From an uncultured virus (IMG/VR IMGVR_UViG_2061766007_000025) (lineage: Duplodnaviria > Heunggongvirae > Uroviricota > Caudoviricetes): a stretch of 38,098 nt of DNA. Below the pieces are notes generated by a model. That model was not told where the DNA came from. It saw only the letters and a program-made list of their open reading frames with translations, and did no database searches. A program made the position numbers and the translations under genes. Below are positions 1 through 38,098 of the stretch, one piece after another. Location of the stretch: IMG/VR virus record IMGVR_UViG_2061766007_000025; one strand, given 5' to 3'. Each line of letters starts with the position of its first letter. Positions within the stretch are counted from its first letter, which is position 1.

Positions 1-1684
1 TAGCAAACATATTAGTCATTCTAGTAACTGAACGTCCTAAACATTCCATATTAGGACATATAGCAGATTTACCAGATTCGGATATAACTAATTTAGTTCC
101 ACATATAGGACAATGCTCTATAAATGGATATACCGGATTCGGATTATTTCTATTACTATCGCAATCTACAGTACTTACATATGGCATTACATCATTTACA
201 TATTTTACATTGATATAGTCGCCATACTTTAATCCCATAGATTTAAACCTTTCATAACTAGATCCAGAAGATTTAGTATGAATAGTTCCTATAAACTCTA
301 CAGGGTCATAATGAATCATAGGAGTAATATTACCGTGCTGACCTACTTCAAAAGTATAACCTCTAAATATAGTTAACTTCTCTGCAGGATCAAATTTAAT
401 TGCCATAGAATATTTATTGATATAATTCTTTCTTCCTAACTTCTGTCTAATATCTTCATCTGTATAGGAAACAACTATACCATCATACATAAAGTTTAAA
501 TAATCTCTGGCAACTTTAGCTTCATCCCAGAATGCTTTTATATTATATAAATTCTCTATATAGGTTCCATAAAAATAGCAATATCTTAATGGCTCTCCAT
601 TAGATATAAATACTCTATTTAAGAACTCTATTTCTTCCATTCTATTTGATATCTGTGGAACATCATTTCTATCAACAGCTAATGGAATAAGAGTAATATA
701 ATCTCTATACTTATAAGCATCTGAAGATCCGAATAGACCAACTATAGCAGTTCTACAATTAGCATAATTGTAGTTATTAGCTATATTAAAATCACATAAA
801 TTAGATTTGGTCATTATAGCTTCAAACTTAACCCCTATAGGTTTCTCTCCTATCATACAATCTGCATGTTTAAAAGTATAACCTCTAAGCATAGGAGTTA
901 AGTCAGAAGCTTCCCCAATACCTGTATCTCCCCTAGTTCTAGCAGAGAACAATTCTAATCCACAATCAGCTTCTACAGATATACCATCATACTTCAATTC
1001 ACATACTACACCAAATTCTTTATTTGGATCTAGTATACCTTTTTGTATATGATCGGCAAAAAAGTCTCTTTCAAATACTTTTACATTAGCATCATCAAAA
1101 ACTCCAGCATCTATAGCATCTTGATTAAGAACGAATTTAGCTTTATCTAAAGTTCCTACAAGATCTGGATGATTATGTTCTGTATTATGTGTTCTTTTAG
1201 ATATATAGTCTGATTCAAATCTTAATGGATTAATATGAAAATCTCTTCCATCTACATATGTCTTATCTAATTGCATGATATTATCATATGCCTCTTGATG
1301 AACAGGATCTAGATCTCTTTTCTTTATAAAAGATATAGGACATTTAACTTGTCTATTATGCTCACCAATATTATTGAGATTCTCTTTAAAGTTTACTACA
1401 GCAGAACCAACTTGGAAATGCTCATCATAGTTCTTATACTTCTCTAATAACAGATCATAGAATCCATCTTCTATTGGAAGAGCTAACATATCTGTTCTAT
1501 TATAAAGTATATTACAACTCATAATGAGTTTCTTTAATGCTTCAACTTCTGTACTATCTAGTTCAGGTTTAGCATATAAATCTAATCCGAGTTGATTAAG
1601 CTTTGCAGTATTCTCAGAATTTATAACACTTCCATCTCCAATATTAAGAGAAAGCAAAAAAGAATCTATAAAGCTATTATCCAT
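1..1684 (-). CDS. ligA: NAD-dependent DNA ligase (3' end runs off the window)
   Basis: Not in the ORF track because it has no stop in the window. ATG at 1684 after GGAGG. Hand translation gives MDNSFIDSFLL...YNRTDMLALPIEDGFYDLLLE (domain Ia-like), VCELKYDGIS (KxDG adenylation motif, 983-994), RTRGDTGIGE and FMYDGIVV. Confidence 0.9.
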   Translation of the reverse strand, partial: MDNSFIDSFLLSLNIGDGSVINSENTAKLNQLGLDLYAKPELDSTEVEALKKLIMSCNILYNRTDMLALPIEDGFYDLLLEKYKNYDEHFQVGSAVVNFKENLNNIGEHNRQVKCPISFIKKRDLDPVHQEAYDNIMQLDKTYVDGRDFHINPLRFESDYISKRTHNTEHNHPDLVGTLDKAKFVLNQDAIDAGVFDDANVKVFERDFFADHIQKGILDPNKEFGVVCELKYDGISVEADCGLELFSARTRGDTGIGEASDLTPMLRGYTFKHADCMIGEKPIGVKFEAIMTKSNLCDFNIANNYNYANCRTAIVGLFGSSDAYKYRDYITLIPLAVDRNDVPQISNRMEEIEFLNRVFISNGEPLRYCYFYGTYIENLYNIKAFWDEAKVARDYLNFMYDGIVVSYTDEDIRQKLGRKNYINKYSMAIKFDPAEKLTIFRGYTFEVGQHGNITPMIHYDPVEFIGTIHTKSSGSSYERFKSMGLKYGDYINVKYVNDVMPYVSTVDCDSNRNNPNPVYPFIEHCPICGTKLVISESGKSAICPNMECLGRSVTRMTNMFA

Positions 1685-1693
1685 TGTTGCCTC

Positions 1694-2041
1694 CTAGCCA
1701 ATACAACTTACATTCAACTGAATAAATGGTATGTTGTACTGACGTGCTATCTCTTTTTCTATTTGACAGCCTCTAGTGGCTGCTATAGTTTTATCATCTG
1801 GAAATACTATAAAATCCACATTCTCTGTTTCTAACTGCTGAATAGATTTTCCAAGATGCCAAAATCTTCCTGCATTAAGTGGAACATCTTTATGCTCATA
1901 ATTATTTACTATCTCTACACTCTCAATAGGAATACCAATCTGATCTTTTAAAGCATCTAATATTCTAGCTCTATCCATTAATATATCTGATTTAGATTTA
2001 CCATGCATTGGCTGGCTTATAAATATCTTTTTCTTTTCCAT
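1694..2041 (-). CDS. DUF4406 / nucleoside 2-deoxyribosyltransferase-like protein
   Basis: KIFISQPMHG N-terminus and TRGCQIEKEIA...IP C-terminus typical of this family; RBS GGAGGTG. Confidence 0.65.
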   Translation of the reverse strand: MEKKKIFISQPMHGKSKSDILMDRARILDALKDQIGIPIESVEIVNNYEHKDVPLNAGRFWHLGKSIQQLETENVDFIVFPDDKTIAATRGCQIEKEIARQYNIPFIQLNVSCIG

Positions 2042-2088
2042 GTATTTTCACCTCCTACCATATATATTATATATAACTATATAATACT

Positions 2089-2577
2089 TTATTCATCGTA
2101 ATCATCGCCTTCAAGATCTTCCATAGTAATTATAGCAGCAGGTGTATCTTTAAGAGTTACAGTACATTCTATGACTAGTATATGGGTTTCATATACAGAA
2201 TCTAATTCATTTCTTATACTATCTTCTTTGATAAACTTATTAGCTATCTCTAATTGTTTATCTGTACCGCCAAATAATTGTCCATCTCTGTACTTAACTA
2301 CATACGGAACATCATAAAGAAAATAAAAATCATACAAGTCATCAGTATTATGTTGATTAGCATATATAACCATCTGTTTATACATGATAGGAATCATTTT
2401 AACAAGATCTATATTCTTATTAAAAGTAAGAGCTGTATTCATTATACATTCAAATTGTGATTTGAAGTTTACTATATCTGCTATATAGTCTACCTCAGCT
2501 TGATCAGGTAAAACTACACTAGCAAGATATAGATTAGCAAATGAAATATAATGTATAGATTTATCTTTCCAAATCAT
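2089..2577 (-). CDS. hypothetical protein
   Basis: 162-aa ORF between the RNAP gene and the ligase operon, same strand; start uncertain. Confidence 0.55.
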   Translation of the reverse strand: MIWKDKSIHYISFANLYLASVVLPDQAEVDYIADIVNFKSQFECIMNTALTFNKNIDLVKMIPIMYKQMVIYANQHNTDDLYDFYFLYDVPYVVKYRDGQLFGGTDKQLEIANKFIKEDSIRNELDSVYETHILVIECTVTLKDTPAAIITMEDLEGDDYDE

Positions 2578-2606
2578 ATATGTATATTCGGAAGGACAGA
2601 ATATTT

Positions 2607-4691
2607 CTACTCTGTCCTTCTTCTACTCCTACCGTCAAATATAAATGGACTCTTAGATTCCTTACTAGCTTTAAGTTTCTGTCTATCTTTGAAATCCTTC
2701 TCATAATCAAATCCTTCACGAAGTTCTTCAGGAATAAATGAAATAGGATATTTAACAGGATCTCTATTAAAGCTAATAGGAGAAACTATATTCTTTCTAA
2801 CCTTCTTAAACTTAAGTCTACGTCCAATAGCCTTCAAGAAAGTATTAGCAATTTCTGCACTTCTATTTCTAGAGTCAGAATCCAAACGTACATCGATTGT
2901 AAATGGGTCTTCTGTATACATCTGTTCAACTAGTCTTCTACCCTGAGGTGATAAACTATGAATCATCATATTAGCTATAACTACTTCAGCTCCTAAGTGA
3001 TTCATGTTGTTAGTCTCCATGTTACCGAATCGAATTGGTGTATTTGGATATAATTCTTTATAATCTTTTCTAGCTCTAGACTTAATATTTTCATTCCTAA
3101 TATTTGTAGCTGATAATGATGTTGCACTATATTTTTCTTCGGCATACTGCTTTAAACGGAAGACATATTGCTTTCCGATTAGTATAGGCTTTCTAGATTT
3201 TATATATCTTGGTTGTCCGTTAGAACCAATCATTACAACTTCTACATCTGTCAGTTTTACAAATGGAAATGCTTTATAAATATCTGCAAGTTTATCTATT
3301 GTCATTGTATCTGATATAGGCCTCATAGATAAGAATATACTACCAGAGTTTATAATAGATTCTATATAGAAAGCTAATTCATCTCTAGTAGATTCGCTCT
3401 TCATATATTCTAGATATTCACCTTGCTGAGGAGAACACATAGAAGTATATTTATATATAAGACTATATGCTTCATCTAAAGAAAGATTATCGGTTACTAT
3501 CTTATTGATTATCTCTGTACCTATATGAGTAAGAGATAATTCAAATAACTGTCCTACATTCTCTCTTCCATACATGGTAGATGTGTTAAAGATAATATCG
3601 GCGTATTCATATTCACCTTTAGAATTCTTAAATCTTGGCATATATATCTGAGGCCACACGTCCGAAACAATTCCTTTACCGCCATATCTGTTTGCTGCTT
3701 TATCTCCAGGACCCATAGTCTTTTCTTCTAAGACTGTTATAGTCATAGTAATAAAGCTGAAATTCTTTTTATCTATATACTGTTTCTTCTCGCATACATC
3801 TTTAGCATAGTCATATAACTTAGTCAATTCATATGAGAATTCATAACCCTGGCTAATATATGGTAATAATGTCTGTACAAACTCTGTAGATTGTCTTTGT
3901 AATTCATTATAATATAACTTTAACTGAGCATAATAGTGATTCTCTAACAACTCAGGATTATTGCAATAAATATCTACATCTATAACTTTTCCATGAACCT
4001 GTTTACATTCATCAGACATAGTTATATTTCTTAATCTATCTACAGACTGATTATAGTAAGACTCTTCTTTCTTCTCTTTTCTTAATGCAATAAGATTAGC
4101 ATTTACTATAGGCTCACCTATATCTGGGAATATCTTATACTGTTTATCATCACCATAAATATTCAAAGGAATATCATTATCATTTATCATGATCTTTACC
4201 GGTTTGATAAGAGGAGATGTAAGTTTACCAGCTGCCACATCAGAGAATATAATCGAGTCTTCCATATTAGAGTCTAGATTATAATAACAAACATTAAAGT
4301 TTCTACCATCTGTTCTGTTCTCATATTCATCGAATGCTAAAGACTTTTGCATTCTAGTACCTTCAGTTACTATATCACTAACATTTAATGAATCTAGATA
4401 ATCATTATTATAAAGATAACCATAAGATTCAGTTACGTACTGATAACTTATTCTTTCAATAACTTCAAGTTTATTAGCATGAATATCTTTTAGTATAAGC
4501 CAATAATGATGATTAGGAGCAAAACTAAATTTAGATATTTTAGCTATAACTTGATAATCTGCTTTTGCTTCAGTAATAGAAGAAGATAAATCACCATATC
4601 TTTGTTCATATCCAGTACTGATTACTGGCATTTCTCCACCCATCAAACCAAGGATATGACTTCTATGAACTGAGTGCATGATTTTTCTTGC
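2607..4691 (-). CDS. phage multisubunit RNA polymerase beta subunit, C-terminal half (probably non-virion RNAP), exon 2
   Basis: GDKAANRYGGKGIVS (RpoB GDK..RHGNKG), DIIFN, RLKQYAEEK, PIRFGNME (RpoB GQRFGEME). Frame is open upstream of the listed Met to GCA AGA AAA ATC (ARKI) at 4691. Confidence 0.9.
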   Translation of the reverse strand, partial: ARKIMHSVHRSHILGLMGGEMPVISTGYEQRYGDLSSSITEAKADYQVIAKISKFSFAPNHHYWLILKDIHANKLEVIERISYQYVTESYGYLYNNDYLDSLNVSDIVTEGTRMQKSLAFDEYENRTDGRNFNVCYYNLDSNMEDSIIFSDVAAGKLTSPLIKPVKIMINDNDIPLNIYGDDKQYKIFPDIGEPIVNANLIALRKEKKEESYYNQSVDRLRNITMSDECKQVHGKVIDVDIYCNNPELLENHYYAQLKLYYNELQRQSTEFVQTLLPYISQGYEFSYELTKLYDYAKDVCEKKQYIDKKNFSFITMTITVLEEKTMGPGDKAANRYGGKGIVSDVWPQIYMPRFKNSKGEYEYADIIFNTSTMYGRENVGQLFELSLTHIGTEIINKIVTDNLSLDEAYSLIYKYTSMCSPQQGEYLEYMKSESTRDELAFYIESIINSGSIFLSMRPISDTMTIDKLADIYKAFPFVKLTDVEVVMIGSNGQPRYIKSRKPILIGKQYVFRLKQYAEEKYSATSLSATNIRNENIKSRARKDYKELYPNTPIRFGNMETNNMNHLGAEVVIANMMIHSLSPQGRRLVEQMYTEDPFTIDVRLDSDSRNRSAEIANTFLKAIGRRLKFKKVRKNIVSPISFNRDPVKYPISFIPEELREGFDYEKDFKDRQKLKASKESKSPFIFDGRSRRRTE

Positions 4692-5114
4692 AAAATTATT
4701 TACTATAAGCTGTATTAATTCTTATAGCGAGATTATAAAAATCTCCACTAGTATTACCTAGTGATTAGACTATTTGGCATCCCTATATAAATAGGGTCGA
4801 GGATTTTTCTTCCACCATTGTATACTTGTGGTTTTACTCTCCCGTCAGGAGATAGTCGTTGAACGTATTTGGATATTGTGTAAAACCAAATGTCGCTGCA
4901 ATAACGGGCCTAGTATTGAAGTTTAGGACTACATATACTCAAGATAATGTAGCTTTTATTTCACCATGCTTCATCTCTACGTTTTTTCTACTTTCGTACA
5001 TTTACGTTTATACTTCATTACACTTTGTATTCCGCTTTAGTGTAGAGCTTTAAGCCTTTACCTGCATTTAACCCTCATGAAACGCACTCATTACTGAATA
5101 CGCTGAGCAAGCAC
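4692..5114 (-). ncRNA. group I intron (IA2-like, no ORF) in the RNAP beta gene; boundaries +/-1 nt
   Basis: On the minus strand: P2 GCGTATTCA-GTAA-TGAGTGCGT; P3 GAGGGTT/AATCCTC; P AAATGCAGG; R GTTCAACGACTATC (about 4851-4864); P7.1 and P7.2 hairpins; P8; S AAATAGTCT; three P9 hairpins. Removal restores LQPFNNLNAG-ARKIM, aligning with RpoB IPFLEHDDANRALM. Confidence 0.88.
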
Positions 5115-5225
5115 CCCTGCATTTAAGTTATTGAATGGCTGCAATAAACCAGTACCACTCATTTCTTCTAGACTTTTAATATTCTTAGAAGCTTCATTGA
5201 TCTTATCTGTAAAATTTAATGCCAT
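5115..5225 (-). CDS. RNA polymerase beta C-terminal-half subunit, exon 1 (37 codons)
   Basis: AAGGAG RBS then ATG at 5225: MALNFTDKINEASKNIKSLEEMSGTGLLQPFNNLNAG; same frame as exon 2. Confidence 0.85.
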
Positions 5226-5242
5226 GATAGTTCTCTCCTTGA

Positions 5243-5467
5243 TTATTTATTTCTATATATAATTCTGCCATTCTCAAGGTTAGGATCTAATACACTTAAA
5301 TCTACTGTGACATTATCACCTTTTACAATCTTAATAGAGTTTAATCTCATCTTCCCACTGAGATTACATGTACATACATGCCCATTCTCTAAACGTACTT
5401 TAAACTTAGCACCTTTAAGTACATCTATGACTTCTCCTTTAATTTCAAATCTATCAGGACTTGCCAT
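5243..5467 (-). CDS. infA: translation initiation factor IF-1
   Basis: EIKGEVIDVLKGAKFKVRLENGHVCTCNLSGKMRLNSIKIVKGDNVTVDLS...GRIIYR closely matches bacterial IF-1; 74 aa. Confidence 0.95.
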   Translation of the reverse strand: MASPDRFEIKGEVIDVLKGAKFKVRLENGHVCTCNLSGKMRLNSIKIVKGDNVTVDLSVLDPNLENGRIIYRNK

Positions 5468-5487
5468 ATATTTTCATTCACCCCCCT

Positions 5488-5940
5488 CTACTTTTCTCGT
5501 AGATAAAATGTTAATTGATATGAAGGTTTCTCTTTATGATTAGGATGTGTGGCATAATGCTCTTCATAGAAATCTATTGTTTCTATATGGAAATTATGCT
5601 TTATATCATAATTATATACTTTTAAATTATCTTTTTCTCGTATATATTCTGGAAATTCCTTCATAAGCATAAATATATTATGAAATAAATCTTCATCCTG
5701 ATATATAATTTTGTCATCTTTAGAAAAATCTAATGGTTTATTATCCTTACCTAAAATAACTAATTTAGAATCTTCTATTTTTGGTATTACCATAGTGAAT
5801 ACACAGCGTGCTTTAGCTTGCATTCTTTTTAATGAAATATTTTTGATCTTATCGATCGATACATAGTATTTTTCATTATGCATTGGACATATAATCTTCA
5901 TTTCTGCAAACCCTTTCAATATACAATTACTTTTATCCAT
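5488..5940 (-). CDS. hypothetical protein
   Basis: 150-aa ORF; no motif recognised. Confidence 0.6.
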   Translation of the reverse strand: MDKSNCILKGFAEMKIICPMHNEKYYVSIDKIKNISLKRMQAKARCVFTMVIPKIEDSKLVILGKDNKPLDFSKDDKIIYQDEDLFHNIFMLMKEFPEYIREKDNLKVYNYDIKHNFHIETIDFYEEHYATHPNHKEKPSYQLTFYLREK

Positions 5941-5971
5941 GCAAATATATAATATATTATTTTAATATCGT

Positions 5972-7225
5972 TTACTCTTCATCTCTTATACCCATATTGG
6001 TTATAAGACTATTAATATTAGATGAAGCTAAACTTTCATCTGCTGACTGGATTTTTGTAGAAGAAAGTAAAGGTTCAAGCATATTAAATACTTCTTTAGC
6101 GAATACTTCCTGTAAATCTGGATTAGACTCTAATACTTCTTTGAAATTCTTAAGTGAAAACTTTACATCTTCACAACCTTCAAATCTAAGATTAGCACCA
6201 ATACCAGATATTCTACCTTCCTGTTTAAGCATATGAAGTAAAGATAAGATATTATCGAAATGACCATTAGTCTTATCAAAGATTAAACTTATACTTCTTC
6301 TTGTAGCATTAGTTCTAGATTTAATAAGGGTTACATCTACAACTTTACCAATGATTCCATAAGCTTCTTCTTTCTTTAAAGTAGTCTTTTCATCAAGTCT
6401 GAATATATTATTTGCAAGATATACTACAGTCTGAGCGCCAGCAAGTCTTTCATCTGTTTTTAAACCATCAACCTGTGACTGAGTAGGTAAGAATCCTAAC
6501 TGAGGTCTTGGAAGAATATGATTTACTGTAAAAATAATAATATTAGCTGCTTTAGCTAACTGATTGATCTTCTTAAATAACATAGTATTCTGTTTAGCTA
6601 CAGACATACCAGTTGCATTAGTTCCGAGATCATCACCTTCAGATATATCTTCTGGCATAAGCATAGCTATAGAGTCTATAACATATACAGTTGGAACTAA
6701 CTTATAGATTCTATTACCAAATGTATCAAATAAACCTGTATCATATGTATAATCTTTAGCATTAGTAATCTTCTCATTAGCAATGACAGATATTCTTTCA
6801 TATACATTCTCTGTAGTAATACCAGTATTTCTAATATCAACATGGTGCTCTAACTCTTCTGGAGTCATCTGTAATAAGAACTCTCTTCTTGATTGAGGAA
6901 GACCACCCTCAATATCATCAATAAATAAGTTTGCATCATAACCTTGTCTAATAAATGGAGTTACGATAGAAGATGCACACTGAACTATTAATGTAGATTT
7001 ACCTGCACCTGATCTGGCAATAAAAGAATTAGAAGATCCATCTACGATACCAGCAGAAACATAACTAAAGTTTCTCTTTTCAGACCTTACATATATTCTC
7101 TGTCCATTAAGCATATCAAGAGCATTAAATCCAGTAGGATACATTACATCAAAGGTAGCATCATTATCAGCACCTTTAACTTTAGATTTAGAAATAGTCT
7201 TAGAAAAGTTATCTAATAATCCCAT
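5972..7225 (-). CDS. uvsX: RecA/UvsX-like recombinase
   Basis: PTGFNALD, Walker A ARSGAGKST, IDDIEGG, Walker B YVIDSIA, IFTVNH, LIKSR. Confidence 0.88.
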   Translation of the reverse strand: MGLLDNFSKTISKSKVKGADNDATFDVMYPTGFNALDMLNGQRIYVRSEKRNFSYVSAGIVDGSSNSFIARSGAGKSTLIVQCASSIVTPFIRQGYDANLFIDDIEGGLPQSRREFLLQMTPEELEHHVDIRNTGITTENVYERISVIANEKITNAKDYTYDTGLFDTFGNRIYKLVPTVYVIDSIAMLMPEDISEGDDLGTNATGMSVAKQNTMLFKKINQLAKAANIIIFTVNHILPRPQLGFLPTQSQVDGLKTDERLAGAQTVVYLANNIFRLDEKTTLKKEEAYGIIGKVVDVTLIKSRTNATRRSISLIFDKTNGHFDNILSLLHMLKQEGRISGIGANLRFEGCEDVKFSLKNFKEVLESNPDLQEVFAKEVFNMLEPLLSSTKIQSADESLASSNINSLITNMGIRDEE

Positions 7226-7230
7226 ACTTC

Positions 7231-7458
7231 TTAAACAATCTCCTTTGCATTAATAATAATTGGCGAAGTTACCAATAGTGGTGGACCGGAAGAATTTACG
7301 AATTTAATAAGTGCTACTTTAGGAACTCTATATTTATTTCCTACACGAACACTTTGTAATTTTCCAGATTCTAATAATCTGTAAACAGTATTCTTTCCGG
7401 TGTTTAATGCTTTCTGTACTTCACATACACTAAGCATATCAGGATACTGTTCAAACAT
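7231..7458 (-). CDS. excisionase-like helix-turn-helix (HTH_17) DNA-binding protein
   Basis: PDMLSVCEVQKALNTGKNTVYRLLESGKLQSVRVGNKYRVPK matches the HTH_17 pattern; RBS GGAGGG. Confidence 0.85.
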   Translation of the reverse strand: MFEQYPDMLSVCEVQKALNTGKNTVYRLLESGKLQSVRVGNKYRVPKVALIKFVNSSGPPLLVTSPIIINAKEIV

Positions 7459-7506
7459 GTTATATCTTCCCTCCTTTGATTAAATTGCGTTAAATCGTAT
7501 TATATT

Positions 7507-7518
7507 TAATTATCTGTT
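7507..7518 (-). promoter_or_regulatory. AR9-type late promoter AACA-N6-TA
   Basis: minus strand AACA GATAAT TA upstream of the HTH-recA genes. Confidence 0.55.
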
Positions 7519-7547
7519 CCCATTATGGTAATTTTTAACAAAGGATA

Positions 7548-7577
7548 TCCCTCTACTCATTTTATAGAGTAGAGGGA
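7548..7577 (-). terminator. intrinsic terminator hairpin
   Basis: TCCCTCTACTC/GAGTAGAGGGA 11-bp stem just after the stop of 7584..8462. Confidence 0.7.
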
Positions 7578-7583
7578 ATCTAT

Positions 7584-8462
7584 TTAAATGGTTGCATTAT
7601 TAGCTTTTCTTAAAAAGCTTTCACATCTGTTATGATTTATTACATAGAATGCATCTATCTTCATAACAAATTTTAAATACTGAGTAAGAAACATAACTTT
7701 CTTCTTAATAAGTTCCACTAAGCTTTGTCTTTCTGCTTTGTCTTCATCTAAATTCTTAGTACTTATAGCTAGTAAATCTTGAATGCTTTCTATCTCGCCT
7801 TCTCTAGCTATATTATTCTTATTAAGTTCTATTTCTTTTAATCTAAATTCCGCCTGTCTTAAATCTGCTTTAGCTTCATTTACAGACATATTAACTTTAT
7901 CTACATATCCATCATGAACCTTTTTAATACTAGGATCTATTTTAATATATTGATACATGTTTATCTTATATTCTTTATTATCTATATTGAAATTTGATGC
8001 GTATGTATCGCAGAAAGATTTAATCTCTTCTGGTTTATTTCTGGAAAATATATCGTCTACTGCATGAAAATAAGTTTCTGATTTAGATAAAAAAGAAACA
8101 GTAGATGGTGAAGGAACTTCTTTTTGTAAGAATTCTCTTAATTCATCTAATGATGCTGATTCATGCATAGGAAGAGCTTTAATAGTTCTCTCTACATTAT
8201 TAAACTCTTTCTCTAAGTTATCATGATTTCCTACAAGTTTATCTTTTAATTTCTTAAAGAATCCAACAACTGTTTTAGTAACCCATTCTATAAATTCTTT
8301 AATTTTATCTATTATAGTATGTAATATAGATATAGCTTTTTCTTTTATAGTTTCTTTGATAGAACCTTCATTAAAAACAAAGTCCTCTTCAAATAATCCA
8401 CTAGATTCACATATAACATTAGCAAGATAATCTAGATCTAATGCTGCTGTATAAATTCCCAT
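7584..8462 (-). CDS. putative internal head / virion protein (jumbo-phage type)
   Basis: Start placed at ATG 8462 after AAAGGAG. Acidic N-terminal segment (…CESSGLFEEDFVFNEG) followed by amphipathic helix IDKIKEFIEWV…FFKKL, as in processed phiKZ-type head proteins. Confidence 0.45.
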   Translation of the reverse strand: MGIYTAALDLDYLANVICESSGLFEEDFVFNEGSIKETIKEKAISILHTIIDKIKEFIEWVTKTVVGFFKKLKDKLVGNHDNLEKEFNNVERTIKALPMHESASLDELREFLQKEVPSPSTVSFLSKSETYFHAVDDIFSRNKPEEIKSFCDTYASNFNIDNKEYKINMYQYIKIDPSIKKVHDGYVDKVNMSVNEAKADLRQAEFRLKEIELNKNNIAREGEIESIQDLLAISTKNLDEDKAERQSLVELIKKKVMFLTQYLKFVMKIDAFYVINHNRCESFLRKANNATI

Positions 8463-8521
8463 AATACTGATCACTCCTTTATATAATGTCATTATATATA
8501 AGTGGATGAAACAAAAAATAA

Positions 8522-8549
8522 ACCACTATGGGGGTTAGCCCATAGTGGT
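8522..8549 (-). terminator. intrinsic terminator
   Basis: ACCACTATGGG/CCCATAGTGGT stem followed by a U-run on the minus strand. Confidence 0.75.
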
Positions 8550-9473
8550 ATCTTCTTCTTTAATTTCTTCCTTAATACCATACTTATATAGATTCATATA
8601 ACTACGTCTTGTACAGTCTTTCATATAATCGACACGTGCTAATATTTTAAATGAGAACTCGATAAATTTATCAGTATATAAGATACCCTTTAAAATATAT
8701 GAGTAAAATAGATTATCTGTTGGTCCTTCTTTTATAAGAGTACGCTTTTCTTCTAAGAGTTTTAACAGGATATCAAAATAGTTATTAAAGAACTTATTCA
8801 ATGTTTCATTAGCTGTATCTAATGCATCTTTATCGGTCTTAATAGTCAATGCCGCGTACTCAAAATTATCAAATTTGTAATTTGTCCATTCAGGATTAAA
8901 ACCATAAATATCATCATCAAAATCCTCAAAACCATCAAATAATGCTTTTAAATGATATACATGACCCTCACAAATGGATCTATAGCAATAATAATCTTGA
9001 TAAGAAACATTATCAAATCCTGCAGTAATAATTTCTGCAATTTGATTAAGCTTTTCTATATAATCTGATATGCAAGCTATATAACCATGAAGATTATATA
9101 AGTCTATAGTTATTTCTGTATTTGGAGTGAATAACTTATCCTTAAGAGTTTTCTTCTCTTTATCTAAAACCTCAGGCTCATCATTATTCTCATTAAGATG
9201 ATATACTCTATCTTCTTCTTTAAAAGTAGCAGTCATATTACCATTCTCATCAGAAGTTAAAGTCATATTCTTATAATCTGCATATCCTTCATTATTCTGT
9301 TTTATTCCTTCAAACTCCTTTTTTACGCCTTCAAATTCTTCTTTTAATTCATGATATTTTTTCACATTCTTTTTAGCTTGAGTAATTATAAATATCTCGA
9401 ATCTAGATAAACCATTTGGCCATCTTATTGGCTTACTACCGTTCAATATTTTCTTTAAGCTCATCAATCTCAT
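8535..9473 (-). CDS. hypothetical protein
   Basis: 312-aa ORF overlapping the upstream gene by 38 nt. Confidence 0.65.
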   Translation of the reverse strand: MRLMSLKKILNGSKPIRWPNGLSRFEIFIITQAKKNVKKYHELKEEFEGVKKEFEGIKQNNEGYADYKNMTLTSDENGNMTATFKEEDRVYHLNENNDEPEVLDKEKKTLKDKLFTPNTEITIDLYNLHGYIACISDYIEKLNQIAEIITAGFDNVSYQDYYCYRSICEGHVYHLKALFDGFEDFDDDIYGFNPEWTNYKFDNFEYAALTIKTDKDALDTANETLNKFFNNYFDILLKLLEEKRTLIKEGPTDNLFYSYILKGILYTDKFIEFSFKILARVDYMKDCTRRSYMNLYKYGIKEEIKEEDTTMG

Positions 9474-9930
9474 CCTTATACTTCTCCTTTATCATTACAA
9501 TTTCAACTACATTTAAACACCTCATAATGACATGATCGTTTAATAATTTTGTTGCTATTTCTGCTGCTTCATATAATGGTCTAATATTTTTATCATCAAT
9601 CATACAGCAAAATAAATAAGATGATACGAAATTAGATTTTTCAATAACAAATAAATCTGTATTTCTTAATATAAAATCAGAAGTAGGATCATTGCGAGAA
9701 ACATGCTGATTGAAAGCTTCTTCACTTTCTATATAACTTTGTAGTATTGCTAATAAAGAAAATTCACATGTACTATATGCTTTTGTACTTTCATCTTCAG
9801 AATTTATATTATTTTTAGCAGTTATACCATATCTGAGAATATCTTTTAAAATAGTAATCTTTGCTTTCTTAACTAAAGTTTCTCTTAAAATAGTAGTCTT
9901 TACTTTCTTATCTAAAGTTTCTCTATCCAT
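9436..9930 (-). CDS. hypothetical protein
   Basis: 164-aa ORF with AAGGAG RBS. Confidence 0.7.
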   Translation of the reverse strand: MDRETLDKKVKTTILRETLVKKAKITILKDILRYGITAKNNINSEDESTKAYSTCEFSLLAILQSYIESEEAFNQHVSRNDPTSDFILRNTDLFVIEKSNFVSSYLFCCMIDDKNIRPLYEAAEIATKLLNDHVIMRCLNVVEIVMIKEKYKDEIDELKENIER

Positions 9931-9959
9931 AGCAACTATAACTCCTTATATTTCTCCTT

Positions 9960-10430
9960 TTATTTAGATTTATAAGAATTCATTCTAGTATAATCTGGTT
10001 GAATTGTGGTTTTTAAATTATCTGGAAATTTACATAAATTACTATTATTAGCTTCCCAATATAATCTTATAACCCTCCATACTGAAAACTCTGGATCTTG
10101 CTTTGATGGTTGTCTAAGATATTTATCTAATATCTTGCATTGACTAGAATTTAATACTCCTTCATACTTTAATCCATGAGGAAAGAAATTTGGACTATAA
10201 ATGCATATACAAGTTTCAAATGAATGATCAGGTTTAAATATATGGAAATGAGGAATAGTACCTTCATTAGAATATACTTCTACCTTACATTCACCTAAAG
10301 ATTTTAAATTTAATCTTGTTTTTCCGCTAAATTCTGCTTCTTGTAATAATGTATCTGGAAATATTATAGTTCCTATATACCAAACTTCTATGTCATGATG
10401 CCCTTCAGGTATATATTTTTCTTCTTTCAT
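9960..10430 (-). CDS. DUF4160-like protein (PHFH motif)
   Basis: VEVYSNEGTIPHFHI resembles the DUF4160 motif; RBS AGGAGG. Confidence 0.5.
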   Translation of the reverse strand: MKEEKYIPEGHHDIEVWYIGTIIFPDTLLQEAEFSGKTRLNLKSLGECKVEVYSNEGTIPHFHIFKPDHSFETCICIYSPNFFPHGLKYEGVLNSSQCKILDKYLRQPSKQDPEFSVWRVIRLYWEANNSNLCKFPDNLKTTIQPDYTRMNSYKSK

Positions 10431-10513
10431 TTTTAATTCCTCCTTAAAACTTTCTATAAATATTATATATGATTATTATTTACAATATGTACATCTACTG
10501 GGCAAAATCAAAC

Positions 10514-10525
10514 AACATTGTTATA
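10514..10525 (+). promoter_or_regulatory. AR9-type late promoter AACA-N6-TA
   Basis: AACA TTGTTA TA about 70 nt upstream of the tail sheath ATG. Confidence 0.7.
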
Positions 10526-10596
10526 AATGATAAAGAATCATCTTTAAACAAGAAAGATCTTTATTTAAGAAATATTTATATAAAGGAGGAAACAAT

Positions 10597-12441
10597 ATGT
10601 ATCCTGGTGCTTTAGTTGCCAACTGGTATGATCAATCAGAATTGAATATTGCTACCGAAACTCCGGATCTTACAATTAAACCTTTATTTATGGTTGTATC
10701 TAGTTTTGATAAAGGACCTGAAGATTTAAGAGAAATTGATAGTGATGACTTTAAAGATTATTATGGCACACCAACATTTGATAAGCACGGTCAGAATGGT
10801 ATTCAGGCTCAGCGTATTATTGATGCAGGTGGAACACTTCTTGTTAAGCGTATCTGTGCTCCTGATTCAACAATAGCAAACGTTGTTCTTAGTGCTAAAG
10901 TTACAAAAGTTCAGACTCAGAAAGTTGATGCTGAAGGTCATCCGCTTTATCTTGATGCTGAAGGTAATGAAACTACTTCTCCAGTTGATGAAGAGGATAA
11001 TCCAAATACACCTATTATGCTTGATAGTGTTAAGGTAAAATGGGAAGCAACCTCTATTTCAAATTGCAAGACATTTGAAGAAGTTAAAGAAGCTGCTCTT
11101 GATCTTCTTGATATTGATGCTGGAGTATATCCGTTATTCTTATATGTAGATAATGGTAGAGGACTTTCATCTAAGGCAGTAAGACTCATTCCTGATTATA
11201 ACACATCTAAGGGATTTGGATTTATGTTCTATGATCTTAAGATCTATGAAGGAACAAATATCGCAGAAGATGAGACTGTGACGATGGATCCATACATTGT
11301 TTACAATAATACTGCTTATGGCATTGATAAAGGTACATGTAAACAGATTGATGCTTTAGTTGATATTGATGTTTACAATGCATATCTTGAGAAAATAGCT
11401 GAGATTCTTGATCTCGATACAGCTACTGTTAGAACATATGACCTTGTTTATGGTTATGATTGTAAGGGTGCTGCTATTCCTGACTTTGCAATTGATGCCG
11501 AATCAGTAGACCTTAATGCTACATTTGGTGTTGAACTTAAGAACGGTTCAAATGGTAGCTTTGGTGATGCTCCTGCTGGAACACCTGCATGGGTTGAAGA
11601 GATTCGTAAAGTATTTGCTGGAGAAATTACCGATGATGTTTGGGATGTTGATGCTCATAAGGTTGCAGTTATTTGTGATGCTGCTTTCCCTGTAGTAATT
11701 AAAGATACTATTGCCGATTTTGTAAACTTCAGACAGGATTGTGTATTCTTTAGAGATTATGGTCTTAATATTGCTACATTTACAGATATTAGGATTATGT
11801 ATAATACTCTTATAAAGAGAAGTAAATTTATCGCTGATTATTCTACAGCTTATACAATTAAAGATCCTTCAACAAAGAAGAATATACAAGTAACAATGAT
11901 GTATGATCTTGCTGCTTGTCTTGTTGGACACTTTGATCGTGGATGTCAGAATCCATGTGCAGGTATTGCAAATAGCTTTGTTCTTGATAATGCTATTAAA
12001 GGTACTCTCAATTTCAGACCTGTTGTTACACCTGCTACAAATCAGAAGAGTGCTATGGAAGATATTCATGTTAACTATGCAGACTTCAATGAAGATCAGT
12101 GTGTAGTTCAGACATGCTTTACTTCACAGGAAGCTAATACAGAGCTTAGTTATGTTAATAACGTTCTTGCAATTCAGGAAGTTATTAGAGCTCTTAGAAC
12201 ATATTGCCCAAGACAGAGATATAGACTTGTTACTGGAACTGATCTTTCAGATTATGCAAGAGCATGTACAAATGTTATCGAACCATATCGTAGTCATTTT
12301 GCAGTTCTTAACTTTACATATACTGAAGATAAGATCAAGTCAGCTCAGAAGATTTTCTATGCTTCTATTGAATTTGCATTCAATCAGTGGGCACAGACTG
12401 AAATCTTTGATATCTTTGTACTTAATTCTGGAAACTTATAA
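10597..12441 (+). CDS. tail sheath protein
   Basis: 614 aa; MYPG start, DKGPE, YYGTP, FRQDC, and C-terminal VVQTCFTSQ...LSYVNNVLAIQ...R sheath-like motif; followed by a tube-like gene. Confidence 0.85.
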   Translation: MYPGALVANWYDQSELNIATETPDLTIKPLFMVVSSFDKGPEDLREIDSDDFKDYYGTPTFDKHGQNGIQAQRIIDAGGTLLVKRICAPDSTIANVVLSAKVTKVQTQKVDAEGHPLYLDAEGNETTSPVDEEDNPNTPIMLDSVKVKWEATSISNCKTFEEVKEAALDLLDIDAGVYPLFLYVDNGRGLSSKAVRLIPDYNTSKGFGFMFYDLKIYEGTNIAEDETVTMDPYIVYNNTAYGIDKGTCKQIDALVDIDVYNAYLEKIAEILDLDTATVRTYDLVYGYDCKGAAIPDFAIDAESVDLNATFGVELKNGSNGSFGDAPAGTPAWVEEIRKVFAGEITDDVWDVDAHKVAVICDAAFPVVIKDTIADFVNFRQDCVFFRDYGLNIATFTDIRIMYNTLIKRSKFIADYSTAYTIKDPSTKKNIQVTMMYDLAACLVGHFDRGCQNPCAGIANSFVLDNAIKGTLNFRPVVTPATNQKSAMEDIHVNYADFNEDQCVVQTCFTSQEANTELSYVNNVLAIQEVIRALRTYCPRQRYRLVTGTDLSDYARACTNVIEPYRSHFAVLNFTYTEDKIKSAQKIFYASIEFAFNQWAQTEIFDIFVLNSGNL

Positions 12442-12464
12442 TTTGAGAGAGGAGGAAAATAAAC

Positions 12465-13406
12465 ATGGCTAATACAACTGGAAATAGTGGAATTCTTAAT
12501 GATTATACAATTAGACCTCGAAACCTCACTCAGTATACAGCGTTCAGAGGTATCACAGACTTCTCACAGATTGGACAGTTTGCTCAGTATGAAGGTGGAT
12601 ATGCATTCCTTAGTGTAATTGAGGCTCCTAGATTTATCACAGAGCTTGGTAAACAAAATGATGGTGTTAAGGCACTTACACAGTCATTTACTCATATGCT
12701 TGAGATGGAATTTAGAGGTCTTGATGGACTTCCAGATCTTAATGCTGATTTTAATACTATCTCAGATGGTATTAATGAAGTTTCTCTTATTAGTAAGGTA
12801 AATAGGGATACTTCAGTTACTGTAAGTATGAGTTACTTTGAGAAAACTGGTTCTCTTATTACCAAATTCTCTAATTACTATCTTACAGGTATTAAAGATC
12901 CTTATACTCAGGCTAAGACATATCATGGTCTTATTAGAGATGGTGTAATGGCTCCTGGCCCTGAGAATGAAGTATTCACAATGCTTTATTATGTAACCGA
13001 TAGCACAATGTGTCGTCTTGAAAAGGCTATACTTCTCTGCAATGGTCAGCTTACAAAAGCTGAAGAGTCCATTTACAATGGTCAGAGATCTGATATTGGT
13101 ACTAATAAAGAAATGACAATTGAGTTTAACTGTTATCCTATTCAGGGTCTTGAAGTTGATAAAGCTGCATGGACACTTCTTAGAGATATTACAGGTACTC
13201 AGTGGACAAGTGATGCTGGTGTTATGGCTACTGGTAAGATGTTTGCTACTGGTACAACTATGTACAAAGATGCCAATGGTATCAATAGACCTATTGCACC
13301 TCTTGATTCTACAGATTATAGATTTGCTATTCTTAACAAAGATAATCCTGATAGAATTCAGTCACTCGTTGATGCTGCAGATAAAGCTCCAAAGCTTAAA
13401 AAGTAA
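12465..13406 (+). CDS. tail tube protein
   Basis: 313 aa directly after the sheath; beta-rich, with YFEKTGS..TK...YYLTGIKDP, as expected for a jumbo-phage tube protein. Confidence 0.7.
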   Translation: MANTTGNSGILNDYTIRPRNLTQYTAFRGITDFSQIGQFAQYEGGYAFLSVIEAPRFITELGKQNDGVKALTQSFTHMLEMEFRGLDGLPDLNADFNTISDGINEVSLISKVNRDTSVTVSMSYFEKTGSLITKFSNYYLTGIKDPYTQAKTYHGLIRDGVMAPGPENEVFTMLYYVTDSTMCRLEKAILLCNGQLTKAEESIYNGQRSDIGTNKEMTIEFNCYPIQGLEVDKAAWTLLRDITGTQWTSDAGVMATGKMFATGTTMYKDANGINRPIAPLDSTDYRFAILNKDNPDRIQSLVDAADKAPKLKK

Positions 13407-13413
13407 TTGTAAT

Positions 13414-13450
13414 ATAGGTGGTGGGACGCAAACCCCACCACCTATTTATT
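13414..13450 (+). terminator. intrinsic terminator
   Basis: ATAGGTGGTGGG/CCCACCACCTAT stem then TTATT. Confidence 0.8.
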
Positions 13451-13466
13451 CGGTTTTGATTCTCTC

Positions 13467-13478
13467 AACACAAAATTA
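13467..13478 (+). promoter_or_regulatory. AR9-type late promoter AACA-N6-TA
   Basis: AACA CAAAAT TA between the terminator and the next gene. Confidence 0.55.
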
Positions 13479-13525
13479 ATAAACTATAGCATTTTGGGCT
13501 ATAAATACACTATGATAGGAGGGAA

Positions 13526-14206
13526 TTGGTCAAATTTATGAAACCTAATAGCATCAATATCTTCTGCTTTGTTTCTAATATCATTAATGGTCAGACTAAT
13601 TATATCGATTCCATCTTATCTGATAAGAAGTTTGTAAGAAAAACACAATTATCTAAATTAGTATATGGTACAACCAGAAAAGATTATCAAAATAATAAAG
13701 AGTTCTATTATGTTCCATTAAAGGAATATAATGATGTAACTCAAAATGATGATCTTGTGGAATTTAGGTCGTATTATATAATACCAGATGGTGATGTGTA
13801 TTTCTTTACAAAGAAATCAGATATAGTAAATGCTAAAACAAATAACTTAATCTGTATCTGTACGCCATATCAGTATGAGAATTATAGAACTTGGTGTTCT
13901 CTAGAGAATATTAAAAGAATTAATTCTTACAACCTTAACCTTGTTATAATAAATGCTGATATGAAATCCGTATTTGAAGAACAACTAGCTAAAACTAAGA
14001 CTAGATTAGAGATACTAGAATTATGTAGACAAGTTATGCAAGATGATGCTGAGTTTGAAGATGCTAAGAAAAGGTTTCCAGAATTCATAGATCCAATGTC
14101 TTGTAGTAACGTATGTATGGTAAGTGATTTTAAATCAGATATTGCGGGTTTTAACGCCAATCTTGAGAAGATCAAAGGGTTTATACTAGAGATGACTAAA
14201 AAATGA
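13526..14206 (+). CDS. hypothetical protein
   Basis: 226-aa ORF with GGAGGG RBS; start TTG 13526 or ATG 13538. Confidence 0.7.
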   Translation: MVKFMKPNSINIFCFVSNIINGQTNYIDSILSDKKFVRKTQLSKLVYGTTRKDYQNNKEFYYVPLKEYNDVTQNDDLVEFRSYYIIPDGDVYFFTKKSDIVNAKTNNLICICTPYQYENYRTWCSLENIKRINSYNLNLVIINADMKSVFEEQLAKTKTRLEILELCRQVMQDDAEFEDAKKRFPEFIDPMSCSNVCMVSDFKSDIAGFNANLEKIKGFILEMTKK

Positions 14207-14225
14207 CGTTTTTGACTATTATACC

Positions 14226-14259
14226 TTTGTAATAGCCCGAGTTTTCGGGCTTCTACAAA
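14226..14259 (+). terminator. hairpin, probable terminator
   Basis: TTTGTA..AGCCCGA/TCGGGCT..TACAAA. Confidence 0.5.
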
Positions 14260-14294
14260 TGGTTATTTAAAATTTTAAGGAGGAAATGTAATTT

Positions 14295-16739
14295 ATGGCC
14301 GTACTCAAACCAAATTCTACCATTTATTCAGAGGCTAATAATGGTAATGAAATATCACAGTCTATGAATAGAAAGATAAATAAAAAATTAGATATACTTG
14401 ATCAAAAAATGGATTCATTATATTCTGATATTTATATATCTAGGCCAGATAATAGGAAAGACCTTGACAATATTATCGATAAATTAGATTCCTCTATTGA
14501 TAGTTTGCAATCTAATGATGTCAGTATATCAGGTCTTTCTGAATTATTAAGAAGAATAGAGCAGAAGAATAACTATACTGCTAAAGATCTGGCTGCTTCA
14601 GTAGAAGATTTATTTAATGATCAGAATTTATTGAATACCTTATTTATGAATGAGGATGTTCATAGATATATATCAGGACAAAATTATCAATATGATCTTA
14701 TATGTAAATATCTTCCTAAATTAGATGATGCTTTACAGTTAATGAAGGATAATGTATTAAGTTCAGATACATTCTCTAAGAACTTTTTGAATCCTATATC
14801 TGTAAAGACATCTAAAGATGAGGTGCAAGTATTTACTGCTAATACTAAACGTATAGAAAATGAGTATGATATATCTACATTCTTCGAAGATACTTATGAT
14901 AAAACTTCCAAGTATGGAGAAGATTTTATTTATGTTGTACCTTATACTTTAGCATTCCAGAGATTATTAAAGAGAGCTAATTATAGAAGAAACAATGCTA
15001 GATTAGGCCAGATTACTTTCTATGAGAATACTGATATACCTAATAGTAATAGAAAGTATGCTTTTAAAGATGCAGTACAGTGTTTATCAGAAAACTTTAC
15101 AGAATCTACCGATTATAAGAATTATCTTAAATCGGTACAAGAGTCTTATCCTGTAGAATTAACTGATAATAAAGAAAATAAGTTTACTGTTGGTGCAGTT
15201 AATCTTCACTTTAATGATACCAATATAGTATTGGATAAAGTAAATGAAATGGCTATACTAACAGAAAAAGCAGATTTAGAAAGATTTGCATCTTTAACTT
15301 CTATATTTGAAAGCTCATTAGCTATTAATAATCTTAGAGAAGCTAAAGGAGATAAATTAAATTCTGTATTTGGAGATCTTGGTAAGAAGAATAAACTATC
15401 ATCTGCTTCTAATGATGGTTTAATTATTCCTGCAGAATTAAATAGAGATCCTGATAAGATAGATAAAGATTTCAATGGTGCAGTATTAGAGAGGTTGCCT
15501 AGAGAAAATGTAATTCCTGTTTATATCGGTAAGAGATGTATGGGATATTATTATTTTGATTTTAAAGAAGATGAAGGAGCCTGCGGATACTGTGGTGGCC
15601 ATCATATGACTCCTGGTATATCTAATGCACAAAACTTTGCTTATGAGCAAACTTATGATCAACAAGAATTAGCTATAAGATATGTGGCATCTAGAATATC
15701 TGCTAATATAGATACTCACTTTATAAATGCTAATAAAGATCTTAAAGAAGAAATATATGCTATTCTTATGTATAATGATAAGTTTGATCTTTCTAGAACT
15801 AATGATATTGGTGTATCATTTATCCCAGCTGAAGATATTATTCACTGTTACTTTAAGTTAGATGAGCATACCCATCGTGGTATATCAGATCTTCAGAAAT
15901 CTTTAGTTCCTGCTATGCTTTATATATTATTATATCTTACAGATATTATTACAAAGATTACTCGTTCTACAGATAAGAGAATCTATTATGTAAAGCAGAA
16001 TGTAGAGACTAATGTTGCCAGAACAATGATGAATGTTGTTCAACAAATTAAGAAGGGCAATATGGGAATGCGCCAAATTGAGTCTATGAATAATATTCTC
16101 AATATCATTGGTAAATATAATGACTTTATTATCCCTGTAGGACAGTCTGGAGATGCTCCTATATCATTTGAAGTTATGAATGGTCAGAATATAGAAACTC
16201 CTACTGATTTAATGCAGCAGATGGAAGAAGCTGCAATTAATCCTATATGTCCTTTAGAGTTAGTAAATTCTTCTTTCCAGCAAGATTTTGCTACCAGATT
16301 TACAATGTCTAATACAAGATTCTTAAAGAAGATATTTGCTAGACAAAGAATAACCCAGAAGTTCTTCTCTAGAATATATACTAAGGTTTATAATTATGAA
16401 TATAATGAGAATTACTCTTATATAACTATTATACTTCCACCTCCTACATATCTTACAGTAACTAATACTCAGCAGATGCTTGATAGCGTTAATCAATTAG
16501 CTGATAAGATTACAGATATAGAGATGGCAGGAGAAGAAGATGATATTAAGACAGAGTTTAAGAAGTTATATGCTAGACAAATGCTTAGTACATATATGGA
16601 CTTTGATATGGTAGAAAGACTAAAAGAAAAAGCTGCTATAAATGTAGAGATGAATAAAGAACCTGTTACAGCTGATGGATCTAATAGTGAAATTAATCCA
16701 GAAGGAGAAGCTGGTACAGGAGATGAATTTGAGTATTAA
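14295..16739 (+). CDS. portal protein
   Basis: 814 aa; KRIYYVK…VVQQIKK and NDFIIP…PISFEVMNGQ echo T4-type portal motifs; lies upstream of the terminase. Confidence 0.75.
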   Translation: MAVLKPNSTIYSEANNGNEISQSMNRKINKKLDILDQKMDSLYSDIYISRPDNRKDLDNIIDKLDSSIDSLQSNDVSISGLSELLRRIEQKNNYTAKDLAASVEDLFNDQNLLNTLFMNEDVHRYISGQNYQYDLICKYLPKLDDALQLMKDNVLSSDTFSKNFLNPISVKTSKDEVQVFTANTKRIENEYDISTFFEDTYDKTSKYGEDFIYVVPYTLAFQRLLKRANYRRNNARLGQITFYENTDIPNSNRKYAFKDAVQCLSENFTESTDYKNYLKSVQESYPVELTDNKENKFTVGAVNLHFNDTNIVLDKVNEMAILTEKADLERFASLTSIFESSLAINNLREAKGDKLNSVFGDLGKKNKLSSASNDGLIIPAELNRDPDKIDKDFNGAVLERLPRENVIPVYIGKRCMGYYYFDFKEDEGACGYCGGHHMTPGISNAQNFAYEQTYDQQELAIRYVASRISANIDTHFINANKDLKEEIYAILMYNDKFDLSRTNDIGVSFIPAEDIIHCYFKLDEHTHRGISDLQKSLVPAMLYILLYLTDIITKITRSTDKRIYYVKQNVETNVARTMMNVVQQIKKGNMGMRQIESMNNILNIIGKYNDFIIPVGQSGDAPISFEVMNGQNIETPTDLMQQMEEAAINPICPLELVNSSFQQDFATRFTMSNTRFLKKIFARQRITQKFFSRIYTKVYNYEYNENYSYITIILPPPTYLTVTNTQQMLDSVNQLADKITDIEMAGEEDDIKTEFKKLYARQMLSTYMDFDMVERLKEKAAINVEMNKEPVTADGSNSEINPEGEAGTGDEFEY

Positions 16740-16750
16740 TATAAATAGAT

Positions 16751-16788
16751 GGGTCACTGTTACAAGCAGTGACCCTCTTTTATTTTTT
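16751..16788 (+). terminator. intrinsic terminator
   Basis: GGGTCACTG/CAGTGACCC stem plus T-run. Confidence 0.85.
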
Positions 16789-16800
16789 AACACTATAATA
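16789..16800 (+). promoter_or_regulatory. AR9-type late promoter AACA-N6-TA
   Basis: AACA CTATAA TA immediately after the terminator. Confidence 0.6.
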
Positions 16801-16887
16801 ATTAAAAATAGATCTTATGACAAAAACAAAAAGTAAATAACGTATTTTTTAATATTGAGAAAATATTAAAGAAAGGAGTTATGCTTT

Positions 16888-17406
16888 ATGGATGAAGTTA
16901 CATGGCTGCAGGTTGTCAGTTGGATCTGGGACCATATATTACAGATAGTAGTAGTATTATCAATATTCTTTGAAGTATCAAAGATAAAATTAAATCCTAT
17001 CAGTTGGTTGATGAATTCATTATTTAAACCAATTAGAAAAGATATGGCAGATATGAAGAATGAACTCAATACTAAGATTGATAAAATGGGAGCTGATCTT
17101 AAAGAAGAAATTGAATCACTTAGAGCTCAGCAATCTGCCGATATGGATAAAATTAATAGCTTAATAGAAGCTACGGAAATGTCAGACATATCCAGAATTA
17201 GATGGGAAATTATAGAATTCTATAATTCTATAGAGAATGATCATAAACATAGAAGAGATGAATATCGTCATATTAAAGATGATTATAGACGATATCAAGA
17301 TCTTATTCCTAAATATAAATTGCAGGATTCTACCATCGATGAAGATATGAAGAAAATTAATGAACGTTATGATGCTAATATAAATAGCCCATCTGTCTAT
17401 ATTTAG
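16888..17406 (+). CDS. membrane-anchored, holin-like / lysis-module-associated protein
   Basis: N-terminal TM helix (ILQIVVVLSIFFEV), KIKLNPISWL, coiled coil, RIRWEIIEF; resembles a family common in Clostridia phage lysis modules. Confidence 0.55.
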   Translation: MDEVTWLQVVSWIWDHILQIVVVLSIFFEVSKIKLNPISWLMNSLFKPIRKDMADMKNELNTKIDKMGADLKEEIESLRAQQSADMDKINSLIEATEMSDISRIRWEIIEFYNSIENDHKHRRDEYRHIKDDYRRYQDLIPKYKLQDSTIDEDMKKINERYDANINSPSVYI

Positions 17407-17436
17407 TTTTTGGTAGCCATATTATTTTCTCACACT

Positions 17437-17474
17437 TATTCCCTTACCAGGAATGGTAAGGGAATATTTGTTTC
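17437..17474 (+). terminator. intrinsic terminator
   Basis: TATTCCCTTACCA/TGGTAAGGGAATA stem plus TTTGTTT. Confidence 0.75.
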
Positions 17475-17511
17475 TTACATACTGCACTTTAAAGTAATAG
17501 GAGGTGTTTTT

Positions 17512-18933
17512 ATGGCAGTAGTACAACAACTGCAAGCACCAAAGTTTGTCTATATTCATATGGAGACTTCCAATCAGTCTTTTCTAGATATGAAATATTA
17601 TCTTAAGTCTAAGGGTATACAAAATAATGATTTCTTTTTATCATTATTAGACCCTGGACTGGCAGGAGTAGATCCTAGAGACCCTACTTTATCTACAGCA
17701 ATGAAAGCTAGAGTAATGAATGAATGTAGATTAAATTATTGGTATTTTCTAAGAGAAGTAGTTCGTGTACCGGAACAAGGTGGAGATGTTAATAGTGGTA
17801 AGAGATATAAACTAGATCGTGGTAATCTAGCAATGAATTTCTTATTTGTATTAAATTTCAACCAGTTTGTAGAATTACCTCGTCAGTTTGGTAAAACTAC
17901 TTCTGCAGTAATAAGGTATCTATGGTGTTACAACTTTGGTACATCTAACTCGGAGATTATGTTCTTACATAAAGATCATACAGGATCTAAAAATAACTTA
18001 AAGAGATTAAAAGAGATTCGTTCTGCATTACCATCATACTTGCAGATGGATTCATTAACAGGAGTAGATGGTAAGAAATTAAAAGTTCCAAATACCATAG
18101 TACAAATAGAGCATCCATTTAATAAGAACAAGATTACTACATTTCCTAGTGCAAGAGCAAAAGAGGCTGCAGATAACCTTGGTCGTGGTGCTACTATGCC
18201 TTTACAATACTATGATGAGTTTGCATTTATTCCTTATAATAAAATTGTATACTTAGCAGCAATCCCTGCATTTTCTACTGCATCTAGAAATGCTAAAGCT
18301 AATGGTGCTCCTTATGGTGTATTATTAACTACAACACCAGGAGACTTAACTACAGATTCAGGTTTATATGCATATGAAGAAAGAAATAAAGCAACTCCAT
18401 GGAATGAGAACTATTATGATCTTACAATACAAGAATTAGAGCAATTAAGAGACTCTAATACAAAGAGTTCATTCTTCTTAGTATCATATACATATCAACA
18501 GTTAGGTGCTGGCCCAGAATACTTCAGAAACATGGTAGTACAAATGGGTCAAAACTGGCCAGAGATTAGACGTGAAGTTATGCTCGAATGGGCACAAACT
18601 TCTAATAACTGTCCATTTAGTGTTGAAGATTTGGATACTATAAAGAGATATTGTAAAGATCCTATACGTACAATATTATTTGGTAGATATAAGCAGTATC
18701 AATTCCAAATATATGAAGATGTAGATACTAACTATCCTCCAATAATAGGTGTCGATGTAGCAGGAGCTCTCATGCGAGATTCAAGTGCTATTACAGTAGT
18801 AGACTCTCATACAACAAGAGTTACAGCAGCTCTTAACTGTAACTATATGCCTAGTGATGACTTAGCAGATGTATTATATGAACTAATAACAAAATACTTA
18901 CCTAACGCTGTGTGCCAGATCGAACGCAACGGA
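17512..18933 (+). CDS. terL: terminase large subunit, exon 1
   Basis: ATG 17512 after GGAGGTG; Walker A LPRQFGKT, Walker B YYDEFAF, LTTTPG, RNase H-like IGVDVAG…DSSA, ending IERNG. Confidence 0.92.
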
Positions 18934-18967
18934 GCAAAGGAATGGAGATATAAATTATAACATTAAT

Positions 18968-18979
18968 AACATCTTTATA
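18968..18979 (+). promoter_or_regulatory. late promoter AACA-N6-TA for the intron HNH gene, overlapping an RBS-sequestering hairpin
   Basis: AACA TCTTTA TA; hairpin CTTTATAATAA-AATA-TTATTATAAAG (18973-18998) overlaps AAGGAG. Confidence 0.7.
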
Positions 18980-19009
18980 ATAAAATATTATTATAAAGGA
19001 GAGTTATTT

Positions 19010-19591
19010 ATGTTTAAAGAAATACCTGGTTATGATGGAAATTATAAGATTAATGAAGCCGGTGTAATACTTAATAAAAAAGAACACATGATGAGACCTA
19101 TAATAACAGATAATGGTTATCTTAGAACCGCTTTAGAAATATATGATGAAAATGGTAAACTTATAAAAAGAAATAATGAATTTGTACATAGACTGGTAGC
19201 AAAAACTTTTATACCTAATCCAGATAATCTTCCAATTGTTATGCATTTGGACAATGATACACTTAATCCATGTGTAACTAATTTAAAATGGGGAACTCAA
19301 AAAGAAAATGTTGAGCAGTGTGTTAAAGAAGGAAGAAATAGATGGGGTAGATATTCCGAAGGAACAAGATCATCATTATTTTATAAACAATGCGGTTCAC
19401 CATATAGTATTTATAATAATAAAGAAACTATCTATTGTAGTAATAGAAATGAAGTTGCACTTAGGATAGAGTATGAACTTGTAAGTTTAAAAAATATGGT
19501 AGGTAATGGAAGAGTTATTTCTAAAGGTCCATATCAAGGCTATCAGATAAAAAGAGAAAAATCAGTACCAGCTTTTTTATTTAATAATTAA
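19010..19591 (+). CDS. NUMOD4-HNH homing endonuclease (I-HmuI-like)
   Basis: FKEIPGYDGNYKINEAG (NUMOD4); VHRLVAKTFIPNPDNLPIVMHLDNDTLNPCVTNLKWGTQKEN (HNH_3). Confidence 0.92.
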   Translation: MFKEIPGYDGNYKINEAGVILNKKEHMMRPIITDNGYLRTALEIYDENGKLIKRNNEFVHRLVAKTFIPNPDNLPIVMHLDNDTLNPCVTNLKWGTQKENVEQCVKEGRNRWGRYSEGTRSSLFYKQCGSPYSIYNNKETIYCSNRNEVALRIEYELVSLKNMVGNGRVISKGPYQGYQIKREKSVPAFLFNN

Positions 19592-19994
19592 AATTTATAT
19601 CTCTATGAAGTCTCAGTATATAAAGTAATTTGTATATTCTCCTGTGTTAAAACTGTGAGTTACTGGTCAAGAGCCTTAATAACTACAACATAATCTGCAA
19701 AGATAAGTGTGATATGTTGCGAAAGCAGAAAAAATATTAAGGATGAGTATATGGTTAAATCCTAAGTACTTATTAACAAGCCAGCGTACAGTTACGAAAT
19801 ATCTATTTATATAGATATACGTCTAACGACTATCCCTTAGCGAGGGAGTAAAGCCGCAAGCTAATGGCGGAAGAAAAATCCAGCTCCTTTATTTTTATAT
19901 AAAGGATGTACATATAGTCTGGTCACGTCTTGTAATGAGAGTGATTGTGGAAATGACCACAAATTATAGAGTTGCGCCTATAATTAAACTAAAC

Positions 19995-20816
19995 GGTTTC
20001 GGTGTTTCTGTTATACAGCGTTTATGTAAGACTAGTGTAAAGAAAAATCTTTATTGGAGTATTAAAGACAAAGTTATAGAAGAAACTTTTAATGGTATAA
20101 GATCTGTTAAAAAGACTGCTAAAGTTAGAATATATGGTCTTGATTCGAATAGAGAAGTTCGTGCTAGACTTATAGAAATTCTATATGACCGTGTTCAATA
20201 TCATAAAGATAAATTTATATGTCCTTTATTACATCATGAGATGGAATGTATGGAAGTTAAAAAGAATGGTAAGGTTGAACATAGTGATACTACTCATGAC
20301 GATCAAGTATTTTCTTATCTTATGGCTATGTATGTATGGTATGATGGTGAGAATTTAGCTGAGCGTTATGGAATTCAAAAGAATACTATTAAAACAGATG
20401 AAGATGAAGAAATAGAAGAAGCTGAATATCAAGATCAATTAGAAGCTAGAGCTAAATTAGATATGTCACAAATAGATTATGAAGAAAATAATCCAGAATT
20501 AGCTGAAGCTTTAACTATGATTGAGAATGATAAGTTTATTGATGCTAATATGTTTGCTGATCAGAATAGAATATTAGAGATGCAACAAAGAGAAACTATG
20601 CTTGCTTCTAATAGACAGTTAAGAGATGCGTATTGTAAAGAAACAGGAGTAGATCCTTCTATGTATGGTGCTGTAGATATGAATGTAAATCTTAATACAG
20701 AACTTCCTGATACTTTATTCTTGGATTTAGATGATGATTTATTAGATCCTAATACACCTCTTAAAGTAGATTCACATGTTCAGGGTAATATGGCTGAATG
20801 GTGGAATATACTATAA
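19995..20816 (+). CDS. terL: terminase large subunit, exon 2
   Basis: GFGVSVIQRL…GKVEHSDTTHDDQVFS completes the nuclease domain; the track's start at 19935 lies inside the intron. Confidence 0.88.
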   Translation, partial: GFGVSVIQRLCKTSVKKNLYWSIKDKVIEETFNGIRSVKKTAKVRIYGLDSNREVRARLIEILYDRVQYHKDKFICPLLHHEMECMEVKKNGKVEHSDTTHDDQVFSYLMAMYVWYDGENLAERYGIQKNTIKTDEDEEIEEAEYQDQLEARAKLDMSQIDYEENNPELAEALTMIENDKFIDANMFADQNRILEMQQRETMLASNRQLRDAYCKETGVDPSMYGAVDMNVNLNTELPDTLFLDLDDDLLDPNTPLKVDSHVQGNMAEWWNIL

Positions 20817-20826
20817 CATAAAAGTA
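20815..20826 (+). promoter_or_regulatory. AR9-type late promoter AACA-N6-TA
   Basis: AACA TAAAAG TA overlapping the terL stop codon. Confidence 0.5.
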
Positions 20827-20858
20827 AAGGAAAAAAGAGACAAGTGGAGGGGTGTTTT

Positions 20859-20888
20859 ATGTTTATCATAGGATGCTTCTTTGTGTAA
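20859..20888 (+). CDS. putative 9-aa hydrophobic peptide MFIIGCFFV
   Basis: GGAGGGGTG RBS then ATG TTT ATC ATA GGA TGC TTC TTT GTG TAA, between a promoter motif and a terminator. Confidence 0.35.
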   Translation: MFIIGCFFV

Positions 20889-20923
20889 TCTTATTCTTTT
20901 GAAACTTTTCTTTCATATAGTTA

Positions 20924-20969
20924 ACAAAATATTGGAGTAGAGTCTGCGAACTCTACTCCAATATTTTGT
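20924..20969 (+). terminator. intrinsic (bidirectional) terminator
   Basis: 19-bp perfect stem ACAAAATATTGGAGTAGAG/CTCTACTCCAATATTTTGT. Confidence 0.8.
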
Positions 20970-20988
20970 CAGAATATATTATTATCAG

Positions 20989-21000
20989 AACAAAACGATA
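20989..21000 (+). promoter_or_regulatory. AR9-type late promoter AACA-N6-TA
   Basis: AACA AAACGA TA upstream of the gene at 21059. Confidence 0.6.
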
Positions 21001-21058
21001 AAGAATGCTTAAATGTTAAGCATTTAATATCTTTTTATAAGAGAGGAGTAATTGTATT

Positions 21059-21811
21059 ATGAGTGCAATCGGATCAATAGATACAGATTCTGCGATTGGA
21101 TCAATTCTTTCTAATTTTTCTTCTGAATATATCATTCATGTTATGGAGGATTCTCTTAATATGAGATTTAGACCTTTTATGGATGGTATGCCTAATATGC
21201 CAGATATATTAGAAAGACAGTTTAATCTTATTAGACAGAATGCTAAAGATTATACAGAAAATGTAGAAGATGTTAGAATTGCTACATACAGTGAGATTAT
21301 AAATATGATTTGTAAGTATTATGGTCTAATATTTAATGGTGATATTAATTCTATGGATTCTATGGAAGTTTATGGTATTGCTAGAACATTGTATGATATA
21401 TTTGTTGCTAGATTTACTGATTATATGTTTGATTTCTTTGTATCATATATAGTAAACAATGCTGATAGTATTTATGCATATTTAGCAAATGATCCTAATG
21501 CTAAGAAGCCTAGAGAGAATTCATCATATCCTTCTAAGAATTATATAGACCCTAAGTTTATTTCCATTCATGCTAATATGAACCAGGTTATTTATAATAT
21601 GGCTTCATATGATATTCCTTTACAGGAATTATTATCATATTTTTGCGATCCTACAACAGCTAATAGATTAGGAGAACTCTTAGAAGATCATAATGATATA
21701 TTTAAAAATCATTATGCTTTTTATATTACTAATCCTATCACTACAGCAGATATAGTTACTAATATTAAATTAAAATTACAAGCTAAGACTCAAGAAGCTA
21801 TGCAGCTTTAA
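21059..21811 (+). CDS. hypothetical protein (late region)
   Basis: 250-aa ORF, GAGGAG RBS. Confidence 0.75.
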   Translation: MSAIGSIDTDSAIGSILSNFSSEYIIHVMEDSLNMRFRPFMDGMPNMPDILERQFNLIRQNAKDYTENVEDVRIATYSEIINMICKYYGLIFNGDINSMDSMEVYGIARTLYDIFVARFTDYMFDFFVSYIVNNADSIYAYLANDPNAKKPRENSSYPSKNYIDPKFISIHANMNQVIYNMASYDIPLQELLSYFCDPTTANRLGELLEDHNDIFKNHYAFYITNPITTADIVTNIKLKLQAKTQEAMQL

Positions 21812-21837
21812 TATAACAAAGGAAGGATAATTGTATA

Positions 21838-23043
21838 ATGGATAATAATGAGAATACTAAACTTACAGATGAGCAAGTAGAACAGATTCTTGAAGTTATG
21901 GATGATAATCTTAAAGAATCAGAATCTTTATCTACTATTGCATCATTACCTTCTAATAATGGAGTAGAAGAATCTACTTCTAAAGAAACAGGATCTATGA
22001 AGAAAGTTAAAGTTACAGTAGACCCAGTTACAGGAGAACATGCTATAGTTGGTGGTATGGATGAAGAAGATGGTACTGGTGATAATGAAACTTTCGAGGA
22101 GATGTGTGCTAGACTTGAAAATGAATTAGATACAGATTCTGTTATGAGTTCTCCTCTTACTAAAGATGACATGAGTGCTTATGTTAATAATAAAGACAAT
22201 AAGCAATTTTCTATGTTATCTAGTATTCAAGATGAATTAACAGATGAAGAAATAATGAAACTTCTTGAAATTACTAATAGAAGAATTGCCAAAGAAGAAT
22301 TCAATATATATAAAGAGTTTCCAGAAAAGATTCAAAATCTTATAGATGATTATGCTGGAAGATCTGGCGTTACTGATAGAAATACTTATAACAGACTTAG
22401 AAATGCTGTATCTGATTCTATTATAGACGAATTCATCACTAATATTAAGATGGAAAAAGCTACTGTAGATCTTAATAAAGAAATTGAAACTTTATTTGAA
22501 AAAGGATCTGGAGAAATTGCTGATACTATCATTGGTTATACTAAAGAACGTAATGAAAAGTATAGAGAATATGCTAATGGTTTAGATGATGAAGATAAAA
22601 AAGAAAAACTCAATGGTGTACTCGATAGTATAGAAGAAGCTTATAATCTTACACAACTTAAAGAATTTGCTAAGAAGTGTAAGATTAAAAAGATAGAAGT
22701 AGAGAAACCTGATAGACAGCATAATATTATAGATTCTTTCTTAAGAGCATATGATGGAAGCAAATATAATATTTATAATATCTATAGTGCTGAATCCATT
22801 CTTGCTAGACATTTTAAAGAAGAGTTTACTATTAAAGATATTAGAGCTTTCTTTATCTTATTCTGCAAGCAGTGCTTAAATTATTCTCCTAATGATGCTT
22901 TACAACATGCATATATGTACTATGTAATGTACAATATTGTACTTGTAGACGTTAATAAAGGAAACAGTAAGGAAGTTTCAGATAAGTTCTTAGATAATAT
23001 TAGAGAAGTTATTAATAATCTTAAAGTGAGAAACAATATATAA
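21838..23043 (+). CDS. hypothetical acidic helical protein (late region)
   Basis: 401-aa ORF co-transcribed with the previous gene. Confidence 0.75.
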   Translation: MDNNENTKLTDEQVEQILEVMDDNLKESESLSTIASLPSNNGVEESTSKETGSMKKVKVTVDPVTGEHAIVGGMDEEDGTGDNETFEEMCARLENELDTDSVMSSPLTKDDMSAYVNNKDNKQFSMLSSIQDELTDEEIMKLLEITNRRIAKEEFNIYKEFPEKIQNLIDDYAGRSGVTDRNTYNRLRNAVSDSIIDEFITNIKMEKATVDLNKEIETLFEKGSGEIADTIIGYTKERNEKYREYANGLDDEDKKEKLNGVLDSIEEAYNLTQLKEFAKKCKIKKIEVEKPDRQHNIIDSFLRAYDGSKYNIYNIYSAESILARHFKEEFTIKDIRAFFILFCKQCLNYSPNDALQHAYMYYVMYNIVLVDVNKGNSKEVSDKFLDNIREVINNLKVRNNI

Positions 23044-23050
23044 AATTTAA

Positions 23051-23085
23051 GGGATAGGTGGAAAACACCTATCCCCATTTTATTT
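23051..23085 (+). terminator. intrinsic terminator
   Basis: GGGATAGGTG/CACCTATCCC stem plus T-run; variant promoter AACT TTATAA TA follows at 23089-23100. Confidence 0.85.
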
Positions 23086-23153
23086 GCGAACTTTATAATA
23101 AATGAATCAATTTCATTGGTAAGAAAAATATTTTAGAATTGGAGGTACACCTA

Positions 23154-23666
23154 ATGTTAATGGATATAAAATGTTCTGCTGCTATCTCTATTGACTTAAA
23201 GCTCACTTTTGATGATGGGTCAATTAAATACAGAAATGTAGCAGTTGGTGATCTCATTGATGTAGACTTTAACAAGAACGGGGTAAGGATTCATACTATC
23301 GGTAAAGTATTTAAGATAGTAGCTGAAGGAAGTAATCCTGAAGCTTGGGCTATTTATCTTGATTCTAGTGATGACTTCTCTGGTACACAGTATAGATTTG
23401 CTCCTACTGCAATTCTTGATCTTGAAGTCATTATGAAGAAGGATGCCACTAAGTATATTGCTACTACAAATGATTATACATCTATTTGTGCCCTTAGAGT
23501 TGTTAGGGGAAGATTACAGTATACTCAGGATGGCATAAACTGGTTCCCAATAAGATTTGATCATAGTAGTTTAATTAAAGATGAAGAGGGAACAGTTCCT
23601 GAATTTCCAGGTCATCCTCATCCAGATAACAACGATGATGATGTTATCAGGGATGAAGAGCAATAA
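23154..23666 (+). CDS. hypothetical beta-rich protein, probably virion-associated
   Basis: ATG 23154 after GGAGGT; LQYTQDGINW segment as seen in fibre proteins. Confidence 0.65.
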   Translation: MLMDIKCSAAISIDLKLTFDDGSIKYRNVAVGDLIDVDFNKNGVRIHTIGKVFKIVAEGSNPEAWAIYLDSSDDFSGTQYRFAPTAILDLEVIMKKDATKYIATTNDYTSICALRVVRGRLQYTQDGINWFPIRFDHSSLIKDEEGTVPEFPGHPHPDNNDDDVIRDEEQ

Positions 23667-23694
23667 AAAAATATTATGAAAGGAGAAAATAGAC

Positions 23695-25131
23695 ATGGTG
23701 AACGATTTTTTTAGTACTAAGGAAATCCTCCCAAAGCTCTGGTTACAATATATTCAGAAATACTGGGAGAAAAAGATTCCTACAGACTATCCAGAAAGTT
23801 CTAGTGAGTTTTCTTTTATCTATACAGAAGAAGAAAAAGATGCTATAGAAGAGATGGAAAAGAACCTTGATACTGAAGAATCTATCATTTCCCCAGAAGT
23901 AGTTCCAGAGCATAGTGCTGTATGGACATATGTTGGTACATATAATGTTACTGGTACTGCTGGTGAAAGAACACTTCTTTGCCCTCAGCAGATTCCTGAT
24001 ACTGCAGTTGGTGCTGCTTGTTATCATTATGATGATGAATCAGGTGAGTGGAATCTTATAGAAGGTACAGAAGTTGTTGATGGATATGTATGGGGAACTC
24101 TTGAGTCATTTAGTCCTATTTGTACAGTTACATTTAGACGTGATTCATATGTAGATGATTCACAGGCTCAGTTCAAAGGTCCTGTTTATGTATGTAATGG
24201 TGTTCCTACAAAGGTTTATAAAGAAGATGATAAGATCATTGCTGAATCTATGTATGGAAAGAAGACAGAGATTGATTCAACATATTATGTTATAGGTGGT
24301 ACATATGATGGTACTAGTGTAGATTCTACAAGTCTTTATGTAGAATGTGTAACTCTTAAGAAAGTTGTTGGTGGTTCTTATTATTTTGGTGACAAAAAGA
24401 CTTCATTTAAGAATCATATCAATACTATTAAGATGACATTAAAAGATGTTACTACAACTTCTGCAATTACTGGTGCTGGTGTATGGTGTAGTGCTGATCT
24501 TGTTGAGATTTCTGCAGAGAATGTTACATCTAATGGTCTTGGATGTGAAGAAGCTTATTGTGGCGGATTCTTCTCTAATGAGACTCTTGATGATTCTGCT
24601 AAGCGTCTCGGATCTAATCAGTATGTAAAGAAGTCTATCATTAAGGTTAAGAACTCAAATATTGAAGTTCTTTATACTGCGGGTGATAATGGCCATTCTT
24701 ATACAAAAGATGCTGAGCTCTATGTAGATGGTGGCAAATATGAATGGTTATGTTGTGGACAGTCTAATGGTACTGTAGATAACTGCTATCTTTATGTAAA
24801 GGATGCTGAAATACATTATCTTAATACAAATAATAGAGGTTATTATGGTTCTGGTAGAACTATTCTTGATAACACTAAGGTAGTTAAACATTATGTATTG
24901 GGTGATCTCGAAGATGGAGTTACTGCTGATGTATTAGGAAAAGTTAAACTTGAAATCAATAAGGGTTGCAAGGTTAATAATTTCTATGTTGGTTCAGTAC
25001 TTGGTGTTCCTGTAGCCTCGGCAGAAGTTGCTGATAAGTATGTAGAGTATGTAAAGATCTCTAGAGATGCTGATGTTACTTATGCTAATAATTCTAATAA
25101 TATTCTGGTAGATGTATTGGCAATTAAGTAA
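23695..25131 (+). CDS. putative virion surface protein with beta-helix-like C-terminus
   Basis: YHYDDESGEW…VDGYVWGTLESFSP module resembling Firmicute surface-protein domains; Gly-rich beta repeats. Confidence 0.5.
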   Translation: MVNDFFSTKEILPKLWLQYIQKYWEKKIPTDYPESSSEFSFIYTEEEKDAIEEMEKNLDTEESIISPEVVPEHSAVWTYVGTYNVTGTAGERTLLCPQQIPDTAVGAACYHYDDESGEWNLIEGTEVVDGYVWGTLESFSPICTVTFRRDSYVDDSQAQFKGPVYVCNGVPTKVYKEDDKIIAESMYGKKTEIDSTYYVIGGTYDGTSVDSTSLYVECVTLKKVVGGSYYFGDKKTSFKNHINTIKMTLKDVTTTSAITGAGVWCSADLVEISAENVTSNGLGCEEAYCGGFFSNETLDDSAKRLGSNQYVKKSIIKVKNSNIEVLYTAGDNGHSYTKDAELYVDGGKYEWLCCGQSNGTVDNCYLYVKDAEIHYLNTNNRGYYGSGRTILDNTKVVKHYVLGDLEDGVTADVLGKVKLEINKGCKVNNFYVGSVLGVPVASAEVADKYVEYVKISRDADVTYANNSNNILVDVLAIK

Positions 25132-25155
25132 TAATAAAACTGGAGGTGAGTATAC

Positions 25156-25653
25156 ATGCCTAATACTAATGTACCTCCAGTTGGACCTGTTAAAAAGTCA
25201 AAACCTTTACAATTAAAGCGTGGTACTTCCAGAGCATTCTATAAATGGAATGGTGTACTCTTAGAAGGGCAACCCGCTTTTGAAATAAATACACAAAGAT
25301 TAAAAATTGGTGACGGGCACACCAAATATAATGATCTTAAATATATTGGTGAAGGTGATGGTAAATCTGCTTATGAAATTTGGTTAGATCAAGGTCATTC
25401 AGGTACCGTAGAGGATTTTCTAGATTCATTAATTGGACCTCCAGGAAAATCTACTTATGAGCTCTGGCTGTCTTTGGGTAACGAAGGTACTATAGCAGAT
25501 TTTATTGATTCATTGATAGGTCCAGTTGGACCAAAGGGAAAGTCAGCTTATGAAGTATGGCGAGATGACTATATGCATGATCCTTCTTTAACAATAGAAG
25601 ATTATGTAATATATAATAGAACATACTCATGGGCTGATATTGATGAAGCATAA
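25156..25653 (+). CDS. Mtd_N-like domain protein with GKSAYE repeats (fibre/decoration)
   Basis: LKRGT…LLEGQPAFE..T..LKIGDG.T.YNDL, then three GKS(A/T)YExW repeats joined by GPxG linkers. Confidence 0.75.
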   Translation: MPNTNVPPVGPVKKSKPLQLKRGTSRAFYKWNGVLLEGQPAFEINTQRLKIGDGHTKYNDLKYIGEGDGKSAYEIWLDQGHSGTVEDFLDSLIGPPGKSTYELWLSLGNEGTIADFIDSLIGPVGPKGKSAYEVWRDDYMHDPSLTIEDYVIYNRTYSWADIDEA

Positions 25654-25711
25654 TTAGGAGATTATAAATCTCTAATTATATAAAATTTTTTTTATAAGGA
25701 GGAAACTTATT

Positions 25712-26923
25712 ATGTCATATACTCAGATTCTTCGTCAGGGTACGTATGCGCAGTATTTAACATCTACAAAAGATGCCAATTTACTGTTTTTCTGTACAGA
25801 TAATGGTAAGCTTTTTAAGGGTGAAGTAGATTTTACTAATAGTTTTGTTAGTGTTACATCTTCTACACTTCCACAGGCTGGTGTTCCTGGAAAGATTTAC
25901 TATGAGACAGATACCAATAAGTTTAAGACATATATTGGGTCAGCATATATCGACATTACATTCCCTATTGATACTGAAGCTAGTGCAGCTATCAGTTCAG
26001 AGTCAGATGAGAACCATGTTCCTACATCTAAGAATGTTTACGAATATGGTCAGGATATCCTTTCTGCTGCTATCGGTGGATCAGCTGTTGTTAAGTCTGT
26101 TGCTGCTGGCGATGATGCTGCAGAGCTCGTAGTTACATCTGGTGATGATACACCTACTGATGTTGTAGTTCCTGGAGTACTTACAGGTGTTGCTGCTGGT
26201 TCAAATGCTGCTCAGATCGCTATTACAAACTCTACAGCTGCTTCAAGTGGTAACGTAACAGTTCCTGGAGTTATTACAGCTGCCGCTGCAGGTAATAGTG
26301 CTGGTCAGATCGATTTTACAAATTCTACATCTGCTTCAAGTGGTTCTGTAACTGTTCCTGGAGTAATTACTGGTCTTGCAATGGCTTCTGGTGCAAATAC
26401 AGATGGTGTTCTTAGTATTACTAAGACAACTGGTAATGCTGAAACTCTTACCATCAATGGCGTTGTTACAACACCTACATGGAATAGCACAACCAGAACA
26501 CTTACACTTCCTGTAAATGGTGCTCAGAATCCTGTTGTTGTTGATATTGGTAAAGATCTTGTACTTGAGTCAGGTAGCTATGATCCTTCAACAAAGAAGC
26601 TCATCCTCGTTCTTAATGATGAAGAACAGACAGAGATCGAAATTGATGTATCTGATCTTGTAGATGAGTATACAGCTGGTAATACTTCAACTGTTGAGAT
26701 GTCATTATCTAACAGCAATGAGTTTACAGCTAATGTACGTATCGATCAGCATAGTGGAAACGCTATCACAGTAGCTAACGATACTGGTGAAGGTGCTGGC
26801 AAGGTTGCAGGTGGTCTTCGTGTTGATCTTAGTTCATATGCACTTGATGCAGATCTTCAGGCTCTTGCTGCTGCATTTACATGGGGTTCATTCCCTCAGC
26901 CTGAACCAGATCCAGAACCATAA
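25712..26923 (+). CDS. fibre/decoration protein with 31-aa internal repeats
   Basis: 403 aa, Ala/Gly/Thr/Val-rich; VPGV(L/I)T repeats; SGSYDPSTKKLIL…IDVSDLVDEY motif. Confidence 0.7.
   Translation: MSYTQILRQGTYAQYLTSTKDANLLFFCTDNGKLFKGEVDFTNSFVSVTSSTLPQAGVPGKIYYETDTNKFKTYIGSAYIDITFPIDTEASAAISSESDENHVPTSKNVYEYGQDILSAAIGGSAVVKSVAAGDDAAELVVTSGDDTPTDVVVPGVLTGVAAGSNAAQIAITNSTAASSGNVTVPGVITAAAAGNSAGQIDFTNSTSASSGSVTVPGVITGLAMASGANTDGVLSITKTTGNAETLTINGVVTTPTWNSTTRTLTLPVNGAQNPVVVDIGKDLVLESGSYDPSTKKLILVLNDEEQTEIEIDVSDLVDEYTAGNTSTVEMSLSNSNEFTANVRIDQHSGNAITVANDTGEGAGKVAGGLRVDLSSYALDADLQALAAAFTWGSFPQPEPDPEP
26168..26380 (+). repeat. 93-bp period coding tandem repeat
   Basis: GTTCCTGGAGT at 26168, 26261 and 26354. 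Confidence 0.8.
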
Positions 26924-26967
26924 GGTGACTGATTATAAGTTCTAAATAGTATTTGATACTTAAGATT

Positions 26968-26999
26968 GTAGGAGGGAGTGTACTCCCTCCTACTTTTTT
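26968..26999 (+). terminator. intrinsic terminator
   Basis: GTAGGAGGGAGT/ACTCCCTCCTAC stem plus T6. Confidence 0.9.
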
Positions 27000-27035
27000 A
27001 AAATTTATTATTTGATTTTTGAGGAGGATGTATTT

Positions 27036-27380
27036 ATGAGCACATCATACGAACAACTCTTTATTCGTGGTCCTATAGCAAATATACCATCTATTAGTGA
27101 TGGAAAGATCTTACTTACAACTGATGCTCAAAGATTATTTATAGATTATGGAAATAATACAAGAATAGAAATCACAGATTTTGTAAAAGGCTTAACTAAA
27201 GCAAATATATTATCAGTTCAATCTCCTCTTGATAAATTTTATCTTTCTTCTGATACTCATGAGTTTATGTACTATACTGGTAGTGCATGGATTAGTTTAA
27301 ATCCAGCTCAGGATTCTGATTATGGTGATGAAGATGATGGATATATACCACCTTCAAATAATGAAGAAGAAACAACTTAA
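27036..27380 (+). CDS. small fibre-associated protein
   Basis: ATG 27036 after GAGGAGG; DGKILLTTDAQRLFID resembles the N-terminus of the 25712 protein; C-terminal DYGDED. Confidence 0.65.
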   Translation: MSTSYEQLFIRGPIANIPSISDGKILLTTDAQRLFIDYGNNTRIEITDFVKGLTKANILSVQSPLDKFYLSSDTHEFMYYTGSAWISLNPAQDSDYGDEDDGYIPPSNNEEETT

Positions 27381-27440
27381 AATGAATATAAAAAGCCTTA
27401 TTAAGGTTTATACATAAATTCTGTACTAATTAACAAAAAG

Positions 27441-27452
27441 AACATTGGTATA
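27441..27452 (+). promoter_or_regulatory. AR9-type late promoter AACA-N6-TA
   Basis: AACA TTGGTA TA. Confidence 0.65.
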
Positions 27453-27487
27453 ATGAACGGTTGTTATCTAAGGAGGATTGTGAATTT

Positions 27488-27916
27488 ATGTCATATGCTA
27501 AAATATGTCCTAGACGAAGTACTAAGACAAAATGGGAATTAGACAACCCGATTCTTCTTAGTGGAGAAATGGGAATTGAAAACCCAGATACTGGTACAGG
27601 TACTGGGTTGGTAAAAATAAAATTTGGAGATGGAATTACTCCTTGGAATGACCTTCCTTATGGTCTTGACAGTGAATCTGCAAGAGCTATATATGGTGGA
27701 ACTGTTACTACATCATGTGATATATGGATTAGAACAGGTACTACTGCAGAATGGGAAGCTGAAGATCCTATATTAGGTATAGGAGAAATAGTATTTGATA
27801 TTACAGCCGAATCTATCAAAGTCGGAGATGGAGCTAAACATTTTACTGAATTAGATTATATAGGAGCTAATGGTAATAATGATTTCGATTTTGGTGATGA
27901 GGATGCTATCATATAA
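27488..27916 (+). CDS. tandem Mtd_N-like domain protein
   Basis: ATG 27488 after AGGAGG; two copies of R..T..W...P.L..GE.......K.GDG.....L.Y; C-terminal DFGDED. Confidence 0.75.
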   Translation: MSYAKICPRRSTKTKWELDNPILLSGEMGIENPDTGTGTGLVKIKFGDGITPWNDLPYGLDSESARAIYGGTVTTSCDIWIRTGTTAEWEAEDPILGIGEIVFDITAESIKVGDGAKHFTELDYIGANGNNDFDFGDEDAII

Positions 27917-27974
27917 AAAATAAAATTCATTTTTCAATATATAAAATAATAATTAACTCTTAGGAGGTGTTTAA

Positions 27975-28274
27975 ATGAATACTGAAGCACTTAAACCTCG
28001 TAGAGGAAAACGATCTACAATGATAGCTAAAGATGTTGTATTAAGAAATGGTGAGATTTTCTTTGAGGTTCCTGAAACAGGTGTAGGCACTGGCCCTGGT
28101 TTAATTAAGATGGGTGATGGTACTACTACATATGAGAATCTTCCTTACTTTACACAGAATTCAGATTCTAATTCTTTAGTAATTGTAGATGATAGAGATT
28201 CTGCAGAATATAGTATGTCATTTTCTATTAGTTCTACAGGATATCCTGTTGCTACATTTACTCCAATATCATAA
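27975..28274 (+). CDS. single Mtd_N-like domain protein
   Basis: PRRG…VLRNGEIFFE.PETGVGTG..LIKMGDGTTTYENLPY; paralogous to 27488. Confidence 0.75.
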   Translation: MNTEALKPRRGKRSTMIAKDVVLRNGEIFFEVPETGVGTGPGLIKMGDGTTTYENLPYFTQNSDSNSLVIVDDRDSAEYSMSFSISSTGYPVATFTPIS

Positions 28275-28325
28275 ATAAAGATACTATAAATACATAATAT
28301 TTCCTTAAAGGAGGTTTATAATACT

Positions 28326-29747
28326 ATGGGAATGATAATTAGAAATGGAGTTGAATACTGTGGATATACAGATGTAAAAGATAACTTATCATCTAATAGC
28401 GCCACTTCTGCATTATCTGCTAAACAAGGTAAAGTATTAAATGAAAATAAAATTTCCAAAGTCGCATCCCCCACAGCCGACAACCTTGTATCTCTCACAG
28501 CAAGCGGAGATATAGCCGATAGCGGAATTGCAAAGGGGGATGTGATACAGAGCAATGAAAATTTGCTCGATAATTCACGCTTTAACGTGTGCGAAAGACT
28601 ATTAAATTATTACTTGCCACCAAACGGGACTTATTGGGAAACACCTTGGAGCAATACTCATACAAACGATACTGGTGATTATATTCCACTTAAGAAAACT
28701 GGTTCAAATATTTATGACTTAGTTATCAATGGAGTAACATATGTCACCACAGAAACTGCTACTAATCACATTATTAAAGGATTTGCTGAAGTTGGCTATA
28801 CTGTTAATAGATGGAGAACATGGCATGCTACAACCATAGTAGATATCACAAACAAAGGTATTACTATCATAAATAATGGTACAGCCACATACTTATTTAC
28901 ACAGTATCTTGAACAAAGACTTGTTGACTTACTAAGAGGACAAAAAGTAACGTTAAGCGTCGAATTACAAAATGGAACAGTTGTTAAGGAAACGGGTACA
29001 GTTCCAAATAGTGGTTCATATACATTGATAGCTGATGGTACAGATATAAAGTTACGTATGGTTATAGCTACTCTTAGCTATTGTGATTTCTATGTGGATG
29101 GCACAAAAGAAATTCACAATGCCAAACTTGAAATAGGCGGAACTTGCACAATTCTTCTTGACGCACCGAGACCATACGCAGAAGAATTAGCACGATGTCA
29201 AACATCAACAGCTGATGTAAATGATACCTACGCAAACAAAGGTAACATCGTCACATCAAACAGTATCGCGCCAACAGAAGATGGAGCAACAGCAAGTAAG
29301 GAATATGTGGTAGGCGAGCCATTCTTTAGAGGTGGTGATTATTGCGTTTGTATTAGTGCTATTGCAAATGGCGGTACGTTTACACTTAACACTAACTACA
29401 AGAAGATACCACTTGGCGAAATGGTACATGGTTGGAAAGATATTACGTCAGATGTAACATGGAATAATACAGATTTCACTTACTCAAGAAAACGTGTGCT
29501 TGACGACGGCAAAACATACTTTATAGCGGCTACACTTACAAGCGGTTATCAAGCTTCTTACAAACAATTGCTCACAGGACTTCCGAAAAAGTCAATGAGC
29601 CATTGCGCTGTATCTACAAACACAGACAAGATTGGCGGGGCGCAAGTTTATATTGATGTAAATTCAACATCCGTTAACATCAATACCACAGTCACATTAC
29701 CTACAGGCAATCACACATTCAATCTTGTAGTACCACATGCACTTTAA
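28326..29747 (+). CDS. tail fibre / receptor-binding protein (mosaic)
   Basis: DNLSSNSATSALSAKQGKVLN fibre repeat, ENLLDNSRF, PRPYAEELARCQ, TASKEYVVGE…SAIANG modules typical of Firmicute phage fibres. Confidence 0.75.
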   Translation: MGMIIRNGVEYCGYTDVKDNLSSNSATSALSAKQGKVLNENKISKVASPTADNLVSLTASGDIADSGIAKGDVIQSNENLLDNSRFNVCERLLNYYLPPNGTYWETPWSNTHTNDTGDYIPLKKTGSNIYDLVINGVTYVTTETATNHIIKGFAEVGYTVNRWRTWHATTIVDITNKGITIINNGTATYLFTQYLEQRLVDLLRGQKVTLSVELQNGTVVKETGTVPNSGSYTLIADGTDIKLRMVIATLSYCDFYVDGTKEIHNAKLEIGGTCTILLDAPRPYAEELARCQTSTADVNDTYANKGNIVTSNSIAPTEDGATASKEYVVGEPFFRGGDYCVCISAIANGGTFTLNTNYKKIPLGEMVHGWKDITSDVTWNNTDFTYSRKRVLDDGKTYFIAATLTSGYQASYKQLLTGLPKKSMSHCAVSTNTDKIGGAQVYIDVNSTSVNINTTVTLPTGNHTFNLVVPHAL

Positions 29748-29766
29748 AATTAAGGAGGAATAAATC

Positions 29767-30006
29767 ATGAAATACGCAGTATTACAGTATTCAGAAACAA
29801 AAGACAATCCAAACGGATCATTTACAACAGCAAAGGAAGGCTACGCAGACAACCTTGATGGAGCAAAGCAGGCTTTTCATGCTCATTGTAATGACCTCTA
29901 TGCAGACAAAAACCTCAAGCACGCACTTGTTAAACTCGTTGACGAAAACCTTGACATTGTTGAGCAGAAGTATGTCGAGGTTATCAATCATGAGGTAACA
30001 GAGTAA
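29767..30006 (+). CDS. small tail-fibre-associated protein (possible chaperone)
   Basis: 79 aa, AGGAGG RBS, directly after the fibre gene with similar composition. Confidence 0.6.
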   Translation: MKYAVLQYSETKDNPNGSFTTAKEGYADNLDGAKQAFHAHCNDLYADKNLKHALVKLVDENLDIVEQKYVEVINHEVTE

Positions 30007-30015
30007 TCTCATCAT

Positions 30016-30106
30016 AGGGCATCATAGCGAAACATAGGAGCATTGTATAAAAGTCAATGTGTAGCAGATAATATCTGTGCGGTTCAAATCCGTGCTGTGA
30101 TGCCCT
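30016..30106 (+). ncRNA. tRNA-like structured RNA
   Basis: Closing stem AGGGCATCATAGC/GCTGTGATGCCCT; arm CATTG/CAATG; arm GCAGAT/ATCTGT; T-arm GCGG-TTCAAAT-CCGT; no encoded CCA. Confidence 0.55.
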
Positions 30107-30112
30107 TAAAAT

Positions 30113-30400
30113 TCAGACTTCTCCGCAGTTTTTTATTACCTGCTTTGACTTATTTACGTTTGACTCTTCTGACCAATATTTCTCAACATCAGCTTTTGCC
30201 TTTTTAAGAAGCTCCGCATATTCTGCATTGAGTCTTGCGTTTTCAAGATGCATTTCTGCAGCTTCTCCGTCAGAACCTTTGGCCCATAACCGCTCGTTTG
30301 ATGCTGCGCCATCTGCGTCCTCTGCTTCTTTTTCGAACATAGAAACAAGCCAAAAGGCTGTAGTCTCGTCTGCTACGGGGATAGTGATTGTAGTTTTCAT
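30113..30400 (-). CDS. hypothetical protein
   Basis: 95-aa ORF in the higher-GC segment. Confidence 0.65.
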   Translation of the reverse strand: MKTTITIPVADETTAFWLVSMFEKEAEDADGAASNERLWAKGSDGEAAEMHLENARLNAEYAELLKKAKADVEKYWSEESNVNKSKQVIKNCGEV

Positions 30401-30540
30401 TTTTTCTCTCTTTCCGCAGGCTCCCAGTAAGGAGAGCCTGCTAATACTAATTAATAGTTACTCTCCTTTTTAGGAGAACCTTCGTAAGAAGGATTTTGTT
30501 AGAATTTAAATATAACGCCCGTTTAAAAATCAAACAAGCT

Positions 30541-31068
30541 TTATAGACGAATCTTGCTAAGTGATTCTTCAGGCTTTGCACTAATCATAACGACGTATGG
30601 GCTGTCGCAATCATCATATATAAGCATTCTTGACCCTATATGACAATTATATCTCGCTTCTTCCCAATCTTCTTTTGATTGTATAGCTCCGAGAAAGTTA
30701 TTAGCAATAACTTTCTCTTCATTTTCTAAAAACAAATCACCTGAAATTTCTCCACATTTTATCATTTCATCAATGATATTTACTTCTTCTAATATTTTAA
30801 TATGAGAAGCACATACTTTTTCATCTTTATCCGAATAATCATTTACACGATCTATATTTCCAGACAATTCTACTTTACAGAATCTGCTTATATTGCCTGG
30901 ATAATAATGTAATACATCTTTAGGGGATATACAAGCATGAAATCCTTTCACACAGACTTTTATATATTTTTCATCTTCAATGTCATATTCTCCACCAATC
31001 TTATATTGGAAATCTCTGCATGTAAGGTCTTCATTAAAACCTTTATATGCTATAATAGTATCACTCAT
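30541..31068 (-). CDS. conserved phage protein (DUF7666-like)
   Basis: IAYKGFNEDLTCRDFQY.IG…C..GFHAC..P.DVL.YY….RFC.VE pattern; start may be 31077. Confidence 0.7.
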   Translation of the reverse strand: MSDTIIAYKGFNEDLTCRDFQYKIGGEYDIEDEKYIKVCVKGFHACISPKDVLHYYPGNISRFCKVELSGNIDRVNDYSDKDEKVCASHIKILEEVNIIDEMIKCGEISGDLFLENEEKVIANNFLGAIQSKEDWEEARYNCHIGSRMLIYDDCDSPYVVMISAKPEESLSKIRL

Positions 31069-31084
31069 TCTTAGCATATCCTTT

Positions 31085-31477
31085 CTATAATAAATTTGTA
31101 ATGATTATAGTTAATGCATGATTATATGCAGCTCTTTGCCCTGCTTTATAAGGTAACCCTTGTTTAAGAAGTTCATATGAAGTATTATCACCATCTGTTG
31201 CAAGATCTCCTATCTCTGCTTTAGCATTATCTATACCATCATTAAGTCTTTTGTTTTCCTCTTCAAGTTCTTTACATTTAGCTTCAGAATCAGAAAGAGC
31301 ATGTGTCAATCTTTCTATTTCTGAATTTAATGCTTCATATGTAGATGTATCTTTACCATGCTGAACTGATTCATATAGTTCAATCCATCCTAAGTTTGAT
31401 AAATCGGCACCTTTTATGATAGACTCATATAGGTTATTTGATATCTTAATTAGTAAATTTGTCATATGTTTTAGCAC
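31085..31477 (-). CDS. hypothetical coiled-coil protein
   Basis: 130-aa ORF in a tightly packed minus-strand operon. Confidence 0.65.
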   Translation of the reverse strand: MLKHMTNLLIKISNNLYESIIKGADLSNLGWIELYESVQHGKDTSTYEALNSEIERLTHALSDSEAKCKELEEENKRLNDGIDNAKAEIGDLATDGDNTSYELLKQGLPYKAGQRAAYNHALTIIITNLL

Positions 31478-31743
31478 TCCTTCATGTTTCTATCAATGAT
31501 TTCAAGTGCATCATCTGCATTAAATTCACCTAAGTAACTTTTATTTTTTATTTCTGTCTTAATATTTTCTATTATATTCTTAAGTCTTGTATTTTCACCA
31601 AGTAATCCATCAACTAGCATTCTTTTTGAAGCTATAGATGCAGTAAGTCTTTCAATTATAGCTTCATCTCTTTCTTTAGCTGCTTTGAGTTCATTATAAT
31701 CATTCATAAATACAGCATAAAATGATTTAATCTCATCCTTCAA
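31471..31743 (-). CDS. hypothetical coiled-coil protein
   Basis: 90-aa ORF overlapping its neighbours. Confidence 0.65.
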   Translation of the reverse strand: MKDEIKSFYAVFMNDYNELKAAKERDEAIIERLTASIASKRMLVDGLLGENTRLKNIIENIKTEIKNKSYLGEFNADDALEIIDRNMKEC

Positions 31744-32118
31744 TCTATCTTATTTTCTTTTTCTGTCCAGCTTTTAAAAGTCTCAATTTTATCTACAAGT
31801 CCTTCACATTTGCCATTGAAAGTGATAGCTTTATCATCAGCATATACCATTGCAGGTGGTTTAATGTCGCATAAACGGCTTACTTTAATCTCATATTTTT
31901 CAAGCCATTCACTTATAGCTATCATACCGGCAGGACTACCGCATCGGGTTGAAACTATAACAACCTCGTATCCTTTTTCTAACAGCTCATCTATAACATC
32001 TTTGATATCTTCTACCGGCTCGTCGGGTATATTATACATACCATCCACTTTTGTAGCTATGGATAACTCCATCAAAGTCAAAAACTACTGTTTTTTGCAT
32101 ATCATTTATATCTGCCAT
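31740..32118 (-). pseudogene. HAD-superfamily phosphatase, frameshifted
   Basis: ATG 32118 after GAGGTG gives MADINDMQKTVVFDFDGVIHSYKSGW, then stop at 32032-32034. The rest (IPDEPVE…IVSTR…KPPAMVYADD) continues in another frame. Confidence 0.75.
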
Positions 32119-32144
32119 ATTATTCACACCTCGCTATATATCTC

Positions 32145-32582
32145 CTACTTCTCAAACTTAGCCTTAAGCCTTTCATATTCGCGTCGTTCAATCTCTTCAA
32201 TTTTTTTGATCTTAGCTTCTTTTTCTTGTTGCTTAGCTTTCTCTTGAGCTTCTTTCCTTCTCTTCAGCTCTTGTTCTACTACGTCCCTAAGAGAGACTTC
32301 ATCAAGGAATAACCAGTCAACAGGAATATATGATGTATGCTCATTATTTTCAAAAATCACTTTATTTTCAAAAATCACTTCCATTATGTCACAATTATAA
32401 TTATCAGCTATATTATAACATATATTAGCATAGTTTTTTGTATCCTTATTAAAGAACTTAATATTACGTATATATACGAAGCATATTTGCCACCGATCTA
32501 AGATAAAGATTATTTTCACTAATCTTTCTCTTAGCTTATCATAGCTATGTACGGTTTCCTTTATTTTTGATAAGTTATTCAT
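32145..32582 (-). CDS. hypothetical protein
   Basis: 145 aa, C-terminal ERREYERLKAKFE. Confidence 0.7.
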   Translation of the reverse strand: MNNLSKIKETVHSYDKLRERLVKIIFILDRWQICFVYIRNIKFFNKDTKNYANICYNIADNYNCDIMEVIFENKVIFENNEHTSYIPVDWLFLDEVSLRDVVEQELKRRKEAQEKAKQQEKEAKIKKIEEIERREYERLKAKFEK

Positions 32583-32823
32583 CTTTCACCTCTTTAAAAT
32601 TCTTTTTGATAATATCTACTATGTCTTGAGCCATTGTCAAATAATCTTTAAGTAGTTTTTTATTCTCTATTTCCAGTTTTTCGACACGTTCCATATCAGA
32701 AATTGCCATATATAAAGCTTCTTTTTCCTGTTCAAAAACTGTAATATTTGGCTTTATAGTGTTATTTTCACATATAATATCTTTGATATGCTCTATTGCT
32801 TCTTTTCTTGCCATGCCAGCCAT
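32575..32823 (-). CDS. hypothetical protein
   Basis: 82 aa, GAGGAG RBS. Confidence 0.65.
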   Translation of the reverse strand: MAGMARKEAIEHIKDIICENNTIKPNITVFEQEKEALYMAISDMERVEKLEIENKKLLKDYLTMAQDIVDIIKKNFKEVKDE

Positions 32824-32945
32824 TATTTATTCTCCTCATTTTCTATATTTTGAAGAATGCTCAATATTTTATTAATTTGATCGTTTACGCACTCAAAATT
32901 TGCTTTTTTATCTGTTTTTTACCATCTTCAACACCTTCATATGTC

Positions 32946-33131
32946 TCACCGTGTATAGTCATATGATTCTCCATAAAATTTATTTGACTCTGATATTTTC
33001 TTTCTATCTTTACTATCCTGCCTCATCCATTCTTCGTGTTCTTCACCTGTAACACACCCATCTGGAACAGATATTGGTCCTCTGCTATCCATTTCTTCTA
33101 CGATCTGTTTAGCAAATTTAATACTCATCAT
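32946..33131 (-). CDS. hypothetical protein
   Basis: 61 aa, start overlaps the upstream stop. Confidence 0.55.
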   Translation of the reverse strand: MMSIKFAKQIVEEMDSRGPISVPDGCVTGEEHEEWMRQDSKDRKKISESNKFYGESYDYTR

Positions 33132-33457
33132 TATTTACTCCAATCATTAAGAGTTATTTTTTGTCCTTGTTCTTTTTTATCTTTATTTATAGCTTTCTCT
33201 GCATCATCTATAACTTTAAGTATCTTAGCTTCAAGTACACTCTTAAGCTGTTTCTTATATTTCTTTTTGAGTTCTTCTTTTACTTCGTTAAATACTTCAT
33301 CACCAAACTTACTAAATTCATCAGGTGATATGATATAGATATATGAATCGTGTATTGACTCGGCTATATCAACTTTAATCTCATCTACAATATAATCTTT
33401 TAAATCTTCTATTCTTGCCTCTCCTAAAAATTTTGCTATTTCATTCATGCTTTCCAT
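33131..33457 (-). CDS. hypothetical protein
   Basis: start moved to ATG 33457 (MESMNE) after AGGAGG. Confidence 0.65.
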   Translation of the reverse strand: MESMNEIAKFLGEARIEDLKDYIVDEIKVDIAESIHDSYIYIISPDEFSKFGDEVFNEVKEELKKKYKKQLKSVLEAKILKVIDDAEKAINKDKKEQGQKITLNDWSK

Positions 33458-33676
33458 ATTAATCGTCCTCCTTATCTCATATCTCCATTTTATCAAATAT
33501 ATTTTCATCAATATTAGTTATTTTATGGATTATATTAGTATAATAAATATCTACGAAAATCATATACTTCTTAATAATCTTTCTATCAGATGACATCTTA
33601 TTCATCAAAAAAAGAGCACATCATCTTCATATGTCTCACTACTTCTTATAATCAAATCTTATGATCCTCCATAATT

Positions 33677-33952
33677 CTACTCATATACATACCACCCTTC
33701 ATGATGCTCAAGACAACATGTTAGTTCATTAACTGGTTGCCATGGTAGTTCTATATCTGGATTGATCTTAATAAAGTTATCAATAATCTCATAGATATAT
33801 TGTGTATCTTCATAACTTAATTCTTTATATGGATTATTTATCCACGATACAAAAATAACATCATCACTTCTGATAATATGATCGATCTGATTAATCTCTT
33901 CACGGAATCTTGGATAAGATGCAGATCCTGAGTATACATAATCCATTCCCAT
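33677..33952 (-). CDS. hypothetical protein
   Basis: 91 aa, MGMDYVYSGSASYPRF. Confidence 0.65.
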   Translation of the reverse strand: MGMDYVYSGSASYPRFREEINQIDHIIRSDDVIFVSWINNPYKELSYEDTQYIYEIIDNFIKINPDIELPWQPVNELTCCLEHHEGWYVYE

Positions 33953-33982
33953 TATTATCTTCCTTTATCATCTTTTATTAAT

Positions 33983-34306
33983 TTATTTTACCTCATTATC
34001 TTCTGTATAAACTAAATCAACAATAGCAATAGCATCTTCAAGTGGTATTACATCTTCACACTTGCCATCAAGTCTACCTGTATCAATATCTTGTATTGCT
34101 CCGTGTTTCATTAGATCTATTATTTTGTCGTGTTCCTTATCCTTCTTTATCTTTTTAAAGCATTTAGGACAATATGTCTGTCCATTAACGATTTTCCATC
34201 CATTTTCTTTAGCTTTTGCTTTAATCCAAGTTATACAGCCTTCTTTATAATTCTCAGCCCACGGAGAATTGTAGCATCCATCACATATTATCTCTACCCT
34301 AATCAT
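33983..34306 (-). CDS. zinc-ribbon protein
   Basis: ICDGC…GW….TYCPKC. Confidence 0.65.
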   Translation of the reverse strand: MIRVEIICDGCYNSPWAENYKEGCITWIKAKAKENGWKIVNGQTYCPKCFKKIKKDKEHDKIIDLMKHGAIQDIDTGRLDGKCEDVIPLEDAIAIVDLVYTEDNEVK

Positions 34307-34485
34307 TCCTTAGCCTCGCTATCTGATTTTATATTCTTAAGTTGTTCTCGTAAGTAATTTATATCTTCCTCAAGTTTATTTAAATATATATTATAAGTAT
34401 TTATAATTGTATCTATTCCTTCTTTACGACCTTCTTTATATCCTTCTCTATAAGACTCATCTTTTATATATTTTTCTCGGTTCAT
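34303..34485 (-). CDS. hypothetical protein
   Basis: 60 aa, YREGYKEGRKEG; ATGA-type overlaps with neighbours. Confidence 0.6.
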   Translation of the reverse strand: MNREKYIKDESYREGYKEGRKEGIDTIINTYNIYLNKLEEDINYLREQLKNIKSDSEAKE

Positions 34486-34823
34486 GCTTTCTCACTTTCT
34501 GCCTTGTACTTGTCAAGAATTGTAAGAACATATTCTAAGGCTATTTGTTTTCCTTTTTCTAAATCTTCTACACCAACAGCTATTGATAATTGTCTTGATT
34601 TATATTCCTCTATCTCAGCTCTTACATTGTTAAGTATTTCATTAGCAATGATTATTTTTTCTTCATCTGTTAGAAAATCTAAATTACCATGTCCTTTTGG
34701 AATAACAGTTCCGTTTGATACTGCATTTAAAATATGTTCAGCACCAAGCCAATCTACACCTTCATTCTTAAGTAATTGATAAGCTTCTTTGGGTATCTTT
34801 ATTACTAATTCGACTTCTTCCAT
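34482..34823 (-). CDS. hypothetical protein
   Basis: ELVIKIP…NGTVIPKGHG, a common small phage protein pattern; GGAGG RBS. Confidence 0.7.
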   Translation of the reverse strand: MEEVELVIKIPKEAYQLLKNEGVDWLGAEHILNAVSNGTVIPKGHGNLDFLTDEEKIIIANEILNNVRAEIEEYKSRQLSIAVGVEDLEKGKQIALEYVLTILDKYKAESEKA

Positions 34824-34835
34824 TATTATACCTCC

Positions 34836-35105
34836 TCATCTTTTTATCTCTGCTTCTTCCAAAGCCTTATTAATATTATATTTATTAATAATATCAATTA
34901 TATCAGATGGAAATACCGTACTTGGTGATATAGAGCAGTAATTCTTGATTTCTATTAAACAATTTATAAGCTGTTTATTTACATCTTCAAGTTTTAATCT
35001 TTCATTAATATCATGAGATTGCTCACATTTCCATGCAGCATCTTTACTATCATATTCTTTCTTACAAAAATCGCAAATATATGTTGTTTTTGTTACTTCC
35101 TGCAT
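34836..35105 (-). CDS. C2H2-like zinc-finger protein
   Basis: YICDFCKKEY…AWKCEQSH; likely start ATG 35105. Confidence 0.6.
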   Translation of the reverse strand: MQEVTKTTYICDFCKKEYDSKDAAWKCEQSHDINERLKLEDVNKQLINCLIEIKNYCSISPSTVFPSDIIDIINKYNINKALEEAEIKR

Positions 35106-35206
35106 TTTATTTATCCTCTTTTCCAGATTCATCTATATACTTCTTCATACTTTTTTTCTTTTCAATTATATTATCCATAGTTTACTCCTTAATGGTGTTT
35201 ATGTGA

Positions 35207-35374
35207 CTAAAATCCAAATAGCGTATAATTATACCATCTATAGAATTTTCTAGTTCTTTTTGTTTTTCGTCTAAATGTACAACCTCCAGTCTCTCTTTGG
35301 AGATCTTTTCGATATTGTTTTCTATATTTTTCAGCTTTTACATATACTTTATGCTTTCGATTTTGTTTTGTCAT
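35207..35374 (-). CDS. small basic protein
   Basis: MTKQNRKHKV…; N-terminus paralogous to 35349..35627. Confidence 0.5.
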   Translation of the reverse strand: MTKQNRKHKVYVKAEKYRKQYRKDLQRETGGCTFRRKTKRTRKFYRWYNYTLFGF

Positions 35375-35627
35375 ATTTATACCATCCTTCGAGCCCATAA
35401 TGTGATTTATTTTTATAATGAGCTTGTCTTCGTATTCCTCTCTTATATTTTTTACTAGAATTATATTTACTTAAAATATCTTGAACTTCCAGTATTGATA
35501 ATAAAGATATACTCCATCTAAATAAATCTTTCATACTTAACTTATCTTCTAATGAAAATCTATTAAATGTTTTTATCTTTTGCTGATCATTACATCTTAC
35601 TTTATGAATCTGATTCTGTCTTGTCAT
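35349..35627 (-). CDS. small basic protein
   Basis: MTRQNQIHKV…. Confidence 0.5.
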   Translation of the reverse strand: MTRQNQIHKVRCNDQQKIKTFNRFSLEDKLSMKDLFRWSISLLSILEVQDILSKYNSSKKYKRGIRRQAHYKNKSHYGLEGWYKYDKTKSKA

Positions 35628-35808
35628 TATATTCTTCCTTAGCTATTTTCTTTAATATTCGTCTTGTTTTTCTTTGTGTTATTCGTTTTTCATTCTTCCA
35701 ACTCTTTGGATGATTTTCTGGTCCACAACACTATTTTTTATAAGAACGATAAAGAAAAGCAATTTGCTTTATACTACGTTTTATTTCATTCTTCTTCCTT
35801 TAATTTAT

Positions 35809-36150
35809 CTATAGATTTTTCAGATTCTCTATATTAAAGGATGGCTCTAGTTTTACATCTTTAATAGTAACTTCTACTATTTTATTTTTTATTGCTTCCT
35901 TTACAATATAATCAAAGTTATTACTATTTAAATATACTCTTGTAATAAAATCTTTGACAAGCATCTCTATATAATTTTCAGAGCAATATGCTTCTTTATC
36001 TAATTTATCTATAGTCTGTTGCACAGCTCTTGCTACTTTATTCTTAACTTCATCTTCTACCATTTGTTTTAAAGTAGCTTGATTTAATCCAGCATCTGCT
36101 AATAACTGGCTTATCACTTTGCGAAATTCTAATTTCTCCTCGTATGTCAT
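35809..36150 (-). CDS. hypothetical protein
   Basis: 113 aa, AAGGAG RBS. Confidence 0.7.
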   Translation of the reverse strand: MTYEEKLEFRKVISQLLADAGLNQATLKQMVEDEVKNKVARAVQQTIDKLDKEAYCSENYIEMLVKDFITRVYLNSNNFDYIVKEAIKNKIVEVTIKDVKLEPSFNIENLKNL

Positions 36151-36370
36151 AATATTATATCTCCTTTTCTTTTATATTATAATTAATATTAGATTCTATT
36201 ATTTTTCCATTTTGAAGATTTGTAAAAACATTTACTAAATCTACACCATCTACATCTACAAGACTATGCGATTTTCTTATTTTTTTTCAAATAAATCTCA
36301 TTTCATTATTATAATATATAATCAAAAATAAAATTCTAATATCACAAATTACAAGTATTTGTCTATATTC

Positions 36371-36382
36371 AACATACTTATA
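36371..36382 (+). promoter_or_regulatory. AR9-type late promoter AACA-N6-TA
   Basis: AACA TACTTA TA upstream of the Kelch fibre gene. Confidence 0.65.
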
Positions 36383-36456
36383 ATATGATTTTTAGTGTAT
36401 TTCTTTTAACTAAAATCAAATATATTATATTATTTCTTTGAAAGGAGAATAATCAT

Positions 36457-38098
36457 ATGAGCGATAATACACATAATGGTATATTCCTATCTAATAGCGA
36501 TGGTACTGTAGAAGAATATGCTAATAGTGGTGGTGGTGGCGGGGCTTCTATTCCTATTGATGTTAGCGATCCTGCTGCAGATCAGGTGTTACAATATGAT
36601 AGCATACAAGGTAAATGGTGTAACGGAAAGAAACTTCCATTTGATCTTGGAAAAGAGAATGGGAATTTTGGATATTATAATGATAATTCTGAATTCGTGT
36701 CTTTTAAATCGCAAGCCGATATAGACGCTGCGGTAGCGGCTGCGAAAGTCGGAGATGCCGTAGCAGCAAATGTATTATCAGGNNNNNNNNNNCAATTTGC
36801 TGATGGTTCTGCAGTAGTATATAATAATGAAATATATATATTAGGTAGTAATAATACTAATAATACTGCTAATAGAACTAACCATTATAGATGGAACGGT
36901 ACTACATGGACATCTGTATCTACATTACCGTATAGCTTCTATGCGGGTTCTGCAGTAGTATATAATAATGAAATACATATAATGGGTGGTAATAGTAGTA
37001 ATAGCAATCAAACTAAGCATTATAAATGGAATAGTACATCATGGGTTAGAATAGTGCAAAATAAATTATATTCACCAAGCACAAATAGATTAACTATTCC
37101 GATGCCCTATAGCTTCTATCGAGGTTCTGCAGTAATATATAATAACGAAATACATATATTAGGTACTGATTATTATGTTTTTTCTGCTAACCATTATAAA
37201 TATGATGGTGCATGGACAGAAGTATCTACATTACCCTATGGCTTCTATCGAGGTTCTGCAGTAATATATAATAATGAGATACATATACTTGGTGGTAGTG
37301 GTGGTGATACTGCTCATTATAAATGGAATGGTAGTACATGGACATCTGTATCTACATTACCATANNNNNNNNNNTAATGAAAGTACTAGTGGTATAACAG
37401 GTAGTATGACAGATAATGGAGCTATAGAAGAAACTATTACTCCTAGTGCTACTATAGATCAATCATATACAATACCAGTAGGATATCATAATGGTAGTGG
37501 TACTATTTCTGTACCAAAGGTAGACAAAGATACCGGTATGACAGCAGCTGGATTTACATATACTACTGATATGGATGATCTTCCATATAACTTCTATTAT
37601 GGTTCAGTAGTAATATATAATAATGAGATACATATACTAGGCGGTGGTAATAGTAGTAATTATACTGCTCATTATAAATGGAATGGTACTACATGGATAT
37701 CTGTATCTACATTACCATATAACTTTGCACAGGGTTCTGCTGTAGTATATAATAATGAAATACATATACTGGGTGGTAGTTATGGTTCTGCTAAACATTA
37801 TAAATGGGACGGTACATCATGGTCAGAAGTATCTGCATTACCAGATATATTCAATTATGGTTCTGCTGTAGTATATAATAACGAAATACATATACTTGGC
37901 GGTAGTAATACTAGAACTAACCATTATAAATGGAATGGTACTACATGGACATCTGTATCTACATTACCATATCAATTTTCTAGTGGTTCTGCTGTAGTAT
38001 ATAATAATGAAATGCATATAATGGGTAGTACTTATGATAACACTAAGCATTATAAATGGAATGGTAGTACATGGACATCTGTATCTACATTACCATAT
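36457..38098 (+). CDS. fibre/adhesin with Kelch-like beta-propeller repeats (two N gaps; runs off the window)
   Basis: N-terminal QVLQYD….W.N and GDAVAANVLSG fibre motifs. After the second gap, a frame from 37376 reads NESTSGITGSMTDNG…YTIPVGYHNGSG. At least 8 repeats of GSAVVYNNEIHILG-x-HYKWNGxxWTSVSTLPY. Confidence 0.75.
36793..38098 (+). repeat. Kelch-like coding repeats of roughly 125-140 bp (8 visible units)
   Basis: GGTTCTGCAGTAGTATATAATAATGAAATACATATA…CATTATAAATGGAATGG…GTATCTACATTACC recurring at about 36793, 36934, 37111, 37240, 37589, 37721, 37847 and 37973. Confidence 0.9.

Follow-up and report, generated by a model that had tools for sequence, protein, structure and literature searches.

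Predicted 5′ cut after G in a group I intron that interrupts the RNA polymerase gene of a jumbo phage

At its textbook 5′ splice site, a group I intron is cut after an exon-final U paired with a G in its internal guide sequence (IGS). The minus strand of positions 2607–5225 in a 38,098-nucleotide stretch of DNA from an uncultured virus (IMG/VR IMGVR_UViG_2061766007_000025; this whole stretch is the window referred to below) raises the question of whether that rule can hold throughout. An intron interrupts a polymerase gene at this locus, and on sequence and orthologue evidence its best-supported junction, G5114|...G4691|C4690, would place the cut after G and not after the textbook U.

The interrupted gene and its intron

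The host gene comes from an AR9-like jumbo phage of the rumen and encodes the C-terminal half of its non-virion RNA polymerase (nvRNAP) beta subunit. Exon 2 matches Pfam RNA_pol_Rpb2_6 (Rpb2 domain 6) at 2.7e-15 and is 30% identical to AR9 g089 (tblastn, 3e-70), the product of which, gp089, is the C-terminal half of the AR9 nvRNAP beta subunit (PDB 7S00 chain C). A G-x-R motif lies near the N-terminus, and an intron-less orthologue matches 7S00_C (4.9e-73), the junction arginine lining up in this match. Unlike the window gene, AR9 g089 has no intron at the place equivalent to 5113..4691, while the AR9 relative Internexus does have an intron, but elsewhere in the RNAP gene. According to the accessible part of Birkholz et al. 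2024 (PMC11620839), the jumbo phage PhiPA3 likewise carries a mobile group I intron in an RNAP gene (gp210), but that phage belongs to the phiKZ-like lineage and its intron contains a homing endonuclease. Of the exon substitutions in contigs of two other studies, 14 were checked among the matches listed, and all 14 are synonymous in the frame of the exon concerned. Thus, the polymerase gene is live in intron-bearing strains and is no pseudogene. Exon 1 starts with the ATG at 5225 and its 3′ end reads ...AAU GCA GGG G(5114); on the same strand, G4691 is followed by CAAGAAAAAUCAUG. The parts of the locus are as follows.

5114..5225, minus strand: exon 1 (MALNF...NNLNAG and the first base of the Ala codon), from residue-for-residue alignment with the N-termini of intron-less orthologues
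4691..5113, minus strand: group I (IA2) intron of 423 nt, first base U5113, last base G4691, from homology to Twort-like and IStron ribozymes
2607..4690, minus strand: exon 2 (CA AGA AAA AUC AUG ..., (A)RKIMHSVHRSH...), from Pfam and AR9 g089 homology
5105..5111, minus strand: IGS CUUGCUC, read from the sequence, directly 5′ of A5104, which opens P2
5105–5107 with exon G5116–G5114, minus strand: P1, 3 bp, from the pairing table
5108–5111 with exon 2 C4690–G4687, minus strand: P10, 4 bp, from the pairing table
5108..5113, minus strand: U5113-G5108 wobble (intron position +1 with IGS position -4) closing the 4-nt loop GCUU
5081..5104, minus strand: P2, 10 bp with a GUAA tetraloop, abutting the IGS; columns 20–43, pairs covary in seven sequences
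5070..5076, minus strand: P3 5′ strand GAGGGUU, partner 4799–4805; columns 48–54 and 393–399, compensatory changes
4768..4859, minus strand: catalytic core, P7 enclosing P7.1, P7.2, the P3 3′ strand and P8
4857–4853 and 4772–4768, minus strand: P7, GACUA with UAGUC, invariant in 7/7 aligned introns
4839–4851, minus strand: P7.1, columns 328–358, covarying
4812–4831, minus strand: P7.2, columns 365–386, covarying
4799–4805, minus strand: P3 3′ strand
4781–4796, minus strand: P8, inside P7
4746–4763, minus strand: P9 hairpin, alignment columns 441–460
4729–4745, minus strand: putative P9.1, read from the sequence
4703–4727, minus strand: putative P9.2, read from the sequence
4691, minus strand: omega-G, the final intron base and the sole G giving an in-frame, arginine-keeping junction

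Judged by homology and predicted fold, intron 5113..4691 is a group I intron of the IA2, Twort/IStron-like type. Its core runs from P3 to P9 with the P3/P7 pseudoknot, the P7 5′ strand preceding the P3 3′ strand and the P7 3′ strand following P8. Additionally, P7.1 and P7.2 lie between P7 and P3′, the P9 domain is extended and the intron ends in G (G4691). The IA2 feature predicted to be absent is the exon-final U paired with an IGS G, in place of which G5114 would face C5107. RNAalifold analysis of seven family members recovered P2, P3, P4-P6, P7.1, P7.2, P8 and P9, with compensatory changes in 38 of the 76 predicted pairs; because the P7 sequence is invariant, that helix contributes no covariation signal. 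A search of the whole window with Rfam gave no group I match at the gathering score, and at E values up to 10 the region 4400–5400 gave two chance matches only (MALAT1 and snR46), neither of them group I. There is no ORF of 50 or more amino acids on the intron's own minus strand (4691–5113), and the only ORF listed within the intron lies on the opposite strand at 4859–5053 and is 64 aa long.

Placing the splice junction

The junction G5114|C4690 and its equivalent register G5115|G4691 both translate to NAGARKIM, and G5114|C4690 is the only junction that combines an intron-final G with G-x-R-K spacing. Across it, the ligated exons pair contiguously with the IGS over 7 bp. G-x-R-K is found at the junction in all 24 intron-less orthologues covering the site, where x is alanine in 14, serine in 5 and valine in 5. 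The arginine is also present in seven IMG/VR loci (four of which are the same contigs as metagenome loci) and in AR9, SA1 and S6, and it aligns with the arginine of the solved AR9 and phiKZ polymerases. Because valine or serine is tolerated at x in orthologues, protein comparison alone cannot rule out other mRNAs.

A sequence-only reading of this DNA had proposed the arginine-keeping junction GCA GGG GCA AGA, with the IGS CUUGCUC at 5105–5111 ahead of A and P2 and pairing over 7 bp with the ligated exons. Both proposals agree with the minus-strand sequence and its translation. Its omega-G register (4691–5113), in which the last exon base G pairs with C, corresponds to the best-supported junction (predicted pair G5114 with C5107), and its alternative register (4692–5114) yields the same protein. 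Orthologue alignment, named beforehand as a possible refutation, left the claim standing. Two further statements held in part. A cut after U was said to shift the frame or lose the arginine, which is correct for U5113|C4690 and U5113|A4686, but U5113|A4689 keeps the arginine at the price of an intron-final C. Similarly, the absence of a U-G wobble applies to the cleavage-site pair, but U5113-G5108 forms such a wobble one pair into the intron. That a well-formed U-G pair lies right beside the proposed cut counts against it.

We consider it likely that this is a functional IA2 group I intron in the RNAP gene, spliced after G5114 (in a G-C pair) with G4691 as its last base. In the mechanism we propose, the IGS would lie directly against P2, and its CUC next to P2 would form base pairs with the GGG that ends exon 1. 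The first transesterification in this lineage would occur after the third P1 pair, whatever its identity. Since the cut would follow that pair, guanosine would attack after G5114 and U5113 would become the first intron base; because U5113 pairs with G5108, a U-G pair would lie one step inside the intron. After this step, G5108–C5111 would pair with CAAG of exon 2 to form P10, G4691 would enter the G site and ligation would give ...GCA GGG G|CA AGA..., or NAGARKIM. We infer guanosine-dependent self-splicing at G5114|C4690 from the sequence; the observations beneath the scheme are direct, namely the sequence facts, the constraints of frame and orthologues, the IStron ribozyme homology and the covariation across the family. 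A cut after G is a real exception to the textbook rule, though one already known from IStrons, and since splicing after G has been proven in those relatives the RNAP intron is not unprecedented. It offers a naturally occurring example of a gene, essential to the phage, in which the U-cut rule must fail. For annotation, a 'U|...G|' rule applied to such genes would yield a frameshifted polymerase.

The alternative that survives best, although improbable, is a textbook cut after U5113 with G4691 as the intron end. The product, U5113|C4690, has one base too many and shifts the frame (NAGVKKNHALSS and then a stop); the extra mRNA base would be absorbed by a +1 ribosomal slip on GGGG, giving NAGSRKIM, or the gene would be broken. 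This arrangement has the attraction that U5113-G5108 is a proper wobble atop a 4-bp P1. Additionally, removing one G would turn the junction into GGG U|CA AGA, whose Ser-Arg codons (TCA AGA) are those of the orthologues L008 and L009. The wobble pair also matters in studied ribozymes, as far as the accessible part of PMC1891724 goes: it is important in the Tetrahymena ribozyme, where replacement by C-G raises undocking ∼80-fold. However, the GGGG run is gap-free in an independent study's contig (among the matches listed), the synonymous exon variants described above argue against a broken gene, no tRNA gene lies within the window and no known +1 stimulator comes after GGGG. For sister introns inserted elsewhere a U-G pair is no option at all (see below), and BcISt1 of Bacillus cereus, which has the same layout, has been shown to keep its U in the intron (PMC4227781).

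Cuts after U5113 and, at the 3′ end, after C4690 would give the in-frame protein NAGVRKIM and imply GGGGUAAG in junction reads. The arginine is kept, valine occupies x in 5 of the 24 orthologues, and GGGU plus AAG pairs contiguously with the IGS over 7 bp. We nevertheless regard this as very improbable. In step two of group I splicing the intron's last base sits in the guanosine site, and to our knowledge a C there has no chemical precedent; the final base is G in all six orthologue-checked junctions of the family.

No better placed is the fully textbook pair U5113| ... G4687|, the only in-frame junction in which U stands at -1 and the intron also ends in G. Joined at A4686, it translates to NAGVKIM, and the polymerase would have to tolerate the loss of the arginine together with a one-residue deletion. 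The arginine and the G-x-R spacing are, however, kept in 24/24 relatives, in AR9 and in phiKZ, the codons AGA AAA AUC are intact and in frame, and P10 would be down to 2 bp (read by eye from the sequence). In cellular polymerases the equivalent arginine contacts the NTP.

Least probable of all is that the additional base arose in sequencing or assembly and that the phage itself has a textbook junction: the source is a 2011 metagenome and a relative, L040, has an apparent frameshift elsewhere in the same RNAP gene, but, among the matches listed, Logan contigs from another run of that sample match exactly (0 differences in a same-sample contig over 5078–5500), and contigs from two other studies have 0 gaps at the 5′ junction with its GGGG run (X5, an independent study, 5021–5170) and at the 3′ junction (X9, 4508–4957). 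The junction is not an assembly slip; a compensated indel is still conceivable.

IStrons and Twort-like introns as relatives

The P7-P7.2-P3′ core stretch is 82–87% identical to that of introns in Staphylococcus (Sepunavirus, Kayvirus), Enterococcus and Clostridium phages. The core is also 86.6% identical over 67 nt to an element of Clostridium phage c-st, which continues into IS OrfA and OrfB and appears to end in CGG (UAUCGG, read by eye). On this similarity the RNAP intron is assigned to the ribozyme lineage to which both IS607-type ('group B') IStrons and the Twort-like introns of phages belong. In IMG/VR, exact-word scans with the P7.1 core returned only two Staphylococcus-phage contigs, identical to SEP1. 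The junction of the SEP1 tail-lysin intron reads FRGKKKG or FRGKKG, and no intron-less allele of it was recovered.

Twort orf142-I2 (IA2; PDB 1Y0Q) shares P7.1/P7.2 and an extended P9 with the RNAP intron. The two differ at the cut, where Twort has the U-1/G8 wobble, as given in the accessible part of PMC1891724, and the RNAP intron has a predicted G-C.

Group B IStrons, with BcISt1 and the CboIStron of Clostridium botulinum and its phages among them, have an IA2 ribozyme in common with the RNAP intron. They insert after AGGG, TGGG or GAGG and have U as the first intron base; their U-G pair is displaced by a single pair, with a loop after it, and splicing after G was established by RT-PCR and sequencing (Tourasse et al. 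2014, PMC4227781). For IS607-family CboIStrons, in which TGGG abuts the left end, the accessible part of the preprint by Zedaveinyte et al. (10.1101/2023.11.20.567912) reports spliced exon-exon products in cells and in vitro, and putative splice sites that coincide with the transposon ends by analysis of flanking exon fragments. The RNAP intron is laid out alike: exon 1 ends in the G of a GG-ending site (AGGGG), with the cut after G placed by the reading frame, and the first intron base, U5113, would form a U-G pair one step inside the intron, followed by the loop. In contrast to group B IStrons, it is a 423-nt element in a jumbo-phage RNAP gene with no ORF and no IS component (OrfA/OrfB), and it ends in UUUUG, not CGG. 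Thus placed, the RNAP intron links bare phage introns to IStron ribozymes with demonstrated splicing after G.

P1 across the intron family

Among 7 IMG/VR and 28 metagenome loci, none of the diverged relatives has the same intron at the same site. Because the intron occurs at the RNAP site only in near-identical strains, no covariation can be read from this P1. RNA run X20 contains two short contigs on conserved core stretches, with 5–6 differences and neither covering a junction; these are most likely related introns. The window itself holds a second intron of the family.

18935..19995, plus strand: second same-family intron, 1061 nt, ACGGAG|C ... AAACG|GUUUCGG, cut after G by orthologue comparison
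19010–19591: HNH/NUMOD4 endonuclease ORF inside the second intron, between its 5′ splice site and IGS

The intron-less orthologue L060 reads IERNGGFGLSVIQ at the site of this second intron. Together with the RNAP intron and L030 S2, L030 S3, L019 S3 and L040 S4, it makes six junctions fixed by orthologues. In all six, a 3-bp P1 abuts a homologous P2, cutting comes after the third pair and the final intron base is G. With P1 partners assigned by complementarity and five insertion sites only, the cleavage-site pair is G-C in three junctions and U-A in three, a compensatory change, and U-G in none. In L030 S3, the stretch from the 5′ splice site to P2 is devoid of G. Unlike group B IStrons, several members of the RNAP-intron family lack any U-G in P1, and some are cut after a U paired with A. 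L030 S2 ends in CGG. The closest relative, L020, has a P2 sequence identical to that of the RNAP intron and bears a TnpB-like ORF with Pfam HTH_OrfB_IS605.

We give even chances to a broader reading, in which a rumen jumbo-phage IA2 clade gave up the U-G wobble. A ruler would fix the 5′ cut, namely the third pair in a Watson-Crick P1 of 3 bp that abuts P2, and the base at -1 would be free to be G (with C) or U (with A); under this arrangement the 'shift' known from group B IStrons would be one special case and not a displaced wobble. Such a no-wobble clade would span bare introns, endonuclease-bearing introns and TnpB-bearing IStrons, located at no fewer than four sites within a single polymerase gene as well as in further genes. 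Word searches of an open-access subset found no earlier report that, in phage polymerase introns, the cleavage pair is Watson-Crick throughout the family. Should a 3-bp ruler that leaves the -1 base free prove correct, these small ribozymes could serve scarless RNA circularisation or trans-splicing at U-less sites, and the actual contribution of the wobble pair could be studied well in them.

An automated scan of 15 IMG/VR family loci for the combination of ruler, P10 and open frame was too noisy and was dropped as a count. P2 went undetected in 6 of the 15 loci and 3 were duplicates; of the other 6, two gave no solution and three gave several. A single solution was obtained in L052 only, while the five solutions for L048 all have the same 5′ site.

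A polymerase gene split by a group I intron

On the minus strand of the window, whose origin is a bovine gut metagenome, a 690-amino-acid ORF shares ~30% identity (tblastn) with g089 of Bacillus phage AR9, which forms the C-terminal half of a non-virion RNA polymerase beta subunit, as well as with the corresponding proteins of PBS1 and the Staphylococcus jumbo phages. The proteins of AR9, SA1 and S6 are ~37 residues longer at the N-terminus, in an extension that ends in ...DGNRS/NGNRS, and these extra residues correspond to a short ORF upstream in the window. The window's gene is therefore split by an insert of ~420 nt, within which we found no ORF of at least 50 amino acids on the gene's strand.

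Features of the split gene
5225 (ATG) to 5093-5091 (stop), minus strand: upstream ORF, reading MALNFTDKINEASKNIKSLEEMSGTGLLQPFNNLNAG before the stop
5113..4691, minus strand: 423-nt intron
4679..2607, minus strand: 690-amino-acid ORF, Pfam RNA_pol_Rpb2_6 (E 2.7e-15)

An IF-1-like translation initiation factor gene (Pfam eIF-1a, 5e-18; 5243-5467, minus strand) lies just upstream of the polymerase gene, and the phage also encodes a NAD-dependent DNA ligase (2-1684, minus strand).

Rfam gave no match to the insert at the gathering score, and two chance matches only with E up to 10. Introns of Twort-like Staphylococcus phages, such as that in the phiIBB-SEP1 tail lysin gene, match window positions 4746-4869 at 82-87% identity, and shorter stretches are similar to Enterococcus phages and Clostridium phage c-st; none of the 107 matching phage records reaches 80% query coverage. 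The fold of a seven-member family alignment contains P2, P3, P4-P6, P7.1, P7.2, P8 and P9, with compensatory changes in 38 of the 76 predicted pairs. P7 is an invariant GACUA...UAGUC that encloses P7.1, P7.2, P3' and P8, an order of helices that corresponds to the IA2 version of the group I pseudoknot. Judged by architecture and homology, the insert is a group I IA2 intron, although the pair at its probable cut is not U-G and the Rfam model does not match it. By eye, an 11-nt direct repeat, TTAAATGCAGG, is shared by the end of exon 1 (5117-5127) and the conserved P3/J3-4 stretch of the intron (5063-5073, minus strand); it may have arisen by chance, or it may offer an alternative pairing.

Junctions compatible with the polymerase frame

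The sequence-only reading had claimed that this intron has G in place of U before its 5' cut, and its statements about the sequence all proved correct when we re-read the window. The guide sequence CUUGCUC (5111-5105) is followed at once by A5104, the first base of P2, a 10-bp helix capped by a GUAA loop. The layout is AGGGG/U (slash, cut), and a U5113-G5108 pair closes the loop GCUU.

Junction options and their products
Cut after G5114, exon 2 from C4690: NAGARKIM; intron-final base G4691
Cut after U5113, exon 2 from C4690: NAGVKKNHALSS and a stop; textbook cut, frameshift
Cut after U5113, exon 2 from A4689: NAGVRKIM; intron would end in C; absent from the earlier list of options
Cut after U5113, exon 2 from A4686: NAGVKIM; arginine lost

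The register G5115/G4691 yields an mRNA identical to that of G5114/C4690. We consider it quite probable that the intron splices after G5114 and after G4691 to yield NAGARKIM. Established are the sequence itself, the limits set by reading frame and orthologues, the presence of the extra base, homology and the family rule described below; that splicing takes place at these bonds is inferred.

One alternative is a textbook cut followed by a +1 slip on GGGG. Among group I introns, of which thousands are known, the 5' exon ends in a base described as "virtually always a U (or exceptionally a C)" (Tourasse, Stabell and Kolsto 2014, PMC4227781). We do not favor this alternative; its mRNA would be frameshifted, and the family rule places the cut one base earlier. 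An intron with a final C would have U before the cut and preserve the arginine, and is likewise not favored; at the six orthologue-fixed junctions of the family the intron-final base is G.

Loss of the arginine from the polymerase is unlikely in view of the orthologues. Relatives of the gene at 55-70% identity comprise seven IMG/VR loci and 28 metagenome loci, four IMG/VR contigs being also among the 28; four of the 28 are without the 5' part of the gene, leaving 24 that cover the junction. All 24 have G-x-R-(K/T) there at unchanged length, x being A in 14 of them, S in 5 and V in 5. The seven IMG/VR loci agree (A in 4, S in 3), and the junction arginine aligns with an R of the solved AR9 and phiKZ polymerases. 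The sequence-only reading had depended on orthologues carrying this arginine, and they do so throughout. Because it is kept, NAGVKIM is an unlikely product on this alignment; the identity of x cannot decide among the other junctions. None of these seven IMG/VR and 28 metagenome relatives has an intron at the window's site. Locus L034 carries a different, 333-nt intron (123-455) six codons downstream of it (after ...MHSV); its 5' cut follows the textbook U and its last base is G. In locus L040 the polymerase ORF shifts frame without an insert (~1974-1977), through an error of assembly or a genuine frameshift.

Assembly error in the window itself is not favored either. Runs sharing part of the stretch were four of the probable source sample, plus runs of ten other studies, and contigs of four runs were compared with the window. 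Over 5078-5500 the window is identical to a contig from a further run of that sample, one from an independent 2025 study (run X5) spans 5021-5170 with 3 substitutions and no gaps, and one from a 2021 study (run X9) spans 4508-4957 gap-free; among the rows listed for the four runs, which do not include the three X5 substitutions, no indel occurs at either junction. All 14 exon substitutions checked leave the encoded residue unchanged when each exon is read in its own frame; the count omits 4528, present only in contigs from less closely related phages, as well as 5293 and 5306, outside the gene. Both exons are therefore under purifying selection in intron-bearing strains. The two selected frames cannot be joined by a textbook junction. 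On these data the anomaly is biological.

Sister introns and the position of the cut

A 26-nt core word of the ribozyme occurs at 15 IMG/VR places in related phages. The ribozyme is also present at other sites of the same polymerase gene, for which the window and other loci provide intron-less references, and the window holds a second copy.

Second family copy in the window
18935-19995, plus strand: 1061-nt intron, junction ACGGAG/C ... AAACG/G, cut after G, orthologue-fixed
19010-19591, plus strand: HNH/NUMOD4 endonuclease ORF between the 5' splice site and the guide (P1 loop)

The host gene of this copy (ORFs 17410-18960 and 19935-20816) has no Pfam match; its intron-less orthologue, L060, reads IERNGGFGLSVIQ at the site.

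At six orthologue-fixed junctions P2 is homologous, the exon's final 3 bases pair with the 3 that immediately precede P2, cutting occurs after the third of these pairs, and the intron-final base is G. The cut-site pair is G-C in three (both window introns and that of L030 at polymerase site S2), U-A in three (L030 and L019 at S3, L040 at S4) and U-G in none. G-C versus U-A at the cut is a compensatory change over five insertion sites. At S2 a U is unavailable altogether, and L030 at S3 lacks any G from the splice site to P2. In the window, a cut after the third pair falls after G5114, the in-frame junction; the sister introns appear to settle the register.

In two further family members from IMG/VR, L048 and L052 (/L055), a textbook cut after U, with G ending the intron, would leave an extra base; a cut one base earlier (GAG/U, GGG/U) would be in frame. 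L048 would then read ...RRSCGYIG, which resembles the C-terminal motif of anaerobic ribonucleotide reductase and may mark the gene as nrdD-like.

Summed contig depth in run X2 rises from ~12 to ~417 over two conserved core stretches (4833-4873 and 4956-4996), and many contigs diverge from the window at 5105-5107, the start of the guide sequence. The ribozyme is thus highly multi-copy in rumen viromes, with a guide that differs per copy. Two RNA-library contigs match its core. The ORF upstream of the L056 intron runs through sequence resembling the P8-P7 end of another intron (~575-725), which suggests two tandem introns. In the cultured phage phiIBB-SEP1 (L012, tail lysin, 1270-1780), an intron ending in G would have G as its last 5' exon base if the protein reads FRGKKKG, and a textbook junction would require the loss of one lysine.

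Relationship to IStrons

Cutting of a natural group I intron after G is already published for IStrons. Group B IStrons combine an IA2 ribozyme with an IS607-type element, and their 5' exon ends in a G within one of the sites AGGG, TGGG and GAGG, the next U being intronic (PMC4227781). In a preprint on Clostridium botulinum IS607-family IStrons (10.1101/2023.11.20.567912), a TGGG motif adjoins the left end, transposon ends overlap putative splice sites, and exon-exon spliced products were found in cells and in vitro. The window intron is like group B IStrons in its type of 5' splice site and AGGGG/U layout, including the U5113-G5108 pair over the loop GCUU. It is not itself an IStron, for an IS part is absent and its 3' end differs. 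What is new is the setting, an essential jumbo-phage polymerase gene with the transposon absent. We also offer as a novel case the apparent family pattern, in which P1 is a 3-bp Watson-Crick helix set directly against P2, the pre-cut base is free (G/U) and no wobble is needed, based on five insertion sites and inferred pairings; word searches of an open-access literature subset found no earlier report of such a family-wide pattern.

The c-st match is located immediately upstream of annotated IS OrfA and OrfB; its 5' flank ends in GG, and by eye the element's end is apparently CGG. The closest relative of the window intron (L020, 2501-3999) interrupts the polymerase gene at S2 (NRFG/GKG), its 3' exon lying beyond the locus. 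Its P2 is identical to the window's, and it carries an ORF with a TnpB-type HTH_OrfB_IS605 domain, which makes it an IStron inside a jumbo-phage RNA polymerase gene. Through these two elements the window intron is linked to IStrons by descent and not by likeness alone.

Follow-up and report, generated by a model that had tools for sequence, protein, structure and literature searches.

G-C in place of U-G at the predicted 5' splice sites of two related group I introns of a giant rumen phage

Results

Two related introns interrupt the RNAP and terL genes

The window, meaning the whole 38,098 nt stretch of DNA analysed here (IMG/VR record IMGVR_UViG_2061766007_000025), holds two related group I introns in genes of a rumen giant phage, one in an RNA polymerase (RNAP) gene and one in the terL (DNA packaging) gene. 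The RNAP gene and its intron comprise the following features:

5114-5225, minus strand: RNAP beta (C-terminal half) exon 1, ending ...AAT GCA GGG G; its product MALNF...QPFNNLNAG matches the N-termini of uninterrupted homologues, ...QPFNGxNAGARKIM
4691-5113, minus strand: RNAP intron, 423 nt, no ORF, terminal (omega) G at 4691
5105-5116, minus strand: P1, exon GGG (5116-5114) with guide CUC (5107-5105), U5113 (+1) with G5108, loop GCUU (5112-5109); read from the sequence
5108-5111, minus strand: P10 strand CUUG, the complement of CAAG, with which exon 2 opens (4690-4687); read from the sequence
5081-5104, minus strand: P2, a 10-bp hairpin with loop GUAA, as predicted by a consensus fold computed for 11 introns
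4768-4857, minus strand: catalytic core with P7 (4857-4852 with 4773-4768), P7.1, P7.2, P3' (CCUC 4802-4799 with GAGG 5076-5073) and P8 (4796-4781)
4702-4763, minus strand: three P9-type hairpins; read from the sequence and the consensus fold
2607-4690, minus strand: RNAP beta exon 2, from homologues and Pfam RNA_pol_Rpb2_6 (E 2.7e-15)

The corresponding features of the terL gene are:

17410-18934, plus strand: terL exon 1, ending ...AAC GGA G; the listed ORF begins at TTG and the true start may be later; homologues read ...NAIINIERNGGFGVSVIQRL
18935-19995, plus strand: terL intron, 1061 nt, terminal (omega) G at 19995, putative HNH gene in the P1 loop
18932-18934, plus strand: P1 exon strand GAG, pairing with guide CUC (19612-19614); supported by covariation
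18944-18956, plus strand: upstream strand of a 13-bp stem (12 Watson-Crick pairs and one G-U, formed with 19592-19604) that closes the P1 loop with the candidate endonuclease gene; read from the sequence
19010-19591, plus strand: intron ORF of 193 aa, candidate HNH-type homing endonuclease
19607-19638, plus strand: P10 strand GAAGU (19607-19611, with exon-2 GUUUC 19996-20000), guide CUC (19612-19614) and P2 (19615-19638)
19828-19919, plus strand: catalytic core with P7 (19828-19833 with 19914-19919), P7.1, P7.2, P3' (19881-19883 with 19642-19644) and P8
19996-20816, plus strand: terL exon 2, from homologues and the exon join

The product of the terL intron ORF matched Pfam NUMOD4 at 21.7 bits (E 2.5e-4) and HNH_3 at 20.9 bits (E 2.8e-4), both just under the curated cut-offs. 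Aligned with each other, the two introns span 472 columns with a mean column identity of 74%, a resemblance well in excess of what chance would give. They have five sequence blocks in common, CGAAAGYAGAAAAAA, AACGACTATC, GAGTAAA, AATGGYGGAAGAAAAATCC and ATAGTCT, and in each of them P2, a 10-bp hairpin with loop GTAA, is immediately preceded by CTCA; the blocks and the CUCA before P2 had been listed in the initial annotation and were recovered here. A profile search of the window returned exactly two copies, although both introns are part of the profile and their scores hold by construction.

Both introns belong to subgroup IA2

The two elements are IA2 group I introns and have a core of the Twort/IStron type. 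AACGACUAUC and AUAGUCU are present in both, as expected for P7 with its conserved R and S elements and for the P3-P8 pseudoknot, P7.1 and P7.2 lie between P7 and P3', and P9 is extended by three 3' hairpins. This P7.1/P7.2 and triple P9 architecture had been proposed for both introns at the outset and is borne out by the consensus fold and by compensatory changes (CUCC with GGAG versus CCCU with AGGG, and CCAC with GUGG versus CCGC with GCGG in P7.1/P7.2). Among relatives, P7 shows a compensatory swap (GACUAU with AUAGUC versus GAUCAU with AUGAUC), and P3 covaries as GAGG with CCUC, CUGG with CCAG, CAGU with ACUG, CGGU with ACCG, AUAU with AUAU, and GUGU with ACAC, both read by eye. Over its core stretch, the RNAP intron shares 82% identity with the core of an intron from a Staphylococcus phage. 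Rfam returned nothing for the whole window at gathering score or E<=10, and its group I model RF00028 scored the cut-out RNAP intron at only 10 bits (E 7.2; cut-off 50) and did not match the terL intron; this model is weak on IA introns. Family members were searched for with an nhmmer profile, and the whole family counts 87 IMG/VR and 121 genome loci.

The last exon base is a G paired with C

Group I splicing is regarded as being determined, almost without exception, by a U-G wobble at the 5' splice site. In the two window introns, uninterrupted homologues together with the 3'-terminal G put both 5' splice sites one base past a Gly codon (GGG G/ in RNAP and GGA G/ in terL), where the last exon base is a G paired with a C of the 3-nt guide CUC abutting P2. 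That the purine-only exon ends GGG and GAG pair with CUC, and that each insertion follows a Gly codon, had been noted earlier and is evident in the sequence.

The joins are fixed at 5114/4690 and 18934/19996, since only these or equivalent joins reproduce conserved residues of the homologues. For RNAP, NAGARKIM and an open frame of 731 codons result only from the 5114/4690 join or its phase-0 equivalent. The residue following N-[AS]-[GS] is never V in the 97 full-length homologues that fit the junction pattern among the 120 matches listed (NAGA 74, NSGS 9, NAGS 6, NSGA 6, NSSS 2). For terL, the 18934/19996 join reads IERNGGFGVS within an open frame of 781 codons, and GG[FY] follows E-x-N/K in 64 of 65 full-length homologues. 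The intron ends assigned initially, 4692 and 19994, are one base off and would make the last intron base T or C; the corrected junctions (5114/5113...4691/4690 in RNAP and 18934/18935...19995/19996 in terL) leave the mRNA unchanged and gain a terminal G, G4691 and G19995, respectively.

Several more canonical junctions can be drawn. A canonical RNAP P1 (GGGU with GCUC, including U5113-G5108) joined at G4691 is excluded only by frame and residue conservation, as cutting after U5113 shifts the frame and leads to a stop at codon 46. Combining a 5' site after T5126 with a 3' site after G4703 supplies a canonical U and G and yields PFNNLNNFARKIM, at odds with homologues that read N-[AS]-G-[AS]-R-K. 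Placing the terL 5' site after GGAGAT (18949), opposite GUCUC, would insert five residues into the invariant ERNGGFG motif and is ruled out by the homologues. Separately, approximately 16-18 N-terminally truncated RNAP proteins occur among the homologues listed.

The G-C pair is maintained in terL relatives

At the RNAP site, none of 38 IMG/VR loci carries the RNAP intron and one (L191, from another phage) carries an IStron-like element; the RNAP intron is a single example of its kind at this position. For the terL site, 80 loci were fetched, and both exons were visible in 68, of which 42 are uninterrupted, 5 have a motif shorter by 3 nt and 21 have an intron at this codon. Across these 21 introns and the window, the base preceding the exon-2 GG is T in 14 cases, C in 5 and G in 3. 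For every terL intron to end in G, the first G of the GGN codon is needed as that terminal base, and the last exon base is consequently G. Under the homology-defined join, the other 21 terL introns whose exon 2 is visible end in G without exception.

Tabulating the -1 base and its guide partner in the terL introns at this site gave G-C in 25 of 25, as in both window introns, and no ordinary U-G sites. The Gly wobble base at exon position -2 covaries with the middle guide base in all 23 scored terL introns (GGA-G with CUC 11 times, GGT-G with CAC 12 times), and in 25/25 once L061 and L135, read by eye, are added. These 25 include redundant members: L142, L145, L146, L149 and L150 are identical or near-identical, and L171 equals L173. 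On the intron tree, the fewest changes are five per trait, and three independent pairs on well-supported branches all change together; with three pairs, a sign test (p 0.25) cannot reach significance. P10 is also maintained, with the first two pairs formable in 21/21 terL introns with exon 2 in view and covariation at +2 (C-G 8, U-A 7, U-G 6). A U-G pair at +1 was found in 0 of 23 terL introns, and the window terL intron has a C facing a U there. The initial annotation had argued for a real deviation shared by both introns, as opposed to decay or sequencing error, and the homologue-defined junctions, the terminal G and the 25 covarying terL introns point the same way.

Predicted splicing at these bonds and its alternatives

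The boundaries, the pairings with their covariation and the IStron kinship are shown here, a cut after G has been demonstrated by others for BcISt1 alone, and that the two introns splice, and at these bonds, is what I infer. It is quite likely that both introns splice at the bonds given above, with the cut falling after an exon G paired with C.

Shifting both joins one base downstream would give the RNAP intron a canonical U5113-G5108 pair and C4690 as its end, and the terL intron a C-U mismatch and the second G of GG as its terminal base. The 5' side of the RNAP intron would then be textbook, the frames would stay open (NAGVRKIM and ERNGAFG), and P10 would be equally good, being the same helix minus one pair. 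However, the RNAP intron would require a terminal C even though its P7 pocket sequence is ordinary, and the required V is absent at that residue from every one of the 97 scored homologues. The conserved second Gly of terL would turn into A, V, D or E, and the cut-site pair over 23 terL introns would be C-U in 14, A-C in 5, U-C in 3 and U-U in 1, with no common geometry. In addition, BcISt1, a group B IStron, splices after G in vivo and leaves the U in the intron, as established by RT-PCR and sequencing in the available text of Tourasse et al. (2014, PMC4227781). The downstream register is therefore improbable.

It is also improbable that the introns have lost splicing, with the genes expressed in separate pieces or the copies decaying. 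Gene callers do list the second exon of each gene as a protein of its own, and the introns have no significant Rfam match. Against this, the core is highly conserved, compensatory changes preserve P1, P3, P7 and P10 in relatives, both exon pairs are in frame, and RNAP exon 1 amounts to only 38 codons carrying part of an invariant motif.

A false junction produced by misassembly or misreading of the G run (GGG for GGGG would restore U(-1), a terminal G and NAGSRKIM as in some homologues) is very improbable, as contigs built from further runs of this sample match the window exactly over 4971-5443 and 5081-10131 with no indel listed at 5113-5117, and the same G(-1) rule is followed by 24 further terL introns, which come from many different assemblies. 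The 5' junction sequences of both introns are identical in these contigs, all of which come from runs of one sample (X4 record 17 over 4971-5443 and X3 record 16 over 17893-19357, with 0 differences each).

Proposed mechanism

For the preferred reading, cutting after a G paired with C, the following course can be proposed. A 3-bp P1 abutting P2 would mark the 5' splice site, the exon G-N-G pairing with the guide C-N'-C. Free guanosine would attack after G(-1), P10 would form between the first bases of exon 2 and the guide bases immediately upstream of C-N'-C, and the terminal G would enter the P7 pocket, upon which the exons would be joined. In RNAP, the ligated exons GGG/CAAG are fully complementary to CUUGCUC. 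A P1 of 3 bp is short; in the Azoarcus tRNA-Ile intron a P1 of this length suffices to define the splice site, and there it ends in the canonical U-G wobble.

The RNAP intron, judged by its sequence, has group B IStron geometry. The terL lineage, whose 25 introns have a U-G pair at neither -1 nor +1, may select its 5' site purely by position, where a 3-bp helix stacked on P2 ends, and accept at the cut a purine held in a Watson-Crick G-C pair; I give this slightly less than an even chance. The terL intron, with its candidate HNH-type endonuclease gene, probably spreads by homing.

Discussion

The introns described here provide a comparative data set in which one ribozyme core serves in three settings: within a transposon, in an intron that has no ORF and in a probable homing intron. 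The set bears on why the ribozymes of group B IStrons cut one base early, a question left open in the available text of Tourasse et al. (2014, PMC4227781). Some of its members have the shifted U-G pair (the RNAP intron and L191) and others lack it (the terL lineage), and the guide triplet follows a codon position that is synonymous. In practical terms, tools that expect U(-1) will be one base off at these junctions in the RNAP and terL genes of giant phages from gut and rumen. Should selection by position alone hold true, the wobble would be dispensable in a natural ribozyme, and guide triplets could be re-aimed to G-ending sites, in line with the wider trans-splicing targets envisaged in the initial annotation.

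Comparison with known systems

The P7-P7.1-P7.2-P3'-P8 core is 75-84% identical between the window introns and Twort/K-type IA2 introns of Staphylococcus phages (Herelleviridae), and a blastn search with the core matched the latter at E 1e-21. The tail-lysin gene of SEP1, annotated as two joined pieces, overlaps a core match. Mapped Twort introns are cut after the U of a U-G wobble within a longer P1. Exceptions to the wobble are on record: Hur and Waring (1995) reportedly described group I introns whose 5' splice site has a C-G pair or a C. According to the available text of Williams (2020, bioRxiv 10.1101/2020.01.27.920355), the 'Leu.3Cg' tRNA introns are natural exceptions to the U-G rule with a Watson-Crick pair at the cut site. 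These C-G exceptions, as far as those accounts go, combine an exon pyrimidine with a guide G, whereas the window introns combine an exon purine, G, with a guide C.

The closest parallel lies with the IStrons. In the available text of Tourasse et al. (2014, PMC4227781), the 5' exon of the IA2 ribozymes of group B (IS607-type) IStrons has G as its last base, the sites being AGGG, TGGG or GAGG, and the U-G pair lies one base further on, inside the intron. BcISt1 (Bacillus cereus) and CbISt3 and CbISt4 (Clostridium phage c-st) are described there as IA2 with P7.1/P7.2 and a three-part P9, like the window introns. The geometry had thus already been described, for the same core family, and the new group I subclass suggested initially falls away. 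As in that description, the window exons end in G at sites of the GG or AG kind (AGGGG/ in RNAP and CGGAG/ in terL), an exon triplet pairs with a guide triplet adjoining P2 in both introns, and the RNAP intron has U5113-G5108 at +1 followed directly by the loop GCUU. The kinship extends to sequence: the c-st IStron ribozyme matches the profile of the window introns at E 1.6e-31 (nhmmer), its exon reads TTGGG/ with guide CCC, a T and P2, it ends in CGG, and OrfA and OrfB lie downstream. L191, at the same RNAP codon, combines a ribozyme with TnpB and has exon GGT G/T, guide G-CAC and the shifted U-G pair.

The differences are equally clear. A shifted register, considered initially for both introns, is present in the RNAP intron and absent from terL: unlike the group B IStrons of that text, the window terL intron and the 23 scored terL introns have no +1 U-G pair. 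The window introns end in ...UUUUG (RNAP) and ...AAACG (terL), in contrast to the CGG of group B IStrons as given there. Neither contains an IS607/IS605 transposase ORF, such as L191 and c-st have; the RNAP intron is ORF-less and the terL intron bears a putative HNH-type gene in its P1 loop. The window introns also sit at fixed codons of essential giant phage genes, which suggests homing, not transposition. What is added to the 2014 paper, as far as its available text goes, is that G(-1) occurs in phage introns that are ORF-less or bear a putative HNH gene rather than in transposons, and that the terL lineage keeps G(-1) without the shifted U-G pair. Word searches of open-access text, which were not exhaustive, found no paper on G(-1) in non-IStron phage introns.

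Two related introns in a probable giant phage

The window is AT-rich phage DNA, and no close relative was found among deposited phage genomes; contigs identical to it came from one bovine gut sample. Because its homologues are found on metagenome contigs as long as about 260 kb, it is probably from a giant phage. The features concerned are as follows.

5225 (exon 1 start) to 2607 (exon 2 end), minus strand: RNAP beta C-terminal half, intron-interrupted (Pfam RNA_pol_Rpb2_6, E 2.7e-15)
From 5225, minus strand: RNAP exon 1, 38 codons
5113-4691, minus strand: RNAP intron
Exon 1 to 18934 and exon 2 to 20816, plus strand: terL (large terminase), intron-interrupted
18935-19995, plus strand: terL intron
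Between terL exon 1 and the ribozyme core, plus strand: intron ORF of 193 aa, weak Pfam matches to NUMOD4 and HNH_3

The terL locus thus runs exon 1, 193-aa ORF, ribozyme core, exon 2. The RNAP beta-like subunit is seemingly divided among separate genes (5972-7225 and 2607-5225, both minus strand), the upstream one being a 417-aa ORF without a Pfam match; RNAP exon 1 is immediately preceded by a 74-aa ORF with a strong match to IF-1/eIF-1A (5243-5467, minus strand; PF01176, E 5e-18).

Alignment of the two intervening sequences gave a column identity of 74%. All five shared blocks listed in the initial annotation were recovered from both introns, as was its CUCA before P2, seen as CTCA directly 5' of P2, a hairpin of 10 bp capped by GTAA. 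The P7-P7.1-P7.2-P3'-P8 core was 75-84% identical to Staphylococcus and Enterococcus phage introns, one of which lies in the SEP1 tail-lysin gene, annotated as a join of two pieces, and in IMG/VR the exact core pattern occurred at 87 loci, in contigs of bacterial genomes at 121. Given these matches, the likeness, judged from sequence, is real and far beyond chance.

An Rfam search recognised neither window intron. They are placed in group I subgroup IA2 by the conservation of their P7 and S elements, by compensatory changes in P3, P7, P7.1, and P7.2, and by kinship with described IA2 elements. P7, the helix with the guanosine pocket, reads GACUAU/AUAGUC in the window and GAUCAU/AUGAUC in seven terL relatives (loci L142, L150, L154, L162, L168, L169, and L171), a double compensatory swap.

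Several further observations concern the spread and repetition of these sequences. An exact 11-nt direct repeat, TTAAATGCAGG, ends RNAP exon 1 (5126-5116, minus strand) and recurs within the intron just 3' of P3 (5071-5061, minus strand) as the family-conserved GUUAAAUGC block. Source-sample contigs break within both intron cores (4859-5081 and 19767-19852), an expected effect of a repeated intron family in a metagenome. A goat-rumen bin labelled Desulfovibrionaceae (JAFTDU01) holds more than 15 core copies on different contigs (e.g. L216-L219, L224, L227, L231, L234, L251, L258, L259, L271, L288, L290, and L291), representing either co-binned intron-rich phage DNA or an unusually intron-laden genome.

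Exon and guide covary in terL introns

Eighty terL loci were fetched from metagenome contigs. With both exons in view, 42 were uninterrupted, 5 had a 3-nt shorter motif, and 21 carried an intron at exactly the same codon as the window; exon 1 only was in view in 5, and 7 gave no usable hit. The base preceding the exon-2 GG was T (14 cases), C (5), or G (3) in these 21 introns plus the window. Since it varies, a terminal G shared by all of them must come from the GGN codon, as its first base, and the 5' exon therefore ends in GGN G.

The guide, the intron triplet pairing with the 5' exon end in P1, reads C-N-C and lies upstream of the P2 stem, a 2-nt spacer away; its middle base follows the wobble position of the Gly codon, where the changes are synonymous. 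Scripted scoring paired exon end GGA-G with guide CUC in 11 introns and GGT-G with CAC in 12, i.e. 23/23. Loci L061 and L135, read by eye, bring this to 25/25, a set that takes in three IMG/VR terL loci and five introns that are the same or almost the same as one another. On the ribozyme tree each trait changed at least five times, and exon and guide changed together in all three independent pairs on well-supported branches (sign test p 0.25, three pairs being too few for significance). The first two pairs of P10 were possible in 21/21 introns with exon 2 in view, with +2 covarying.

Covariation, junctions, and P10 therefore point to a 3-bp P1, G-N-G with C-N'-C, whose last pair, at the predicted cut site, is G(-1)-C. 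At +1, the 23 terL-lineage introns have C/U (14), A/C (5), U/C (3), or U/U (1) as intron base and facing guide base, and U-G in none.

Placement of the splice sites

In RNAP homologues that lack an interruption, the residues at the junction are N-[AS]-[GS]-[AS]-R-K (NAGA 74, NSGS 9, NAGS 6, NSGA 6, and NSSS 2 in 97 full-length pattern-matching homologues among 120 listed), and 64/65 terL homologues read E-R-N-G-G-F/Y-G. Only two joins per gene reproduced these residues, and within each gene both give the same mRNA.

RNAP, minus strand: 5115 to 4691 (phase 0, last intron base T) or 5114 to 4690 (one base on, G)
terL, plus strand: 18933 to 19995 (phase 0, last intron base C) or 18934 to 19996 (one base on, G)

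An intron-terminal G arises only with the one-base-on join, and the last exon base would therefore be G in both genes. The RNAP intron fits the terL scheme, with a predicted P1 of exon GGG (5116-5114) and guide CUC (5107-5105), and exon 2 CAAG pairs with intron CUUG (5111-5108).

A textbook RNAP P1 (GGGU with GCUC, U5113 facing G5108) was rejected: joined at G4691 it yields a frameshift and a stop at codon 46, and joined at C4690 it yields a valine seen in no homologue and needs a terminal C. An assembly slip in the GGGG run was ruled out, as same-sample contigs from other runs were identical across both 5' junctions.

The G-C pair at -1 suggested by the initial annotation thus holds for both introns, on homologue-defined junctions with a terminal G and on terL guide covariation; its alternative, a shifted register, suits the RNAP intron but not the terL lineage. 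This deviation is real as well as conserved.

Kinship with group B IStrons

Group B IStrons, transposons with a group I ribozyme, are described as having IA2 ribozymes with P7.1/P7.2 and P9.0-9.2 and as being inserted after AGGG, TGGG, or GAGG and once after AG (Tourasse et al. 2014, PMC4227781). According to the same source, their last 5' exon base is G, where elsewhere it is "virtually always a U (or exceptionally a C)"; the U after this G is the element's own, and its U-G pair lies one pair off the splice site, directly followed by a loop.

By sequence, the window introns fall within the core family of these IStrons. The core pattern matches the IStron of Clostridium phage c-st, with OrfA and OrfB just downstream, and its ribozyme matches the terL and RNAP intron profile over nearly its full length (E 1.6e-31); its 5' end reads TTGGG before A, with guide CCC, T, and P2. 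On another giant-phage contig (L191), a ribozyme and a TnpB gene (Pfam OrfB_IS605 and a Cas12f-like TNB domain) occupy the same RNAP codon as the window intron, with exon GGT G before T and guide G-CAC. This IStron-like element (TnpB 421 aa) lies on a 178-kb IMG/VR contig, and a second ribozyme match lies further inside the same RNAP gene (600-2500 and 3614-3897 for the two features together). Most members of the wider family have GGG then T, with the predicted cut either before or after the T, and a CCC guide next to a G or an A.

Unlike group B IStrons, neither window intron has a transposase: the terL intron carries a candidate HNH-type gene within its P1 loop, which a stem of 13 bp closes (18944-18956 with 19592-19604), and the RNAP intron has no ORF. 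The c-st IStron ends in CGG and the window introns do not, and the terL lineage lacks the shifted U-G pair. Most probably the deviation is the splice-site choice already proven for BcISt1 of Bacillus cereus, where RT-PCR and sequencing put the cut after G (PMC4227781), and predicted here for the window introns. The window introns do not form the possible new subclass proposed initially: they share their core with group B IStron IA2 ribozymes, whose G-ending exon is described (PMC4227781), and are variations on this already known oddity.

What the first reader, a model, noticed from the sequence alone, without database searches (positions are those of the whole stretch)
18925..20000. terL intron IGS predicts an NG|GF junction, again without the canonical exon U
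Seen: the IGS GAAGUCUC (19607-19614), brought next to the 5' splice site by the 13-bp stem enclosing the HNH ORF, pairs over 8 contiguous positions with ligated GAGGUUUC. This gives ...GAA CGC AAC GGA GGU UUC GGU (ERNGGFG). There is no U near the exon-1 end. With omega-G at 19995 the -1 base is G18934, paired with C. The intron sits inside the nuclease domain of an essential gene, so splicing should be functional.
Basis: partly seen in the sequence, partly recalled or inferred. Interest (0 to 1): 0.75.

Follow-up and report, generated by a model that had tools for sequence, protein, structure and literature searches.

The report
Phage terL intron spliced after G
A self-splicing intron carrying a homing-endonuclease gene splits the DNA-packaging enzyme gene of a cattle-gut giant phage and marks its first cut site with an ordinary G-C pair, not the textbook U-G wobble, a rare trait already shown by experiment in related bacterial IStron elements.

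Summary
terL is split at 18934/19996 by a 1061-nt group I intron (18935-19995) with an HNH gene (19010-19591) in the P1 loop.

- **Junction:** 65 of 66 full-length close homologues read E-x-N-G-G-F/Y-G, so ERNG|GFG is right.
- **Guide sequence:** GAAGUCUC (19607-19614) lies directly 5' of P2 and pairs 8 of 8 with the ligated exons.
- **Covariation:** in 38 of 38 distinct same-site introns the last exon triplet (GAG, GUG or GCG) matches the guide triplet (CUC, CAC or CGC). This needs at least 7 switches on the intron tree.
- **Splice-site pair:** position -1 is always G paired with C. No U-G pair exists.
- **Core fold:** 94.1% of cells pair, against 37-42% for slid controls.

No RNA data exist, so splicing is inferred. 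One G at each intron end leaves a one-base ambiguity; neither placement gives a U.

This is not a first. IS607-type (group B) IStron ribozymes splice after G by experiment (PMC4227781), and this family is their homologue (E 4.7e-36). Earlier notes of this scan report similar non-wobble pairs on other DNA. A second intron of the family in this window, in the RNA polymerase beta gene, also follows a G. Verdict: a well-supported new member of a rare known kind.

The parts
17512..18934 (+). terL exon 1 (ATPase domain and first part of the nuclease domain), ending ...GAA CGC AAC GGA G
   Evidence: ORF. tblastn to jumbo-phage terminase large subunits, 314 records, best 40.9% identity. PHROG terminase families, E 2.2e-53. 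Junction set by intron-less homologues.
18935..19995 (+). Group I intron, 1061 nt, IA2-type architecture
   Evidence: Homology to same-site introns. Core structure counted. nhmmer to an IStron ribozyme and a Twortvirinae stretch. Rfam does not detect it.
18932..18934 (+). Exon strand of P1 (GAG); G18934 is the -1 base
   Evidence: Pairs with C19612-U19613-C19614. Triplets are complementary in 38 of 38 distinct same-site introns with three pair types.
18942..18960 (+). 5' arm of the P1-extension stem that closes off the ORF
   Evidence: Inverted repeat I1, 19 nt, 89% complementary, 15 contiguous pairs over 18942-18956. Duplex energy.
19010..19591 (+). HNH homing-endonuclease ORF (193 aa) in the P1 loop, with AAGGAG upstream
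   Evidence: phrog_59 HNH endonuclease, E 1.5e-29. Pfam NUMOD4 and HNH_3 fall just below their cut-offs. 36-51% identical ORFs in 8 other same-site introns.
19588..19606 (+). 3' arm of the P1-extension stem
19607..19614 (+). Internal guide sequence GAAGUCUC: 19612-19614 form P1, 19607-19611 form P10
   Evidence: Only 8/8 complement of the ligated exons in the intron. Lies directly 5' of P2 as in all 38 relatives.
19616..19637 (+). P2 hairpin (9 bp, GUAA loop)
   Evidence: Helix 2: 99% of cells paired, 9 of 9 pairs with changes on both sides.
19642..19648 (+). P3 5' strand (pairs with 19877-19883; pseudoknot with P7)
   Evidence: Helix 3: 88.8% paired. U19645/C19880 is a mismatch in the window.
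19651..19822 (+). P4-P5-P5a-d-P6-P6a domain (P4 19651-57/19787-93; P5 19663-66/19781-84; P6 19794-96/19820-22; P6a 19799-806/19811-18)
   Evidence: Helices 4-12; coordinates.
19828..19919 (+). Catalytic core: P7 (19828-33/19914-19), P7.1 (19834-37/43-46), P7.2 (19854-57/67-70), P3' (19877-83), P8 (19885-92/19899-906)
   Evidence: Helices 13-16. The first two P7 pairs (G:C, A:U) are invariant in 23 of 23.
19924..19985 (+). P9, P9.1 and P9.2 hairpins
   Evidence: Helices 18-20: 96.5-98.8% paired.
19995..19995 (+). Terminal G of the intron (omega-G)
   Evidence: G at this position in 38 of 38 distinct same-site introns. That it is the omega-G follows from group I chemistry, not from a test here.
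19996..20816 (+). terL exon 2 (rest of the nuclease domain and C-terminus); 19996-20000 form the exon strand of P10
   Evidence: BLASTP to BpSp, Goe21 and S6 TerL. P10 is helix 1. The fold of the junction region matches TerL nuclease domains.

Best explanation
Bases 18935-19995 are a mobile group I intron with IA2-type architecture, inserted in the nuclease domain of the large terminase gene of a cattle-gut jumbo phage. It is inferred, not shown, to be removed from the terL transcript by self-splicing, joining G18934 to G19996 to give ...IERNG-GFGVSVIQ....

The 5' splice site is held by a 3-bp Watson-Crick P1 (G18932-A-G18934 with C19612-U-C19614). The 5' half of the same guide (19607-19611) then aligns the 3' exon in P10. 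A 15-bp stem (18942-56 with 19592-606) closes off the 193-codon HNH homing-endonuclease gene in the P1 loop, which brings the guide next to the cut site. The cut follows a G paired with C. There is no U-G wobble at the site or next to it.

This is a trait of the ribozyme lineage. That lineage also holds a second intron in this window (RNA polymerase beta gene) and the ribozymes of IS607-type (group B) IStrons, which are shown by experiment to splice after G.

Shown here: sequence, structure, covariation, the junction and homology. Inferred: the splicing itself, and that the G at 19995, not the one at 18934, belongs to the intron.
For: **Junction.**
- 65 of 66 homologues of 700 aa or more, among the 120 nearest (67-77% identical), read E-x-N-G-G-F/Y-G.
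- 53 of the 54 shorter ones diverge right after E-x-N-G, always with a codon that starts with G.
- Of 161 sources (160 loci plus the window), 86 are uninterrupted, 55 are interrupted at exactly this site (38 distinct sequences) and 20 are unresolved.

**P1 and the guide sequence.**
- The P2-P4 module was found in 38 of 38 distinct introns.
- The triplet directly 5' of P2 complements exon positions -3 to -1 in 38 of 38: GAG:CUC 21 of 21, GUG:CAC 10 of 10, GCG:CGC 7 of 7.
- A tree built without that triplet needs 7 changes of the exon triplet, at least 5 of them forced by starred branches. The pair was therefore compensated repeatedly.

**P10.** It is contiguous over 2-8 bp, mean 4.1. L027 has a compensatory case: exon GUUAU with guide AUAAC.

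**Core fold.** 112 pairs were counted on 23 sequences. 94.1% of cells pair, against 37-42% when partners are slid. 79 pairs change on both sides. 0 of 500 shuffles reach the observed values.

**Homology.**
- blastn finds 184 phage records, 130 of them Staphylococcus phages.
- The family HMM hits a Selenomonas plasmid stretch beside an IS607 transposase at E 4.7e-36, and a second window site at E 9.4e-39.

**Precedent.** BcISt1 splices after G by RT-PCR and circle-junction sequencing (PMC4227781, passages read).

**Target.** The model of the junction region matches T4 gp17 (E 2.1e-8) and other TerL nuclease domains. E471 and G474 are invariant in 55 aligned sequences.
Against: - No RNA evidence of any kind. 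The run search listed no holder on record as RNA (details under Tried and rejected).
- Rfam's group I model does not match the window, the ORF-free 3' part, or an ORF-less relative, even at E up to 10.
- P1 has only 3 exon pairs.
- An 8/8 complement somewhere in the intron is expected by chance about half the time.
- A G stands at both intron ends, so DNA comparison cannot say which G is exonic. The assignment rests on the universal 3'-terminal G of group I introns.
- The two other introns with an ORF in P1 (L033, L130) show no closing stem better than shuffles: 170 and 185 of 300 shuffles are as low.
- Distant TerL orthologues (BpSp, Goe21, S6) have one residue fewer here, ERN-xx-G. One close homologue, P0098, reads ERNGIG.
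Confidence: 0.82

Rival explanations
1. Same intron and same mRNA, but the cut sites lie one base upstream. Exon 1 ends at A18933, the intron runs G18934-C19994, and exon 2 starts at G19995.
For: A G stands at both ends in 38 of 38 same-site introns, so ligated exons and intron-less alleles fit both placements. Guide pairing also fits both.
Against: The intron would end in C here, and in a variable base in relatives (C, U or G in the list). It would then lack the 3'-terminal G that group I introns use in the second step (established knowledge). Position -1 would be A, U or C paired by Watson-Crick, so still no U-G.
Confidence: 0.07
2. The insertion is not spliced. TerL is made as two polypeptides: exon 1 read through to the stop at 18958-18960, and a second protein starting at ATG 19935.
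For: An ORF from ATG 19935 runs in frame into exon 2. BLASTP extended weakly into it.
Against: No Shine-Dalgarno sequence precedes 19935, unlike the terL and HNH starts. ATG 19935 lies in the P9 loop. In relatives the same frame is closed by stops just upstream of the 3' site (F*GFG, ***KGFG, N*FGFG). Covariation of P1 and P10 with the exons only makes sense if the RNA splices.
Confidence: 0.04
3. The intron is real but decayed or inactive in this genome, for example because of the large ORF in P1 or the U19645/C19880 mismatch in P3. This contig would then be a defective phage.
For: One P3 mismatch in the window. No expression data.
Against: All other 111 modelled pairs are standard pairs in the window. 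The ORF is intact. The P3 pair at that column is unpaired in 13 of 23 family members, so it is a family feature. The contig is covered without differences in three runs of one sample, which may be its source.
Confidence: 0.05

Closest known systems
Group B (IS607-family) IStron ribozymes, e.g. BcISt1 of the Bacillus cereus group and SrISt1 of Selenomonas ruminantium (Tourasse, Stabell and Kolsto 2014, PMC4227781; passages and figure legends read, figures not held)
   Same: IA2-type group I ribozyme. The 5' exon ends in G after a GG-containing site. The exon G's pair with C's of a guide sequence directly 5' of P2, as seen in L166 (GAGG:CCUC) and L167 (GGG:CCC). A long AU-rich stem encloses the passenger ORFs, though at the 3' end there (see different). 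The sequences are homologous: the family HMM hits L167 at E 4.7e-36 over P2-P9. Splicing after G is shown there by experiment.
   Different: The passenger is an HNH homing endonuclease, not an IS607 transposase with TnpB. The element sits at one conserved site of a phage gene and not at scattered sites. The paper places a U-G pair one position into the intron in most group B elements. The window has C18935 opposite U19611, and the +1 base varies (C, U, A) across the 38 relatives, so there is no shifted wobble either. The passenger lies in the P1 loop here; IStrons carry theirs at the 3' end.
Phage IA2 group I introns with homing endonucleases (T4 td, nrdB and sunY; the Staphylococcus phage Twort and K introns). 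Names recalled; relatedness to Twortvirinae DNA shown.
   Same: Same architecture, with P7.1 and P7.2 between P7 and P3'. An endonuclease ORF sits in a peripheral loop. The intron lies in a conserved catalytic region of an essential phage gene. blastn gives 66-72% identity to unannotated stretches of Staphylococcus phage genomes, and the HMM scores E 3.2e-48 to L165.
   Different: [quoted passage not shown] I did not work out the splice sites of the Staphylococcus phage hits.
Group I introns in terL of other phages (Bastillevirinae, PMC11878797; gut 'Jug' jumbo phages, PMC12880540; passages read)
   Same: terL is a known, frequent target. Splicing of terL introns is shown there by in vitro or in vivo assays or by metatranscriptome reads.
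   Different: Different phage clades. The passages I read say nothing about a non-U 5' splice site. I did not see their supplements.
Group I introns with C at -1 (C-G pair). PMC4227781 says 'exceptionally a C'. Hur and Waring 1995 is named in earlier scan notes and was not seen by me.
   Same: A Watson-Crick pair replaces the wobble at the cut site.
   Different: There the guide keeps its G and the exon has a pyrimidine. Here the purine is on the exon side (G-1) and the guide has C.

Membership tests
Group I intron ribozyme | Helices P1-P10 in the canonical order, with the P3/P7 pseudoknot | tested here: met
   112 pairs in 20 helices on 23 sequences. 94.1% of cells pair against 37-42% for slid controls. 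79 pairs change on both sides. 0 of 500 shuffles are as high. In the window, 111 of 112 modelled pairs are standard.
Group I intron ribozyme | The intron ends in G (omega-G) | tested here: met
   G19995. G at that place in 38 of 38 distinct same-site introns. Caveat: a G also ends exon 1, so the assignment rests on the rule itself.
Group I intron ribozyme | [quoted passage not shown] | tested here: not met
   G18934 pairs with C19612. It is G:C in 38 of 38 relatives, and no U-G occurs at +1. The nearest upstream exon T is T18920.
Group I intron ribozyme | Conserved G-C pair in P7 (guanosine-binding site) | tested here: inconclusive
   The first two P7 pairs (G:C, A:U) are invariant in 23 of 23. 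That this pair binds G cannot be shown from sequence.
Group I intron ribozyme | Match to the curated covariance model (Rfam Intron_gpI) | tested here: not met
   No match at gathering score. No match at E up to 10 on 18700-20300, on 19600-20010, or on the ORF-less relative L058.
Group I intron ribozyme | Self-splicing with guanosine | not testable with these tools
   No listed run is on record as RNA.
Subgroup IA2 | P7.1 and P7.2 hairpins between P7 and P3' | tested here: met
   Helices 14 and 15: 100% and 97.8% paired, each with 3 pairs changed on both sides. That these helices define IA2 is recalled; PMC4227781 lists them as subdomains of its IA2 IStron ribozymes.
Group B (IS607-type) IStron | The 5' exon ends in G, paired to C's of a guide directly 5' of P2 | tested here: met
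   Window GAG:CUC. L166 GAGG:CCUC and L167 GGG:CCC were read by eye.
Group B (IS607-type) IStron | Ribozyme sequence homology | tested here: met
   nhmmer of the family HMM: L167 E 4.7e-36 (model positions 16-339), L166 E 8e-15.
Group B (IS607-type) IStron | Carries IS607 transposase and TnpB genes and inserts at scattered sites | tested here: not met
   The only ORF is an HNH endonuclease. The same terL site is occupied in all 55 interrupted sources, the window included. So this is not an IStron.
HNH homing endonuclease | HNH nuclease domain with a NUMOD-type DNA-binding module | tested here: met
   phrog_59, E 1.5e-29. Pfam NUMOD4 scores 21.7 bits (cut-off 23.4) and HNH_3 scores 20.9 bits (cut-off 24.8), both just below their cut-offs. 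Activity not tested.
Large terminase, RNase H-like nuclease domain | Fold of the domain around the insertion site | tested here: met
   Model of an intron-less relative (L108 stretch, 270 aa, pLDDT 80.7). Foldseek: T4 gp17 E 2.1e-8, RB49 gp17 nuclease domain E 4.7e-6, G20c nuclease E 5.3e-6. Sequence searches of PDB found nothing.

The most novel reading that the evidence does not exclude
This ribozyme lineage (phage homing introns in terL and RNA polymerase genes, plus IS607 IStrons) has given up the wobble pair altogether. The 5' cut site would be set by a 3-bp Watson-Crick P1 whose last G:C pair abuts an internal loop. Its middle pair is free to change, so the intron can follow synonymous drift of its target or be retargeted. 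That implies a way of reading the cut site other than the classical J4/5 wobble receptor. It would also suggest that IStrons took their ribozyme from this phage-intron lineage, or the reverse.
Probability: 0.45. Interest if true: 0.6.

Novelty: new member of a known kind. Interest (0 to 1): 0.45.

Why it matters
The U-G wobble at the 5' splice site is treated as a near-universal rule of group I introns and is used to place splice sites in annotation. This case is a natural, well-replicated data set in which the rule fails: 38 distinct introns at one site, at least 7 compensated switches, and a second site in the same phage. The ribozyme is otherwise canonical.

It links classical homing introns of phages to the IStron ribozymes that are known to cut after G. 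It therefore offers small ORF-less members (388 nt) as convenient substrates for asking how the cut site is recognised without a wobble.

In practice, Rfam's model misses the whole family. Split terL and RNA polymerase genes in gut jumbo phages will be mis-annotated unless a family-specific model is used.

Tried and rejected
- **RNA evidence.** The run search listed no holder on record as RNA; 14 of 15 rows are guessed DNA and one is of unknown kind. Laying contigs of 4 DNA runs gave no joint across 18934/19996. This says nothing on expression.
- **Rfam.** No group I match in four searches.
- **Unconstrained guide search.** Searching whole introns for the best exon complement often picked the 5' strand of P7.2 (AGAACCUC) and not the guide. 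I therefore anchored the guide by its position before P2. The likeness of the 3' strand of P7.2 (AAUGGAGG) to the exon does not covary with the exon (window: GGCGG against exon GGAGG). I take it as chance.
- **Degenerate exon copy.** I considered that 19935-19994 might be a degenerate copy of the exon 1 end, or the start of a second TerL polypeptide. I rejected this: the stretch is P9-P9.2 RNA with covariation, and the frame is closed in relatives.
- **ERNGFG product.** It would need a cut after G18931. Nothing in the guide pairs there, and 65 of 66 close full-length homologues have GG.
- **PDB by sequence.** No hit for P0001 or for profile A1. A fold search was used instead.
- **Closing stem as a general feature.** It is not supported in L033 or L130.
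- **Staphylococcus phage relative L165.** I could not place its splice sites by eye and dropped it.
- **Hur and Waring 1995.** My search did not find the paper.
- **Literature on this case.** Searches that found no paper on a G-ending 5' exon in a phage homing intron. Only titles, abstracts and the named passages were read.
Full report
**What is there.** The window carries a large terminase gene in two pieces.
- Exon 1 runs from ATG 17512 and reads ...GAA CGC AAC GGA G at 18922-18934.
- A 193-codon ORF with a strong AAGGAG site lies at 19010-19591.
- The terL frame resumes at ...AAACG|GTTTCGGT (19991-20003) and runs to 20816.

Exon 1 matches terminase large subunits of jumbo phages: 314 phage records, best Bacillus phage BpSp at 40.9%, and PHROG terminase families at E 2.2e-53. 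The inner ORF is an HNH endonuclease: phrog_59 at E 1.5e-29, with Pfam NUMOD4 and HNH_3 just under their cut-offs.

**The junction.** Among the 120 nearest homologues (67-77% identical; 1333 had E at or below 0.001), 66 have 700 residues or more. Of these, 65 read E-x-N-G-G-F/Y-G. One (P0098) reads ERNGIG. Of the 54 shorter proteins, 53 break off right after E-x-N-G, always into a codon that begins with G (V 30, E 19, A 3, D 1).

I fetched 160 loci around relatives and anchored both exon ends by local alignment. With the window that makes 161 sources: 86 uninterrupted, 55 interrupted at exactly this spot (38 distinct sequences, window included) and 20 unresolved, mostly contig ends. The two collections overlap, so the raw counts hold duplicates.

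More distant orthologues (BpSp, Goe21, S6) have one residue fewer here, ERN-xx-G. The second glycine is thus a feature of this clade.

**The intron is a group I ribozyme, although Rfam misses it.** Rfam gave no group I match at gathering score, and none at E up to 10 on the region, on the ORF-free 3' part, or on an ORF-less relative.
- The 3' 405 bases match 184 phage records by blastn. Of these, 130 are Staphylococcus phages, at 66-72% identity.
- All 38 same-site introns share a P2-P4 module.
- I aligned the window's 19604-20005 with 22 relatives (A2) and wrote a structure from the window sequence. It holds P2, P3, P4, P5, P5a-d, P6/P6a, P7, P7.1, P7.2, P8, P9, P9.1, P9.2 and P10, with P3/P7 as a pseudoknot.
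- On 112 pairs, 94.1% of cells form standard pairs, against 37-42% when partners are slid by 1-3 columns. 79 pairs show changes on both sides. 0 of 500 shuffles reach any observed measure.
- P7.1 and P7.2 give the IA2-type layout.
- The window has 111 of 112 pairs intact. The exception is U19645/C19880 in P3, a column that is unpaired in 13 of 23 relatives.

**P1, P10 and the missing U.** GAAGUCUC (19607-19614) sits directly 5' of P2. It is the only 8/8 complement of the ligated exons in the intron. Taken alone this is weak: 0.69 such sites are expected per shuffled intron. It occupies the one functional position, at about 6.5e-4 per position.

The comparative evidence is strong.
- In 38 of 38 distinct introns the triplet before P2 complements exon positions -3 to -1: GAG:CUC 21 of 21, GUG:CAC 10 of 10, GCG:CGC 7 of 7.
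- The variable base is the synonymous third position of the first Gly codon.
- On a tree of the intron bodies, built without the triplet, the exon triplet changes at least 7 times, with 5 or more changes forced by well-supported branches. The shuffled mean is 15.2. Near-identical introns differ in both partners, for example L049 against L059 and L074/L075 against L076.
- P10 is contiguous over 2-8 bp, mean 4.1. Its first two pairs form in 23 of 23 sequences. L027 shows a compensatory case: exon GUUAU with guide AUAAC.
- Position -1 is G paired with C in all 38.
- The first intron base varies (C, U, A) and does not form a U-G with the facing guide base.

**A one-base ambiguity.** Every allele has a G at both ends (exon ...GGN G [intron] G GNTTY). 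Cutting one base upstream at both sites would give the same mRNA. That reading leaves the intron ending in C here, and in a variable base elsewhere, without the terminal G that group I chemistry needs. I give it 0.07. Position -1 would then be A, so there is no U in either case.

**The ORF and its stem.** A 19-nt inverted repeat (18942-18960 with 19588-19606, 89% complementary, 15 contiguous pairs) encloses the ORF and ends at the base before the guide. Its energy is -21.4 against -13.6 +/- 3.3 for shuffles, with 8 of 300 as low.

Homologous HNH ORFs (36-51% identical) occur in 8 other same-site introns, 9 ORFs in all. Three lie in the P1 loop of two introns (L033, and L130 with two in tandem). 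Six lie in the P6a loop (L037, L009, L026, L144, L088, L027). L033 and L130 show no closing stem better than shuffles, so the stem is a feature of this intron and not of the family.

**The target.** A model of the 270 residues around the junction of an intron-less relative (pLDDT 80.7) matches T4 gp17 (E 2.1e-8), the RB49 gp17 nuclease domain and the G20c and P74-26 nuclease domains. The junction follows the invariant Glu of ...IERNGG... by three residues (E471 and G474 are invariant in 55 sequences). That this Glu is catalytic is inferred by analogy and was not tested.

**What is known.** Tourasse, Stabell and Kolsto (2014, PMC4227781; passages and legends read) state that the last 5' exon base is 'virtually always a U (or exceptionally a C)'. 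They also report that group B (IS607-type) IStrons end their 5' exon in G. For BcISt1 they showed this by RT-PCR and circle junctions.

The present family is homologous to those ribozymes.
- blastn finds partial matches in Clostridium, Selenomonas, Enterococcus and Clostridioides plasmids.
- The family HMM hits a Selenomonas plasmid stretch next to an IS607 transposase at E 4.7e-36, spanning P2 to P9.
- Those elements have the same P1 design: GAGG:CCUC and GGG:CCC directly 5' of P2.
- A difference: most group B IStrons keep a U-G pair shifted one position into the intron. The terL family does not.

Group I introns in terL are themselves ordinary (PMC11878797, PMC12880540; passages read). Four literature searches turned up no paper describing a G-ending 5' exon in a phage homing intron. 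I read only listings and the passages named, and I did not see the supplements of those papers. Earlier notes of this scan report non-wobble 5' pairs in other phage introns, including one G-C case filed next to the same IStrons. I did not test those notes.

**A second intron.** The family HMM also hits 5107-4749 on the minus strand at E 9.4e-39. This splits the RNA polymerase beta gene. Intron-less orthologues read ...NAGARKIMHS.... That places the junction at ...GCAGGGG|UGCUUG-CUC-A-P2... and ...UUUUG|CAAGA. P1 is GGG:CUC, P10 is CAAG:CUUG, and -1 is again G, whichever of the two G's is counted as exonic.

**Verdict.** Splicing remains inferred, because no RNA data are available. The missing wobble is real and is a trait of the lineage. 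It has an experimental precedent in homologous IStron ribozymes, so this is a well-documented new member of a rare known kind.

Noticed in passing
window 4687-5112, minus strand (approximate intron limits); exon 1 from ATG 5224, exon 2 ORF to 2607: A second intron of the same ribozyme family, with no ORF, splits the RNA polymerase beta-subunit gene. Intron-less orthologues fix the junction NAG|ARKIM. P1 is GGG:CUC, P10 is CAAG:CUUG, and the 5' exon again ends in G.
   Followed up: partly
window 5246-5467, minus strand: A phage-encoded homologue of translation initiation factor IF-1 (Pfam eIF-1a, E 5e-18), just upstream of the RNA polymerase beta gene.
   Followed up: no
L033, L130 (P1 loop); L037, L009, L026, L144, L088, L027 (P6a loop): Homologous HNH endonuclease genes (36-51% identical to the window's) sit in two different loops of same-site terL introns. 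L130 carries two in tandem. This suggests the endonuclease gene moves independently of the ribozyme.
   Followed up: partly
window 19844-19907: Contig depth in the cattle-gut runs jumps from about 15 to 271 over the conserved P7.2-P3'-P8 segment, with many loose ends at 19845 and 19881. Many other introns of this family share the segment in the same metagenome.
   Followed up: no
window 19850-19873 and relatives: The 3' strand of P7.2 and its flank (UAAUGGNGGAAG) resembles the ligated exon (AAYGGNGG), and the 5' strand resembles the guide. They do not covary with the exon, so I take it as chance.
   Followed up: partly
L004 (Staphylococcus phage MarsHill, 3152-3753 of the locus): The terL of this jumbo phage is annotated as two terminase CDSs about 600 bases apart, at a different place in the gene. 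This is another likely terL intron. The family HMM did not hit it at E up to 0.01.
   Followed up: no
L165 1490-1890 and about 2030 onward: A Silviavirus (Twortvirinae) genome holds an unannotated stretch matching the family HMM at E 3.2e-48. It seems to be followed by the P2 of a second intron. Its guide triplet appears to be GCC, facing an exon that ends GGC. Splice sites were not resolved.
   Followed up: no
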